Both the position numbers and the translations under genes were made by a program. From the NCBI GenBank assembly GCA_965262915.1, contig OZ253564.1:2784001-2848000 (forward strand): DNA of 64,000 nucleotides. The letters run 5' to 3'. This document shows positions 1-64,000 of this stretch, piece by piece. This stretch comes from Candidatus Spongiisociaceae bacterium (GTDB lineage: Bacteria; Actinomycetota; Acidimicrobiia; Spongiisociales; Spongiisociaceae). Each line of letters starts with the position of its first letter. The stretch's first letter is position 1. The notes beneath the pieces were generated by a model. It did no database searches, was not told the origin of the DNA, and worked only from the letters and a program-made list of their open reading frames with translations.

Positions 1-1
1 G

Positions 2-226
2 GCGATCCCCGTCGCTGACCCGCGGATCAAGCGGGAACGGGTACACCTCTCGATCGACGAGGCCGGCTCCGCAGTCTCCAAGGGCTGCCCGTTTGCAGCA
101 AGATGCCCGGAGAGGATGGACGTGTGCAACTCCATACGGCCGGAACCACTCACTGTGGAACGAGATCACTGGGTTGCCTGTCATCTGTTCAGCGTCGACA
201 GCAGCCCTGGCTCGACAGCGCTCTGA
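2..226 (+). CDS. C-terminal end of oligopeptide/dipeptide ABC ATP-binding protein (partial, runs off window; not in ORF track)
   Basis: Frame 2 reads AIPVADPRIKRERV...GCPFAARCPERMDVC...HWVACHLF, the Cys-rich C-terminal domain of OppF/DppF; TGA 224-226. Confidence 0.85.
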   Translation, partial: AIPVADPRIKRERVHLSIDEAGSAVSKGCPFAARCPERMDVCNSIRPEPLTVERDHWVACHLFSVDSSPGSTAL

Positions 227-518
227 TCTCAGCCGACCCGCCGACCCGCAACGTGACCGGAGTTGATCGAGTTGTTACCGACGGTGCCACCCACATGGCG
301 TAGGGATGTCGAGCCTATGAGGTGCCAGGGGTGGGGTATCAGCGACAGAGGTGTTTGGACGTAGAGGCTTCAGCGCCAGTTCGTAGGTGGAGACTGGCAC
401 CCGTTCGCCTCGAGGAGCATCCCGAGTTCGAGGAGAACGCGAAAAGTCTCCAATCGGTCAATCCGATTCGCGAGACTAGGGTTTGCCATCCCGATCCCGA
501 GAGAAGGAGGAACTCAGG

Positions 519-2327
519 ATGAAAGCTCTTCGACATGAGAAACTGCGCCTGCGCCATACCCTGTTGATCGTGTCCGTTGTGTTTGCCATGGCGGTCGCAG
601 CGTGCGGTTCGGACGACGATGGCGAGACCGCCACAACAACCCAGGCGGCCCAGACGACGGCAGCCACCCAGGCGGCCCAGACGACCACGACGGAAGCCAT
701 GGCGATGGAAGCCGAACTCTCTGATGCTACGAGGGTTCCGACCATACGGTTCATGGGACCGTCCGCAGGATACGAATCGCCGCACTTCGAAGCCAACAAT
801 CGCATGTTCGCAGAGTGGGAAAAGCTAGGGATCACGGTCGAGACGACTTTCGTCCCCGACTGGGGAGGTTTTTCGGCAGCAGCCGAGCAGCGCGACTGGG
901 ATATGGCAGCCGCCGGATACGTCGGTAATATCTTCCGAATCGATCCTGATCAATTGCTGTCCCGGCCGCTATATGGCGAATTCGCCGGCTCCAGCAACTA
1001 CGGCGACTGGGTTTTCGACGAGTACGATTCCCTTCTCGAGGCCTCCAAGGTCGAACTCGACGTTGACGCACGACGTGAACTCGTGTGGAGACTGCAAGAG
1101 ATCCAAGCACTGGACATCCCGGTAGTTGTTTCTTATCACCCCTCCGAGGTTTACACCTGGAACAAGAATGCGTATACCAACGTCGTAGCAGGCGTCGGAA
1201 CCGGTCTGTACAACTTCTGGAACTTCGTAGGCGCCGAGCCTATAGGAGACGACAAGATCTACCGTATCGCCATCGAGGGGTTCTTCCGGTCGATCAACCC
1301 CACGGCTGCCAACGACTACGACAGCGATGTCGAGATCCACAACCTGATCTATGACAGCCTGGCCAAACCGGACCCGACCGGTGTCGTGGTTCCCTGGGCA
1401 GCCGAGAGTTGGAGCTTCCCCGAGCCTTCAGTCGTTGACGTCGTAATCCGGTCTGGAATGACCTTCACGGATGGCGAGCCCGTAACGGCCGAGGATGTGA
1501 AGTTCAGCTTCGACTATCTCAAGGAATGGGAAGTAGGTCTTTACCAGAATGCCCTGGCGCCTGTTGAGTCCGTTGATGTAGTCGACCCTCTCACCGTCAG
1601 GATCAACCTGTCCGGCCCGACCGCAACAGTGACGTCCGGCGCACTGTCACAAGTGCTGATTCTCCCGAAGCACATTTGGGAGAATGTCGTCGCCGACGAA
1701 GGACTGACCCATCCTTCTGAATGGACCGAGACCAACATGATCGGAAGCGGTTCGTACAAGTTGAAGAGCGCTTCCAGCGAGGCTGTGGAGTTGGCGAGGA
1801 ACGACGACCATTTCGACCCGCCGACGTCCGAAGGTTTTCTGACCCTCTACTTGGCGGACAACCAGGCGGTCTTCCGTGCACTCCAGGATGGGACTATCTA
1901 CTTCCATCAGGTGGCAAGCCTTACTCCGGCGGGTGCCACCCAGGCCGCTAACGAGCCCCATTTGGAACTCGGTGAGGTCGGAGGTATCACGGACCGGTGG
2001 ACTGCTTTCAGTATGAGAGACGACTCACCGTTCCAGGACTATCACCTCAGGCATGCTCTGGCCCACACGTACGACTACGCAACCACGGTCGATGTCATCC
2101 TCCAAGGCTACGGAGCCCCGGGACAGGGCACGATCGGACCTGGGAACACCTTCTGGCAAAACCCGAACATCCCGCATGAGGAGATGGATGACGGTGTGCC
2201 GCATTGGCATCAATTCGATCCTGCCAAGGCGAGGAAGATCCTGGAGGACGACGGGTACCGATGGGACGACGAAGGCAATCTCCACTACCCGGAGAACCAC
2301 GTAACACAGCTCCACTACAGTGGTTAG
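519..2327 (+). CDS. ABC transporter substrate-binding lipoprotein, family 5 (apparently circularly permuted)
   Basis: RBS AAGGAGG before ATG 519; lipobox AVAAC; Thr/Ala linker; family-5 motifs IYDSL, WAAESW, FTDGEPVTAEDVKFS. Confidence 0.9.
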   Translation: MKALRHEKLRLRHTLLIVSVVFAMAVAACGSDDDGETATTTQAAQTTAATQAAQTTTTEAMAMEAELSDATRVPTIRFMGPSAGYESPHFEANNRMFAEWEKLGITVETTFVPDWGGFSAAAEQRDWDMAAAGYVGNIFRIDPDQLLSRPLYGEFAGSSNYGDWVFDEYDSLLEASKVELDVDARRELVWRLQEIQALDIPVVVSYHPSEVYTWNKNAYTNVVAGVGTGLYNFWNFVGAEPIGDDKIYRIAIEGFFRSINPTAANDYDSDVEIHNLIYDSLAKPDPTGVVVPWAAESWSFPEPSVVDVVIRSGMTFTDGEPVTAEDVKFSFDYLKEWEVGLYQNALAPVESVDVVDPLTVRINLSGPTATVTSGALSQVLILPKHIWENVVADEGLTHPSEWTETNMIGSGSYKLKSASSEAVELARNDDHFDPPTSEGFLTLYLADNQAVFRALQDGTIYFHQVASLTPAGATQAANEPHLELGEVGGITDRWTAFSMRDDSPFQDYHLRHALAHTYDYATTVDVILQGYGAPGQGTIGPGNTFWQNPNIPHEEMDDGVPHWHQFDPAKARKILEDDGYRWDDEGNLHYPENHVTQLHYSG

Positions 2328-2340
2328 GAGCGAAGGAATT

Positions 2341-2371
2341 AAGGGTGGGGGCGATACAAGCCCCCACCCTT
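2341..2371 (+). terminator. Perfect 12-bp hairpin after SBP gene (terminator or mRNA-stabilising stem)
   Basis: AAGGGTGGGGGC-gatacaa-GCCCCCACCCTT; weak U-tail. Confidence 0.7.
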
Positions 2372-2464
2372 CTCGGTATTCGTTCGATCGAGCAAACCAC
2401 TAAGTGCTGAAGGGTTTTCATCGACGTCGGCCCACATGGCGGTTCGATGGGCGATTGAAGCGAG

Positions 2465-3778
2465 ATGATGCGAGCGGCTAGGCAGATCGTCGATGTCGAT
2501 ATCGGCGGGGCCGAACTGGGATCGGGTACGCGGTTCGCGAACGGCAGGTTGATCCTCGACCCCACCGAGGTGGCGGCGATGGTGGAAGAGGATGGGCGGA
2601 TCCGGCAAGCCCATGTTCACGTTGTGCAGCCTGGGGATGATGTGCGCCTCGTACACGTTCTCGACGTCGTGCAGCCCGTCGCCCGGATGAACGGCAGGAA
2701 CCAGGCGGTGTTCCCGGGTATTCTCACCCCACCCGAGCAAGTCGGGATGGGTCCGGTTCTGAGGATGAACGGACTCAAGGTGACCGTGCTGGGCGTGATA
2801 CCACCCGTCGATTCCTTCTTGACCCAGCAAGAAGGAATCCTCGAGATGAGCGACAGATCCGCGGATCTGTCGCCGCTCACCCGCGAACCTCACGTGGTGC
2901 TCGATCTGGCCGTAGATCCCGATATCGAGCCGATGGCAGCGGCCGAAGCCTATCGCAATGCCGCCCTGCGAGTCGCCAAGTACATCGGTGAGATGGCCGC
3001 CGACCATATCTCTGCAGGGGACATCCCCGAGGCTGTCGAACCGGTATCGGATCCGGCCCGGGACTCAGGCCGCCCCTTGCGTCTGATCCACATCTGTGAG
3101 GTATCGTCCTTTGGGCCTTTGTTCGATACGCTGATCATCGGCAGGTCGGCGCGCAATATGTTGCCGACACTCGTGTCGCTCCATGCCATGGCGGGTGGTG
3201 CGGTCGTCTCCGCCGACTACCACTACGCGGGCCAACGCAACTACACCTGTTACTACCAAGCGAATCCAGTTGAGAAAGCCGTCGTCGGTGTTTCTCCGAG
3301 TGGATCGGAGTTCCTGGGAACGGTGGTTCTTCCGGTTGGGATCGATGACACCAAGAAGCGTGCCGGGGCTGCCTTCGCGGCCCATCTTGCCGAGCTATCC
3401 GGCGCGGAGGGCGCCGTCATTACCGCGGTGGCCGGTGGCAACGCCCACCTAGACGTCATGTTCGCGGTGCGCGAGTGCGAGCGTAGGGATATCCCGACTG
3501 TTCTTTCCATCGTGGAGATGGCGGGTTCGACCGGTGCCGACCCGGGCATGGTCGACACGGTTCCGGAGGCAAATCTCATGGTGTCGACGGGCAATCGAGA
3601 GGAACTGATTGTTCTTCCCCCACCCGGTACTGTGCTGGGTGGAGCCAACCTGCTCGACGGGCCACAGGATGAGAGCGGCGGCGAGGACGCCACCGGCGAG
3701 CTACGGGTGCCGCTTCGAACGATTGTCGCTTCCAACAACGAGATGGGAGCATGGCGAATAGGAGCAACCTTGTCATGA
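2465..3778 (+). CDS. Glycine/sarcosine/betaine reductase component B alpha/beta-like subunit (GrdE/GrdI family), paralog 1
   Basis: VQPGDDVRLVHVLDVVQP, GGAVVS...YQANP, GGNAHLD, MVSTGNREE; translationally coupled to grdB-like gene (ATGA). Confidence 0.85.
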   Translation: MMRAARQIVDVDIGGAELGSGTRFANGRLILDPTEVAAMVEEDGRIRQAHVHVVQPGDDVRLVHVLDVVQPVARMNGRNQAVFPGILTPPEQVGMGPVLRMNGLKVTVLGVIPPVDSFLTQQEGILEMSDRSADLSPLTREPHVVLDLAVDPDIEPMAAAEAYRNAALRVAKYIGEMAADHISAGDIPEAVEPVSDPARDSGRPLRLIHICEVSSFGPLFDTLIIGRSARNMLPTLVSLHAMAGGAVVSADYHYAGQRNYTCYYQANPVEKAVVGVSPSGSEFLGTVVLPVGIDDTKKRAGAAFAAHLAELSGAEGAVITAVAGGNAHLDVMFAVRECERRDIPTVLSIVEMAGSTGADPGMVDTVPEANLMVSTGNREELIVLPPPGTVLGGANLLDGPQDESGGEDATGELRVPLRTIVASNNEMGAWRIGATLS

Positions 3779-5097
3779 ATGTTGCCAGGAGCGGCACGAT
3801 CAGAGTCGTTTCCTACCTGAACCAGTTCTTCGGTGGTCTCGGTGGGGAGGAGGCCGGGTCTATAGCGCCCTATGTTGCGGAAGGCGCCGTCGGATCGGCC
3901 AAGCTTCTCGAGCATCTGCTGGGCGATCGGGGAATCGTCGTGGCCACCGTGATCGCCGGGGACAACCACATGGCGGAGCACCCCGGTGCCGTTGAGAGCG
4001 TCGTCGGACTCATCCTGGACCGCCAACCGGACCTAGTGGTGGTCGGGCCGGCCTTCCAGGCCGGGCGATACGGTGTTGCTAGTGCGGGGATATGCGCGTC
4101 CCTGCACGATGCCGGTGTACCGGCCGTCACCGGGCTGCATCGTGAGAACCCCGGTGTCGATATGAACCGTTCCAAGGTTTACGCAGTGCCGGCGGACGCC
4201 AGCGCGGCGGGCATGCGGGAAGCAATGGAGAAGATGGTGCGCCTCGGTGAACGCCTGGCGCGGGGTGCCGGGATCGGTACGGCCGCCGATGAGGGGTTCA
4301 TCCCGCGCGGAATCCGGCAGAACACGTTCTCCGAGCGCAACGCCGCCGAGCGGGCGGTCGGGTCGCTCGTGCGAAAAATACGGGGTGAGCCGTTCGAGAC
4401 CGAAATACCACTCCCGGTATACCACCGGGTAACTCCCTCGTACCTGGCCTCCCCGCTGCAGGATCTGACGCTTGCCATCGTGACCGAGGCGGGCGTGGTC
4501 CCGAAGGGCAATCCCGATCGTCTCGAGTCAGCCCGCTGCGGAAAGTGGCTCACATATCCACACGATGATCTCGATGAGCTGTCGGCCGACGGCTACGAGA
4601 CCATCCACGGAGGTTTTGACAACGCCCCGATCTGCGCGGACCCGAATCGGGCGATCCCCTTGGATGTTCTTCGCGAGTTCGAGCGTGAAGGAGTGTTCGG
4701 ACGCCTGCACGAGAGGTACTACGTCACCACCGGCATGACCATGGCGATTGCCGACGCCGAGCGGATCGGCCGCGAGATCGCGGCCGATCTGATCGGGAAC
4801 CAGATCCAGGCCGCCATCCTCACCTCCACCTGAGGGACGGGAACGCGTTGCGGGGCAACGCTTGCACGCGAGATCGATGCTGCCGGGATACCCACCGTGC
4901 TCATAACTCCGATGCCCTCTGTGGCAGGCAACATCGGCGCCAACCGGATCGTGGTCGGAACTGCCATCACGCACCCGCTGGGGGCACCCGAACTGGGATA
5001 CGACCAGGAGAGGGAGCTTCGCAGGCAGATGGTGGCGCGGGCTCTGGAGGTTCTCGCCGAGCGGGTCGAAGGCCAGACGGTGCGCCAGGCTTCGTGA
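3775..5097 (+). CDS. grdB: Glycine/betaine/sarcosine reductase family selenoprotein B, Sec at in-frame TGA 4831-4833
   Basis: YLNQFFGGLGGEE, GPAFQAGRYG, VPKGNPD, HGGFD, DPNRAIPLD; frame continues through TGA as LTST-U-GTGTRCGATLAREID...GANRIV...HPLG to TGA 5097. Confidence 0.9.
4845..4861 (+). promoter_or_regulatory. Candidate bacterial SECIS element
   Basis: GCGTTGC-GGG-GCAACGC perfect hairpin with G-rich loop beginning 11 nt after the UGA. Confidence 0.75.
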
Positions 5098-5223
5098 GGT
5101 GCGCGGCGCAAGCGCAGGAGATGTGCGGGTCGGAACCCAAACCGGACTAAGCCTCCGACGATCGGTGAGAGAAGACCGGCGAGCGACCGTACAAACGGAG
5201 AGATGTCCACGTAGGGAGACAGA

Positions 5224-6516
5224 ATGAGCCGGCATGTGGCAGGACGGATTGACGGCAACGGTCTGTACCAGTCGCGCATAGCGCGCGGAGGTGACTGGTT
5301 CTTCATGGCGAGCCCGCCGGTGGACGAACATGGGCGAATTCCAGCTGAGGTCGAGGTCCCGGCGCCCTATACGCTCAGCCCGTCGGCGCATGTCCGAAAC
5401 CAGACCAAGTATGTGTTCGAGCAGTACGGCGAGTTGCTCGACGACATGGGCGCAACCTTCCAGCACGTTGCGCAGGTCGAGCAGTACATACAGTGGAAGT
5501 CCCATGCCGACGGCTATCTCGAAGTTAGCCGCGGCACCGGCTTCCTGGACTGGAACCGTCCCAGCAGCGCTCTGATGGAAACCGGCGACTTCATTCCGGA
5601 GGGAATGGTGGTGTCCCCCAGCGCATTCGGGTTCGTTCCGCGGCCGGGTCTGGAGGGCAAGGAGATCCGCTCGACGGGGCTCGCGTACGCTCGCAAGTAC
5701 CCGGAATTCGGTCCCAGCTACACCCATGAGGCTCCGTTCAGCGAAGTCGTCCTCGCCGGGCCCTACGTCTTTTGTACCATCTGGGCTTCCGACTACGAGA
5801 CGGGAGTCCATCCGGACGTGATACTCCCGGATTGGGTCTGGTGGGGCCAGGAGATCCGCAACGAGGCACTGTGGGGAATGGAGGCCCTGCGCCGGAAGCT
5901 GGAAACCGGTGGAACGTCGATAGAGAACGCGGTCCATTGCACGGTGCTGCTCAACGAGATCGAAGATCTCTACGAGCTGGACCTGGTTTGGAAAGAAGCG
6001 TTCGGTGACAGTCCGCCCGCCCGCACCGTCACACCTGTACGCGGGCTGGGTGCACCCCGCTGGGAGGGAGCCAAGCACCATGCCGAGGGCTCCATGAAGA
6101 TGGAGATCCAGTTCAGGTCGATCCGACCGGACCACGGGACCGTCAAGGAGATCATCGAGGTTGAGGGTCAACTCGGGATCGACCCCGCTGCTGTCAAGGC
6201 GGGGGATCTGCTCTGGGTCTCGAGCCAGTTCGCCGGAGGGACCAAGGGCCTCGTAACGGCCCCCGATGCGCCCAGTCAGGTTGACTTCCTTTTCCGCCGC
6301 CTGCGTGATATTTGCGAAGCAGGTGGGACGACGCTGGATCAGCTGCTTCGACTCAGGGCGTACGTCTCCGATCCGAAAGACGGGTATGCCGTCTATGACG
6401 GTCTGCGAAAGTACATCCCTAGTGACCCGCCCTGCGTTGTTGTAGCCGGGGTTCCCGGGCCATTCCAGGTGCCGGGGTGTACTGTGATGATGGATGCCGT
6501 TGCGTACGCGCCGTGA
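5224..6516 (+). CDS. RidA/YjgF family protein with three tandem domains
   Basis: Three Rid-like repeats (GGDWFFMAS..RPSSAL; AGPYVFC..VHCTVLL..PPARTV..MEI; AGDLLWVSSQ..LRLRAYV..PPCVV..DAVA). Confidence 0.8.
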   Translation: MSRHVAGRIDGNGLYQSRIARGGDWFFMASPPVDEHGRIPAEVEVPAPYTLSPSAHVRNQTKYVFEQYGELLDDMGATFQHVAQVEQYIQWKSHADGYLEVSRGTGFLDWNRPSSALMETGDFIPEGMVVSPSAFGFVPRPGLEGKEIRSTGLAYARKYPEFGPSYTHEAPFSEVVLAGPYVFCTIWASDYETGVHPDVILPDWVWWGQEIRNEALWGMEALRRKLETGGTSIENAVHCTVLLNEIEDLYELDLVWKEAFGDSPPARTVTPVRGLGAPRWEGAKHHAEGSMKMEIQFRSIRPDHGTVKEIIEVEGQLGIDPAAVKAGDLLWVSSQFAGGTKGLVTAPDAPSQVDFLFRRLRDICEAGGTTLDQLLRLRAYVSDPKDGYAVYDGLRKYIPSDPPCVVVAGVPGPFQVPGCTVMMDAVAYAP

Positions 6517-6654
6517 GATCGCGGCCCCGGTGCGGGGATTCGTAGGGCGCGGTGATCATTGGCGTATGGCGTTGGGGTACCGCGCCCCCTCCCCCGGCGC
6601 TGATTCGACGGCTTTCCCGTACGCGACCGGCTCGAGCCGCCGCGGGTCGGGCCC

Positions 6655-7641
6655 ATGACACCAAGCTACATACTGCGACGGCTCGGTTATGTAACTCTCA
6701 ATCTGTTGGTGATCGTGACGATTGCCTTCTTCCTGTTCAGGCTCGTCCCCGGCAACCCGGCCGACATCATGGTGGGTCCGCTGGCCAGCGAAGAACTGAA
6801 GCAGACGATCATCGACCGTTACGGTCTCGACGACCCGTTACCGCTCCAGTATGTGAAGTACATGCGTTCGCTGGTCACCAGTGACTTGGGCGCCTCGTTG
6901 ATGACCAACCGCCCCGTCAGAGAAGTTGTCTTCAGATCGTTCTCGAACACCTTGGTTCTCGTGCTCGGCATCTTCGTGGTCTCGTTCACGGCCGGTGGCC
7001 TCATCGGAGCACTTCTCGGCTGGAAGCGCGGTACCTGGGTTGAACGTGTCGGCGGAGCTTTGGAACTCCTGATACGAGGGGCGCCCACTTTCTTCGTGGG
7101 CGTCATCTTGATCCTGATCTTTTCGATAACCCTGGGGTGGTTGCCATCCACAGGGATGCGGAGTGGCGGCTTTGAGGAGACGAACCTGTTCCGCATCTAC
7201 ACGAGTTCCGACTTTCTCAAACATATGATCCTGCCGGTCGTCACCGGCTCCCTCTACGCGCATGTCGTACCCGCCTTGATAATGCGAAACACGATGATCC
7301 ATCTCAAGCACGCGGACTTCCTCGATCTGGCGCGGGCCAAGGGACTGTCCGAGCGAGCGGTGATGATCCGCCACGGTGTCCGGAACGCACTGATGCCCCT
7401 GATCGCCGAGGGCTCTCAATTCCTCGGCTGGGCCGTCGGCGGCCTGGTAGCGATCGAGTTCGTGTTCTCATGGCCGGGACTCGGTCGTGAGATCGTCAAC
7501 GCGCTCGACGCCCGGGATTACCCGGTCGCACAGGGTGCGTTTCTCTCCATTGCGATACTGGTGCTAGTGGTCTACTTCCTGGCTGACCTTCTGGCCAGCA
7601 TGCTTGATCCTCGTGTACGGCGCCGGTCTTCGACCGACTAG
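6655..7641 (+). CDS. Peptide ABC transporter permease (DppB/OppB-like)
   Basis: PGNPA, YGLDDPLPLQY, ARAKGLSE, EFVFSWPGLG, RDYPV. Confidence 0.93.
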   Translation: MTPSYILRRLGYVTLNLLVIVTIAFFLFRLVPGNPADIMVGPLASEELKQTIIDRYGLDDPLPLQYVKYMRSLVTSDLGASLMTNRPVREVVFRSFSNTLVLVLGIFVVSFTAGGLIGALLGWKRGTWVERVGGALELLIRGAPTFFVGVILILIFSITLGWLPSTGMRSGGFEETNLFRIYTSSDFLKHMILPVVTGSLYAHVVPALIMRNTMIHLKHADFLDLARAKGLSERAVMIRHGVRNALMPLIAEGSQFLGWAVGGLVAIEFVFSWPGLGREIVNALDARDYPVAQGAFLSIAILVLVVYFLADLLASMLDPRVRRRSSTD

Positions 7642-7654
7642 GCGGCGGCACACC

Positions 7655-8530
7655 ATGTTTTGGAAACAGATAGCGCAAGCGCTGCGGCGGGACACGATGG
7701 CGCTTGCGGCCGGGGGGATTCTGGTGTTGTTCATAGCGATGGCGCTGCTAGGTCCCGGGTTAGCCCCCTACGATCCCGAAGAGATTCTCAGGGACGAGAG
7801 CGGCGCGGCGCTCGTGCTCGAGTTCCCCTCGTTGCGCCACCCGTTCGGGACCACGGATCTGGCGCGTGACATCTTCTCCCAGATCCTCACGGGAGCCCGC
7901 CCCGTGCTCATCGTCGGCTTCTGGGCAGCCTTGCTCCCGACCGGTCTCGGGTTGTTGCTAGGGGTTCTGGCCGGCTACAAGTCCGGGGCAAGCGACACTA
8001 TCGTTTCCCGATTCGTGGAGATCGCTTACTCCCTACCGTTCGAACCGGTTGCGATCGTTCTCATTTCTCTCATCAGCCCGAGCCGATGGACCCTCATTCT
8101 GGCGATCTCGCTCCTGTACTGGCGACGTCCCACGCGCGTGATCAGGAATCAGGTATTGACGCTGCGGGACACCGCCTTCATCAAGGCTGCCCGGGTGGCA
8201 GGCGCTTCCAGCCGGCGGATCATGTTCCGGCACCTGATACCCCTCGTCCTTCCGTTGGCGTTCGTATATATTCCGGTCGCGTTCGGCAACGCCATCCTTG
8301 CCGAGGCGTCGATCAGCTTTCTAGGTTTCGGAGACCCCCAGTCCCAGAGTTGGGGATCCATCCTCCGCAAGGCCTTTGATGGCGGTGCTCTCGACCTGGG
8401 TTGGTGGTGGATGATCGCGCCGGGACTAGCCATCACAGTCGTAACCTCATCCATGTTCTTTCTCACCCGCCCGTTCGAGGAGGTTCTCAACCCTCGGCTC
8501 GCCAGGGAACTTCCCAAGGAAAAGGCATGA
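7655..8530 (+). CDS. Peptide ABC transporter permease (DppC/OppC-like)
   Basis: HPFGTTDLARDIFS, AARVAGAS, EASISFLGFG, SWG. Confidence 0.93.
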   Translation: MFWKQIAQALRRDTMALAAGGILVLFIAMALLGPGLAPYDPEEILRDESGAALVLEFPSLRHPFGTTDLARDIFSQILTGARPVLIVGFWAALLPTGLGLLLGVLAGYKSGASDTIVSRFVEIAYSLPFEPVAIVLISLISPSRWTLILAISLLYWRRPTRVIRNQVLTLRDTAFIKAARVAGASSRRIMFRHLIPLVLPLAFVYIPVAFGNAILAEASISFLGFGDPQSQSWGSILRKAFDGGALDLGWWWMIAPGLAITVVTSSMFFLTRPFEEVLNPRLARELPKEKA

Positions 8531-9555
8531 ACGAGCTTCTGAGTGTGAGCGATCTCTCCATCGACTATCGAGCGGACGAAGAGTGGCGTCCTGCCGTTTC
8601 GGATGTCATGTTCACGGTCGAACGAGGGAAGATACTGGGAATAGTCGGCGAGTCCGGCTGTGGAAAGAGCACGTTGGCACGCGGGCTGATCCGGTTGTTA
8701 CCCGAGAATGGCCGGATCACAAGTGGCCGTGTGGTACTGGATGGCGTCGACCTGCTGGCCCTCACAGACTCCGATCTGCGGCGATACCGGTGGGACCGCG
8801 TGTCCATGGTGTTTCAAGGCGCCATGAACGTTCTGGATCCCGTTTTCCGGATCGGTGCCCAGATCGCCGAGGCCATCCGCTGGCACCGACCGGTCTCGAA
8901 GCGGGAGGCATGGGCGACTGCCCGGAGGCTGCTGGGACAAGTCGGGATCGAGGCGGACCGGGTAAGAAGCTATCCTCATGAGTTGAGCGGGGGAATGAAG
9001 CAGCGGGTGGGCATCGCCATGGCCATCGCTTTGGAACCTGATCTGGTGATAGCCGACGAGCCGACTACGGCCCTCGACGTGATAACGCAGGATGTCGTTC
9101 TCGGTCAGCTGATCAAGCTACAGCGATCCGCCGGCAACTCGATGATTCTGATCTCCCACGACATGGGGATCATCGTGGAGTCCTGTGACGACGTGGCGGT
9201 CATGTACGCCGGGGAGATCGTCGAGACCGGGAGTGTGGAAGATGTGTTTGCCGAGCCTGCACATCCGTACACGATCGGGCTCGTGAACGCCATCCCGAGT
9301 GCCGAAGCCGAGACCGATGCGGTCTCGATTCCGGGTCACCCACCTGCAGCAGGCGAGTGGCCGACCGGATGCCGGTTTCGTAGCAGGTGTCCCTTCGCAA
9401 CCGAAGGCTGTGAGGATCCGGTCCCATGGACTCAGCTCGATGAGAGCCACGGAGTTCGTTGCATCAGATATGCTGAACGACACGAGCTGAGGCGCCGGGG
9501 CGCCGAGCGCTCCGTCTGGGAGCGAGTAGCCGACTCGTGGGGAACATCCGCTTGA
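8527..9555 (+). CDS. Peptide ABC transporter ATP-binding protein (DppD/OppD-like)
   Basis: GESGCGKS, LSGGMKQR, ADEPTTALD, GCRFRSRCP; ATGA overlap with permease. Confidence 0.93.
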   Translation: MNELLSVSDLSIDYRADEEWRPAVSDVMFTVERGKILGIVGESGCGKSTLARGLIRLLPENGRITSGRVVLDGVDLLALTDSDLRRYRWDRVSMVFQGAMNVLDPVFRIGAQIAEAIRWHRPVSKREAWATARRLLGQVGIEADRVRSYPHELSGGMKQRVGIAMAIALEPDLVIADEPTTALDVITQDVVLGQLIKLQRSAGNSMILISHDMGIIVESCDDVAVMYAGEIVETGSVEDVFAEPAHPYTIGLVNAIPSAEAETDAVSIPGHPPAAGEWPTGCRFRSRCPFATEGCEDPVPWTQLDESHGVRCIRYAERHELRRRGAERSVWERVADSWGTSA

Positions 9556-10853
9556 GTACCGTCGAATTGGTTACACACCGCGTCAGCGATGTTCGATTCG
9601 GCAAGAAGACCCGGGTTTCGAATGGAGAGCTGGTGGTCTCGAAGACAGAGCTGTCGGATTTCCTGGAGAGGGACCCTCGCATCCCCGACCTGACGCTTCA
9701 CATTGCTCGCCCCGGCGACAGCACCCGTATCAATGGGATCCTCGACGTGATCGAGCCGCGCAGTAAGGACCCGGACAACTCCCACACAACCTTTCCGGGC
9801 ATCGGCACCGACTCGGTCTCCATCGGGGTGGGCCGTACTCACGCAGTGCGCGGGGTCACTGTTATGCCTGTCGGCCGCCTACCCGATGGGCGAGAGACGT
9901 TCGTGCAGGAGGACTCTCTCATTGATATGGCGGGCCCCGGCGCTCGGTACTCGCCGTTCTCGACTGTCCCGCACCTCGTTGTCGAATTCGCTGACGTTCT
10001 GGACGGGAATGACGGGGACTATGTGGCGGTAAGGCGTCTTGCGGCTATCCGTATAGCCCGGTTCCTTGCAGCACGAGCGGTGGGTGCCGAGTCGAGAGAT
10101 GTCGAGGTCTTCGCGCGACACGATCCGGATCACGACATCCACGATGAAACTGACCGCGGTGATAACGACCGGGATTCGATCCGCGTCGCCTACGTATGCT
10201 CCTTGATCTCGGAGGGGCCGCTCCACGACACGATGCTGTACGGCCAATCGACGGAGTGCCTTCAGCCCCGCTGGATCACCGTGCCAGAGCTCGTTGACGG
10301 TGCCCTGGTCAGCTCCGATTTCCATTTCTCCTGCCAGCGGACCCCCACGGTGCTGTATCAGCGCAACCCGGTTGTGGAGGCGATCAGGAATAGGCCTGAG
10401 TTGGTGCTCGACGGCGTGATCCTGACCCTGCGGTATGGATCTCACTCCGAAAAGCGCCAGGCAGCAGCCCGAATTGTCGAGATGTTGGTAGAACGGAAGG
10501 TCGATGGGGTGGTGACTCATCCAGCAGTTGGCGGTAACGCGCACATCGACGCTCTCAATATCGTCCAGGAATGTGAGAAGGCCGGCATAGTAACTGCTCT
10601 CATACTGCAGGAAATGGCGGGAGACAACGGCGGCGATCCGGGCCTGGTCGACTCGGTACCGGAGGCGGATCTGATGGTTAGCTCCGGGAACCGCGATCAG
10701 CTTGTCGATCTGCCGGAAGTGATACGCACACTGGGCCCGGATCGACTGCGAGATGGGACTCCTACGAAGGGACCGTTGCGACTATCACTCCGGCGCTACC
10801 TCTGCAGCACGAGCCAGGTCGGAGCGCACCGCATGACTGCAACCGAGGCGTGA
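9537..10853 (+). CDS. Glycine/sarcosine/betaine reductase component B alpha/beta-like subunit, paralog 2
   Basis: IARPGDSTRINGILDVIEPR, IDMAGPGARYSPFS, DGALVS, GGNAHID, MVSSGN. Confidence 0.87.
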   Translation: MGNIRLSTVELVTHRVSDVRFGKKTRVSNGELVVSKTELSDFLERDPRIPDLTLHIARPGDSTRINGILDVIEPRSKDPDNSHTTFPGIGTDSVSIGVGRTHAVRGVTVMPVGRLPDGRETFVQEDSLIDMAGPGARYSPFSTVPHLVVEFADVLDGNDGDYVAVRRLAAIRIARFLAARAVGAESRDVEVFARHDPDHDIHDETDRGDNDRDSIRVAYVCSLISEGPLHDTMLYGQSTECLQPRWITVPELVDGALVSSDFHFSCQRTPTVLYQRNPVVEAIRNRPELVLDGVILTLRYGSHSEKRQAAARIVEMLVERKVDGVVTHPAVGGNAHIDALNIVQECEKAGIVTALILQEMAGDNGGDPGLVDSVPEADLMVSSGNRDQLVDLPEVIRTLGPDRLRDGTPTKGPLRLSLRRYLCSTSQVGAHRMTATEA

Positions 10854-11072
10854 CAAGGAGCATTCCACCCAACCCACTTCTCGGCGAGGATCATCCTGAC
10901 CATGTCCCGTAGTACCGGACTGCCGGCGAGGTCGCCGGATCCTGGCACATTGGTCCGGATCCCACCTTTCCGAGTCGAAGTCCGCCCGCGAGATCCCGCG
11001 TCGTCCCGAGTGAGACAACGAGAAAGGGAGTTGGCTAGGTCTGGCGCCAATACCAATACGAATCTCCCTCAC

Positions 11073-11192
11073 CACCGCATCGCATACTCCAGTTACCAGG
11101 ACGACGGCGAACTCTACGACTGGGAGATTTGCATCCTCGATCTGGACACCGGTGTCGAACAACAAATCACCAATAACGTCGGCGGCGACTGG
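11073..11192 (+). pseudogene. Fragment of TolB/PD40-type beta-propeller repeat protein
   Basis: RIAYSSYQDDGELYDWEICILDLDTGVEQQITNN resembles a PD40 blade; flanks are not protein-like. Confidence 0.4.
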
Positions 11193-11568
11193 CGTGGTCT
11201 CCTTAGCCAAGAGCGGCTCGGGCTTCCATGCCGGGTAGGAGGTGTTGAAAGTATCATTGGCGAAGGCCACGCCGTCTGGTCCGGCGTCAGTAGCTCACGC
11301 CACTCGTTCGTCAAGTTGCTGACAATCTCGGGGGTCGTGGTGGCTTATCTGCTCGACGAGCCATCAGCTGTCGGTTCGCTACACCCCGAGCGGGACGATG
11401 CTCAACGGAAGAGACTCCCCACAGCCCGACAACCTCGAATCGAGGGGTGTCCGGGCAGGTTCCCGGCCAGCCTCCTCGACCACAGCATCGTGTAGCAATG
11501 TGTCATCGTATCCCCCGTAGCCTGGTCGCGGAGGATCAGTCTCGGGTTACCTGACTGTGGGAACGCAT

Positions 11569-11871
11569 TCAGCGGGACAGCGGTGGATTCGAACTCGCGG
11601 TCTCGATGCCGAGCAGCGAGGACCGTCTCTTGGGACGATGCTCGACTTCGACAGGGAACAGGCTCAACTGGGTGACGGAGCACACCGGGAATCCGGAACC
11701 GTTCTGGTCGGCTGACCTGAAATCGCCGACCCTGCCGAACAGCGGGGTGTGAGGGCGGGACGTGTCGGCCTTGTCGCCGATGGTTTCCGAGAGTCCCTTC
11801 TCGATGTTCCATACCGCCATCTCCTTCATCCGATGGCGGTGATCAGCGAATAGCGGACCGAACCGGAGCAT
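11569..11871 (-). pseudogene. Degraded amidase C-terminal fragment
   Basis: FGPLFADHRHRMKEMAVWNIEKGL...LFGRVGDF...VTQLSLFPVEVEH resembles amidase C-terminal region. Confidence 0.45.
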
Positions 11872-12048
11872 TCCGACCCGGGTAAGGTTCCTCTACCTGG
11901 CGGCTGTGATCGATGTCTGGTCAAGGCGGGTAGTGGGATGGTCCGTACGCAGCGATCTGACCACACCGGCCCGACCAGCCTACAAACACGCCCAACAGCA
12001 AAGGTGTCCAGCCGATGGGGGCATGCCAGTGCCACAGTGAGAGGTCGG

Positions 12049-14679
12049 ATGAGCAAGAAGTACGTTTTCAGTTTCGATGAGGCCGATCCCAGGGACAATG
12101 ATCTACTGGGAGGCAAGGGCGCCGGGTTGGCCCGGATGGTCGAGATGGGTTTGGCCGTGCCCCCCGGGTTCACCATCACCACCGCCGCGTGCCGTTCCTT
12201 CTTGGAAGGAGGTCGGGTTCCTCCGAAGCTCTGGTCGCAGGTGGAAGCCGCTCTGACGAGGATCGAGGACCGGACCGGACGGCGCTTGGGAGGAATGGGA
12301 GGGGCTCCGCTTCTGCTGTCGGCCCGCTCTGGCGCCAAGTTCTCCATGCCGGGCATGATGGATACTGTGCTCAACCTTGGCGCTAACCACGCAGTCGTCT
12401 CCGAGTTGACGATGTGGTCCGGTGATGCCCGCTTCGCCTGGGATGCCTACCGACGGATGATCCAGACCTACGGGGATGTTGTGCTGGGGGCAGAGAGAGA
12501 TGATTTCGAAGCGGTGATGAGCAGTCTCCGGGGTCGGAGGAACGTGACAGAAGACTCCCGACTCCCCACGTCCGACCTCGTTGAGGCCGTTCGGAGGTTT
12601 CGTGTGATTCTGGCAGCCCAGCATCAAGAGGTTCCCGCTGATCCCATGGAACAGTTGCGGACATCAATTCAAGCCGTCTTCGAGTCCTGGAATTCGCCGC
12701 GTGCGTACAGTTACCGCCGCCTCAACGGCATTGCCCACGATCTGGGAACAGCCTGCAACATCCAGATGATGGTCTTTGGAAATCTCGGCGGCGACTCGGG
12801 CACCGGAGTGTATTTCACTCGCGACCCGGCTACCGGCAAGAGAGAAATGTTCGGGGACTATCTGGCCAATGCCCAGGGTGAGGACGTAGTGGCGGGGATT
12901 CGCCAGACATCTCCCATCTCTTCTCTCGCCGAGGTTCACCCCGCGGCGCACCAGGAGTTGAGAGCAGTAGGAGACTCCTTGGAGTCTGTGTATTCGGATA
13001 TGTGTGACATCGAGTTCACCATCGAGAAGGGAAAGCTCTGGATACTGCAGACGCGGGTCGGTAAACGTTCCGGGGCGGCGGCGGTAAGAGCAGCGGTGGA
13101 GATGGTGGGGGAAGGTTTGATCGACCGGAAGACGGCCTTGATGAGGGTCGAGCCCACCCAGTTGGAACAATTGCTCGTTCCCGGGGTAAACGAGGAGAAA
13201 TCTCCTCCTCCGGCGTTCTTCGGATTGGAGGCGTCTCCCGGTGCCGCTACGGGAAGGGCTGTTTTCGATGTTCCCAAGGCGGTGGAATGGGCCGCTCAGG
13301 GCATTCCGGTGATACTGGTTCGGTGGGAGACGACCCCCGACGACATCGACGGGATGTTCGCCTCCCAAGGGATCCTCACCAGCCACGGTGGTAAGACCAG
13401 CCACGCGGCGGTTGTGGCCCGGGCCATGGGGACTCCGGCAGTCACCGGCGCCGCGGAGGTGACGATAAACGCGCAAAGGGGATTCTTCACCGCGCCGGAT
13501 GGTGTCCGGGTGAACGAAGGCGAGATGATCGCTATCGACGGCACCACGGGACGGGTGTTCGTCGGCGAAGTGGAGTTGGTGGCGCCATCTCCACCTGCAG
13601 AGTTGACGACGCTGCTGGAATGGGCCGACGAAACCCGACGCCTGGGAATATGGGCGAATGCCGACACGGGCGAGGAGGCTGCCCGCGCCGCCGAACTTGG
13701 CGCCGAAGGCATAGGGCTTGCCAGAACCGAGCACATGTTCATGGGTGACAGGTTGCCGGTGGTGCGACGCATCATCATGGACGAGGAACCCCGGGCTGCC
13801 TTGAGCAAGCTGCAAGAGTTGCAGGCCGATGACTTCACGGGTCTGCTGGAAGCCATGGACGGTAAGCCCGTGGTGGTCCGGTTACTCGATCCTCCTCTCC
13901 ATGAGTTTCTACCGGATCGCTGGGACCTTCGTCACCAGTACGACGAACTGTGCAGGAGGGGCGAATCCACGGCCGAGGTGGAGCGAATGATGGAGGTTGT
14001 CAGGAGTTGGGAAGAGACCAATCCGATGCTTGGCCTCCGTGGAGTTCGGCTGGGGTTGATTCGTCCCTCCCTCTACCGGGTACAGATCCGGGCGGCGCTG
14101 CAGGCCATTCGACGCCGCTTGGAGGCAGGGGGCAATCCGATGTTGGAGATCATGGTTCCCTTGGTAGTCGGTCCCGAAGAAATGGAGAGGGTGGCAGTGA
14201 TGCTCGCCGAAGAGCAAGCGGCCTTCGGCGTTGATCGTAAGGTGAAGTTGGGTAACATGGTGGAGATCCCCCGCGCCGCTCTGCTGGCGGGAGAATTGGC
14301 CCGCATCTCGGAGTTCTTCTCGTTCGGCACGAACGATCTCACGCAAACCACCTTCGGTATGAGTCGCGACGACGCGGAAGCTCGCTTCCTCAACACCTAC
14401 CTGGCCGACGGCATCCTGTCACAGAACCCCTTCCAGTCACTGGATGAAGACGGTGTCGGACAGTTGGTGAAGTGGGCTACGGAGCGAGGAAGAGCGGCTC
14501 GGGCGGATCTGACTCTGGGACTGTGCGGTGAGCACGGGGGGGACCCCGACAGCATTGACTTCTGCCACCGGGTGGGCCTCGACTACGTCTCCATGAGTCC
14601 CCCCCGAATACCTGGCGCCCGTCTCGCCGCTGCCCAAGCGGCAATCCGCAACCGCACCGATTCTGCTGGGGAATCCTGA
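12049..14679 (+). CDS. ppdK: Pyruvate, phosphate dikinase
   Basis: LLGGKGAGL, SMPGMMDTVLNLG, GGKTSHAAVVAR (phospho-His), GLARTEHMF, FSFGTNDLTQ, GLCGEHGG. Confidence 0.97.
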   Translation: MSKKYVFSFDEADPRDNDLLGGKGAGLARMVEMGLAVPPGFTITTAACRSFLEGGRVPPKLWSQVEAALTRIEDRTGRRLGGMGGAPLLLSARSGAKFSMPGMMDTVLNLGANHAVVSELTMWSGDARFAWDAYRRMIQTYGDVVLGAERDDFEAVMSSLRGRRNVTEDSRLPTSDLVEAVRRFRVILAAQHQEVPADPMEQLRTSIQAVFESWNSPRAYSYRRLNGIAHDLGTACNIQMMVFGNLGGDSGTGVYFTRDPATGKREMFGDYLANAQGEDVVAGIRQTSPISSLAEVHPAAHQELRAVGDSLESVYSDMCDIEFTIEKGKLWILQTRVGKRSGAAAVRAAVEMVGEGLIDRKTALMRVEPTQLEQLLVPGVNEEKSPPPAFFGLEASPGAATGRAVFDVPKAVEWAAQGIPVILVRWETTPDDIDGMFASQGILTSHGGKTSHAAVVARAMGTPAVTGAAEVTINAQRGFFTAPDGVRVNEGEMIAIDGTTGRVFVGEVELVAPSPPAELTTLLEWADETRRLGIWANADTGEEAARAAELGAEGIGLARTEHMFMGDRLPVVRRIIMDEEPRAALSKLQELQADDFTGLLEAMDGKPVVVRLLDPPLHEFLPDRWDLRHQYDELCRRGESTAEVERMMEVVRSWEETNPMLGLRGVRLGLIRPSLYRVQIRAALQAIRRRLEAGGNPMLEIMVPLVVGPEEMERVAVMLAEEQAAFGVDRKVKLGNMVEIPRAALLAGELARISEFFSFGTNDLTQTTFGMSRDDAEARFLNTYLADGILSQNPFQSLDEDGVGQLVKWATERGRAARADLTLGLCGEHGGDPDSIDFCHRVGLDYVSMSPPRIPGARLAAAQAAIRNRTDSAGES

Positions 14680-14898
14680 GACGTGGCTGTAGTCCGGCTG
14701 AGTGGTGGGAGCGCGCCGCGGACGCTGTTACCCACATCCTGGACGTGACCCCGACCCCCAACCCTCCTACCGGAGGCAGTTGCCCGGCACTAGCAGGGAG
14801 CGGCCTATTCGCGGTCGGGTCTGCGATACCTGCGAAATGTGATACACGGTGTTCGGGGAGCATCGTTTCTGTCAGGTCCGGATGATGGTGGCGGGGTT

Positions 14899-15415
14899 AT
14901 GACTCCCAAGTTGTGGCTGATCGGGATGATGAGGTTCGGGGAAGACCAAGGTGGGGCGGAGGCTCTCCGATCACAGCGGCCTTCCCTTTGTGGATGTGGA
15001 CGACGAGATCGTGGAGCGGGCAGGGATGACCATTCCTCAGATCTTCGCCAACCGCGGTGAGCCGGCATTTCGGGCGATGGAATCCGAAGAGGTGGCTCGC
15101 ATCGCCAGGAGTCGGCAACGGCTGGTGGTGGCCACCGGCGGGGGTGCGATCCTCGACGGAACGAGCCGCCGCCTGATGCGAGAGACCGGATTAGTGGTAT
15201 GGCTGAAACCCTCCATCGCTTCCCTCATCGCCAAAGGCAAGCCCCACAACCGCCCCCTCCTGCAGGGCCATGCCGACCTGGGAGCGCGTTACACCGAGAT
15301 CTGGGAGGCCCGCAAACACCTGTATCAGGAAGCCACCCACCTCACCATTCCAATGGACGGAAAGACCCGGAAACTGGTAGCCGAGGAAGTCTGGAGACTC
15401 TGGAAAGCATCCTGA
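14899..15415 (+). pseudogene. aroK: Shikimate kinase with +1 frameshift in the P-loop (or sequencing error)
   Basis: MTPKLWLIGMM, extra A at 14932; removing it gives GMMGSGKTKVGRRL; downstream FVDVD, GEPAFR, ATGGG, RPLL. Confidence 0.85.
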
Positions 15416-15562
15416 ACGGGGACCGGTGCGACATACCCGTCGCGGACGGATAACCGTCTCCGCTCCCCTCCGCCAGGGTTACTCCCAGCCTTCGAATTCT
15501 CCTGGGCAAACTCGAACGCTTGGAGGGCTGACGGCCCCCGGGTCTACGCTCCGCCCTCCTAG

Positions 15563-17302
15563 GAGCCTGCTGATTTAGGGGTAGGTGGGGTGGCTGTGTT
15601 GGTGTGTTGGGGGGTGGTGTGTGTGCTGGATTGGGATTTCGGGGGTGGTTTCGGGGGGTTTGGTGGCCGTTTTGGGGGTGGTGGGCCGGTCCGGGGGCGG
15701 TTGGTTTTGGTTTAGGTGGTGGTGAGCGTCCAGCCGCTGGTTGTGTGGGCCACGTCGAGGTTGATGAGCCGTTGTAGGTTGATGGCTGCTGTTCTGGTGG
15801 TGAACCACATTTGGTTGGCTTTGGTTCCTTGGTATGGGACGTGTCGGGCTTTGCCGCGGGTGAGCCAGGCGATGCTCCGTTCGACGGGTGGCCGGTATCG
15901 GCGGTAGGTGGTTTTGGTTTCGTCGTCTGCCCAGCGGGCTTTGTTGGCGGCTCGTAGGTCGTGGTATTTGTCGACGACGATGGTGCGTCCTTTCTTGGCG
16001 GTGGTGCACCGGGCCCGTTTGGGGCAGTCTTTGCATCGCTTGGCGAAGGGGGCGGTACCGCCGGGGCGGATGCGGGCGGTGTGCCCGACGGGACAGGTCA
16101 CGGTTCTGGCTTTGGTGTCGATGTCGAAGTCGTCGCGGTGGTAGCCGTTTTCGATGTGGGGTTTGCGGACGATGGGTTTGGTGATGGGGGTGAGGTTGTT
16201 TTGGTCGAAGGTTTCGAGGGCGGGACCGGACCCATACGCCGAGTCGGCAATAACCTCGCTGTCGGGGGCCTGGTCGGCAACGAGGTCGGCAACCAGGTCG
16301 GCGTCGGGGGTGTTGGCCCCAGTTATCTTCGCGGCGGTGACCAGCCCGGTTTCGGGCTCCGCGGCTATATGCGCCTTGTAACCGTCCCGTTTGTGCGCCC
16401 GGGTCTTGTGACCATGCCGGGCGTCGGGGTCCACCGTGGATATGGTCCGGTCCTTGGCCACACGCCAGCGGCCCTCCCGCTCCGGATCGGCTTCCACGTC
16501 CTGGCCCGCCACCACACCCAACAGTCCCACAGCGTCGGCCTGCTCGCCGCTCAACTTCGCATCCTCGACCGCTGCGATGACCGCCAACGCGTCGGACACC
16601 AGCCCGTTGATCAGCTCAGAGCGGCTTTCGGGATCGGACCAGTCGCAGGACGGTTTCGCCCTCGAGTCGTAATCGTGAGCTACCAGCACCAGATCGGCCG
16701 CCTGCGGTATCAGACGACGGCAACGCCGTATCTGCGATGAGATCATTGTTACCGTGTCCTGGGTAGCTACCGCGTCGTCCAAGATGGTGGAATCCAGAGC
16801 ACGACGGTCCTTGCCTGCCAACACCCCACACTCGTCTATCACCCGCCGTACCGCGTCGAAGATACGCTCGGGACGGTCACTGGCCCGGAGTCTTGCCCGC
16901 CACAGGGTAAGCACCGTCGGGTGGAATCCCCCGTCGCTCAGCGACAGACCCGCCGCCGCTTTCCACGCTATATCACGCCGCAGACTCTGGATCGCTTCTC
17001 TATCCGACAGTCCCTCGAGCGCTTGGAGGACCATCACCACGGCGATCACCGGCCCCGGCACAGACGGGCGACCCCGCCCACTCCCGAACAGATCCGCGAA
17101 CATCTCGTCAGGGAACAGGCGGCGGCGGTTCTCGGCCAAGAACCGGTACACCGACCCCACAGGAACCAGATGCCACAGATCTGTCGTGTCCAAAAACTCA
17201 CGGTCAAAACTCTCAAAACCCTGCATAACCCCTACACTAATACCAACAAACCCAAAACGCGAACACCCCAAACCCCGATACAGCGATTAAATCAGCAGTC
17301 TC
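15563..17302 (-). mobile_element. IS1182-family insertion sequence
   Basis: IRs GAGCCTGCTGATTTA / TAAATCAGCAGTCTC (14/15); CTAG direct repeats 15559-62 and 17303-06. Confidence 0.9.
15712..17226 (-). CDS. IS1182-family transposase
   Basis: GRPSVP, LQALEGLSDREA, ALDST, STVDPDARHG, ADSAYG, YRRYRPPVER. Confidence 0.9.
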   Translation of the reverse strand: MQGFESFDREFLDTTDLWHLVPVGSVYRFLAENRRRLFPDEMFADLFGSGRGRPSVPGPVIAVVMVLQALEGLSDREAIQSLRRDIAWKAAAGLSLSDGGFHPTVLTLWRARLRASDRPERIFDAVRRVIDECGVLAGKDRRALDSTILDDAVATQDTVTMISSQIRRCRRLIPQAADLVLVAHDYDSRAKPSCDWSDPESRSELINGLVSDALAVIAAVEDAKLSGEQADAVGLLGVVAGQDVEADPEREGRWRVAKDRTISTVDPDARHGHKTRAHKRDGYKAHIAAEPETGLVTAAKITGANTPDADLVADLVADQAPDSEVIADSAYGSGPALETFDQNNLTPITKPIVRKPHIENGYHRDDFDIDTKARTVTCPVGHTARIRPGGTAPFAKRCKDCPKRARCTTAKKGRTIVVDKYHDLRAANKARWADDETKTTYRRYRPPVERSIAWLTRGKARHVPYQGTKANQMWFTTRTAAINLQRLINLDVAHTTSGWTLTTT

Positions 17303-17729
17303 CTAGCCGCTGTTCGGCGGTTCCTGGGCTTGCTCGAACTGAAGCGGTTAGACCTCCCCGGACGCGGACTGCTTCTCCCGGTCGCTTGAACCGGCTTCAT
17401 GGGGTTTTTGGGTGATCGCCATCACTCGGGGACCAGGATGGCGGTGTCGGCGGAGTAGGTGACATCCCCGGCCTTGGCGATCCACTCCCGGATGCTGGGT
17501 AGGTGCCAGTCACCGAAGCCGATGCCGACGGGCGGATCGTCGGGGAGGCCGTAGACCTGGCACGCCTGTGGGCGCAGGTACCACCAGCCGTCACTAGCTT
17601 CTCGATAGAGTTACTGGTGTTCTCGGCGAAGCGAACCTGGCGAGCGGAGGCTGTCATACCCACGAGGATTGTGTGTGGATCGTCCTCGAATTGGTACGAG
17701 ATGCGAGCGGATTCCCACGACGCGACTAG

Positions 17730-18557
17730 GGCGTGTTCACCTAAAGTTACACTGATGTGATATCATTACGATATGACAATAACACAAGAACAATACCAAC
17801 TCATAGTAGACGTGTTCCCGAAACCCCGCGGTACCGTCAAGGTATCCAACCTCCAAGCCCTCAACGGCATCCTGTACGTACTGGAGCACGGCTGCAAGTG
17901 GCGGGCGCTTCCCGAACGGTTCGGGAACTGGCACACCGTTTACATGCGGATGAGCCGCTGGGCGGCCAGCGGCGTCTTGGACCGGGTGTTCCAGCGTCTA
18001 CAGCAGGAACAGCTCATCGACCTCGAAGTTCTGGGCCTGGACAGCACGTCGGTCAAGGTTCATCCCGACGGCTGTGGTGCTCTCCGAAAGCGGGGTCCCC
18101 AGGCCATCGGTCGCTCCCGGGGAGGGTTGAACACCAAGATCCACATGGTCGCGGCCAGCGCTTGTAGCGCCGTCTTATTCGCTCTTTCCCCAGGTCAGGA
18201 CCATGATGCTCCCCATGGGCGGGAGCTCCTCAAAAAGATGGGCCCACGAAAAAAGGAGCAGGAAGGGGAGCAGCTAGAGCTGTTCCTGGTAGCGGACCGC
18301 GCCTATGAAGGGGACGAAACACGGCAACTGGCCGTCGCTCTGGGCTACACGCCGGTCATCCCACCCCGAAGCAACCGCCGCCACCCGTGGGACTACAACC
18401 GTCCGATATACAAGCGACGGAACGAGGTCGAACGGCTCTTCCGACGGCTCAAAGGCTACCGGCGTGTCTTCACCCGCTACGACAAACTCGACGTGATGTT
18501 CCTAGCATTCATCACCCTCGCGCTCATACACGACACGCTCAGAAACGTGAACACGCC
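17730..18557 (+). mobile_element. IS5-family insertion sequence
   Basis: Perfect IRs GGCGTGTTCAC / GTGAACACGCC flanked by CTAG on both sides. Confidence 0.9.
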
Positions 18558-18561
18558 CTAG
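17773..18561 (+). CDS. IS5-family transposase (single ORF)
   Basis: GCKWRALPERFGNW, LDSTSVKVH, GRSRGGLNTKIH, ADRAY, RNEVERLF, TRYDK; stop TAG lies in the target duplication. Confidence 0.92.
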   Translation: MTITQEQYQLIVDVFPKPRGTVKVSNLQALNGILYVLEHGCKWRALPERFGNWHTVYMRMSRWAASGVLDRVFQRLQQEQLIDLEVLGLDSTSVKVHPDGCGALRKRGPQAIGRSRGGLNTKIHMVAASACSAVLFALSPGQDHDAPHGRELLKKMGPRKKEQEGEQLELFLVADRAYEGDETRQLAVALGYTPVIPPRSNRRHPWDYNRPIYKRRNEVERLFRRLKGYRRVFTRYDKLDVMFLAFITLALIHDTLRNVNTP

Positions 18562-18676
18562 TGGGATCGAAGTACAGATACTCCCGTTAAGACCAAATGG
18601 GGATTGCATCGAATAGTGCCAACCGCTCGCCAGGACCGGTTTTGGTGTCACACCTCTCTATCCGTGCCGCGCCCCT

Positions 18677-19831
18677 CTAGCGGCGGAGCAGTTGCTTGAG
18701 CCGCCGAACGGCAGGCGTCCACAGCCACTCGGGCTCGGTAAACCGGCGATGGTTCTCGCCGGGCAACCCCATGGGGTCGTAGTAGCTCTTGTCGGAGTTC
18801 TTGCGCAGGTCGTTCGTTCGCTTCAGCACCCGCAAGTTGGCATAGACCGTCCCCTTGTGGGTCCAGCCCTGCCGCAGGTAGTTCCAGTTGTCGGGCGCCA
18901 GGTGCTGCGCCGCGGTGAAATGCCGCCATGCACGCTCGTTGTCGCCCACCGCCTCGAAGTGCAACGCCAGCTTGAACGTCGCTTCTGCCAGCAGCGTGTC
19001 GTCGTCGACGGGTTTGAGCCGCTCGGCTAGTTCTTTGCTCGACCAGACGTGCTCGCTGTCGGCTCCCCGCTCGATCCAGTCGCGAGTCGCCTGGGCAAAT
19101 GCGTTGTCGCCGACGCGAACCTTGCCGACGCCGAACCTGATGGTGGTCTTAGCCGGGTACACCCCTTCGTTGCTGCGAACGATGCGCCCGTCCTCGTCGA
19201 TCCACGCGGCCGACGGCACGGCCACCCAGCCGAACAGCGAGCTGATCTGGTGTGTCGGGTCCACGACGCACCGGTAGGTCGGCGAGGCCCGGTCAAACCA
19301 CTTGCCCGCAGCCTCGAGGCCCCCCGAGTCCTGCGCCACGCTGATCAGCTCGAACCGGTCCGGACCGATGGATTCGTACAGATCCTGCCAGGCCGGCAGG
19401 CTGATGCGGCATCCTCACCACGATGACCAGGTGAACAGCACAACCTTGCGGCCACGTAAGTCCGACAGCCTCAACGTGTTGCCGTTGCGCTCGGTCACCT
19501 CGAAGTCGGGGGCAATTGCGGATTCCAGCCCGACGCGACGGACTTCGGGCACCGAGCCGAGGCTCCACACGTCGCCGTCGCGCACGTACTTCTGGCCGAT
19601 CATGTCCGCGAAGTCCGAGTAGCAGAACCACACCCAGCCGTCGGCGTCGGCGATCCACGCTTCACGCTTGTTCGCCGGCAGCGGCAGGCACAGCTCGCCC
19701 AGGCACGCGCCTTGCGGCTTCATCTGCCAGCCGGTGGCGCCAGGCAGTTCGTCGATTCGCACCCACAGAGCCCCCGTGGCGTCGGTCCGCTGGGTGACCT
19801 CGTTCGTCTTGCCGTTAGCGAGGATGATCAT
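18677..19831 (-). CDS. Thioredoxin-fold (TlpA/ResA/peroxiredoxin-like) selenoprotein, Sec at in-frame TGA 19417-19415
   Basis: ORFs 19415-19897 and 18677-19339 are in the same frame; read-through gives APDF...[31 protein letters not shown]...ISVAQD. Confidence 0.88.
19384..19400 (-). promoter_or_regulatory. Candidate SECIS element
   Basis: mRNA CCUGCC-GGCCU-GGCAGG hairpin 14 nt downstream of the UGA, loop starts with G. Confidence 0.65.
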
Positions 19832-20159
19832 GATTGCTCCGCGAGAGCCGATTCGCCCGGCTAGGTAAGCGCTTCGCTGTGCGTTATGCCCGAGCATTAC
19901 TGACCGTAGTGCCCACAGGCGACGAAGGCCAGTACGCCGACGGACCGGTCACGACGAACAGCATGGGGCTGGCGCGAAATCATCGAAAGCCGAGGTCAGC
20001 GGCTCGGACCATGAGGGGCTCAGAACGGATCTCACGCGATCCTGGAACGTCTTCTTGGCTGAGGAGCGCAAAAGCACAGGTCAGGGGCATGAACAGCACA
20101 TAGGCTCAGCCGTGCGCATACACGTCGAGCGTCTCTGGATCGCCGTCATGAATGGCTCG

Positions 20160-20927
20160 TTCCAAGCAGTGGTGCACCTCTGTCGTCGACGTGGGAGGCC
20201 GCCAGTTGATCGACAAAGTGGCGGGTAGAACGGCAGAGAGCGCCGTGTCGTGGTTCCTCGCACAGCCAGCCGATTGGCTCGAGGGGATCCGCTGAGCGGT
20301 GCCGGGTCATGTCCGGTCCGTATCGGAAGGCGTATGACAGGGTGCTACCGGACCCCCTCCAGGTAGGGGATCCGTTCCACGTCATACGCCTCGCCAACCA
20401 GCGTCTCGACGGAGTACGACGCCGGGTCCACAACGAAACCCTCGGCCATAGAGGACGCAAAGGTGACGCGCTCTACGGCATACGCCGCCTCCTCACCGCC
20501 GCTCATGAGAAGATCAGCGACCGCGGTCAAACCCGCTTGCGCGGTTTCCTCGATGCTGGTGACCCCCACGGGGAGGTACGCACGGCCTGGCATGCGAAGG
20601 AAACCGTCCGAGGTATCTACAACATTGAGAGTCCGGTCCTCGCTCTCCAGTACACCCTCCAGCTCGCAGACGACCTCCAACACGAATCCTGCCCACCCGA
20701 GATCAACAAGTTGGGTCGCACCATCGCCTGTTGGACCCCCAGATCACCAACTGGCACATCTCGAAGGTAACCAATGGACCCACCGAAGCTCTCAACAACC
20801 TGATCAAACGAATCAAACGAGCAGCCTTCGGGTTACCCAACTTCGCGAACTACCGAATCCGGGCCCTCCTATATGCGGGGAAACCCAACTGGGACCACCT
20901 CGCATCGGTCACTCCCTACTGAGATCC
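20160..20927 (+). pseudogene. ISL3-family transposase remnant (5' truncated, frameshifted); terminus split by IS110 copy 1
   Basis: VVDVGGRQLIDKVAGR, MSGPYRKA, DPFHVIRLAN, TNGPTEALNNLIKRIKRAAFG..NFANYR; remaining terminal GATGAGCC at 22405-22412. Confidence 0.8.
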
Positions 20928-20954
20928 ACTCATAATTAGAAGGTTCCTGGGCTA

Positions 20955-21130
20955 GGGCGGGTCTGACCCAACTGAAATCTGGCCTTGTGCCTTTTCATCG
21001 ATCTGTCGGCCCGTTCCCGGCCTGGGGCGTGACGCCCGTGACCCGGGGCGGATGTGACCTAATAGGAGCCTTCAACTTCTCCACCGTGAGTGGCCTGTCC
21101 AACCGCACACGGGTCCGGGGATCGGAAATG
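20955..21130 (+). ncRNA. Candidate IS110 bridge RNA, copy 1
   Basis: Scaffold shared with 22573-22750; segments match own target (ACTGAAATC, TCATCGAT) and donor (ATAGGAGC, TGAGTG); ends approximate. Confidence 0.75.
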
Positions 21131-21158
21131 ATTCTATCCCCTAGAGGAGAAGAGCATC

Positions 21159-22388
21159 ATGGGAGAAGCAGACCAGATTATCTACGGTGGGGTTGACACC
21201 CATCGGGACGTCCACGTAGCAGCGGTGGTGGATGGCGTCGGGCGGGTACTGGGATCGGAGTCTTTCGCGGTGGAGGAATCCGGTTATCGGCGAATGGTCA
21301 CCTGGTTCGAGTCGCGGGGACAGTTGGTTCGGGTTGGGGTGGAAGGAACGGGTAGTTACGGCGCCGGCCTGGCCCGTTACCTGACCGAGATGAACATCGA
21401 GGTGGTGGAGGTCAACCGCCCCAACCGCCAACTACGCCGCCAGAAGGGCGGCAAGACCGACAGCGTCGACGCCGAGGCGGCAGCTCGGGCAGCTGCCTCG
21501 GGCGAAGCAACCGCGGTTCCCAAGTCCGGTGTGGGCCCGGTCGAGTGCATACGGATGCTGTGGGTGGTGCGCCGCTCCGCGGTCAAGGCCCGCACCCAGG
21601 CCGCTAACCAGATACATGCGCTGGTCGTAACAGCTCCCGAGCCGCTAAAACACCAGCTAAAGGGCATGAATCTCAAAGCACGGGTCAAAACCTGTGCCCG
21701 GTTCCGACCCGGCACAGACCACACCACCACCGCGTATGCGAAGCGTGCCCTACAGCATTTGGCCCGCCGGTATCAGGCTCTCGACGTAGAGATCGCCCAA
21801 CTCGAAGCCGAGATCCGGCGTCTCTGCGCCCAGGCCAACCCGGCCCTGCTGGCCACAGAAGGTGTCGGTCCTGACACAGCCGCCGCGTTGTTGGTCGCCG
21901 CCGGCGACAACCCCAAGCGAATGAAATCGGAACGGTCTTTCGCGGCGCTGTGCGGCGCCAGCCCCGTCCAGGCGTCATCAGGACGAACCCTTCGGCATCG
22001 TCTCAACCGGGGCGGCAACCGCCAAGCCAACAACGCGCTATGGCGGATCGCTACCACCCGGATGCGCACCGACGCCGCCACCAAAGCCTACGTGGCACGA
22101 CGCAAGGCCGAGGGCAAGAAGAAAAAGGAGATCATCCGCTGCCTCAAGCGGCACATCGCCCGAGAAATCTACCGGCTCCTCACCAACCCGCACCCAACCC
22201 CGAACTGCGCCCGCCTACGCACCCGACGCCAACAACGCGGCATCACCCTCACCCAGACCGCCCAAGCCGTCGGAACCCACCCCAATCGCATCTCAGCACT
22301 CGAACACGGCCGAGACCACAACCACCACCTCGCCACCCGATACCAGAACTGGCTGCACACCCACCAAACCGCCCCATCATCGATTTGA
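21159..22388 (+). CDS. IS110-family DEDD recombinase with C-terminal XRE-like HTH
   Basis: GVDTH, GVEGTG, KTDSVDA, SSG, RLNRGGNRQAN, RCLKRHIAR; C-term LRTRRQQRGITLTQTAQAVGTHPNRISALEHG. Confidence 0.93.
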   Translation: MGEADQIIYGGVDTHRDVHVAAVVDGVGRVLGSESFAVEESGYRRMVTWFESRGQLVRVGVEGTGSYGAGLARYLTEMNIEVVEVNRPNRQLRRQKGGKTDSVDAEAAARAAASGEATAVPKSGVGPVECIRMLWVVRRSAVKARTQAANQIHALVVTAPEPLKHQLKGMNLKARVKTCARFRPGTDHTTTAYAKRALQHLARRYQALDVEIAQLEAEIRRLCAQANPALLATEGVGPDTAAALLVAAGDNPKRMKSERSFAALCGASPVQASSGRTLRHRLNRGGNRQANNALWRIATTRMRTDAATKAYVARRKAEGKKKKEIIRCLKRHIAREIYRLLTNPHPTPNCARLRTRRQQRGITLTQTAQAVGTHPNRISALEHGRDHNHHLATRYQNWLHTHQTAPSSI

Positions 22389-22572
22389 CAACCATAGGAG
22401 CATCGATGAGCCGCTTTGGACCGCCTTGTCTGGTACGCCGGGTGGGCCTCCAATCAGGCCCTGCGCGGAAACGTGGGTGTGGTGGGGTGGCATCACTCAT
22501 AATGGGTGGTGTCCCATGGGTGGTGTCCGGTTCTTTGGCGGCCGCTGCGCATGGGTGGCCCGGTTGGACCGG

Positions 22573-22750
22573 GGGCGGGTCTGACCCTGGTGAAATCTGG
22601 CGTGTGGTGCGCCTTTCCAAGGATCTGTCGGCCTGTCCCCGGTCCGGGGGGAGGGTTTTGGCTCGAAGCGGACATGACCTTGTAGGAGCTTTAGCTTGCC
22701 AGCACCGTGAGTGTATTGTCTGCCGTTTTTGGCCGGAACCCCATTTGGAA
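22573..22750 (+). ncRNA. Candidate IS110 bridge RNA, copy 2
   Basis: CCTTTCCAAGGAT (22612-24) is the exact reverse complement of this copy's right junction (26805-17); GTAGGAGC matches its own right end; ends approximate. Confidence 0.75.
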
Positions 22751-23164
22751 AGACGGTAGTCCACGGGGAGGTGGGTCGTGTCAGAGGATGGGGTTGTTGT
22801 TTTCGGTGGGGTTGACACCCATCGGGATTGAACCGTACCGGGTTTGCCGGAGAGTGTTTTAGTTGAGTCCAGCTAGCTGGACTCGTTCCTGTTGTTGATG
22901 GTAGTTGGCCTCCTTTTCTGCTGGTGGGATGTCTCCGATGGGTTCGAGAAGCCGCCGGTGGTTGAACCAGTCGACGTATTCGAGGGTGGCGTACTCGACT
23001 TGGTCGAGGTCCTTCCACGGAGCGCGTTTGTGGATGAGTTCTGTCTTGTACAGGCCGATGACGGATTCGGCGAGGGCGTTGTCGTACGAGTCGCCGACCG
23101 AGCCGACTGATGGTTCGATGCCGGCTTCGGTGAGCCGGTTCGTGTAGCGAATGGACAGATATTG

Positions 23165-25556
<2,392 letters not shown>

Positions 25557-26874
25557 GACTCCATTATCTCCCAACCAATAGAGTCTCCGGGAAACCCGGG
25601 GCGGTTCAGGATACGCATGTGGGGGCGTTGGTGGATAGCGCTGGTCGGCTGCTGGGTTCGGAGTCGTTCTCCGCGGAGGCATCCGGGTATCGGCGTATGG
25701 TCGCCTGGTTCGGGTCGCAGGGTCGGCTGGTTCGGGTCGGGATGGAAGGGACAGGCAGCTACGGCGCCGGCCTGGCTCGCTATCTGACCGCAGCCGGGAT
25801 CGAGGTGGTGGAGGTGAACCGCCCCAACCGGCAACTACGCCGCCAGAAGGGCGGCAAGTCTGACAGCGTCGACGCCGAGGCACCAGCCCGGGCGGCTGCT
25901 AGCGGGGAGGCGGCGGCGGTTCCCAAATCTGGTGATGGGCCGGTTGAGTGCCCTGCGGATGCTGTTGGTGGCCCGCCGCTGGGCGACCAAGGCCCGCACC
26001 CAGGCGGCTAACCAGATCCATTCTGTGATCGTTGGTGCCCCAGAGCCGGTAAAACACCAGCTCAAGGGCCTCAACCTCAGAGCACGAGTAGCGGTTTGTG
26101 CCCGCTGGCGTCCCGGCCAAGCACAGACCACAGCCGCGTACGCGAAGAAGGCTCTACGCCACCTGGCCCGCCGATACCAAACCCTCAACGCTGAGATCAC
26201 CCAACTCGAGAGAGACATCCGCCGTCTCTGCGCCCGGGCGAACCCGGCGTTGTTGGCCGCCACCGGTGTGGGCCCTGACACAGCCGCCGCTCTGCTGGTC
26301 GCCGCCGGCGACAACCCCGGGCGAATGAAAACAGAAGCGTCCTTCGCGGCGCTGTGCGGCACCAGCCCTGTCCAGGCATCATCAGGACAGACCATACGGC
26401 ATCGTCTCAACCGGGGCGGCAACCGCCAAGCCAACAGCGCTGTGGCCGATGCGCTACCACCCGGATACGTACCGACGCTGCCACCAAAGAATATGTGACC
26501 AGACGCCAGGGAGAAGGCAAGAACCGAAAAGAGATCATCCGCTGCCTCAAACGCCACATCGCCCCACAGATCTACCGACTACTCACCAACCCGCCACCAA
26601 CCCCGAACTGCGCCCGCCTACGCAACCAGCGCCAACAAGACGGCATCACCATCACCCAAGCCGCCCAAGCCCTCCGAACCCACACCGCCCGCATCTCAGA
26701 ACTCGAACACGGCCGAGACCACAACCACCAACTCGCCAGCCAATACCACAACTGGCTCCTAACCCACCAACCCGCCCCGTCACCGACTTGACAACCGTAG
26801 GAGCATCCTTGGAAAGGGGGTGAGGCCCAGCTGGAATCGGCGAATAGCCAAGACGCCGATCCAGGGAGGCCTCA

Positions 26875-28068
26875 GTGTCTGATCTCATGTCCGTTCGTCT
26901 GCACCTGTGGGGTGTTCGCGTGAGGGGGGTGGGAGTCGATTCTGTTGACCGCCTCGAGGTCGAAGTGGAATCAACCCGGGAGTGGTCGAGGTGCCCTCAC
27001 TGCGGGTTCAAGTGTCGACGGGTCTGGGACAGGAGACCGAAGAGGGTTCGTGACCTGGAGGTGAGCGGTCGGCGAACGACGTTGGTGTGGCGACGGCGGC
27101 GGTTCGAATGTGGAAACTGTGGTGAGCGGCATCTCGAGGACCATGCCCAGTTCCAGGGTGGGCTGTCTCGGCGGTTCGCCCGCCGGTTGGTCCGGGACGC
27201 CCGGGTGATGTCGATTCGGGCTGTGTCCCGCCATCATGGGGTTGGGTGGCATCGGATCATGGGCCTGGTGAGAGCCCACTCTGAGCGGGTGGCTCAGCGT
27301 CGCCGGGCCGGGCCCACCCGTGTGCTGCTGGTGGACGAAACGTCGATTCGGCGTCGGCATCGGTATGTGACCGTGGTGGCGTGCGGTGACAGCGGCGAGG
27401 TGTTGGCGATGATCCCAGGCCGTACGAAAGCATCGCTGACCAGGCTCTTTAGGGATCAAGGAGCGGACTGGTGCCGGCGGGTGGAGATAGTCGTTTCCGA
27501 CGGGTCCCGCTCATATCAGGCAGCCATCGCGCAGTATCTACCCGACGCTCTTCATGTGTTGGATCGTTTTCATGTGGCGCGCTGGTTCACCGAAGGACTC
27601 ACCCTGGTACGGCGGGAGATACAACGCCGTCCCCCAGATCAGCGGCCCCCAACATACGAACCGGACGTGTTCCGAGCCCGCTTCACCCTCCTGCGCCGGG
27701 CCGGCAATCTCAGCGACGCCCACCAGGAGCACCTAGACCGGCTGTTCGACGCTCATCCCCGTCTCCGTACCGCCTGGGCCGCTCTCCAGGAGCTCTACCG
27801 GATCTACGAAGCCGACGACCTCGACGCGGCCAACGAGGCGCCGGGACGGTTCGCTGATCTCTACGCCACCGTCCAGATCCCCGAATACCGCGAAGTTGTG
27901 GACACGATCATCGCTTGGGGAGAAGAGATCCTAGCCTACCATCTTAGCAGACGAGCATCCAACGGACCCCTCGAGGGGATCAACAATGTCCTCCAGGTCC
28001 TACGAAGAGTCGCTCACGGGTTCACCAACTACGACAACTACGCAGCCCGAGGACTCCTTGTAACATGA
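26875..28068 (+). CDS. ISL3-family transposase
   Basis: CPHCG / CGNC zinc finger, LVDETS, VSDGS, LDRFHV, SNGPLEGINN, GFTNYDNY. Confidence 0.9.
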   Translation: MSDLMSVRLHLWGVRVRGVGVDSVDRLEVEVESTREWSRCPHCGFKCRRVWDRRPKRVRDLEVSGRRTTLVWRRRRFECGNCGERHLEDHAQFQGGLSRRFARRLVRDARVMSIRAVSRHHGVGWHRIMGLVRAHSERVAQRRRAGPTRVLLVDETSIRRRHRYVTVVACGDSGEVLAMIPGRTKASLTRLFRDQGADWCRRVEIVVSDGSRSYQAAIAQYLPDALHVLDRFHVARWFTEGLTLVRREIQRRPPDQRPPTYEPDVFRARFTLLRRAGNLSDAHQEHLDRLFDAHPRLRTAWAALQELYRIYEADDLDAANEAPGRFADLYATVQIPEYREVVDTIIAWGEEILAYHLSRRASNGPLEGINNVLQVLRRVAHGFTNYDNYAARGLLVT

Positions 28069-28117
28069 CCCCCACACCGAGCACCAGAACAGCCAAAACC
28101 CACGTTTCCGCGCAGCC

Positions 28118-28134
28118 TCCAATCATTTATTGGA
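28118..28134. promoter_or_regulatory. Palindrome upstream of IclR gene, possible operator
   Basis: TCCAAT-cattt-ATTGGA; also the ISL3 insertion site. Confidence 0.4.
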
Positions 28135-28166
28135 ATAGGCTACTGAGGTATGAAAGAATCACTCCG

Positions 28167-28934
28167 ATGACGGGTGGTGACGCCAGAGCTCAGACAGTTG
28201 TGAGGGCCCTGACCCTTCTTGGACGCTTCTCAGCAGAGGAGCCTGAGCATACAGCCACCGAACTGAGCGTCGCGACGGGGATCACGGTTCCGACAACTCA
28301 TCGGTTGCTGAAGACCTTGGCGTCGAAGTCGTTCTTGGTTTTAGATCCCGAATCCAAGAAATACAGCCTCGGTCCAGCGGTCGTCCAGCTCGCAGGAGCC
28401 GTTCTTGGGCGTGACAACCTACTGGAACTCGTTGACCCCGTTCTTATCGAGCTGCGTCGTGCGTCAGGTGAAACCGCTTCGCTTCACTGGCTCGTTGACA
28501 ACGAGAGAGTGTGCATCGCCGAACGGGCTAGCCATCAGTCGATCCGGATGTCCTCTGGCTTGGGTCGCCGCTACACACTGCACGCTGGTGCCGCCGGGAA
28601 GGTCCTGCTCGCCAGTCTTCCGCCGGCCGAAATGAAGTCTTATCTCGATCGAGGCTACTCCGCCAACACAATCCACACAGCACGAATTGAGCTGGAGGAG
28701 GACCTGGCAGCAATTCACGCCAAACGTTACGCGCTGAGCCAAGGGGAAGTGGTAAAGGGCGCAGCCGCAATCGCTGCACCGATCAGGGATTCCTCCGGAT
28801 ACCCGATCGCCGGCATCAATGTCACGGGTCCGAGCGATCGCTGGACTAGAGAGACGATGGAGTCATTCGCGCTGCAGATCCTCTCTTCAGTCGAGGCAAT
28901 CGAGCACCAGAGCGGCCACGCCGACAATGTCTAA
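28167..28934 (+). CDS. IclR-family transcriptional regulator
   Basis: QTVVRALTLL, TTHRLLKTL, YSLGP, GETASL, AAGKVLLA, IAAPIRD. Confidence 0.93.
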   Translation: MTGGDARAQTVVRALTLLGRFSAEEPEHTATELSVATGITVPTTHRLLKTLASKSFLVLDPESKKYSLGPAVVQLAGAVLGRDNLLELVDPVLIELRRASGETASLHWLVDNERVCIAERASHQSIRMSSGLGRRYTLHAGAAGKVLLASLPPAEMKSYLDRGYSANTIHTARIELEEDLAAIHAKRYALSQGEVVKGAAAIAAPIRDSSGYPIAGINVTGPSDRWTRETMESFALQILSSVEAIEHQSGHADNV

Positions 28935-28996
28935 TGCGCAATGCGGTGGACGCTGTTTTCTGATTGACGGGTGGTCGTCGCCTGCCGGTATGACTG

Positions 28997-30187
28997 ATGA
29001 ATAGTCAACGGGTTTATGTGTTGGCATGGGCACGGACTCCTTTCGGCCGCTTCGGTGGAGTACTCGCAGACGTCAGACTCCCCGTCCTAGGAGCAGTGCC
29101 AGTAAAGGAGTGTCTGCGACGGGCCGCACTTGATGGCGGGGATGTCGACGAAGTTGTTTTCGGAGTCAACTTCCCGGGTTCGGAGAGATCTGTTGCCAGG
29201 CAAGTGGCCTTGCGCAGTGGGTTGCCGGACGAGTGCAACGCCCTGACAGTCGACCGCGCCTGTTGTTCGTCCATGACAGCTGTAACGGTTGCATCCCGCG
29301 GCCTACGAATCGGAGACACAGGGATTGCTATTGCGGGAGGAGTCGACAGTCTCAGCCGGGTTCCGTACTTCATCGAGGACATGCGTTTTGGAAGCCGCCG
29401 GGGCAATGTTCAACTCGAGGATCAACTCGTGATCTCCTGTCCTCATACTGGTGCTGCTCGAGCAATTCAAGCTTCCATGGAAGCGAAGGAGTTTGGGGTG
29501 GACAGGAGAGCCCAGGACGATTGGGCGCTTCGCAGCCAAGCAAGATATGAGCGTGCACGTGTCGCGGGCCTCCTCGACTCGGAAGTGACACCGGTGGACG
29601 TCTTGGACCGAAGTGGGAACCAAGTGAGCCTGCATGATGACGAGGTTCCCCGACCGGATTCGACCCTCGACGACCTTTCAGCTCTGCCGACCGTCAATGG
29701 AAGTGAAACTGTTACCGCTGGGAACGCTCCAAACATGAGCACCGGGGCTTCCGCATTGTTGCTCAGCAAAGACCAAGTTCTGACAGCCGTTGGAGCCACG
29801 GTGACGCTGGAGGCATGGACCCAGGTGTCAGGGGATCCAGCTCGCATCGCATCGATCCCCGCCCGGGCCGTAGCTGAGTGTCTGTCACATGCGGGGCTCG
29901 ATGTTGACTCCGTCGATGTCATAGAAATCAACGAAGCGTTCGCGGCAGTACCATTGGTCTCAAGCTTGGTCCTTGCCGAGGGCGACTCCTCAAGAGCCTC
30001 TCGACTTCAAGAGAAGGTCAATGTCAACGGTGGAGCTATTGCCGTTGGCCACCCAACTGGAGCCTCTGCTGGGCGGTTGATAATGGCCGCTGCAGGTGAG
30101 CTAATCCGGAGGGGAGGAGGAGTCGGCGTGACCGCGATATGTGGAGGGATTGGCGAGGCGGAGGCGCTTCTGGTACGCGTCTCTTGA
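28997..30187 (+). CDS. Thiolase (acetyl-CoA C-acyltransferase family)
   Basis: RTPFGRFGG, RACCSS, TAGNA, EINEAFA, NVNGGAIAVGHPTGASA, CGGIG. Confidence 0.93.
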   Translation: MNSQRVYVLAWARTPFGRFGGVLADVRLPVLGAVPVKECLRRAALDGGDVDEVVFGVNFPGSERSVARQVALRSGLPDECNALTVDRACCSSMTAVTVASRGLRIGDTGIAIAGGVDSLSRVPYFIEDMRFGSRRGNVQLEDQLVISCPHTGAARAIQASMEAKEFGVDRRAQDDWALRSQARYERARVAGLLDSEVTPVDVLDRSGNQVSLHDDEVPRPDSTLDDLSALPTVNGSETVTAGNAPNMSTGASALLLSKDQVLTAVGATVTLEAWTQVSGDPARIASIPARAVAECLSHAGLDVDSVDVIEINEAFAAVPLVSSLVLAEGDSSRASRLQEKVNVNGGAIAVGHPTGASAGRLIMAAAGELIRRGGGVGVTAICGGIGEAEALLVRVS

Positions 30188-30296
30188 TTTCGCAGCTAGC
30201 GCCCTAATCCTGAGGACTAGTCACGCTTGACTTGTCTCACATATTGGTGTAGGATTCTAAGGTTCGATGAACGCGTTAGATTGGAAGGAGATACTG

Positions 30297-31646
30297 ATGG
30301 GGCGAACCGGGAGTCGACCAGCGAAAAGTAGGGCCCGGGTACTCGCCCTGGCGGTAGTGATAGCGCTTACGGCATCCGCCTGCGGCGCAGATGACAGCGA
30401 CGACACGAGTACATCAGAATCGCCGACGACGAGCCAAGTCGATTCAACGGAGCCGACAAGCGGGTCCTCCGAGACCACAGAAAGTCCGTCAATGCGTGAT
30501 TCTCTTCTGGAAAGGCTTCCGGCGGAGGTTCACTCCCTGACCGAAGACATTCCCGACAACCTGCTGCAACTTCTCGTTGACGTGCGCGATCAGGGACCCG
30601 GGGAGCTTGTCTGGGTCGATGCGGGTGGTGAAGTGCACGAAGGGTGGAGCGAAGCCTTTCTCGACGATTGGGAGACAATAACCGGTTGGACTGTGATCGA
30701 GGCGGCCCCAGGGCTAGACCTCTCTACTGCAGCCGTGCAGGCTCAGGTCGACTCCGAAGCCACAGAGTGGGACGTGTTCGCCATCTTGGATTACGGAACG
30801 GCTGAGCGTCTTGCATTAGAAGGCTACTGGGAGCCCATTGATTACAGCCTTTTCGACGTTGCTGCGCTCCCCGACGTCGCCTTTTACTCGGATGCAGAAG
30901 GCAACCTCGTCAGGGGTGGCTCAGGAGAAGCAATCCCATCGCAGGGTTACTACGTGGGTGCCTCAGACTACGGAATCGTCCTGCATTACAACACCGACGT
31001 GTTTGCGGCCGGTTCCCAACCCGGCTCAACACTTGACTTCTTTGACGTCGAGCAGTTCCCCGGCAAACGGTGCGCGTTCAACTTCGCACAGTTCGGTGGC
31101 AACCTCGAGTTCGCCGCTATGGCCAACGGTGCTACGTGGGACGAGGTCTACGGCGTACTAGACACTGAGGAGGGGCGACAGGCAGCTTTCGACCGATTTG
31201 ATCAAATCTACGACGAGATCGTCTGGGCAAACAGCGGCGCTGATTCCATTCAGTTCCTGCTAGATGGCCAATGCGACCTTGGCATCACATTCAACGGTCG
31301 ACCAGCACTTCGCATCAAACAGGAACCGGAACTGCCGGTGGCCATTACTTGGGGTGGAAGCATCATCAACGGTGGACCGTTTGCCATTCCCAAGGGCGCT
31401 CCCAACTACGATGCCGCCCACTCCGTCTATGCGCTCTCCATGCTTCCCTCCCGGCAGTGTGCGGCGCTGAATGCAATCGGCTACGGCGTAGTAATGAACG
31501 CTGATCCATTCCCGGCTTGCCTTGACGACTTTGGATCCGAGTGGGCACCGCAATACGAAGCGGCTGCCGGACTTGCCGATCCATTCTTCTTCTCCGACCG
31601 ACCCGAAGTCGAAGAGGCTTGGGCGGAGTGGCAAAGCGGCCACTAG
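30297..31646 (+). CDS. Extracellular solute-binding lipoprotein (PotD/PotF-like)
   Basis: RBS AAGGAG; lipobox TASAC; DFFDVEQFPGKR, LEFAAMANG, AIPKGAPN. Confidence 0.87.
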   Translation: MGRTGSRPAKSRARVLALAVVIALTASACGADDSDDTSTSESPTTSQVDSTEPTSGSSETTESPSMRDSLLERLPAEVHSLTEDIPDNLLQLLVDVRDQGPGELVWVDAGGEVHEGWSEAFLDDWETITGWTVIEAAPGLDLSTAAVQAQVDSEATEWDVFAILDYGTAERLALEGYWEPIDYSLFDVAALPDVAFYSDAEGNLVRGGSGEAIPSQGYYVGASDYGIVLHYNTDVFAAGSQPGSTLDFFDVEQFPGKRCAFNFAQFGGNLEFAAMANGATWDEVYGVLDTEEGRQAAFDRFDQIYDEIVWANSGADSIQFLLDGQCDLGITFNGRPALRIKQEPELPVAITWGGSIINGGPFAIPKGAPNYDAAHSVYALSMLPSRQCAALNAIGYGVVMNADPFPACLDDFGSEWAPQYEAAAGLADPFFFSDRPEVEEAWAEWQSGH

Positions 31647-31692
31647 GACGCAAGAAGGCTTCATAGCACAGTTATGAACGCCTAGCGCCACG

Positions 31693-32757
31693 TTGAAGAA
31701 GGCAATGCGAGCGGCTCTGATGGTCGGGCAAAACGAGCCGCTCGCGATATCCGAAGTTGATTTTCCACGAGTTTCCCCCGATGGCGTGGTCGTCAAGCTT
31801 GATGCTTGCGGCGTATGCAGGACGGACTGGCACATCTGGAAAGGACACTGGGATTGGCTGGGGGTCCACCCACAGTTGCCTTTGATACTCGGGCACGAGA
31901 TGGCTGGGGTTGTTGTGGAGGTGGGCGGCGAAGTCCGGAATCTTCATGTGGGCGATCGCGTTGTTGCGCCGTTCCACTACTCATGCGGCCTTTGCAGTCA
32001 GTGTCAGGCGGGCTTTCAGAACCTCTGTGAGCATCCCCAGTTTCCTGGATCTTCGATCCAAGGCGGATTCGCAGAGTATGTGCCTGTCCCACGTGCGGAA
32101 GTGAACCTGCTTATGTTGCCGGACAGTGTCGATGCACTTGCTGCAAGTACCCTTGGCTGTCGATTCATGACGGCATTTCATGGAACGGTCGAGGTTGCAC
32201 AGTTGCGGCCAGGAGAGCGGATCGCTGTTTATGGATGCGGTGGGATTGGTCTGTCAGCAGTGATGATCGCCTCTGCCTTGGGTGCCGAGGTCATTGCAGT
32301 TGACATCGATGATGTGAAGCTTGAGAAGGCCCATGAGGTTGGCGCCAGCTTCAGTGTCAATAGTTCGAGCGAGGACCCAGTGTTAGCAATCAAGGAGTTC
32401 ACCAACGGTGGTGTTGAAGTGACGATCGACGCTCTCGGCATAGAGGAAACAGTCCAGAACTCAATCGGCAGCCTACGCGTGCGTGGGCGGCATGTTCAGA
32501 TCGGACTTACTACGGCAAAGGAGCGAGGTATGGTCCCGATGCCCATAGATATCATCGTTGCCCAAGAGATCCGGATCTCGGGCTGTCATGGCATGCCGCG
32601 ACCGCGCTATCCAGATCTACTGAGGATGGTCGACAAGGGGCAGCTCCAACCGGCTTCCCTGATTGGCCAAGAAGTCAGTCTTGGGGATGTGAATTCTGTA
32701 CTTGACGGGATGTCAAGTTTCGAAAACGTCGGGTTCTCAGTAATCACTACATGGTAA
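31693..32757 (+). CDS. Zinc-dependent alcohol dehydrogenase
   Basis: CGVCRTD, GHE, CGLCSQC..NLC, GCGGIG. Confidence 0.93.
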   Translation: MKKAMRAALMVGQNEPLAISEVDFPRVSPDGVVVKLDACGVCRTDWHIWKGHWDWLGVHPQLPLILGHEMAGVVVEVGGEVRNLHVGDRVVAPFHYSCGLCSQCQAGFQNLCEHPQFPGSSIQGGFAEYVPVPRAEVNLLMLPDSVDALAASTLGCRFMTAFHGTVEVAQLRPGERIAVYGCGGIGLSAVMIASALGAEVIAVDIDDVKLEKAHEVGASFSVNSSSEDPVLAIKEFTNGGVEVTIDALGIEETVQNSIGSLRVRGRHVQIGLTTAKERGMVPMPIDIIVAQEIRISGCHGMPRPRYPDLLRMVDKGQLQPASLIGQEVSLGDVNSVLDGMSSFENVGFSVITTW

Positions 32758-32864
32758 AGCTGGATTGGCAGCAATCTTGCCTTCTGACGATCTGTTTGAG
32801 AGTGGAATGCAATCCTCTGAAGAGCGCGACGTCTCGATGAGTCGAGCGACCAGAATGCTAGAGA

Positions 32865-34193
32865 ATGGCTGAAGAGCCTGTCCTGGATACGCGACGAAGC
32901 AGCTTCCAAGAGAAGACGCTGGGCCTTGTCGAAGAGTTGATCAGGCAAGACACTTCGAACCCTCCTGGCAACGAAGATCGAGCCGCACAACCTCTGAAAC
33001 ACTTCCTCGCGAGGGAAGGGCTTGATGTTGAGTTGATCGAGTCCAGCAGCAGCCGCATGAGCGTCGTTGCCCGAATGCGGGGCGTTTCTGCAAGTGCTGG
33101 GCCGCCGGGGCTTCTGTTGTCCCATCTCGACGTGTCACCTGTGCAACGTTCGTTCTGGTCCACTTCTCCCTTTACCCCCACCGTTCACAGTGGTTATCTC
33201 TGGGGACGCGGAGCGATAGACCTGAAGACTCTGGTGGCAGCCCATGCTGTTGGTTTGGTAGAGTTTGCGCGTGAGAACCCGTCGCCTCACATCGACGTCA
33301 TGCTGTTGGCCGTGGCTGACGAGACGCGTGGCGGCAAGGCGGGCATCCGCTGGATTGAGGAGCATCGGTCAGATATCTTGGACGTCGCCTGGGTCTTGGG
33401 AGAGGGGAGTTTCAGCTATCCAACGCTGCTGGGCAGCAAGGGCCCCGTTTTCACGTACTGTCCGCAAGAAAAGACTGCCCTTTGGCTTGAGTTGGAAGCT
33501 CAAGGCCCCGGTGGGCATTCCTCGGTTCCACGTGAGGCGACTGCTGTGACCAGACTCGTAGGTGCCCTGGCGGCTATCGCGTCTATTCAATCTGCCCGCC
33601 ACGCCGGCCACATACAGGATGATTTCATTGAGTTCATGATGCGTACCTCTGAGTCAGACCGGAGCAGAGTCGAGATGGCGATTGCAGAGTCTCCTGCGTT
33701 TTCGGCAATGTTCAAAGACACGATCAGCATCACGATTGTTGAAGCAGGAATGAAGCCGAGTGTTGTGCCATCGTTGGCGAACGCCACTCTCGATTGTCGA
33801 TTATTACCGGACACGGATCCGAGCCAATTCATTGCCGATCTGGAAAACCTGATCGCGGACTTTGGGGTCAGTGTGACTGAGACCTTCCGAGCCGTCAGCG
33901 GTGCTTCTGACCCAGGGGGGTTGGTACCCCGAGCGCTGGAACGAGCCCTGGCGGCGACTGTCCCAGGCGCTGCGATGGTTCCGGTGGTTTCTGCGGGCTA
34001 TACCGACTTGCGTATGTTCCGAGCGCGGAACATACCCGCCTACGGGTGTCACACCGCGCCTATCACCCTCGAGGATCGGGCCACGATCGCGGGTCACGAT
34101 GAACGGGTGCCGATCCGCAGCCTTGGGGTCGCCGCCGAGATAATCTTCAACTTCCTCGGCGAGGTCAACGCCGATGCGGCTCAGGACGCATGA
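32865..34193 (+). CDS. M20-family metallo-amidohydrolase
   Basis: SNPPGNE, SHLDV, GRGAIDLK, DET, GEG, GGHSS, DCRLLP. Confidence 0.88.
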   Translation: MAEEPVLDTRRSSFQEKTLGLVEELIRQDTSNPPGNEDRAAQPLKHFLAREGLDVELIESSSSRMSVVARMRGVSASAGPPGLLLSHLDVSPVQRSFWSTSPFTPTVHSGYLWGRGAIDLKTLVAAHAVGLVEFARENPSPHIDVMLLAVADETRGGKAGIRWIEEHRSDILDVAWVLGEGSFSYPTLLGSKGPVFTYCPQEKTALWLELEAQGPGGHSSVPREATAVTRLVGALAAIASIQSARHAGHIQDDFIEFMMRTSESDRSRVEMAIAESPAFSAMFKDTISITIVEAGMKPSVVPSLANATLDCRLLPDTDPSQFIADLENLIADFGVSVTETFRAVSGASDPGGLVPRALERALAATVPGAAMVPVVSAGYTDLRMFRARNIPAYGCHTAPITLEDRATIAGHDERVPIRSLGVAAEIIFNFLGEVNADAAQDA

Positions 34194-35323
34194 GCGAGTC
34201 CATACCCTCGACGGAGTCGCGTCCCATTCAGCCTTCGACGGGCGCCAAGATTGAGATAAGAGGTGTTCGGCACAGTTTTGGGGAGGTGCTGGTCCTCGAT
34301 GACTTCGATCTAACTGTCGAACCGGGTGAGTTTCTTACTCTTCTGGGCCCTAGCGGATCGGGAAAGACGACTCTTCTCAGGATCGTCGGCGGACTAACGA
34401 TTCCTGACGAGGGCAGCGTGATCGTGGGGGGTGTTGACATGACACTTCTACCTGCGCGGGAGCGGGGAATGGGATTCGTATTCCAGAACTACGCGCTGTT
34501 TCCTCACATGACGGTCCAGGACAACGTCGCGTTTCCCCTTCAGATTCGCGGGATCTCTTCTGACCAAATTGATCGAGATGTCGAGCGAGCTCTAGAGTTG
34601 GTCAACCTCGAAGGGTTGGGATCCCGTCTCCCCAGAGAACTGAGTGGCGGCCAGCAACAGCGAGTGTCGCTAGCAAGAGCGCTAGTTTTTGGCCCCACGG
34701 TTGTCTTGATGGACGAACCTCTTGGCTCTTTAGATAAGCGATTGCGCCAATACCTCCAGAACTCCATCCGACTCCTTCAGAAGGAGATTGGCTTCACGGC
34801 GGTGTACGTCACTCATGACCAGGAAGAAGCCTTCGCGATGTCAGACCGAATTGTGGTCATTCATGGAGGAGCTGTGCGACAAGTAGGAGTCCCGGAAACC
34901 GTCTACCGCTCCCCGACGGAGCATTTCGTTGCAGACTTCGTTGGAGACATCAACGAGATTGAGGGCGTCTTGCGTCAGTCCGGTCACGGACTTGTCATCG
35001 AAATAGCCGAAGGTAACACCCTGGCAGTGCCGCCATATGTGAGCCGGTCGCTGGGCGAAGGAGACCGCGTGCTTTGCGGCATTCGACCAGAGATGGTCCT
35101 GATCCAAGAAGAGCCGATGGGCAGCCCGCGCTTGCAGGCGACCGTGGAGTTGGTGTCGTTCCACGGAAACTCCTATCGGATCCTGTCTCGTCTCAGAGAT
35201 GGTCACCGCTTCATCGTTGAATCAAGTTCGTCACTGTCGACACCCGACGAAGGCTCAACTGTCTGGCTCCATTGGGACGAGGAACAGACGATTGTCCTCA
35301 TCCCGCCAAACCGGCAACCGTGA
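34190..35323 (+). CDS. ABC ATP-binding protein (PotA-like)
   Basis: GPSGSGKTT, FQNYALFPHM, LSGGQQQR, MDEP, VTHDQEEA, TOBE-like C-terminus. Confidence 0.95.
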   Translation: MSESIPSTESRPIQPSTGAKIEIRGVRHSFGEVLVLDDFDLTVEPGEFLTLLGPSGSGKTTLLRIVGGLTIPDEGSVIVGGVDMTLLPARERGMGFVFQNYALFPHMTVQDNVAFPLQIRGISSDQIDRDVERALELVNLEGLGSRLPRELSGGQQQRVSLARALVFGPTVVLMDEPLGSLDKRLRQYLQNSIRLLQKEIGFTAVYVTHDQEEAFAMSDRIVVIHGGAVRQVGVPETVYRSPTEHFVADFVGDINEIEGVLRQSGHGLVIEIAEGNTLAVPPYVSRSLGEGDRVLCGIRPEMVLIQEEPMGSPRLQATVELVSFHGNSYRILSRLRDGHRFIVESSSSLSTPDEGSTVWLHWDEEQTIVLIPPNRQP

Positions 35324-36198
35324 AGAAACTCGGCTGGCAAAGACGGACTCGGCGGCGTCCATACCGGGACTTCCTTGTTGGCCTAGCTCTATTGCTGCCG
35401 TGCCTGGTCGTCGTTCTGCTCTTTTTTGCATATCCGCTGGTAGGTGTGTTCGTGAGAAGCGTCTCAGACCCGGCTCCAGGCATGAGTAACTACGTTGAGA
35501 TCGTTTCGTCACAGGCCTTTCGCAACATCCTGAGACTGACAGTTGAGATCTCAGTCGTAACAACTGTGGGTTGTTTAGTTCTCGGGTTTCCTGTGGCGTG
35601 GTACATCACGACCCTCGAGAAGAGAAGAGCACAGCTCTTCCTGGTCCTGAGTACTGCTCCGCTATGGGTGGCGATTCTCGCTCGACTCTATGCATGGACA
35701 GTGATTCTTGGGAGAAGAGGGCTCATAAATGACTCGTTAGCGGCTATGGGGCTGGTTCAGGAACCACTCGATCTTCTCTTCAACACTCGAGCAGTTCTCA
35801 TCGGTATGATTCACGTGATGCTGCCATTCATGATCCTTGTTCTCTACTCGTCAATGAACGGAGTGGATGAATCACTAATCGAAAGTGCCGATAGCCTCGG
35901 GGCTCGCCCTCGGCAGACTTTCTTGCGGATATACCTGCCCCTCATTAGCCCTGGGTTGATTGCCGGGTCATTACTGGTCCTGATCATGTCTATGGGTTTC
36001 TTCATTCTTCCAGCCGTCTTGGGCGGCGGGGGAGACATCACCATTCCCATATATGTGCTGACGCAGATACGTCTCTTCAAATGGGGGATCGCCAGCGCAA
36101 TGAGCATGATCCTGCTGATCGTGACCCTTGCTCTCTTCGCTTTGCTAACCAAGGTGTTCGATCCCAGAAGTGTGGTAGTTGGAGGTAGCAGACGTTGA
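35320..36198 (+). CDS. ABC permease (PotB-like)
   Basis: ARLYAW, GLIN, HVMLPFMIL, ESADSLGA; GTGA overlap. Confidence 0.92.
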   Translation: MKKLGWQRRTRRRPYRDFLVGLALLLPCLVVVLLFFAYPLVGVFVRSVSDPAPGMSNYVEIVSSQAFRNILRLTVEISVVTTVGCLVLGFPVAWYITTLEKRRAQLFLVLSTAPLWVAILARLYAWTVILGRRGLINDSLAAMGLVQEPLDLLFNTRAVLIGMIHVMLPFMILVLYSSMNGVDESLIESADSLGARPRQTFLRIYLPLISPGLIAGSLLVLIMSMGFFILPAVLGGGGDITIPIYVLTQIRLFKWGIASAMSMILLIVTLALFALLTKVFDPRSVVVGGSRR

Positions 36199-36998
36199 GG
36201 CTGGGCAAGATAGGTCAACGCATATTGGCCATTTCGGCCAACACCGTGGTCGCCTTCCTGATTCTGCCGATTTTGGTTGTGATTCCGTTGTCCTTCACAC
36301 CGGGGACAGTCTTCGACTTTCCACCGGACGGCCTCTCTCTCAGGTGGTACCAAGACTTCTTCGGCGACGAACGCTGGATCAATGCCACTTGGTTGAGCAT
36401 CAGACTTGGCGTGGCAGTCGCTATCACCTCGACGGCTCTTGGCTTGCTCGCGGCCATTGCCCTCACCCGATACGTCAAGAGGGGGGCATTCCTGGTGCGC
36501 GGTCTTCTCGTTGCACCGCTCATCGTTCCACCGATAGTCACTGCTGTTGCCGTCTTCGACATATACGTGAGGGTGGGGCTTCTCCGCACATTCCCAGGGC
36601 TGGTTGTTGCTCACACGATCCTGGCCCTACCGTTTTCCGTTCTTCTCATCGAGAGTGCGCTCAGAGCCGTCGACTTCGGTCCGTTCGAAGCAGCGCTCAG
36701 CCTCGGCGCCACGAACCGGCGGGCCTGGCGGATGGTCGTACTTCCAGGGATCACTCCCGCTCTCTTGGCTTCTGCCGTCTTCTCATTCCTCATTTCGTGG
36801 GATGAAGTGGTACTCGTGGTCTTCATCGGCGGAGCGAGATCACAGACGCTACCTCTACGCATGTTCGAGTTCATTGAGACACAAATCCGACCCACATTGG
36901 CAGCCATTTCAAGTCTTATCGTCTATGTGATAGCGGCGGTTTTGACTATCGCCTATCTTCGGTCCCGTCGGTCGATATCATCCCCTGACCGCACCTAG
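36195..36998 (+). CDS. ABC permease (PotC-like)
   Basis: SLRWY, PLIVPPIV, EAALSLGA, SWDEV, TLPL. Confidence 0.92.
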   Translation: MRLGKIGQRILAISANTVVAFLILPILVVIPLSFTPGTVFDFPPDGLSLRWYQDFFGDERWINATWLSIRLGVAVAITSTALGLLAAIALTRYVKRGAFLVRGLLVAPLIVPPIVTAVAVFDIYVRVGLLRTFPGLVVAHTILALPFSVLLIESALRAVDFGPFEAALSLGATNRRAWRMVVLPGITPALLASAVFSFLISWDEVVLVVFIGGARSQTLPLRMFEFIETQIRPTLAAISSLIVYVIAAVLTIAYLRSRRSISSPDRT

Positions 36999-38029
36999 CC
37001 GCCCGATCCATTGTCATCAAGCAGCGGCATCAGTCGGCGTGAGGTCAACTCGAGATGTTCCATGGCGGCGTCGTGGGGCACACCAGGAAGCCGATGCCAG
37101 AAGGCCAAATCATGCCAAGGAGCGTTCTCGTGGGTCGCACGTAGTCTCCGGGCAAGATCCTCCGGTGTACCCACCAGTACACCCTGCCTGAGCGCCTTTG
37201 AAGTCATGCCCTCAAGGGCATCCTCATGTCCTGACCACTCGAGATACTTCTGTTGCCGGTAAGCCAGGGCAGGCTCAATCGTTGTGTCCCACGCGCGCTC
37301 AGGGTCGTCGGTCGCCCATAGGACGACGCCTACTCCGAAAAAGAAGCTATTGAGGTCTCTTTCGTAGTGTTGTAGGGCGGGGATCAACTTCTCGGCGTAG
37401 AATGCTGGGAGGTTCCGCTCTGGAGCTATGTAGTCGTATGGAAGGCATCCGTCCGCCATCCGCACGGCCCGGTGCACAGCAGGCGAGGAAAGGCCTCCGT
37501 AGTAGATGGGCAGGTTATCCTGAGCAGGGCGAGGGCTAATCGGGACCGGCTGTCCATCCTTACCGTCGTTCAGTACTCCGGTAGTGAACGCTGTTCGGAG
37601 GGCCCGAAGGGCACTCTCCGCCCTTCGGCCTCTCGTAGATGGAGAAACACCGAAGACGTCGAACTGGGCAGTCCGACCGCCTGCTCCAACACCGAGTTCC
37701 AGCCGACCTGAAGACAAGAGATCAACGACAGCAGCCTGTTCGGCAATCACCCGCGGATTGTGTAGAGGCAAAGGGATGGCATACGTCATCAGCCTTATGG
37801 TGTTGGTCACTGCAGCGACTGCTGCCAAGACGGTCAGAGGAGCGGCTGCCATCCCGTCGTCGTGCCCATGAGATTCGGGTATGCGAACTGTTCGAAACCC
37901 AAGCGAGTCCGCGAACCTGACCTCCTCCAAACACTGGTCATAGTGCGTCACCCAGTCTTCACATCCAGGACCCGGACGCAGGTCCGTCATGATGCTGAGT
38001 GTGAAGGCAGTCTGTGGTACCGACAACAT
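36995..38029 (-). CDS. LLM-class (luciferase-like) flavin/F420-dependent oxidoreductase
   Basis: ADSLGF..PESHG, LAAVAAVTNTIRL, PLHNPRVIAEQAAVVDLLSSGRLELGVGAG. Confidence 0.9.
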   Translation of the reverse strand: MLSVPQTAFTLSIMTDLRPGPGCEDWVTHYDQCLEEVRFADSLGFRTVRIPESHGHDDGMAAAPLTVLAAVAAVTNTIRLMTYAIPLPLHNPRVIAEQAAVVDLLSSGRLELGVGAGGRTAQFDVFGVSPSTRGRRAESALRALRTAFTTGVLNDGKDGQPVPISPRPAQDNLPIYYGGLSSPAVHRAVRMADGCLPYDYIAPERNLPAFYAEKLIPALQHYERDLNSFFFGVGVVLWATDDPERAWDTTIEPALAYRQQKYLEWSGHEDALEGMTSKALRQGVLVGTPEDLARRLRATHENAPWHDLAFWHRLPGVPHDAAMEHLELTSRRLMPLLDDNGSGG

Positions 38030-38116
38030 GTTCAGATTTCGCCTCCTGTTGACATTCTCATCTCGAATGTTGGAGGATAGTCTTGAATATTGGATTGCGG
38101 CGAGGATGTGATACGA

Positions 38117-39568
38117 ATGCTGAGTGAAGCCGAGTACGTGGCGCTTGATGCCCAGAGCGCTGTGGAGCTTGTCGAATCGGGGGAAGTGCAACCCGGAGAA
38201 TTGCTGGACGCCGCGCTTGCTCGTACCCAAGCGGTCAATCCTCAGATCAATGCGGTGGTCGCGATCTATGAGGAACTGGCTCGAGAGTCAGTACAACGAT
38301 TGCCGGGAGTATCCACGGGGGTGTTGCACGGGGTCCCCTTTCTTCTCAAAGATCTGAGGGTGAATATGAAGGGGACAGTCACGAGCAACGGAAGTCGGCT
38401 GTATGGCGATGCATATGCAGACGGGGACAGCGAGATCGTTCGTCGCTTCAAGGCTGCGGGCCTCGTTACATTCGGCAAGACCAATACACCGGAGCTTGGG
38501 CTCAACATCACCACAGAGCCATTGGCCCATGGCCCGACCAAAAACCCGTGGAACCTGAGCCTGACGGCCGGAGGTTCCAGCGGAGGTTCCGCGGCAGCTG
38601 TGGCAGCTGGCATCGCTCCGATCGCTCATGCGAGTGACGGAGGAGGCTCGATTCGAATACCAGCTTCATGCTGCGGCGTCTTTGGTTTGAAGCCAACACG
38701 CGGTCGAACGCCCTCAGGTCCGGAGGTTGGCGACGTGTGGAGCGGTCTCAGCGTCGAGGGAGTCATCAGTAGAACTGTCAGAGACACTGCCGTTGTCCTT
38801 GACAGTATCGCTGGACCAGCGCCGGGAGACCCATACTGGGCACCCCCTATGGAGAGGCCACTACTCGATGCCGCCCGCTCGCTAGGCGGGAAGGCACTCC
38901 GGATCGGGTTTTCCGTGGACGCTACGTCAGGGGTTGCCGTCGACGACGCATGCAAGCAAGCCGTTGTTCTAGCCATGGAGGTGTGCGAACGGCTCGGCCA
39001 TCATGTGGAGGAACGTCCGTTTGCTTACTCTGCGGAAGACCTCGGACAGAGCTTTCGAACGATCGTGGGAGCTCATGTCCTAGTCGACCTTGAGAACCGG
39101 GCCGCAGAAATTGGTAGGGCGCTGTCGGATGATATGGTCGAGCATGCCGTCGCGCGTCGAGCATCCTACGGTGCCGAACTCTCTGCTGCAGACTATGCGC
39201 GAGCCTTGATGGAGATCCAGAGAATCGGTCGTGCTGCGGGAGAGTTCTTCGAAGGCGTGGATGTCTACGTGACCCCAACGCTTGCAAAGGTCCCGCAGCC
39301 CCTCGGAACCTTTGACGCAGATTCTGAAGATGTTGACGAATTCCAAAGGAGAGTGTGGGAGTTCATACCCTTCACCGCCGTCTGGAACATCACCGGACAA
39401 CCTGCCATGTCAGTTCCTATCTATTGGACTGATTCGGGCGAGCCTGTAGGGGTGCAGTTTGCCGCACGCCTCGGGTCTGAAGTAACCCTGGTGAGCCTGG
39501 CTTCCCAGATTGAGGAAGCCGCTCCGTGGATATGGCGGTATCAAGGTCTCTTTCCACCTGTTTCGTAA
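38117..39568 (+). CDS. Amidase-signature family enzyme
   Basis: [34 protein letters not shown] (Lys-cisSer-Ser triad). Confidence 0.95.
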
Positions 39569-39576
39569 CGTCGGGC

Positions 39577-39966
39577 TCATCCCTGTTTAGGTGGCAGGTT
39601 CGCTCTCACCCAACTCACAATGTCTCGCGACGGTGTGCCCGGGGTGAAGACGGTAATCCCATTGTTCGCCAGAACTGCGATGTCACCATCGCTGATGATG
39701 CCTCCGCCAAACACCACAACCGATTCTGCGTCTCGGCTGTCCAGCCTCTCACGCACCTTTTTTAATATTGTCATATAAGCACCCGATAGGACGTCGATCC
39801 CTATGGCGTCGACGTCCTATCGGATCGCGGTTTCAACGACGTTCTCGGCGGATTGGTGAAGGCCCGTATAAATGACTTCATGGCCAGCATCCCTCAAGAC
39901 GCGCGCGACGATTGTCGCTCCCCTATCGTGCCCGTCAAGTCCGACCTAGGCTACGAGTATCCGCAC
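39577..39966 (-). pseudogene. Cobalamin-binding small subunit of acyl-CoA mutase with two in-frame TAG codons
   Basis: RBS GAGGAG, GTG 39966: [16 protein letters not shown]...EVIYTGLHQ...AIR*DVDAIG..LSG...GGGII...FTPGT; DxHxxG intact. Confidence 0.88.
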
Positions 39967-39979
39967 AGGTTGACTCTCC

Positions 39980-41530
39980 TCATCGACTCCCGGTTGTCTG
40001 GATCAGGTCCCTCAGATCCTTCTTCAGGATCTTGCCCGTGGGTCCTTTAGGGATAGAGTCAACGAAGATATATTCTCGCGGTTTCTTGTAGCCGGCGAGC
40101 ATCGTACGGCTGAGCTCGTCAAGTTCCGCCTTAGTCGATTCGGGCACAGACCCTGTGGATATGAATGCGACCACTCTCTCGCCCCAACGATTATCCCGGA
40201 CGCCGATGACGGCAGCCTCGATTACATCGGCGTGCTGTGACAAAACGCGCTCCACTTCGGCTGGATATACGTTTAAGCCACCGCTGATGATCAGGTCTCG
40301 TTTCCGGTCCACGATGTAGACAAACCCGTCCTCATCCTTCCATCCAACATCCCCAGTGCGGTATGCACTTTCGTCCAGTACTTCATCCGTTGCCTCCTGA
40401 TTGTTGAGATAGCCGGTCATCACAGTCTCGCCGCTAACAATCAACTCCCCAGATTCCCGCGGAGCAACTGTTTCACCGGCTTCATTGACAACTGATACCG
40501 ATGTCAGGAGTGACTCCCTACCTGCTGATGCCAGCAGAGTTCGTTCGTCAAGAGCACGTCTGTGGTCAGCTTTGCTGAGTACGGTCACCGGATGCGGAGC
40601 CTCGCAAGAGCCATAAACCTGTATGAATATCGGTCCAAACATGTCGATCGCAGATGTCATGACGTCCGCGTCGAGTGGCGCGCCCCCGTAGACGATTGAT
40701 CGCAGAGATGGCGGGATGTTGGCGCCGTTGTTAACGGCCTCTACAAGCATGGCAATCATGGTCGGGACAACGAACGTGGATGTCCCGCCGACACGGTTGA
40801 CCTCAGCGAAGAAGGAGTTTGGATCAAAGCGAGGCATAGCGATGTTGCGAACTCCTCGGAGTAGGTTTGGCAAAACCTTGGAGCCTGACCCGTGAGCTAG
40901 CGAACCTACATGCACCATGCCATCACCCGGGCTGATCTCCATCTCGCTAGCAAGCATGTTGACAACTGAGGCGGTTCTGCTCCGCAGTGAAGCCACTGCC
41001 CCTTTAGGTCGCCCGGTTGTGCCAGAGGTGTAGAGGATGACACTCGCTTCCGATCCGTTCATCGGGGGTACCGTGAACCGTTCGCTGGCGTTAGCAAGAG
41101 CAGCTTCGTATCCGTCGGGTTCGTCGCTCCCCACAATCATTGCACTGTGCAAGGGCCCGTCACCCGAGACTGCAATGCGCGCGAACTCAGCGTGAGCTTT
41201 GTCGGTCAGCAGAATCTGAGCCTGCGAGTCCCGGAGTATGTAATCGCTTTCATCGCTGGACAACCGGGTATTGATTGGTACCTTGGTATTTCCTGACCGG
41301 ATAATTGCGACGTCAGCTTCTATGTATTCCAGGCAGTTGTCGAGGAGAATTGCGACCACACCGGTATCATTCGTGGTCATCCCCGCGAGCGCGTTGGCAA
41401 GGCGGCCGGTCCGATTGCGAAGCTGCGCGTATGTCTCCTCTCGGTCTCCATCCACTACAGCAGGCGCCGGTCCGTAAGAGGCTAAGGCACGCTCGACGTT
41501 GATATTCAGTGTCGAGCTGATCAACGGCAT
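39980..41530 (-). CDS. Acyl-CoA synthetase (AMP-forming)
   Basis: YTSGTTGRPKG, QVYGSCE, YRTGD, DRKRDLIISGGLNVYPAEVE, GKILK. Confidence 0.95.
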   Translation of the reverse strand: MPLISSTLNINVERALASYGPAPAVVDGDREETYAQLRNRTGRLANALAGMTTNDTGVVAILLDNCLEYIEADVAIIRSGNTKVPINTRLSSDESDYILRDSQAQILLTDKAHAEFARIAVSGDGPLHSAMIVGSDEPDGYEAALANASERFTVPPMNGSEASVILYTSGTTGRPKGAVASLRSRTASVVNMLASEMEISPGDGMVHVGSLAHGSGSKVLPNLLRGVRNIAMPRFDPNSFFAEVNRVGGTSTFVVPTMIAMLVEAVNNGANIPPSLRSIVYGGAPLDADVMTSAIDMFGPIFIQVYGSCEAPHPVTVLSKADHRRALDERTLLASAGRESLLTSVSVVNEAGETVAPRESGELIVSGETVMTGYLNNQEATDEVLDESAYRTGDVGWKDEDGFVYIVDRKRDLIISGGLNVYPAEVERVLSQHADVIEAAVIGVRDNRWGERVVAFISTGSVPESTKAELDELSRTMLAGYKKPREYIFVDSIPKGPTGKILKKDLRDLIQTTGSR

Positions 41531-43140
41531 GAGCCCCATTCGGCCTTGAGTGTCTCCACGACCTCGCCGACTGTTACTCCCTGAGTCACTGCCTCGAGAA
41601 TCGGCTCCACTGTGTTGCCGCCGTCTTGGGCGTGTTTGCGCAGTGCCTTGAGCGCTTCCAACGCCTTGGCGGAGTCCCTCTCAGCTCTAAGTCGCCGCAG
41701 CTTCTCGACCTGCTCGGCCTCCCGCGAGGCGGGTGATCCGGAGACTTCGATGGATTGATCATCCGCGCCGCCGAACAGATTCACTCCCACTCTTGGCTTC
41801 TCTCCTGATTCGAGACGGGCCTGCTGCCGGAAGGCTTCATTCTCTATCTCAGAGTGAAGCCAACCCGATTCAAGGGCTACCAGCGCTCCTCCTTGCTGCT
41901 CTATCAGTGAGATGTATGCCTCAATCCTCGCTTCCATTTCTTGTGTCAGAGCCTCGACGTAGTAGGAGCCGCCGAGGGGGTCAGCGGTCTTCGCAACGCC
42001 CGTTTCGAACGCGATGATCTGCTGAGAGCGAAGCGAGAGCCGCGCAGCGGCGCTCGTTGGGATTCGGAACGCTTCGTCGTAGGAAGATGTGGCCAGGGTC
42101 TGGACACCCCCCAACACAGCTCCTAAGGCTTCGAAAGCGATCCGTGCCACGTTGTTCAGGGGTTCGGCTGCTGCCAATGACCCGCCGAGTGTGTAGGCGA
42201 AGAAGTTGAGGGCCATGCTCTCGGGGAGTTCGGCGCCGAACCTGTCTCGCATCGCACGCGCCCAGATGCGTCGAGTAGCCCGAAATTTGGCCGCCTCCTC
42301 AAATATCTCGATGTCGGCGGAGAGGAACATGAATAACCGGTGGGCAAAGTCGTCGATATTGAGCCCCCGGTCTATTGAAGCGGATATGTACTCGAAGGCA
42401 TTGGCTATGGCTATTGCAACTTCTTGAGTGGCGTTGGAGCCTGCATCTCGAATGTGGTAGCCGCAGAACTCGATGGGTTCCCAATGTGGGAGGTGCCGAG
42501 CGCAGTACTCCACAACATCAATCGAGAACTCCAAGCCGTGCCTTGGCGGGAAGATCTGCGTGCCCCTGGCCAGATACTCCTTAAGCGAGTCGTTTTGAAG
42601 CATCACGCGAAAGTCCTCAGGTTTGTAGCCGTGAACTCGCGCGGCAGCCACAAAAAGAGCAACCGCTATGGGTCCTATTGAGTTTGCTGTTGTGCGGATT
42701 TGACTAACAGCGGTCAGATCGATCTTGTCTAGAATCTCAACCATGTCATCCAGGGAGCTGATGGGAGCCCCCACTTTTCCCACCTCGCCCTCCGCCAATG
42801 GATGATCGGCGTCAAGTCCATTCTGGGTTGGGAGGTCAAGTGCAATCGAGAATCCGGCCTGCCCGCTATCCAGGAGAGATCTGATGCGCGCGTTCGTCTC
42901 CCGAGGGCTGGTGTAGCCGGAGTACTGGCCCATGACCCACAGACTTGAGCGGTATCCATCCTCGGTGATTCCTCGACCGAAAGGGAACTCCCCCGGAGCT
43001 TCAAGCTGGTCGGCTAGGTCGACCTGTTGATAGCTTTTCTCGACGGGAATACCAGCATTGGTCGTCGAGAAAAGAGCCTCGAGGTCAAGGCCGTTGCTGC
43101 GTATTCCGTGGTTCTTGGATACCCGAGATGATTCAGTCAA
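41521..43140 (-). CDS. B12-dependent acyl-CoA mutase large subunit (methylmalonyl-CoA mutase family, atypical)
   Basis: PGEFPFGRG, DLPTQ.G.D, GEVGKVG, QNDSLKE, GYHIRDAG, AKFRA, SYDEA, DPLGGSYYVE. Confidence 0.93.
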   Translation of the reverse strand: MTESSRVSKNHGIRSNGLDLEALFSTTNAGIPVEKSYQQVDLADQLEAPGEFPFGRGITEDGYRSSLWVMGQYSGYTSPRETNARIRSLLDSGQAGFSIALDLPTQNGLDADHPLAEGEVGKVGAPISSLDDMVEILDKIDLTAVSQIRTTANSIGPIAVALFVAAARVHGYKPEDFRVMLQNDSLKEYLARGTQIFPPRHGLEFSIDVVEYCARHLPHWEPIEFCGYHIRDAGSNATQEVAIAIANAFEYISASIDRGLNIDDFAHRLFMFLSADIEIFEEAAKFRATRRIWARAMRDRFGAELPESMALNFFAYTLGGSLAAAEPLNNVARIAFEALGAVLGGVQTLATSSYDEAFRIPTSAAARLSLRSQQIIAFETGVAKTADPLGGSYYVEALTQEMEARIEAYISLIEQQGGALVALESGWLHSEIENEAFRQQARLESGEKPRVGVNLFGGADDQSIEVSGSPASREAEQVEKLRRLRAERDSAKALEALKALRKHAQDGGNTVEPILEAVTQGVTVGEVVETLKAEWGSCR

Positions 43141-45590
43141 TATATGAGAGTATAGTGGCTCTTCGGAAATGAGGGAGGAGTAGGGGATCTGTCAGGGTTG
43201 CGACCAGTTCCGTGCCTGTCACGGGCTGGCTTGAGGGGAGGTGCACCGTTCCCCCCTCCTCCTCGTCGGTGATGGTGATGGTCACGTCGAGGGTGGCGGC
43301 GTTGTTGTCAGGGTCGGTAGCGGTAACAGTCAGCGTGTAGGTAGCCAGGGTCTCGTAGTCCAGCAGAGTTCTTCGTCCCACTGTGATCTGACCGTTACCG
43401 TCGATAGCGAACAGATCCCGGTCTGGCCCGTCCAAGGTGTAGGCCAAGGTATCACCGTTCGGATCTACCGCCGCTACCGGTGTACCCACCTCGGTGCCCG
43501 ACGATGAGTTCTCGGGCGCCGAGCGCGTGGTCGCATCCGTTCCGAAGTCCGGGACGGTCTCGTCGTCTTCGATGGTGAGGACGGCGTGGCTGATGGTGAA
43601 TCCCGCAAGGGTTCCGGACACTTCCACTTCCTGATCTCCGTCGGGCAGAGGTTCGTTCACAGGTGTCACGAAGAGGGATCCGGTCTGGCTCTCCTGACCC
43701 GCAGGAACGGTTATCTCCACGGTGGTGGATGTGTATTGTGCCGGGTCGTCGGGAAGGCCTACCGGTACCGTCAACGGATCAGGATGGGTGCCGGAGCCGG
43801 ACTCCAGAGAGGCCGTAACGGTGATCTGCGTAGTGCCGGCGTCTTCACGTATGGTGTCCGGGTCGATCGTCAGCACGATCGCTGTGGGTACCTCGGAGGT
43901 CACCGTATGCCGGGGATCGGCGCCCACTCCGTCGTGTTCCAGGGTGGCGTCCAGCCCTGCCGGATGCCGGATCGTGCCTCCGTTAGTGGCGAGAGAGTCG
44001 GCTCGGACCTCGATGCCGTTCGTGTCCGTCTCTCCGTTGGCAATCGTGTATTCGAACCGCAGGTCGGCCGTTCCGCTTCCGGATTCGTAGGCTGCCTGCC
44101 GATCGGTAACACCGATCGGCAGGTCGAGGGTCGGAGTACCGTCGGTGGCGTCGACCACCACCTGTGACGCGAACGAGACGGTCACCTGCACGGCCTGGCC
44201 GGGTGTGTAGGCGCTGCCGTTGACCGGGGCCGAGGTGACGGCCAGGCCCGAAACCTGCGGCCGGAGCGGAGCCGCCGCCCGGCGGGCCACCTCCGCCGGA
44301 TGGAGGCACCCGGGCAGGTCCATGTCGATGTCCGGTGCGATACCCCCCGCGACGCTCCGGCGCAGCGGGGTCAGCCATCGGATCACGGTAAGACGGAGCA
44401 CCCCGATCACTTCCTGGTCCCCGTTCTTGAGTTCGTACACAACCTGACCCGTGTTCTTACCGTAGGTTCGCTTCCCCGCGACGGTGGCGCGCTCGTGATC
44501 CATCAGCGCGCCGGTCAAGGCCTCCGAACCGGAAGCACTCTGGCCGTCGACCGCGACGGCCATCGGTAGGAGGGCTGGATCGGGAGCCCTGGCCCCCCCG
44601 GTGGCCGCATACGTTTGCTCGCGCGATCTGTAGACGAGGTGCATGACCACCGAGGAATCCGGTAGGAACAGCCCCGCGGTGTCGACCGTCGAACTCACTG
44701 AGCCACCCGGGTTGTCCCGAAGGTCGAAGACCAGCGCCCCTATACCCATCCCCGTCAACCGGGCCAGTTCCGCCTCCGTGTCGGTTCCTGCGGAGGAGCT
44801 GAACCTGTCGAGACGTAGGTAGCCGACGTTGGTGTGGACCACCCGACCCCGGGCCACCGGCACGGTGAACGCGGCGGCCTGCAGGGTCTCGGTGACGGTC
44901 TGGGTACCCCGCGTTACCTTCACCTCCACCGTCTCGTCTTTTTCGAAGCTGTCCAGATCGGGGATATCAGAGCAGCTGAGATCGGACGGAAGCGGTCCGT
45001 TCAGCCCGACAAGGACATCGCCTTCCTGGAGTCCGGCGCTCTTGGCCGGGCTGCCCGGGTAGACATCCACGATGGCCGGACGGCAGGTGGTGGAGACCTC
45101 CTCGCAGGGATCATCCCCATCCATAAGCGCCAGTTCCATACCTATTCGCGTCTGGATATTCGCGGATGCAGCCTTGGCCAGAGCGTACCGGTCGTTGGTC
45201 CAAAGGAAGGATTGGGAATCGAGTACCGAGACCATCCCAGCAATGGCCTCCCAGACCGCGGAGGCCGTGTCCTCGACCGCGTCGATCTCCTCGCAAACCT
45301 GCTCGAACTCCGAGGAGGGAAGGGGACACGCCGGCGGGGTAACGTCGGTCCTTGCAGCCAGGCCGGCGTCACGAACGTGCTCGGCCGCCTTCGCAGCAAG
45401 ACTCGAGACGGTGACCACGTCCACATATTCCGTCGTTATGAGACTGTACGCCCGGCACAACGGGACGAGATCCCCCTCCGCATCACCGCACTCCACCCGG
45501 TCAGGGACCGTGTAGGTGCCGCCGTTCGACTGGGCGACGGGCTCGCCGATCCCAGACGTGGCTACGGCGGCGTCGGGGAGGGCCAAGGCC
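43133..45590 (-). pseudogene. S41 (CtpA-like) peptidase with PDZ plus Ig-like/cadherin repeats, truncated at both ends
   Basis: VYPGSPAKSAGLQEGD, VGYLRLDRF, DLRDNPGG, SASGSE, TYGK; cadherin-like PENSSSGTEVGTPVAAVDPNGD, LDYE; ORF 5' part is antisense IS1634. Confidence 0.8.
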
Positions 45591-47548
45591 GTCAGACCGG
45601 AGTTTGGCGGGTGCGTGGGGGTTTGGTTATGGGGGAGGCCGCTGACCTGGGGTTTTGCGGTGTTGGGTACCGTTTGGGTAGGGATTTGTAGGGGCGACAT
45701 ATGGTTGGTTGGCCGGGCTGTTAGTGGTATTATCCTGGGGTATGTTCGTGAAGACGACCCGCCGCCGCAGGGGCGACAAGGTGTACGAGTATTTGTCTTT
45801 GGTGGAGTCCGTCCGCGACGGATCGAGGGTCGGGCATCGGACCCTTCTGCGCCTGGGGGAGGTGACCGCTTTACGCGAGTCGGGCCAGCTGGAGCGGATC
45901 GTGGCCGCCCTGGAACGTCATCTACGACGCGAACGGGTCGATGTCGGGGCGTTGGCGGCTGAAGGGGCGCCCGGGGTGGGGGCGGTAGCGGCGGTGTGGG
46001 CGGTGTGGCAGCGGTTGGGTCTTGGGGAGTGGTTCGCTGCGGTCGGGGCGGGACGGGGCGCGAAGGCCCTGGAGCATGCGGTGTTCGCGATGGTGGCGAA
46101 CCGGCTGGTGGCGCCGTGCTCGAAGCGGCGGCTGGTCGAGTGGGCGGCTTGTGATGTGGTGATGCCCGATGGCTGGTCGGCTCCGTCGCTTGACCAGTAC
46201 TACCGGGCTTTGGATGCGGTCGCCGCCGCCAAAGACGGAACCGAAACGCATCTGTATGCGCGGTTGTGCGACTTGACGAACCTGGACCTTCGGCTGGTGT
46301 GCTACGACGTCGCCTCCACATATTTCGAGGGTTCGGCCCGCCCCTCGGGGCGGTTCCCCTCCCGGGCGTTCGGGTACTCGCGGGACCATCGCGCGGATCG
46401 GCCCCAGATAATGATCGGCCTGTTGTGCACCTCAGACGGTATCCCGATCGCCCATCGGGTGTTTTCGGGGAACACCAACGACGCCACCACCCTGGCGGAC
46501 GTTCTCGCCGATCTCGCGGAGCGGTTCGCGGTGGGCCGAATCTGTGTGGTCGCCGACCGGGGCCTGATCTCGGTAGCCAACGTCGAAGCGGTCACCGACG
46601 CCGGGTTCGACCACATATTGGCCACAAAGCTGCGCCGTGACCTCATCGGCGTCGAAGCCCTCGAAGCCATCGACGAAGACACCGCCTGGGTCCAAATCCC
46701 CCAGCGCCGCTGCCGCGCCGCCGATGTGGCGCTCGACGACGGCACCCGAGCGGTCGTGGTCGAATCCGACGCCCGGGCCCGGCGAGACACCGCCCGCACA
46801 ACGCAGATCGTCGCCGACACCGAAGCCAAACTCCGGGCGCTGGAGGGCCGCGTCCGTGCAGGCAGGCTCAAAGACCCCGCCAAAATAGGGGCAGCCGCCC
46901 AGCGCATCCTCGCCTCCGGCGGCGCCGCACGGCTATTCGACACAGAGATCGGAGCGGGCCGCTTCCTATACCACTACAACGAAGACGCCCACCAATACGA
47001 AGAACTCCTCGCCGGCCGCTACGTGCTAGCTACCAGCCTCACACCCAACCAAGCTGACACCGCCCAAGTCGTGGACTACTACCGCCAACTGCAAGCAGTC
47101 GAAGCCCGCTTCCGGGTCCTCAAAGATCACCTACGGCTCCGCCCGGTGCGGCACTGGACCGAACAACGAGTCCGCGGCCACGTCGCTGTCTGCGTCTACG
47201 CCGCCCTAATCGAAACCCTCATCAACCACGCCCTCACCCAAGCCGACGTCCGCGACCCCGACCTCGGCCACCAACACCTCACCGCCGCCCGAGCCCTGCG
47301 CGACCTCAACCGCATCCGCCGCCACCAACTCACCGCCAACGGCCGCCGAATCACACTCACCACCCGGCGCAGCCCCCTACAAGCCCGTACCCTCACCGCC
47401 ATCGGAGCAGACACCCACACCTGGGACAAAGCCACGATCACCTAACCCCACCACCAGCCGCCCACACCGCCCATGTAGTGGAAACACCCCACCCCCAAAC
47501 CCCCCTGACCAGGCAACACGCGAAACACCCGCCAAACTCGGGACTGAC
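45591..47548 (+). mobile_element. IS1634-family insertion sequence
   Basis: IRs GTCAGACCGGAGTTTGGCGGGTG / CACCCGCCAAACTCGGGACTGAC (21/23); no target duplication seen. Confidence 0.85.
45742..47445 (+). CDS. IS1634-family transposase
   Basis: YLSLVESVR, YDVASTYFEG, FGYSRDHR, GNTND, VADRG, VEARFRVLK, RPVRHW, RVRGHV. Confidence 0.92.
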   Translation: MFVKTTRRRRGDKVYEYLSLVESVRDGSRVGHRTLLRLGEVTALRESGQLERIVAALERHLRRERVDVGALAAEGAPGVGAVAAVWAVWQRLGLGEWFAAVGAGRGAKALEHAVFAMVANRLVAPCSKRRLVEWAACDVVMPDGWSAPSLDQYYRALDAVAAAKDGTETHLYARLCDLTNLDLRLVCYDVASTYFEGSARPSGRFPSRAFGYSRDHRADRPQIMIGLLCTSDGIPIAHRVFSGNTNDATTLADVLADLAERFAVGRICVVADRGLISVANVEAVTDAGFDHILATKLRRDLIGVEALEAIDEDTAWVQIPQRRCRAADVALDDGTRAVVVESDARARRDTARTTQIVADTEAKLRALEGRVRAGRLKDPAKIGAAAQRILASGGAARLFDTEIGAGRFLYHYNEDAHQYEELLAGRYVLATSLTPNQADTAQVVDYYRQLQAVEARFRVLKDHLRLRPVRHWTEQRVRGHVAVCVYAALIETLINHALTQADVRDPDLGHQHLTAARALRDLNRIRRHQLTANGRRITLTTRRSPLQARTLTAIGADTHTWDKATIT

Positions 47549-47551
47549 CGA

Positions 47552-48115
47552 ATGATGGTGGCCGACATCGCACGTCGAATCGTCCACGAGATCCGCGTTC
47601 GCGACCTAGAGCACGCCCAGCGCTCGAGGCAGGTCTTGACGGAGGGAGGCCTGCTCGAGTACTTCCACGCTACGGCCATCCCCGATGAGGGGAACTTAGG
47701 CGTAGCTGTACCGGGCAGATTATCGCAAATGTGGACCGAAGGACCCTTAGCCCCCTACTTGGAGATCAGCCTCGGCACAGGTCACATACCCCAGAAGGGT
47801 TTCCTTGACAAAGATCAATGCCGACAGTTACTGGCACAGATCGAGATCATCGAGAACGGCGAACAGCCGATCCAGGTAGCCGCCCTGGAGTTCTCCAACG
47901 TCTTTCTGGCGCTGTCGTGGCTCCCCAACCAACCTGGCAACGATTCGTTCACACTGGGTTTGTTCCCGCACGTAGAGGAGGCGGCTGGCGGTCCCCTCAT
48001 CGCTGACAACATCTGCGAGGTGGGATGGCGGGACTTCCGTGCCCTGATAGCGGAAGTCGCCAACGACTCGCGTCCAACCCAAGAGGAGTGGCAGCGGCAG
48101 AGCAGAGAACTCTAG
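47552..48115 (+). CDS. Hypothetical protein (possibly 5'-truncated by IS1634)
   Basis: 187-aa protein-like ORF starting immediately after the IS end; no recognised motif. Confidence 0.5.
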   Translation: MMVADIARRIVHEIRVRDLEHAQRSRQVLTEGGLLEYFHATAIPDEGNLGVAVPGRLSQMWTEGPLAPYLEISLGTGHIPQKGFLDKDQCRQLLAQIEIIENGEQPIQVAALEFSNVFLALSWLPNQPGNDSFTLGLFPHVEEAAGGPLIADNICEVGWRDFRALIAEVANDSRPTQEEWQRQSREL

Positions 48116-48129
48116 CGTGCTGGTCGGGC

Positions 48130-48471
48130 CGGGCTGACCCGAACCGAGAACTCTGCCGACAGGATCCATAACCACCGCAACGTCGATATCCCTCGAACGT
48201 GGATATTCCGATGGGTGCCCACTCCACCAATAGAACCGATCCGACTCCCCCACCATCCGTTCTGTCCCCCGTCTTGGCCATGAACTCCCGTACCGACCTT
48301 GTCAAGGCCGGTTGGAGTGCCTACGGATTGATGGGGCCGCTCGCCGCTCCGGCGGTCAAAACCCGTACCAAGGCCGCTAACCAGATCCATTCCCTGGTGG
48401 TTACCGCCCCAGAGCCGCTAAAGGCCAGCTAAGGGGCATGAATCTCAAAGCTCGCGTCAAGGTTTGTGCCG
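48130..48471. pseudogene. Scrambled remnant of a third IS110 recombinase
   Basis: Minus strand GGVGTHRNIHV / VAVVMDPVGRVLGS; plus strand AVKTRTKAANQIHSLVVTAPEPLK, MNLKARVKVCA. Confidence 0.7.
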
Positions 48472-48506
48472 TAACAGTGACCATCTCTTTTAGTCGTACT
48501 CGGCGG

Positions 48507-50453
48507 TCACGAGACTTCATCGTCGATAAGTCCGTATGGCGGCCTTTCAGGGTCGCCGCTGTAACGAACAACGATATACGGCTCCGCCGCAGGCCGTGGT
48601 GCGTTGTCGGCGAGGATCAACTGCTGACCGGCGCCGCGATTGGATACCCATTCAATGAGGTGCGCATAGACGGAATCCGCGATGATTTCGCCATCAAAGT
48701 CTGGTTCCTCCTCTGACATGAGGTTCTTTTGGGGGCTGTCGATCATGAGGAAGCCGGGATGCTGTGCATCTTGCTCGACGGCTTCTTCGAATATTGACAG
48801 ATGCCAGGCCAGGGAAATCAGCGTGGTTGCGCCTGCGCTTCCGAGGGTGCTGTAGCGCATGTCGCGGACATAGGGCGTGAAGGAACTGTCTATTCGTGGC
48901 CCCTCCAGTTTGGGGAAATTGAAGTCGTCCAAGATTGATGCGAATCGTGAGGACAACGCCGCGACGACGTGGTCACCCTCCTGCCCATCGGTACGGAGTC
49001 GGTTGATTCGTGTCTGGAGTCGCTCCTCGTCCACCCGCAGTTTGGTGAGTCGGACTCGTCTTGAGTCGAGTCCCGCGACCAGTGCGCGTGTTCGTGCGAT
49101 ATCGCTGATCCGCTGCTGGCTATCGGTCAACCGATCGCGGATGATGTCTCGCTGCGCGATGAATGGTGCAAGTCGGGCCGCGACCGCATCGTCGATTTCC
49201 GTGCGAGCATGATCACGAAGATCGGTGGCCTTGATGAGCTCCATTTGCGCGGTAGCGACTTCGTTGTCGATCTCATCCATCGACCTGCTGAGTTCTTGGA
49301 GTTTTGTCTTGGTTGTGCGGATTTCTTTGGTTACGTCGAAGGCTGAGTCTGCATCCAAACCTTCGGTTGGCTGATAGCAAAGCCCACAGGTTCCGCCGCT
49401 CGGGCCGGCGGGTTCAGCGAGGGGTTGGAGACAGGAGGGACAGGTGGCAAGGGCCAGCGGATCAAAAAGCCTACCTGCCTCAGCTGCGAAGCGCAGCTTC
49501 GAGAGGTCATCTGCATACTGAGCTCGTAGTGCTCCCAAGCGCCGCACAAGAATAGTTCGATCCCTGACGATGGCCGTCAGCCGCGCGACAGAGGCGGATG
49601 CAGCGTCGTACTGGCTGCGCAACTCATCGGCCGAGGCCGTTTCGCATGCCATCTCTGCCTCGAGTTGGGCGAGAGCACTTCTGCTCTCGATGAGCTCTTG
49701 TTCGGCTGAGCGCTCATCTGCAGCGAGATCGCCGTCTTCGTTGACACCTTGTTCGCTCAGGAAGCTCGAGATTGTGGTGATATCGCCTTCTAGGCGCTCG
49801 ATGGCGCTGCGGAGTGCCTTAAGACGCGCGTTGGCGTCGACAAGTGCATCGTCGTGTGTGCCGAAGACTACGTTGATGGTTTGACGGAGCTTGAGACGAC
49901 GGGGGAAATGCTTCTCATGGAGCAACTCGAGATTGTCCATCCGGCGGTGAGGAAGGAAAAATAGGTTATTGAGATCCCTGAAGCTGAGAGGGTCAACCGC
50001 TGAGGCGTCCTGCGTTGGCGCCTGCTTTAGGCTCCGTCCCGCTAGCCCTACGGCGTCCAGCAGAAACGTCGAGAGTGAGTCGCGATCGCTAGCCGGCCGA
50101 ATTTTCCGCTCCTCGATGTCGTGGAAGTCGTGGGAAAGTCCTGCGAGTGGGGCGTGGTGAACGTGGGCCTTGGAGGAGGACCAGAGGGGGCGCTCGATGA
50201 CGGCAACCTTGTCGCCATACTCGATTTCGATCAGCGCGGAGCGGGCTCGTCGTTGTATCTCGGGGTGGCGCGGGTGGTCTTTGGCCCCCAGGCAGTAGTC
50301 GATTAGCTCGAGGGCTGATGTCTTGCCTGTCGCGATCTGGCCCGCAATGATGTTGAGCGCCCGTACGGATCCATCGGGGTTTAGAAAGCTCACGTCGTAG
50401 GTTCGCCCGGCGCCGCGAAGCTGGAGATGACGGATCCTGATCCCGACGGTCAT
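48507..50453 (-). CDS. SMC-like ABC ATPase of ABC-three-component/Lamassu system (LmuB-like)
   Basis: Walker A GQIATGKT, coiled coils with CPSC..CGLC, signature GSAG, Walker B FLMIDSP. Confidence 0.82.
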   Translation of the reverse strand: MTVGIRIRHLQLRGAGRTYDVSFLNPDGSVRALNIIAGQIATGKTSALELIDYCLGAKDHPRHPEIQRRARSALIEIEYGDKVAVIERPLWSSSKAHVHHAPLAGLSHDFHDIEERKIRPASDRDSLSTFLLDAVGLAGRSLKQAPTQDASAVDPLSFRDLNNLFFLPHRRMDNLELLHEKHFPRRLKLRQTINVVFGTHDDALVDANARLKALRSAIERLEGDITTISSFLSEQGVNEDGDLAADERSAEQELIESRSALAQLEAEMACETASADELRSQYDAASASVARLTAIVRDRTILVRRLGALRAQYADDLSKLRFAAEAGRLFDPLALATCPSCLQPLAEPAGPSGGTCGLCYQPTEGLDADSAFDVTKEIRTTKTKLQELSRSMDEIDNEVATAQMELIKATDLRDHARTEIDDAVAARLAPFIAQRDIIRDRLTDSQQRISDIARTRALVAGLDSRRVRLTKLRVDEERLQTRINRLRTDGQEGDHVVAALSSRFASILDDFNFPKLEGPRIDSSFTPYVRDMRYSTLGSAGATTLISLAWHLSIFEEAVEQDAQHPGFLMIDSPQKNLMSEEEPDFDGEIIADSVYAHLIEWVSNRGAGQQLILADNAPRPAAEPYIVVRYSGDPERPPYGLIDDEVS

Positions 50454-51004
50454 ATCAGCACCTCGCTGTCCAGTAAGCCATCATCCAAGCCGATGAGATC
50501 GAGGCCGAACCGTTCGGCCCGTAACCACACCTGAGCACTCTTCCGAAGGCTGCTGTCTGAGAGTTTGCGAAGCGTGGGTAGTGAAATGGAAATAGAGCGG
50601 CGCAATCCGTCGGCGTATGCAGCTCTGAGTTCGGCAGCCGAGGAGACCCCCAACTCGGTTAACTCGTACTTCACCAAGCCGCCGGCGACGATCGGATACA
50701 CGAGGCCGTATGCAACCAGTGATGCGATGTCGGCACGTATCCGTTGTCGCCGATTTGCGAATCGCTGCGCAGCGGATTGGTGATCGATCGTCCGCGAGTC
50801 GAAGCCCGCCATTACCAGCGCAGTTCGATCTACGGTGTCGATCGAATCGATGAGCATCGGGTTCGCCAGAAAAAAGTCGTAGTAGGCGAGGCGCTCAACA
50901 GTGACCGAGCTAGCGATTCCCTCGAGGACGACAAGTAGTTGCGCGACTCGAAAGGCAGGCAAGTCTTCGGGGAGAATGGTCGTCGGGATCGTTTCAGAAT
51001 CCAT
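50450..51004 (-). CDS. ABC-3C middle component (LmuC-like)
   Basis: FRVAQLL, ERLAYYDFFLANP, LVAYGLV, YELTELG; sits between effector and ATPase with overlapping ends. Confidence 0.75.
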   Translation of the reverse strand: MDSETIPTTILPEDLPAFRVAQLLVVLEGIASSVTVERLAYYDFFLANPMLIDSIDTVDRTALVMAGFDSRTIDHQSAAQRFANRRQRIRADIASLVAYGLVYPIVAGGLVKYELTELGVSSAAELRAAYADGLRRSISISLPTLRKLSDSSLRKSAQVWLRAERFGLDLIGLDDGLLDSEVLI

Positions 51005-52061
51005 ATTCGGCAGCGATCTGTTGGAAGTTTCGCACCCAGCCGAGCATGCCGTTGTCACATAGTTGATGTGCGATTCCGAAATGGTGAACTGATCGGGAAC
51101 GAAGGTAGGTCGGTGGGCTTGCGTTATAACCGTTCTCGATAGCAGCCATCGTTTGGCCGTGTAGGCCAGGAAGCAGGTTGCCGTCTGTTCCGGAACAGAC
51201 GGCGTCGTATCTGTGGGCCCACAGAGAATGGACAGTCACGCGGGCAGCCAACAGTTCGCTCAACTCGGACTCATCCTTCTTTGCGTAGACGTCGCGCTCC
51301 AAGATCTCGGCATTGAAGAATTCCAGCTTCGCGGTCTCTACCTGGCTGATCTTTCCTACTCGGAGCTGCGCCACGAACAACGAATTCTCGTATACGCTGC
51401 CGTCAGGAATCGAACTGATGTCGCGAAGTCTCGGGCGGTCGTCCGCATTCGGGAAGTAGTACCTACGAACCCCTTCGGCTGGCTCTCGTAACAGTCGACG
51501 CTTCAGTTGGGTCGAGGACCACAGCTCACACGCCAGTCCATGTCTCCGTCGCATCCTCCGACAGAGCCCGGCCCACCACTTCATGGCCGAGGGCTCAAGG
51601 TCGATTGGAACGCACAGGGTCCACGCCCTCACTACGTACCCGTTCTCGCCGGCCTTCTTCAGCATCGTGTTGAGGGATTTCGTGATCTGAGTCTTCTGAG
51701 ACTGGTCGAACTTCTCGATGAAGTACTTCGCCTGCCACACCGATACAACGTCGTCGAGTTCGCCGACTAGCCCGTCTATCCCCCAGTCTCCAGGCAGAGG
51801 CCGCAAGTTCTGGACCTGCGGATAGTCGATACCGACGAGCTGAACCACCATTTCCTCAAACAGTGCCCTTCCACCCTCATCGGAGCCCGCTCGGTTACGG
51901 AGGTACGCGAAGTCAATGATCCCGGTCGGCAGCAACGCCGGCCCATCGCGAAGGATGTCGTTCGAGGCCTGGTCAGTGCTGTCGGTTCCCTTCCCACCCA
52001 CCGTCAACCTGAGTACCACTTCCATGGTCGCATGGTGCGATAGTAATCGGACCATCGGCAC
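50994..52061 (-). CDS. ABC-3C/Lamassu effector: PD-(D/E)xK-type nuclease plus C-terminal domain (LmuA-like); start uncertain
   Basis: FEEMV, GDWGID, WQAKYF; C-term FVAQL, FFNAE, GIAHQLCD..LGW. Confidence 0.78.
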   Translation of the reverse strand: MPMVRLLSHHATMEVVLRLTVGGKGTDSTDQASNDILRDGPALLPTGIIDFAYLRNRAGSDEGGRALFEEMVVQLVGIDYPQVQNLRPLPGDWGIDGLVGELDDVVSVWQAKYFIEKFDQSQKTQITKSLNTMLKKAGENGYVVRAWTLCVPIDLEPSAMKWWAGLCRRMRRRHGLACELWSSTQLKRRLLREPAEGVRRYYFPNADDRPRLRDISSIPDGSVYENSLFVAQLRVGKISQVETAKLEFFNAEILERDVYAKKDESELSELLAARVTVHSLWAHRYDAVCSGTDGNLLPGLHGQTMAAIENGYNASPPTYLRSRSVHHFGIAHQLCDNGMLGWVRNFQQIAAEYGF

Positions 52062-52364
52062 CCAGGGTGAATACTGATCGTACGAGGGCTCCGAGCAATT
52101 GTGAAACAGAGCGTATGCTACTATATGGTTGGTTCCAAGGGTTAGTGGTCGTATGCGATGAGGGAGCGGGAGGGGGGCTTGGTCGTTGGGTGGTCTCGTT
52201 GTGCGGGGTTCCAGCAGTTTCTGGCGGAAACGGTTTGCCTACGACCCGTCCGGGCGCGTCGAGGGGGACAGTGGCCACGAACCACCGCACCGTCTGACCG
52301 TCTAAGGCACTTCTTTGAGCCCATCGATCTAGACCGGCCTGGGGTACGGGAGTAGGTGGTTAGG

Positions 52365-54059
52365 TCAGGTCTCTCCGTTCTTCATGACCTGGGGTTCGTG
52401 ACCTTGGCATAGGTCGGTCAATGCCTGTGCGACTAGCTCGGAGCGTGCCTGCAGGAACTGACGGTAGGCATCTGGTACGTCAGGATTGTCGGTAACGAAT
52501 TCGTCCCAGGGGATTAGGTGCGATTCGAGGCGGCGTCGGATCTCTTTCTCGCCCAGGGTGGAGTGGTCTATACGCTCCCGTAGGTAGGCAAGGGGGGGTT
52601 TGGCTGCAATGCGCCGGTTGGTTGCCGAGGAGATCAGGGCGCAGTTCAGAGCTCGCTGTGCTTGTTCGGTGTCCTCTTCGGGGAGATGTTTTGCCAGATA
52701 GGCGTCAGGGAAGAGGTGGTGGTACTCGCGGCGGGATATGTTCCCGGGGGTGACTGACGAGCCGTCTGCTAGGTCCAAAGCACCGTGCCGGAGCGCCGCG
52801 CCGAGGACAGCGCGGGCGACTCTGGTACGCTTTTTTGGCCATCGGGCCCGGAGGAGGTCGCGCGCTGTAAGTAACGGATAGCGGTCCTCGTCGAAAATGT
52901 ACGCCGTTCTCGGCCCACCGCCTAATTCCGTGATCATCCCCTTGAGGTCCTGGAGTACGCCCGTGTTCATGCCGCTGTCGTAGCGGTTTGTTGTGAACGC
53001 TCGCCACAAGTAGGCCCGTACCAGCGTCATGGCGTTGCCCAGTTCATCTGGGTCATCGGGTAGGTGTGGATGCAGCGCGGACAGCACAGGGATCACGTCC
53101 GCAGTTGGTAGGCGATCAGAATCGAAGACGCTTTCGTTCCGGAGAACATCCACAGCGAAGTTCATTCCCTCCTCTATCCGTGGGAAGTCATCCAACAGGT
53201 TCTCCAGATCGAGATCCAGGAACGAGGACTTACGAAGCGGTTTCCCCTCGCGAAGGGCCGCCACGTGAAGCAGAACGTTCTCAACGTTGTCCCGGTAGGC
53301 GCTGAGGCGTGGCACCTTGGACTTGATGTGCTCCAGCCTCTCGTGCAACGACTCTCCGGTGCTGGCCTCGAACTGGGCTACCACGATGTCGAAAGTCGTC
53401 AGCCGGGCGCTACTCGTGTTCATCCTGACAAACACGTCGATGGCCGTGTCACTGGTAGTAGAAGTAGGCAAACTCAGGAACGGAATGTTGAACGAAGCGA
53501 ACCTGTTTCGATACTTATCAACATACCTAGTTATCTCTTTGTATCTTTCGAAGGCTTCGGTGACCCCTGTACCAGCTGCTGTGTCCTTCCACTCGCTCGC
53601 CTCCCGCTCTCCGTCATTGCCCGGCCGGCAGAGATACACGGGAACGAATCCTCTATCCCAGCACTTGGTGGGGTCTGCCACCCACTTGTGTCGCCACTCG
53701 GGCGAAACATGGATCTCTCCATCTTCCTCCTGTATTAGGAATACACGATCCTCGTAATCGTTGTTGAGGGCACGCCACAGAGCGGTCAGCCTCTGCTGGC
53801 CGTCAAGAAGATGCTCGGTACACCGCTCAGTAGACGTGGTGACACCCCGAAGGGGCCTCGAATGGAAAATCTCCTCTTCCCCGACCTCGAGGATAAGCGC
53901 CACCCCTACCGGGAGGCCATTGAGCACACTCTCGAGAAACGAAGAGATCGTTTTGTAACTCCATGCCTCAAAACGTTGAAACCGCGGTAGACGAACCTTT
54001 CCGCTCTCGATCTGGCTGAACCACCCTTCCAGACTCCGGTTCCGTGCTTCCACCTTCAC
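52365..54059 (-). CDS. GmrSD-like (DUF262 plus HNH-type C-terminal domain) modification-dependent restriction protein
   Basis: LPRFQR, LLDGQQRLTAL, FVRMNT; C-term EYHHLFP...LNCALI...N. Confidence 0.85.
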   Translation of the reverse strand: MKVEARNRSLEGWFSQIESGKVRLPRFQRFEAWSYKTISSFLESVLNGLPVGVALILEVGEEEIFHSRPLRGVTTSTERCTEHLLDGQQRLTALWRALNNDYEDRVFLIQEEDGEIHVSPEWRHKWVADPTKCWDRGFVPVYLCRPGNDGEREASEWKDTAAGTGVTEAFERYKEITRYVDKYRNRFASFNIPFLSLPTSTTSDTAIDVFVRMNTSSARLTTFDIVVAQFEASTGESLHERLEHIKSKVPRLSAYRDNVENVLLHVAALREGKPLRKSSFLDLDLENLLDDFPRIEEGMNFAVDVLRNESVFDSDRLPTADVIPVLSALHPHLPDDPDELGNAMTLVRAYLWRAFTTNRYDSGMNTGVLQDLKGMITELGGGPRTAYIFDEDRYPLLTARDLLRARWPKKRTRVARAVLGAALRHGALDLADGSSVTPGNISRREYHHLFPDAYLAKHLPEEDTEQAQRALNCALISSATNRRIAAKPPLAYLRERIDHSTLGEKEIRRRLESHLIPWDEFVTDNPDVPDAYRQFLQARSELVAQALTDLCQGHEPQVMKNGET

Positions 54060-54952
54060 TCCTCGGGGTAGGGAAACAACAATCTAGCTGTACGTTCCGG
54101 AAAACGACCGGTAGCAATGTCCCAGAAAGATCGGCAGCAGCCCAGCCTCCGCTTTGTCGACCCTCCGGCCTTGATCGGTCTCCCGCCGTTCACTGAGGGG
54201 AACCACCCGCCGCCCGTCGGGGAGGGGCGAGGATCGAACGCGCCGGGCTCGGCTGGCAGCGAAACGACAGAGCCGTTGGCGAGAGCGGCCAGAAATACCC
54301 GACCGCCCAGGTTGAAAGCGATCTTGGTCAAATCGGGATCCCCTCCGTAGGCCCTGATCTCCCCGCCGCTCTCCAGAGCCCCGTTCCCAGCGGGCCCGCT
54401 CGGGGGGCAGGTTCTACTCCCCACCGTCACTTCCCCTTAAAACGTGATGAGCCAGGTTGGCGGGTGTTCGGGAGGACGTTTATCGGGTGCTCTCCTGGCG
54501 AAACGTGGTACTAGAAGTGGGACGTGACCATTCGATCGTTGCCTGACGCACCCTGTTAGCTGGCTGTTCGCCGATTGCGGCAGCGGACACCCCCTCCGCT
54601 GCCCCTGAGGGGCGTGCGGGTTCGAATCTCACCCTGGGTACTCGGTCTCGTAACGTCTTGAACCTGGCCGAAGCGGACCTCGCTCGTCAGTTGCGTCGGT
54701 TGCCGAGCAGGTGTAGACACGAAGTGAACGGCTGCAAAGGTCGCCGCCAACTCATCGAGGCCTTGGTCCAATTCCTTGACCCGCCATCCGAAGCCGACGG
54801 GTGTCCATGACGCACTGATCCTGTTCGGTGGCCGTGAACTCTGCTCCATTGTTCGAGGCGTTGTGAAAGCCGTGGATTCGGAGGCGTCTAGCGGAGCATG
54901 TGCAGCGCCGGGTGGTGTTGGGCCGGGGGAGGAGACCGAATAGCCTGGCGGG

Positions 54953-56191
54953 ATGACGGCCTCCTTGACTTGGCTTGACTACTCGGAGAGGGACCGCCGT
55001 CGAGCGCTGGACGTCATCGACCTGTTTCGGGAGACCAGTACAGTCGACGAACTAGGGATCGCATCCGTCCGCGACAGCTTTTCGGATCTCTTCTTCCCTG
55101 GGACTAGCACGATCCAGACTCGGGCGTGTTACTTCTTGCTCGTACCGTGGACGTTCTTGCGGCTCGAGCGGTTGCGGGTTCCGTCGAGCAAGGCGGTGCA
55201 GAGGGCTCGGTGGGAGGAACTGAATCTCAACGAACGGTTGCGCGAAGGGACTGATACGCGGGGGGTTTTCGGTAGCCGAGCCGGCGACGCTCTGAAGCGT
55301 CTACCCAGCGAGGTCTATTGGGGCGGGCTCGGAAGCTGGGGTATCCGTACCTTCTCGGGTCACAAATGGGCGTACTTCCGATCGCTTGACGGTTTCTACC
55401 GGCGCGGCGACCGGTTCCGCAGTACACCGCGAGACCCAGAGGGTCGGAGCGCGCCTCCCGCGAACTGGCATCCTCACCTCCCTGACCCCCCATCCGGGTT
55501 TCTTCGAGGCAGAATCACGGTGGCGCTTCGGCGTGGAGATGCCGAATATCTACGAGACCGAATACAGGCCCGACATCCCGACAGCCTGCTGGCCGTACTA
55601 GCAGGACGTGTGGCCGTTGAGGATTTGGAGGCAGATCGGCCCTGGGAACTCGCCCATCTCGCCGAGATCTCACCCGTTCTGCGGGACCAGCTTCACGACG
55701 CGAAGCTCTTCGCTATCTGCATGCAGGGGGCGGCGCTTCTCTACAACCTGATGCTCTCGGAACTGAGGCAGCATGACGAGTGGACGGATGCGTATCGGCG
55801 CAGGCTGGAGGACTGGGCCACCGACGTTGATGCGCTCGGGCAGGCAGTGGAGGATTGGAAACCGGACAGGGTGTGGCGGGTCGTGACGGCTGAGGGCCGG
55901 TCGCTGGGCTACCCGACCCGGGGCTTCGTCGAAGATTGGGTCGAGGAGTTGAAGCTGGGTGGCCCCAGGGGCGTCGTAGCCGACAAGTCCAACGCGCGAA
56001 CTCTCGTGAGGGGTCGCGAGTTTCAACTCAAGGGTTCCCGGGCGCGGTTGACAAACACGCGGCGGCTTGAACTGTGGGGCGGGGAATCGGGGACGGGGCG
56101 GATGGCCTACCGGTGGGGTGGAACTCGGCGGATCCTCAAGGACATTTTCGACGGGCTGGCGCGGAGCGAGGACGATGCTGGGAACGCGTGA
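54953..56191 (+). CDS. DUF6361-like protein (Azaca ZacA-like)
   Basis: LTWLDYS, DELGIASVRDSFSDLFFPGTSTIQTRACYFL, RLPSEVYWGGLGSWGI, GAALLYN, YRW. Confidence 0.75.
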   Translation: MTASLTWLDYSERDRRRALDVIDLFRETSTVDELGIASVRDSFSDLFFPGTSTIQTRACYFLLVPWTFLRLERLRVPSSKAVQRARWEELNLNERLREGTDTRGVFGSRAGDALKRLPSEVYWGGLGSWGIRTFSGHKWAYFRSLDGFYRRGDRFRSTPRDPEGRSAPPANWHPHLPDPPSGFLRGRITVALRRGDAEYLRDRIQARHPDSLLAVLAGRVAVEDLEADRPWELAHLAEISPVLRDQLHDAKLFAICMQGAALLYNLMLSELRQHDEWTDAYRRRLEDWATDVDALGQAVEDWKPDRVWRVVTAEGRSLGYPTRGFVEDWVEELKLGGPRGVVADKSNARTLVRGREFQLKGSRARLTNTRRLELWGGESGTGRMAYRWGGTRRILKDIFDGLARSEDDAGNA

Positions 56192-58094
56192 GCGGACGCT
56201 TCTGTTGGAAAACCTGCGCCCGCCCGCTGGCTACCGTCTGCGACGTGCTGTGGGGACCAGCTTCACGCTGGACCTGATGGCGCTCCTGACGGCGCCGCTC
56301 GCCTTCACCTTCTTCGACGCCCACGACGAGGATGGTGCGCCCGTGGCCGACCCGGTGGCGCTGCTCGAGGCGCTCCGGCGGCATGCTGAGAGGGTGACTC
56401 TCTTCTGCCAGGCCGGCGCGATCGATGTACCGCGACCGGACCAGAAGCTTCTGGCCTACCTCGAAGGATCGGTGATCGAGGTTCAGGCTAAGCGGGAAAG
56501 AGGGATCTTCCACCCGAAGGTCTGGGTGCTCAACTTCGAATCCGAGAAGGGCCCCGCCATCTACCGGGTATTGTGCCTCTCCCGCAACCTGACGTTCGCG
56601 CGGGCATGGGACACCTGCCTCCGATTGGAAGGGCGACTCGCGCAACGGGAACTCGGCTACTCAAGGAACAAACCCTTCGCGGATCTGCTCCTGGCTCTCC
56701 CAGGGCTCGCTACCCGCCGACCTATCAGGGATGAGCTCCAAGAGGACCTCGAGCGGATGGCGTACGAGGTCAGGAGGGTGGACTTCGAACCGCCCCGCCC
56801 GTTCAAGAACTTCAATATCCACAACTTCGGCCTACGCGGCAGGCGTGGATGGCCCTTCCCGAAGGGTGGACGGAGCCTGGTAATCTCACCGTTTCTCGTA
56901 GGTTCGACTGTGCGACACCTTGTGCGTGAACACGGGCTCGAAGTTCTCATCTCTCGACCGGAAGCCTTCGAGGATGCCGCCCGCGAAGCAGGACGCGCGG
57001 CCCTGCCCCAGACGTGCTACGTCCTCTCACCCGGAGCCGGTCTAGACACGCGTGATACAGAGGAGGAGGAGGGGGAGGAACCTCCCGACGAAACCTCGCC
57101 CGGCGAAGGTAAGGTCGAACTCTCGGGCCTCCACGCCAAGCTGTTCCTGTTCGAGAACGGTCGTGACGCGCGGCTGTTCACGGGCTCTGCGAACGCCACG
57201 GATGCCGCACTTCACGTCAACGTCGAGGTGCTGGTCGAACTGGTCGGAAAGACGAAGGACTGCGGCATCGACGCGCTCCTCGGACTTGAGGAAGATCCCA
57301 AGCTTGAAACCCTCCGATCACTCCTGCAGGAATACCACCCTCCCAAATGCCCGGGACCGGGGCCATCCGATAGGAAGCTGGAGGCAAAGGTCGACCGGCT
57401 GGCGCGGACCCTGGCGGCCGTACCGCTCACCGCGCACGTGCAGCACGATGACGCGGACCAGCGGTGGGACATGACCGTGTTGGGAGAACTCCCGGATATC
57501 CCCGTCGCCGCGGAGGTCAAGGTATGGCCGGCAACGCTCCCGTCGGACGCAGCTTCGCTGATCGATGGCCGGAAGGAAACATGGCATGGGACGGTCGGTC
57601 CGGCCGAGCCTGCTTACCCGATCGCGACGTTCAGAGACATATCCTTCGAAGCCCTCACCGCCTTCTTGGCGTTCGAGGTGTCGCTGCGGGAGGGAGGGCA
57701 CAAGGCGCGAAAGCGGTTCGCGGTCACGGCAGAGTTGATCGGTGCGCCCGAGAACCGCAAAGAGCAACTTCTGCGCTCGCTTCTGGAGGATCCTAGGCGT
57801 GTGCTCCAACTCTTGTTCCTGATCCTGATGGGTGAGGGCGCCGACGCGTCGGCATTCGAGCGAGCAGCGCACTCTGGCGGCCCCGCTCCGCAAGGCTCCA
57901 TCGGAGGTTGGGACCAGGCAGCCCTGTTAGAGACCCTCCTTCGGTGTCTGAGCCGCAATCCCCGGCGCATCGACGAGGTTGCCAGGCTTATCTCCGACCT
58001 TGAGAGAACACCGGAAGGGAGGAGGCTCCTGCCCGAGGGTCTGAAGGAGATATGGGAACCGGTGTGGGAGGTACGGGAGACGCTGAGGTCATGA
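56175..58094 (+). CDS. Phospholipase D-family nuclease-like protein (ZacB-like)
   Basis: Two HxK motifs: FHPKVW..SRNLT and LHAKLF..GSANAT; LVISPF. Confidence 0.8.
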   Translation: MLGTRERTLLLENLRPPAGYRLRRAVGTSFTLDLMALLTAPLAFTFFDAHDEDGAPVADPVALLEALRRHAERVTLFCQAGAIDVPRPDQKLLAYLEGSVIEVQAKRERGIFHPKVWVLNFESEKGPAIYRVLCLSRNLTFARAWDTCLRLEGRLAQRELGYSRNKPFADLLLALPGLATRRPIRDELQEDLERMAYEVRRVDFEPPRPFKNFNIHNFGLRGRRGWPFPKGGRSLVISPFLVGSTVRHLVREHGLEVLISRPEAFEDAAREAGRAALPQTCYVLSPGAGLDTRDTEEEEGEEPPDETSPGEGKVELSGLHAKLFLFENGRDARLFTGSANATDAALHVNVEVLVELVGKTKDCGIDALLGLEEDPKLETLRSLLQEYHPPKCPGPGPSDRKLEAKVDRLARTLAAVPLTAHVQHDDADQRWDMTVLGELPDIPVAAEVKVWPATLPSDAASLIDGRKETWHGTVGPAEPAYPIATFRDISFEALTAFLAFEVSLREGGHKARKRFAVTAELIGAPENRKEQLLRSLLEDPRRVLQLLFLILMGEGADASAFERAAHSGGPAPQGSIGGWDQAALLETLLRCLSRNPRRIDEVARLISDLERTPEGRRLLPEGLKEIWEPVWEVRETLRS

Positions 58095-61000
58095 GTCAAC
58101 GACGAGCGGGCGAGCGACCCGACACACGTGCCGTGCTGGAAGGCCTCAAAGGTTTCCAGCGTGACACCGTCGAGTACGCCTTCGAGCGCCTCTACCTGGC
58201 GCCGAACTCGACCCACCGTTTCCTGGTAGCCGACGAGGCCGGTCTCGGTAAGACGCTCGTAGCGCGAGGGGTGATCGCCAAGGCGGTCGAACACCTATGG
58301 GAAGGTCCGAATAGGGTCGAGCGGATCGACATCGTCTACATCTGCTCCAACGCCCAGATCGCCCGACAGAACGTCCGCCGACTTCAGATAGGCAGCGGCA
58401 GCTTCGTGCAGGTCGACCGGTTGACGCTGCTGCCCCAAAAAATCCGCGACCTGAAGGCGAGGAGGGTCAACTACCTCGCCCTCACACCCGGAACGTCCTT
58501 CGATCTCAAGAGCAGTATGGGGAGGCGGGAGGAGCGAGTGCTTCTCTATCACCTCCTGCAACGCATGTGGCCCGATCAACGCAAGGGCCCCATGAACCTT
58601 CTCCAAGGAAATGTGACCAAGACGGGCGACTTCCGTAGGGAACTAGAAAGGTTCGACCCCGCGAGTATCGACGACGACCTCGCGAAAGTCTTTGAACGTC
58701 GGCTGGGTCGGGAGGGCGACTCTCTCCGAGAACAGTACGAGGATCTCTGCAAGCGATTCTGGCGGAGCCGACTGCATATCCCGCCGGATGTTCGCCAGAG
58801 GCAGAGAGGGTTCATCGGCCGGCTGCGCTGGATCCTGGCCGAGGAATGCGTCAACGCGCTTGAACCCGACCTTGTGATCCTCGACGAATTCCAGCGCTTC
58901 AAGAACCTCCTCGACGGAACGGATGAAGCGGCGTGGTTGGCGGAACGACTCTTCACCCATTCAGGCGAGACATCGGACGTGCGCCTTCTGTTGCTCTCGG
59001 CGACGCCCTACCGGATGTACACGCTACACCACGAGAGCGCCGAGGACGACCACCACCAGGATTTCCTGCGAACAGTCAAGTTCCTCGAATCCAAGAAGGC
59101 GAGCGGCGACCTCCGTCGGCTCCTGGACGACTATCGGCAGGCGATGTACCGGATCGAGTCCGGAACGGATCCGCTCCTACGGGTCAAGGGAGAGATCGAG
59201 TCGCAACTCCGGCGGGTCATGTCGCGGACCGAGCGGTCCCGCGCCTCCGAGGACTCTCAAGGGATGATGAGCGAAGTACCGAGCGTAGGACTGCGACTCA
59301 CCGCGGGAGATGTACACGACTTTCTGACGCTTCAGGAGATCGGCCGCGAAGCGGGGCAGCCCCAGGTCCTCGAATACTGGAAGTCGGCACCGTACCTCCT
59401 GAGCTTCATGGACGACTACAAGCTCAAGACCGAGGTCGTCGCGATGCTGGACATGCCATCGGAGAACGGGCTCGCGAAGCTCCTGGCCGACAGCGGACGG
59501 GTGTCTCTCTCTTGGGAAGAGGTAGAGGCCTACTCACGTCTTGACCCAGCCAACGCCCGCCTGCGAAGCCTTCTCGAGTGGATGGAGGGCGCCGAGGCGT
59601 GGAAACTCCTCTGGCTGCCCCCTTCCCTTCCTTACTACGCCGAGTCGGGCCCCTGGAAGACGGCGCGCCAGCAGCAACTCTCCAAGCGTTTGATCTTCTC
59701 CACCTGGCAGGTCGTTCCCAAAGCCGTAGCGAGCATGGTGAGCTACGAAGTTGAGCGCCGCGTATTCCCACGTTTCGACGACTCGATCCGCAACGCACCC
59801 GCAGAGCGCCGAAGACGGCGACCGCTGCTGCGATTCGCGTACTCGAACGACCGTCTCACGGGGATGCCGGTGCTAGGGATGATGTACCCGAGCCCCAGCC
59901 TGGCCGAGCTGGGCGACCCAGTCCCGGTGGCACAGGGCGAGGCTACCTTGGAGGACGCCGTTGCCGGTGCGAAAGCGCAACTCGAACCGCTCCTCGCCAG
60001 AGTCACGGAGCCGTATCTCAACGCCACGCGGCAAGACGAGAACTGGTACTGGGCGGCCCCGATCCTTCTCGATCTCCAAAGGCACGGCGAGTCGACCAGG
60101 GAGTGGTTCGCTCGCTCGGACCTTCCAAGCCGGTGGAACGGTGCCAAGAAGGACGACGACGAGGGCTCCAAATGGGAGCAACATGTCTGGAAAGCGAAGA
60201 ACCTCGTCGACGCAGCTGCTCACGGATCGCTGGACCTCGGACGACCACCCGAGGACCTGGCGGAAGTTCTTGCCACCCGCTCCATAGCCGGCCCTGCGAC
60301 AAGTGCTCTCAGGGCCCTCACACGTGCCTCGGGCCCGGACCCGCCGACAGCCCCCGCCGCCCGGGACGCCGCGGCCCGGATCGCCTGGAGCTTCCGGACG
60401 CTATTCAACCTTCCCGAGGCAACCGCCCTCATCCGAGGCGAGCGCCCGCGGGACGACACACCATACTGGCGACAAGTCGTGGACTACTGTGCGGCAGGGA
60501 ACCTCCAAGCTGTACTGGACGAGTACGTCCACACCCTGCGGGATCTCGAGGGGCTCTTTGCAGCCGAGGAAAAAGAGACGTGGGACACGCTTGCCAAAGC
60601 GGTGTCAAGTGCCCTCTCGCTTCGAACAGGTGCTCCACGCGTGGACGAAATCCGGACCGACAACGAAACCATCCGGATCGAGCACCACCGAATGCGCAAT
60701 CACTTCGCCATGCGCTTCGGCGCCCAGGAGAGCGACGACGGCAAAGCGGGCGCGCGCGAAGGGCAGGTGCGTCACGCCTTCAACTCCCCCTTCTGGCCCT
60801 TCGTCCTCGCGTCCACCTCGGTCGGCCAAGAAGGGCTGGACTTCCACGCCTACTGCCACTCCGTCATCCACTGGAACCTACCGTCGAACCCCGTCGATCT
60901 CGAACAGCGCGAAGGTCGTGTTAACCGCTACAAAGGCCACGCCGTACGCAAGAACGTCGCAAAGAAGCACGGGGCCGACATCCTCGGTGGCGTCTCGAAA

Positions 61001-61315
61001 GACGTGTGGTCTGCTCTGTTCGACGCTGCTCTCGCAGAGTCGTCGAACGGGCGCGGACTCGTCCCCTACTGGCTCTTTCCGCTTCCGGACGGCGCGCGCA
61101 TCGAGCGACATGTCCCGGCGCTCCCCCTTAGCCAGGACGCATCTCAACTCGAGGCACTCACAAGCTCCCTGGCTGTATACCGGATGGTCTTCGGCCAGTT
61201 CAGACAGGACGACCTAATCACGTTCCTGCTTGAGCAGTGCCGCCCCGAACTCCCAAGCGAGATCGCACCCTCATTACACATCGATTTATCTCCCCCACCA
61301 GCGGAACCCATGTAA
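58091..61315 (+). CDS. SF2 helicase (ZacC-like)
   Basis: ADEAGLGKT, ILDEFQRF, LLSATP, FNSPFWPFVLASTSVGQEGLDFH, LEQREGRVNRY; ATGA overlap. Confidence 0.88.
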   Translation: MSQRRAGERPDTRAVLEGLKGFQRDTVEYAFERLYLAPNSTHRFLVADEAGLGKTLVARGVIAKAVEHLWEGPNRVERIDIVYICSNAQIARQNVRRLQIGSGSFVQVDRLTLLPQKIRDLKARRVNYLALTPGTSFDLKSSMGRREERVLLYHLLQRMWPDQRKGPMNLLQGNVTKTGDFRRELERFDPASIDDDLAKVFERRLGREGDSLREQYEDLCKRFWRSRLHIPPDVRQRQRGFIGRLRWILAEECVNALEPDLVILDEFQRFKNLLDGTDEAAWLAERLFTHSGETSDVRLLLLSATPYRMYTLHHESAEDDHHQDFLRTVKFLESKKASGDLRRLLDDYRQAMYRIESGTDPLLRVKGEIESQLRRVMSRTERSRASEDSQGMMSEVPSVGLRLTAGDVHDFLTLQEIGREAGQPQVLEYWKSAPYLLSFMDDYKLKTEVVAMLDMPSENGLAKLLADSGRVSLSWEEVEAYSRLDPANARLRSLLEWMEGAEAWKLLWLPPSLPYYAESGPWKTARQQQLSKRLIFSTWQVVPKAVASMVSYEVERRVFPRFDDSIRNAPAERRRRRPLLRFAYSNDRLTGMPVLGMMYPSPSLAELGDPVPVAQGEATLEDAVAGAKAQLEPLLARVTEPYLNATRQDENWYWAAPILLDLQRHGESTREWFARSDLPSRWNGAKKDDDEGSKWEQHVWKAKNLVDAAAHGSLDLGRPPEDLAEVLATRSIAGPATSALRALTRASGPDPPTAPAARDAAARIAWSFRTLFNLPEATALIRGERPRDDTPYWRQVVDYCAAGNLQAVLDEYVHTLRDLEGLFAAEEKETWDTLAKAVSSALSLRTGAPRVDEIRTDNETIRIEHHRMRNHFAMRFGAQESDDGKAGAREGQVRHAFNSPFWPFVLASTSVGQEGLDFHAYCHSVIHWNLPSNPVDLEQREGRVNRYKGHAVRKNVAKKHGADILGGVSKDVWSALFDAALAESSNGRGLVPYWLFPLPDGARIERHVPALPLSQDASQLEALTSSLAVYRMVFGQFRQDDLITFLLEQCRPELPSEIAPSLHIDLSPPPAEPM

Positions 61316-62117
61316 CCTCTTCTCTGCCTCTTGTTGTCTCGGGGTGCCGGGCGGCCTGAACCGGGGTGGTCCTCCCGTTCAGGTTTCTGGTTGGAAACGG
61401 GACCCCCGGCGGGCAGCTGGCCGAGGAGTGCGAGGACGTCACCGAAACAGAAGCCTCAACTTATGAGGGTGTTTACGTGTTTCGCTGGGGGTGGCAGCCA
61501 TCCTTGTGGGGCTGTGAGGATGGCACAGCGCCCCGAGGAAGCAGCCGCAGCATGGTTAGACGAACACCTACCCGCCGGGACAGCCGTCGGGCAGGCCCCA
61601 CCAACAGATCCGCCAACAACTCGGCGACACCGAACTATCCAGAGCCGTGTTCGACCTGGTTGTGGCCAGAGCCGAAAACACCCAAAGCCAGGAACGGGAC
61701 GGCCCCGGCCCCGGCCCCGGCATCGAGCTCTAAACGAGGGACACAATGAGAGACATAGCAGCCAGACCACCACGAACCGCCAAGCCAGCGGCCCAGAGCT
61801 ACGGACTAACACTCCGTAGCCAGCCTCAGATCGGCCGGATGGCTGCGGCATCGAGTACGGCTTCGACCTCCGCCAGGTTCAGACGGAAAAACACGTCGAG
61901 GAACCTGGAGTAGATCCAGCATCTGTACATAAAGCGTCGGTTTGGGCGTCGGTTAGGGGCCGGAGTTGGACTGGGGGTGGTGTGGTTGTGTTGGTGACGT
62001 CGTATCGACGGTGGAGGTTGATGTGTTGGTAAACGGTGGTCGATAGTTGCACTGAGGTAGGTGGTGTTCCAGGTGGCGATGGCGGTGGTAGGCAGGGCGA
62101 GGCATTGGGCTTTGGAG

Positions 62118-62256
62118 GTCTTGGTCGTCGGTGGCTGAACCGGTCGACGTACTCGAGGGCCGCGTACTCGAGGCGGCCGAGGTCCCGCCATGGTCCTTTC
62201 TCTCGGATGGGTACGGTCTTGCACAGACCGATGACCGACGCTGTCGCGGCTGACAC
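62118..62256 (-). pseudogene. IS3 OrfB C-terminal remnant
   Basis: SVIGLCKT..KGPWRDLGRLEYAALEYVDRFSHRR, homologous to 22950-23070. Confidence 0.7.
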
Positions 62257-62264
62257 GGCTCTTG

Positions 62265-62446
62265 AGGGGTTGTCTGGCCATGTGCTGGGTCACACGTTGG
62301 TCACGAACCTGGTTCGCTCGGGAGCCGATGTCGTGCTGATCTCAGAACTCGCCGGGCATCGCCGCTTGGACACGACCCGACGCTACAGTCTCCCGTCGGA
62401 GACCGACCGAGCCGATGCTGTCGAGTCGATACTGGTCGACCAGTAA
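62265..62446 (+). pseudogene. Tyrosine recombinase C-terminal fragment
   Basis: LSGHVLGHT (degenerate HxLRH), LAGHRRLDTTRRY. Confidence 0.75.
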
Positions 62447-62479
62447 GCCTCTGGGATCGGAATCGTGGAGTTCGGTGAG

Positions 62480-62776
62480 CTACTGGTTGCGACGGCAGTA
62501 ACGGACGAAGGATTGGATGGCTGTTAGGCAGGCGTTCCAGGTAGCTGGCGCAGCGTCACCCCAGCGGCCGGTCAGTACCGCCCGAATATGAGACCCCATT
62601 AGGTGGCTGATCATCATGTTCTGGCCGAGGTCCGCAACCAGAGCGTCGAGGGCTTGGCGGTACGTGCGGCGGGTGTTGGGGGACAGGTCTTTGTCGGAAA
62701 AGAACCCCTCCACAGCATCAGCAAGAGTGGGGATCCGATCCGGTAGCGGGACGACTTCGGCAGCTCTCAGGGCCAT
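62480..62776 (-). pseudogene. Tyrosine recombinase N-terminal (core-binding) fragment
   Basis: LADAVEGF, LSPNTRRTYRQAL, APATWN..LTAIQSFVRYC then stop. Confidence 0.65.
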
Positions 62777-64000
62777 GACGTGCTTCGGCCATCACGATCG
62801 ACCGTGGAAGGGTCCGGATGATGATGCCACGGTGCGGTACCCGTCCCGAATTGGGTACCCGACCATTACCGGTAGAGGTGAAACCCGTAGTGGCGGTTCC
62901 GCTGGGCGAGGTAACCGTCTTGCTCCTTATCGATGCGCATTTTCTCGTCAAGCCCTGCTGTGTCCCCACAAACGGTGGGGATGACCGAGTAGGCCCGCGC
63001 TTCGGGCTCGAGTTTGTCTTGCACATCCTTGCTGTCTCGCCGGAGGCGGAACTTGAGCTGCTCGTCGAGGCGGGCGAGGTAATCGTCTCGCGTACCGGCG
63101 GGGAAGGTGGACTGCTCGCGGATCCGCCGCCGGATGATGTTTTCAGGGGTGAGCTTGGGCAGCCTTCCCGATGGGCCGTGACTGGGGAAGGGACGGGTGT
63201 CGCCGGTGTCGGTCACCATCCGCCCGTCGTCGGGTCGCGGCCCACCGATGGAACCCGAGGAACTTGGCGTGGCCTCTGTCGTCGTCCCGTTCCTGTTCGC
63301 GTTGTTCACGGGCGGCCCGTTCCGTCTCGGCTGTTCCGCCGAGTATCCGGTAGACGAGTGACCGGCGTCGTGGGTCGGTGTGTTGCCCGGTGTTGTGGCG
63401 GCGCCGGGAGTACTCGGCGGCGTCTTCCCACCGTTGACGGGCGGCGGGGGTTCGGGCCGTTTCGATGTTGCGGGCGATGACGCGATCGGGTAGGAGGGGT
63501 GGTAGTGGCGTGGTCATGGGTGGGTTCTTTCGTGTCGATTGTGGCCGGGTGTGCATCGAGATTCGGTGCCTCCCGGGTGACCGCCGCACCGCGCATGTGT
63601 TCTTTGTGCGCGGTCGTCTCGGGTCTGGAAGTGGTTGGTTAGTGGAAATGTCATGGTGTGTCGCGGATGGCACCAACATATAACCCCAATACACAGTTGT
63701 GGGGCGGGTGGTGGTGTTGGTTAGTAGAGGGCGGGGAGGTGGTAGGCGATGCACCACCAGGGGGCGGTCGCGGACCGTCCGGGATGGGTGTGTACTACCC
63801 CGTCCCGTTCCATGTTGCGGAGGGTAACACCGAATCGATCGGAGTCCGGCCTGTACCCCAATGTCCCGTGTTCCCGCCGATGTTGCGGATGGCGTCGGCT
63901 ATCCGTTCGGCGGGGGGCCGGTCCGGTTCCTAGCCACCGACTAATGGCAGGGGCGGCCTTTACCTACCGGGGTGCGGTCGAGGGCGAAGGACGGGACGTC

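Follow-up and report, generated by a model that had tools for sequence, protein, structure and literature searches.

The closest described relatives of the genes reported here encode protein B of the clostridial reductases (GrdB with GrdE, GrdF with GrdG, or GrdH with GrdI), which acts together with GrdA, GrdC/GrdD and TrxA/TrxB. Clostridial glycine, sarcosine and betaine reductases need GrdA and GrdC/D, and it is normal for several protein B sets to share proteins A and C. To our knowledge, Grd-type selenoenzymes are known biochemically for few substrates (glycine, sarcosine, betaine, D-proline and, lately, fluoroacetate), and nearly all of this biochemistry comes from fermenting anaerobes. 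The pyruvoyl group of C. difficile GrdE derives from Cys242 (PMC9908766). Besides the proprotein PrdA and the selenoprotein PrdB, the D-proline reductase cluster encodes PrdD and PrdE, which are paralogous to portions of PrdA; an indirect, stabilising function has been suggested for them (PMC3091704). Here we describe a marine, high-GC member of the Acidimicrobiia, in contrast to the fermenting anaerobes of the clostridial systems, in which a protein B-type gene set is interleaved with an ABC importer and a three-domain RidA protein.

Gene order of the operon and its importer

In the window, by which we mean the whole stretch of 64,000 nucleotides analysed, positions 1-10853 of the forward strand form one operon of nutrient importer and Grd-type genes (Table 1). 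Its order is ABC ATPase, family-5 binding protein, GrdE-like 1 (GrdE1), GrdB-like, three-domain RidA, two permeases, ABC ATPase and GrdE-like 2 (GrdE2). A sequence-only reading of this DNA had proposed a complete importer within an operon extending upstream. The operon does extend upstream, and all importer parts exist, but the set is complete only with the first ATPase, whose gene begins about 811 nt before the window (L009:13190-14227) and ends at window position 226. Dipeptide/OppF ATPases are the top NCBIfam matches of this protein, and its orthologues occupy the equivalent position at five other loci (L030, L031, L032, L034 and L049). The same reading had suggested that missing Grd partners might lie upstream; directly upstream we found no canonical grdA/C/D genes, only this ATPase and a divergently oriented M24 hydrolase gene.

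Table 1. Features of the operon in window coordinates
Feature	Position	Strand	Match or remark
First ABC ATPase, OppF/DppF type, 3' end	1..226	+	PF00005 + PF08352
Family-5 solute-binding lipoprotein (SBP_bac_5)	519..2327	+	PF00496, 179.5 bits
GrdE-like 1, 437 aa	2465..3778	+	PF09338, 236 bits
GrdB-like selenoprotein	3775..5097	+	PF07355, 406.9 bits; TIGR01918, 462.1 bits
In-frame TGA, selenocysteine (U361 of the 3751 frame)	4831..4833	+	conserved; Sec-decoding genome
SECIS-like hairpin, 7-8 bp stem, G-rich loop	4843..4862	+	about 11 nt after the TGA
Three-domain RidA/YjgF protein (3x-RidA), 430 aa	5224..6516	+	PF01042, two stretches by sequence
ABC permease, OppB/DppB type	6655..7641	+	PF00528 + PF19300
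ABC permease, OppC/DppC type (ORF open from 7604)	7655..8530	+	PF00528 + PF12911
Second ABC ATPase, OppD/DppD type	8527..9555	+	PF00005 + PF08352
GrdE-like 2, 438 aa	9537..10853	+	PF09338, 270.6 bits

With a family-5 binding protein, two permeases and two ATPases carrying the oligo_HPY tail, the importer has the same composition as Opp/Dpp/Nik-type importers, including those of opine binders. Unlike these, its binding protein (likely start ATG 519, in an ORF opening at TTG 483) looks circularly permuted relative to solved family members, as OppA, DppA and AppA proteins that are solved or curated match residues 76-247 with their C-terminal third, and residues 260-609 with their first two thirds from the N terminus. 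It also falls below all equivalog cut-offs (best Opp4A, 101 bits against 650). Its PDB relatives include binders of peptides, nickel, agropinic acid and agrocinopine, and its orthologues in L034 and L049 share 47-54% identity with it. The GrdE1 stop and GrdB start overlap as ATGA, as do the permease stop and the ATG start of the second ATPase, and the stop of that ATPase is overlapped by either candidate start of GrdE2 (GTG 9537 or TTG 9552); these three overlaps point to translational coupling. The layout supports a divergent, Sec-dependent protein B-type module that is joined, both physically and in its translation, to an ABC importer operon of peptide/opine type.

The selenoprotein and its two putative GrdE-family partners

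A GrdB-like selenoprotein had been proposed at this locus, and is present. Translation probably begins at ATG 3775, behind an AGGAG at 3760-3764, although the ORF is open from ATG 3751; database homologues run for 352 aa up to the in-frame TGA, and the true stop is the TGA at 5095-5097. Residues 18-444 cover positions 1-429 of TIGR01918, with a score well above the cut-off of 65.45. The motif around the internal TGA matches that of a paralogue in L008, and places selenocysteine at the position typical of the GrdB family, as in the full-length clostridial selenoproteins. This TGA is kept in three of three related loci (L030-L032) and is identical in contigs from two other public sequencing runs of different studies (X5 and X13), and the 87 codons 3' of it have dN/dS of 0.11-0.19; it is therefore not a sequencing error. 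The three related Acidimicrobiia MAGs also share the hairpin 11 nt behind the TGA: of its bases 4844-4861, 17 of 18 are invariant across the four loci, loop base 4854 differing in L032, and the flanking base 4843 differs in two loci. An Rfam search with the hairpin returned no family, and the 76-nt stretch containing it has a minimum free energy no better than that of shuffled sequences (z = +1.1).

Against curated models, the GrdB-like protein scores 458.1 bits for sarcosine GrdF (NF040794, cut-off 800), 425.3 bits for glycine reductase GrdB (TIGR01917, cut-off 602.2, passed by 21 of 25 full-length database homologues), 407.9 bits for betaine GrdH (NF040795, cut-off 775) and 84.5 bits for D-proline PrdB (TIGR04483, cut-off 300). 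These scores support its placement outside the curated glycine, sarcosine, betaine and proline reductase equivalogs. In a phylogenetic tree it falls in a well-supported clade of 9 rows, nested in a well-supported clade of 23 rows; neither the 11 rows that clear the glycine-reductase threshold nor the two further GrdB types of this genome belong to that larger clade. The tree contains no GrdF or GrdH references, and separation from those clades is outside its scope. Of the finding that would have spoken for an ordinary Grd locus, a canonical grdA/C/D set directly upstream and proteins grouping within characterised clades, the first part is absent at the locus, and in the tree the protein stands apart from the rows of glycine-reductase type.

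The two divergent GrdE/GrdI-like subunits of the sequence-only reading were likewise recovered as PF09338 proteins. Against the GrdG model (NF040793, cut-off 780), GrdE1 scores 144.5 and GrdE2 194.9 bits, and GrdE2 reaches 36 bits against PrdA (TIGR04480, cut-off 700). At the column of the pyruvoyl precursor GrdE2 has Cys266, as expected of a clostridial protein B partner, and GrdE1 has Gly256; glycine also occupies the GrdE1 column in L030-L032. The representatives nearest to clostridial GrdE/GrdG have cysteine at 245-250 in this column, which was set by position and likeness and not against a characterised sequence, and family-wide only 34 of 144 aligned rows have cysteine there. Judged by this alignment, GrdE2 is the paralogue that keeps the putative pyruvoyl-precursor cysteine and GrdE1 the paralogue without it, and the presence of two GrdE paralogues, one lacking the cysteine, sets the operon apart from clostridial protein B. 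The best precedent for GrdE1 beside GrdE2 is the D-proline reductase cluster, which likewise has extra non-catalytic proprotein paralogues. GrdE1 is, in contrast to these, a full-length paralogue and not a fragment, and the selenoprotein is of GrdB and not PrdB type. A structural model of GrdB residues 1-360 with GrdE2 scored 0.93 (best of three controls, 0.00), with at least 92% of contacts agreeing between runs and a partner pLDDT of at least 85. Among solved complexes 116 of 157 attained this mark, as did 2 of 215 mismatched pairs; with our own alignments, these counts hold only roughly. The model supports binding of GrdE2 by this part of GrdB. It does not include the Sec-bearing tail, and it does not discriminate between GrdE2 and GrdE1, since near relatives of a genuine partner reach the mark as well.

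It might be argued that the operon encodes an ordinary reductase that acts on sarcosine, glycine or glycine betaine, and that the neighbouring importer takes up a precursor, such as a glycine-containing peptide or a creatine-like compound, from which hydrolysis first releases this substrate. GrdF and GrdG are the best NCBIfam models for the Grd genes, an M24 hydrolase gene (creatinase/prolidase/DddP superfamily) stands upstream in divergent orientation both here and in L030, and other triple-RidA loci carry M20, S15 and M24 peptidases. However, the Grd scores lie far below the curated cut-offs, the GrdB clade is apart from the rows of glycine-reductase type, and the genome already has two other GrdE/GrdB pairs. 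Moreover, the M24 protein scores 107 bits against a DddP cut-off of 600 and no Creatinase_N domain was found in it at the thresholds used. We therefore regard a known substrate as unlikely.

RidA and the Grd machinery elsewhere in the genome

The description of the RidA protein as triple is borne out by AlphaFold2, which places three repeats of the YjgF fold at residues 4-137, 175-300 and 308-428 (pLDDT 87, pTM 0.91). The full-length matches in Foldseek, and the best ones structurally, are the chorismatases FkbO/Hyg5 (PDB 4bps, 5ag3 and 5a3k; target-normalised TM 0.60-0.64) with, however, 11-15% identity; single RidA chains fit one domain each. The 'PAR' arginine (R267), which we take to be the carboxylate-binding, catalytic arginine, aligns with RidA homologues in domain 2 only, and the whole protein scores 49.8 bits against the Rid hydrolase model TIGR00004 (cut-off 106.25). 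The architecture of three YjgF folds in a single chain is that of the 3x-RidA proteins (Niehaus et al. 2015, PMC4433059).

Triple RidA proteins are found in many unrelated nitrogen-catabolic contexts. Grd genes accompany them at 4 of 38 RidA loci, all close relatives, with 16 of the 38 loci shorter than 6 kb. The same importer and triple RidA occur together without any Grd gene in L034 and L049, so RidA is not a Grd-specific partner, and the proposal that it is a dedicated hydrolase of the Grd product, put forward from the sequence, is not supported; the textbook Grd mechanism frees no imine. The triple RidA is best read as part of an older importer module.

The module had also been called an orphan. 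No gene for GrdA, GrdC, GrdD, PrdA, PrdC or thioredoxin was found among the 10 + 35 window ORFs scanned (eight short ORFs of 85-130 aa lay outside the scan), so that the description is accurate for the window but fails for the genome, whose only GrdA and only GrdC lie outside it. The single Sec-containing GrdA is encoded at 3478236-3478676 on the reverse strand with one TGA (190 bits; NF040748, 198.6 bits), and the single GrdC scores 589 bits against a cut-off of 450. Both genes lie at 3.478-3.482 Mb, 690 kb from the operon, beside another GrdE/GrdB pair. The genome also carries a third GrdE/GrdB pair, and one of the two pairs outside the operon lies beside choline sulfatase and BKACE; several protein B sets with one GrdA and one GrdC are also the clostridial arrangement. 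The state of the shared GrdA/GrdC system in this strain is uncertain, since in this assembly the adjoining GrdB is split over two frames and a pair of foreign genes separates grdC from grdA. In the genome, selA, selB, selD and tRNA-Sec are present, as is an unlinked housekeeping TrxB (398358-399254, 403.6 bits against a cut-off of 343), and the three other operon-bearing genomes also hold GrdA and GrdC. In contrast to the clostridial systems, GrdD was not found: its best match in this genome is 22.4 bits against a cut-off of 350, and it was detected in none of the three other operon genomes and none of 101 genomes of the order, in searches that included no GrdD-bearing positive-control genome. 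Protein C is therefore represented by GrdC only. With GrdD not found in the lineage, the known acetyl phosphate route cannot run as described, and so the chemistry downstream of GrdA would differ from the clostridial textbook.

These data also bear on a self-contained new Sec-dependent pathway, independent of both GrdA and GrdC, in which RidA hydrolyses the imine or enamine that is formed. The distance of the module from grdA and grdC and the presence of two GrdE paralogues with RidA in one operon are in keeping with such a pathway, and D-proline reductase shows that an enzyme of PrdA/PrdB type can work without proteins A and C (PMC3091704). It is nonetheless improbable, more so than a known substrate, given GrdA and GrdC in four of four operon genomes, a selenoprotein of full-length GrdB and not PrdB type, and importer and RidA pairs that lack Grd genes. 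Of the different Sec-dependent pathway first proposed, what stands is a divergent module outside the curated equivalogs; its independence is not supported by gene content.

Conservation and proposed function

The full ten-gene order recurs in three related Acidimicrobiia MAGs (L030, L031 and L032), and gene order is identical across the four genomes at dS of up to about 1. L038 looks like a second deposit of L031. dN/dS is 0.06-0.21 in 26 of 27 operon-gene comparisons (one was dropped), and 0.11-0.21 for GrdE1, GrdB before and after the TGA, and GrdE2, all with intact frames; all operon genes, including the part behind the TGA, are under purifying selection. Although the operon adjoins an IS-rich stretch, has GC3 of 0.68-0.76 against mostly 0.77-0.86 in three other genome regions, and has Grd genes that evolve faster (dN 0.07-0.20) than the transporter and RidA genes (0.03-0.09), it is very improbable that the Grd genes were recently inserted without a function, or are a decaying remnant, in a working importer/RidA operon, given this selection on intact frames, the conserved Sec codon and hairpin, the overlapping start and stop codons and the unchanged order.

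The genes are best read as the outcome of a recruitment, in which an older importer/RidA operon would have gained a third protein B set with its own substrate specificity, with GrdA and GrdC supplied in trans. We lean towards an operon that couples the uptake of a single small nitrogen compound to its cleavage. The family-5 ABC importer would take up this compound, and protein B would cleave a C-N bond at a carboxymethyl-type carbon, leaving the acyl fragment on selenium. Protein B would consist of the Sec-containing GrdB, GrdE2 self-cleaved at Cys266 to give the pyruvoyl group, and the non-processed GrdE1, which may be a structural or specificity subunit. The acyl fragment would pass to the genome's single Sec-GrdA and GrdC, with electrons donated by the housekeeping thioredoxin system, and the last step is probably not textbook acetyl phosphate formation, as the lineage appears to be without GrdD. 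In a step that runs alongside or comes afterwards, RidA would most likely deaminate or hydrolyse an intermediate, imino or enamine, from this family of substrates.

A more specific version of this uptake-plus-cleavage reading, which we offer only tentatively and as a whole, is that some marine Acidimicrobiia have a new Sec-dependent reductase branch in which one GrdB and a heteromeric GrdE pair, one pyruvoyl-containing and one not, reductively cleave an imported N-substituted amino acid. Candidate substrates would be opine-like or N-carboxymethyl compounds and peptide-like osmolytes, and not glycine, sarcosine or betaine. The branch would feed a GrdA/GrdC system that operates without GrdD and so would not yield acetyl phosphate by the textbook route, and RidA would act on the imino-acid branch of the same substrate.

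The operon reported here carries a satellite set of protein B genes that includes a second GrdE and probably serves the breakdown of an imported nitrogen compound. Since a separate GrdB clade sits inside the importer operon, the binding protein gives experiments direct access to the substrate. Two GrdE proteins, with and without the cofactor cysteine, provide a test of the role of the non-catalytic subunit, and the order-wide absence of GrdD from our searches prompts one to ask how these bacteria resolve the selenoether on GrdA. If the substrate is derived from an invertebrate, nutrient exchange between host and symbiont would gain a step that depends on selenium.

An importer operon with a selenocysteine-containing GrdB

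The operon comprises ten co-directional genes on the + strand (window 1-10853), and its gene content confirms the observation, first made in the sequence-only reading, that a Grd-like selenoprotein, two GrdE-like proteins and a triple RidA lie within an importer operon. Three gene junctions overlap: stop and start codons share the letters ATGA at the junction of GrdE1 with GrdB, where AGGAG stands ten bases upstream, and again at a permease/ATPase junction, while the stop codon of the ATPase preceding GrdE2 falls within the first GrdE2 codons. The Grd genes are therefore coupled to the importer genes, and are more than their neighbours. A promoter and terminator scan gave nothing usable: it picked out 1 promoter-like site (2.5 in shuffled sequence) and 9 terminator-like sites (6.6 in shuffled sequence).

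Genes of the operon, with window coordinates and Pfam matches
Feature	Coordinates	Strand	Match
OppF-type ABC ATPase, 3' end	start about 811 nt upstream of window, end 226	+	
Family-5 solute-binding lipoprotein	483/519-2327	+	
GrdE-like 1 (GrdE1)	2465-3778	+	PF09338, 236 bits
GrdB-like protein	3751/3775-5097	+	PF07355, 407 bits
RidA-family protein, 430 aa	5224-6516	+	
Permease 1	6655-7641	+	
Permease 2	7655-8530	+	
OppD-type ATPase	8527-9555	+	
GrdE-like 2 (GrdE2)	9537-10853	+	PF09338, 271 bits

The GrdB reading frame passes through a TGA at 4831-4833 before terminating at a second TGA (5095-5097), and the first of these is a real selenocysteine codon. It is kept in all three related loci, the 87 codons 3' of it have a dN/dS of 0.11-0.19, and the same letters recur there in contigs from two other public runs of different studies, one of them possibly the source of the DNA itself. 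The genome encodes the selenocysteine machinery, with adjacent selA and selB (434 and 333 bits), selD and tRNA-Sec; selD (G000:C1:4560939-4561865) itself has an in-frame TGA and so encodes a selenoprotein SelD. A hairpin starts about 11 nt 3' of the GrdB TGA, with 17 of the 18 bases of 4844-4861 kept and one loop base deviating in the related locus L032. No Rfam family matched in window 1-12000, this hairpin included, and the folding energy of 4825-4900 is unexceptional (z-score +1.1) and lends a SECIS element no support, so that only the conserved hairpin points to one.

The complete gene order was found again in three loci of Acidimicrobiia MAGs (L030, L031 and L032), and a further locus from a metagenome collection, L038, looks like a second deposit of L031. 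Operon proteins are 71-95% identical across the related loci. In 26 of 27 gene comparisons, one having been dropped from the evaluation, dN/dS lies at 0.06-0.21, with dS of up to about 1; the transporter and RidA genes evolve more slowly than the Grd genes. Runs from 8 studies contain near-identical DNA, a possible source excluded from the count, and none of the listed runs with matching DNA is recorded as RNA. In run X19, short contigs fall on GrdE1, GrdB, RidA, one permease, the ATPase and GrdE2 with 0-2 letters different in each, and in run X20 a single short contig falls on GrdB with 9 differences; these contigs are of 163-371 nt and the RNA nature of the two runs is a guess, so they are not proof of transcription. 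Matching longest-contig values (23201, 131161 and 828567) give a weak hint that RidA and GrdB lie on common contigs even where identity is as low as about 61-66%. At the level of titles and abstracts, the papers found in literature searches neither connected protein B genes of the Grd type to RidA or to ABC importers nor described Grd systems in Acidimicrobiia.

GC3 is 0.68-0.76 in the operon genes (483-10853) and mostly 0.77-0.86 in genes from three other regions of the genome (L007, L008 and L009), and the window has a GC content of 0.611 where the genome has 0.644. Such values would be consistent with acquisition from a relative of lower GC. Elsewhere in the window, 15712-28068 holds many transposases (IS4/5, IS110, ISL3, rve), and genes of defence type lie at 48507-61315 (GmrSD-like, the middle component of an ABC-3C system, and DUF6361 together with a large helicase).

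A separate GrdB clade and two GrdE paralogues

The window GrdB scores above cut-off only for the broad subfamily model, reaching 425 bits against the glycine model (cut-off 602), 458 against sarcosine (800), 408 against betaine (775) and 84.5 against proline (300); 21 of 25 full-length database homologues pass the glycine-reductase cut-off. A tree of the pre-Sec part (51 rows, being 43 of 120 database proteins and 8 from our loci, with no labelled GrdF or GrdH) places it among 9 operon-type rows that form a starred clade, the sister of which is 7 rows of unknown context. This clade is nested in a starred clade of 23 rows, separate from 11 glycine-cut-off passers and from the two further GrdB types of the genome. 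Among 400 other sampled genomes of the class there was no GrdB of more than 45% identity to it, and the clade is therefore rare. Neither GrdE2 nor GrdB had a sequence match in the PDB.

GrdE1 and GrdE2 are 33% identical and differ at the column of the putative pyruvoyl residue, which is Cys266 in GrdE2 whereas GrdE1 has glycine (Gly256) in all four genomes. Cysteine also fills this column in all five GrdE proteins that come from clusters linked to GrdA/GrdC or to BKACE in this genome and its relatives, and in the top family representatives by score against the clostridial-type GrdG model, where it lies at residues 245-250. This position fits Cys242 of C. difficile GrdE, from which the pyruvoyl group derives (PMC9908766). 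Because of this difference, we read GrdE2 as the putative cofactor-bearing proprotein and GrdE1 as a probable non-processed paralogue. A precedent for such a pair is found in D-proline reductase, in which PrdD and PrdE stand alongside PrdA and have been proposed to have a stabilising role (PMC3091704). A GrdE profile search of 1.84 billion representatives matched 1699 proteins. In it, sequences of the GrdE1 type and of the GrdE2 type fall into adjacent subgroups, and the duplication therefore predates these four genomes. Cysteine occupies the pyruvoyl column in only 34 of the 144 GrdE-family rows aligned (PF09338, P0219-P0368), and judging from this alignment a large part of the family may not be pyruvoyl enzymes. 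At another cysteine column (C211 of GrdE1, C221 of GrdE2) cysteine is likewise found in 34 rows, and in 8 rows both columns have it.

Structure prediction supports binding of GrdB to GrdE2. The modelled pair, GrdB(1-360) with GrdE2, scored 0.93 against 0.00 for the best of 3 controls, with contact agreement between runs of at least 92% and partner pLDDT of at least 85, although the model cannot distinguish GrdE2 from GrdE1. Of 157 solved complexes, 116 attained that mark, as did 2 of 215 mismatched pairs; these counts are only roughly valid here since our alignments were our own.

GrdA and GrdC elsewhere in the genome, and GrdD

In clostridia, a single protein A and a single protein C serve several substrate-specific protein B sets. 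The components of the clostridial system are named in PMC9908766. Family searches of the genome recovered a single GrdA with an in-frame TGA (3478236-3478676) and a single GrdC (3480213-3481613; 589 bits, cut-off 450), adjoined by a second GrdE (429 aa) and a second GrdB. A third GrdE/GrdB pair at 3.11 Mb (L008:6678-12140) is flanked by BKACE, a cleavage enzyme for beta-keto acids, and by choline sulfatase, which suggests a betaine- or carnitine-linked substrate. With these genes in the genome, the protein B module is not an orphan, and the interpretation first given to the operon is supported in part: a divergent Sec-dependent module of the protein B type in an importer operon is borne out, its orphan status is not. 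GrdA and GrdC are also present, adjacent to each other, in all three other operon-bearing genomes; in two genomes with a triple RidA and no Grd gene beside it, GrdA was found in neither, and GrdC was not found in G004, the sole one searched for it. TrxB is present as a housekeeping gene.

The GrdD model gave nothing above 22 bits in this genome (cut-off 350), nothing in the three other operon genomes, and no match in any of 101 genomes of the order, in 12 of which GrdC was found. It gave weak signals in control genomes, which shows that the search did run; the controls included no known GrdD holder. GrdC and GrdA without GrdD recur across the order (G000:C1:3478236-3484401 in L007, and L068-L072). 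The cluster order in two relatives is EamA, GrdE, GrdB, GrdC, GrdA, aldehyde dehydrogenase.

Several features of these clusters may be recorded. The GrdB beside grdC and grdA (L007:10231-14963, - strand) is broken across two frames, by a frameshift or an assembly error, and genes for a clan-AA aspartic protease and a radical SAM protein separate grdC from grdA there, the two being adjacent in relatives. In L070 and L071, grdA is followed by aldehyde dehydrogenase, alcohol dehydrogenase, FGGY kinase and DeoC aldolase. The choline sulfatase beside the third pair scores 588 bits, above its cut-off, and the BKACE/sulfatase flanking is also found in L068 and L072.

The triple RidA, the binding protein and a proposed function

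An AlphaFold2 model of the RidA protein (pLDDT 87, pTM 0.91) has three YjgF-fold repeats, the 3x-RidA architecture that has already been described (PMC4433059). The 'PAR' arginine is kept in domain 2 only, as R267, which is invariant in 15 sequences, and the triple-RidA family is of some size, 91 of 98 matches having at least 43% identity. Chorismatases are the best structural matches over the full length, but a chorismatase function was dropped, the likeness being one of fold only, at 11-15% identity, with no aromatic-pathway neighbours.

Grd genes adjoin the triple RidA in only 4 of 38 loci, all close relatives, although 16 of the 38 are shorter than 6 kb and their neighbours are not visible. 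Two loci, L034 and L049, carry the same importer set and triple RidA with no Grd gene, having in its place M20 peptidases, amidohydrolase or aldehyde dehydrogenase. From this it follows that the Grd genes joined an existing importer/RidA operon: RidA and the importer are the older unit. Contrary to the first reading, in which RidA hydrolyses the imine/enamine product of the reductase, it does not belong to the reductase as a dedicated partner. Further neighbours of triple RidA are a PLP enzyme, Amidohydro_2 enzymes, peptidases of the S15 and M24 families and, in a Streptomyces, a 2-oxoacid dehydrogenase, and the closest Grd-free homologue (70% identity) adjoins an octopine-dehydrogenase-family gene.

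In the loci of this homologue, L039:1278-5180 and L040, two diverged triple-RidA genes stand on either side of an octopine/nopaline-dehydrogenase-family gene. The Streptomyces locus L037 has its triple RidA inside the 2-oxoacid dehydrogenase operon, and an M24 hydrolase near it (L037:6415-7923) scores 123 bits against DddP (cut-off 600). For the M24 hydrolase upstream of the operon and near its triple RidA (L009:11782-13020, - strand), the best curated model is also DddP (DMSP lyase), at 107 bits against the cut-off of 600; its identification as a creatinase was dropped, there being no Creatinase_N match at the thresholds used.

The family-5 binding protein (519-2327) appears to be circularly permuted, since, in OppA/DppA/AppA proteins that are solved or curated, its residues 76-247 find their counterpart in the C-terminal third (about 359-578) and its residues 260-609 in the N-terminal two thirds (about 8-356). 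The arrangement is kept in L034 and L049, whose binding proteins are 47-54% identical to it. The AlphaFold2 model, built on a 6-row alignment, was unusable (pLDDT 45.6), and the permutation is therefore based on sequence matches alone.

Most likely, an imported small nitrogen compound would be cleaved reductively by GrdB, GrdE2 and GrdE1, and the cleavage fragment would be passed to the GrdA and GrdC encoded elsewhere in the genome, with the RidA protein probably carrying out an imino-acid step for the same substrate family. Weak hints to the substrate are the closest likeness to sarcosine models, the occurrence of opine binders among proteins related to the binding protein, and the octopine-dehydrogenase neighbour, and because of these an N-substituted glycine or opine-like compound is a reasonable first guess, and no more. 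The operon offers experimental access to a new substrate for this selenoenzyme family, and the absence of GrdD from the lineage is the second main point of interest.
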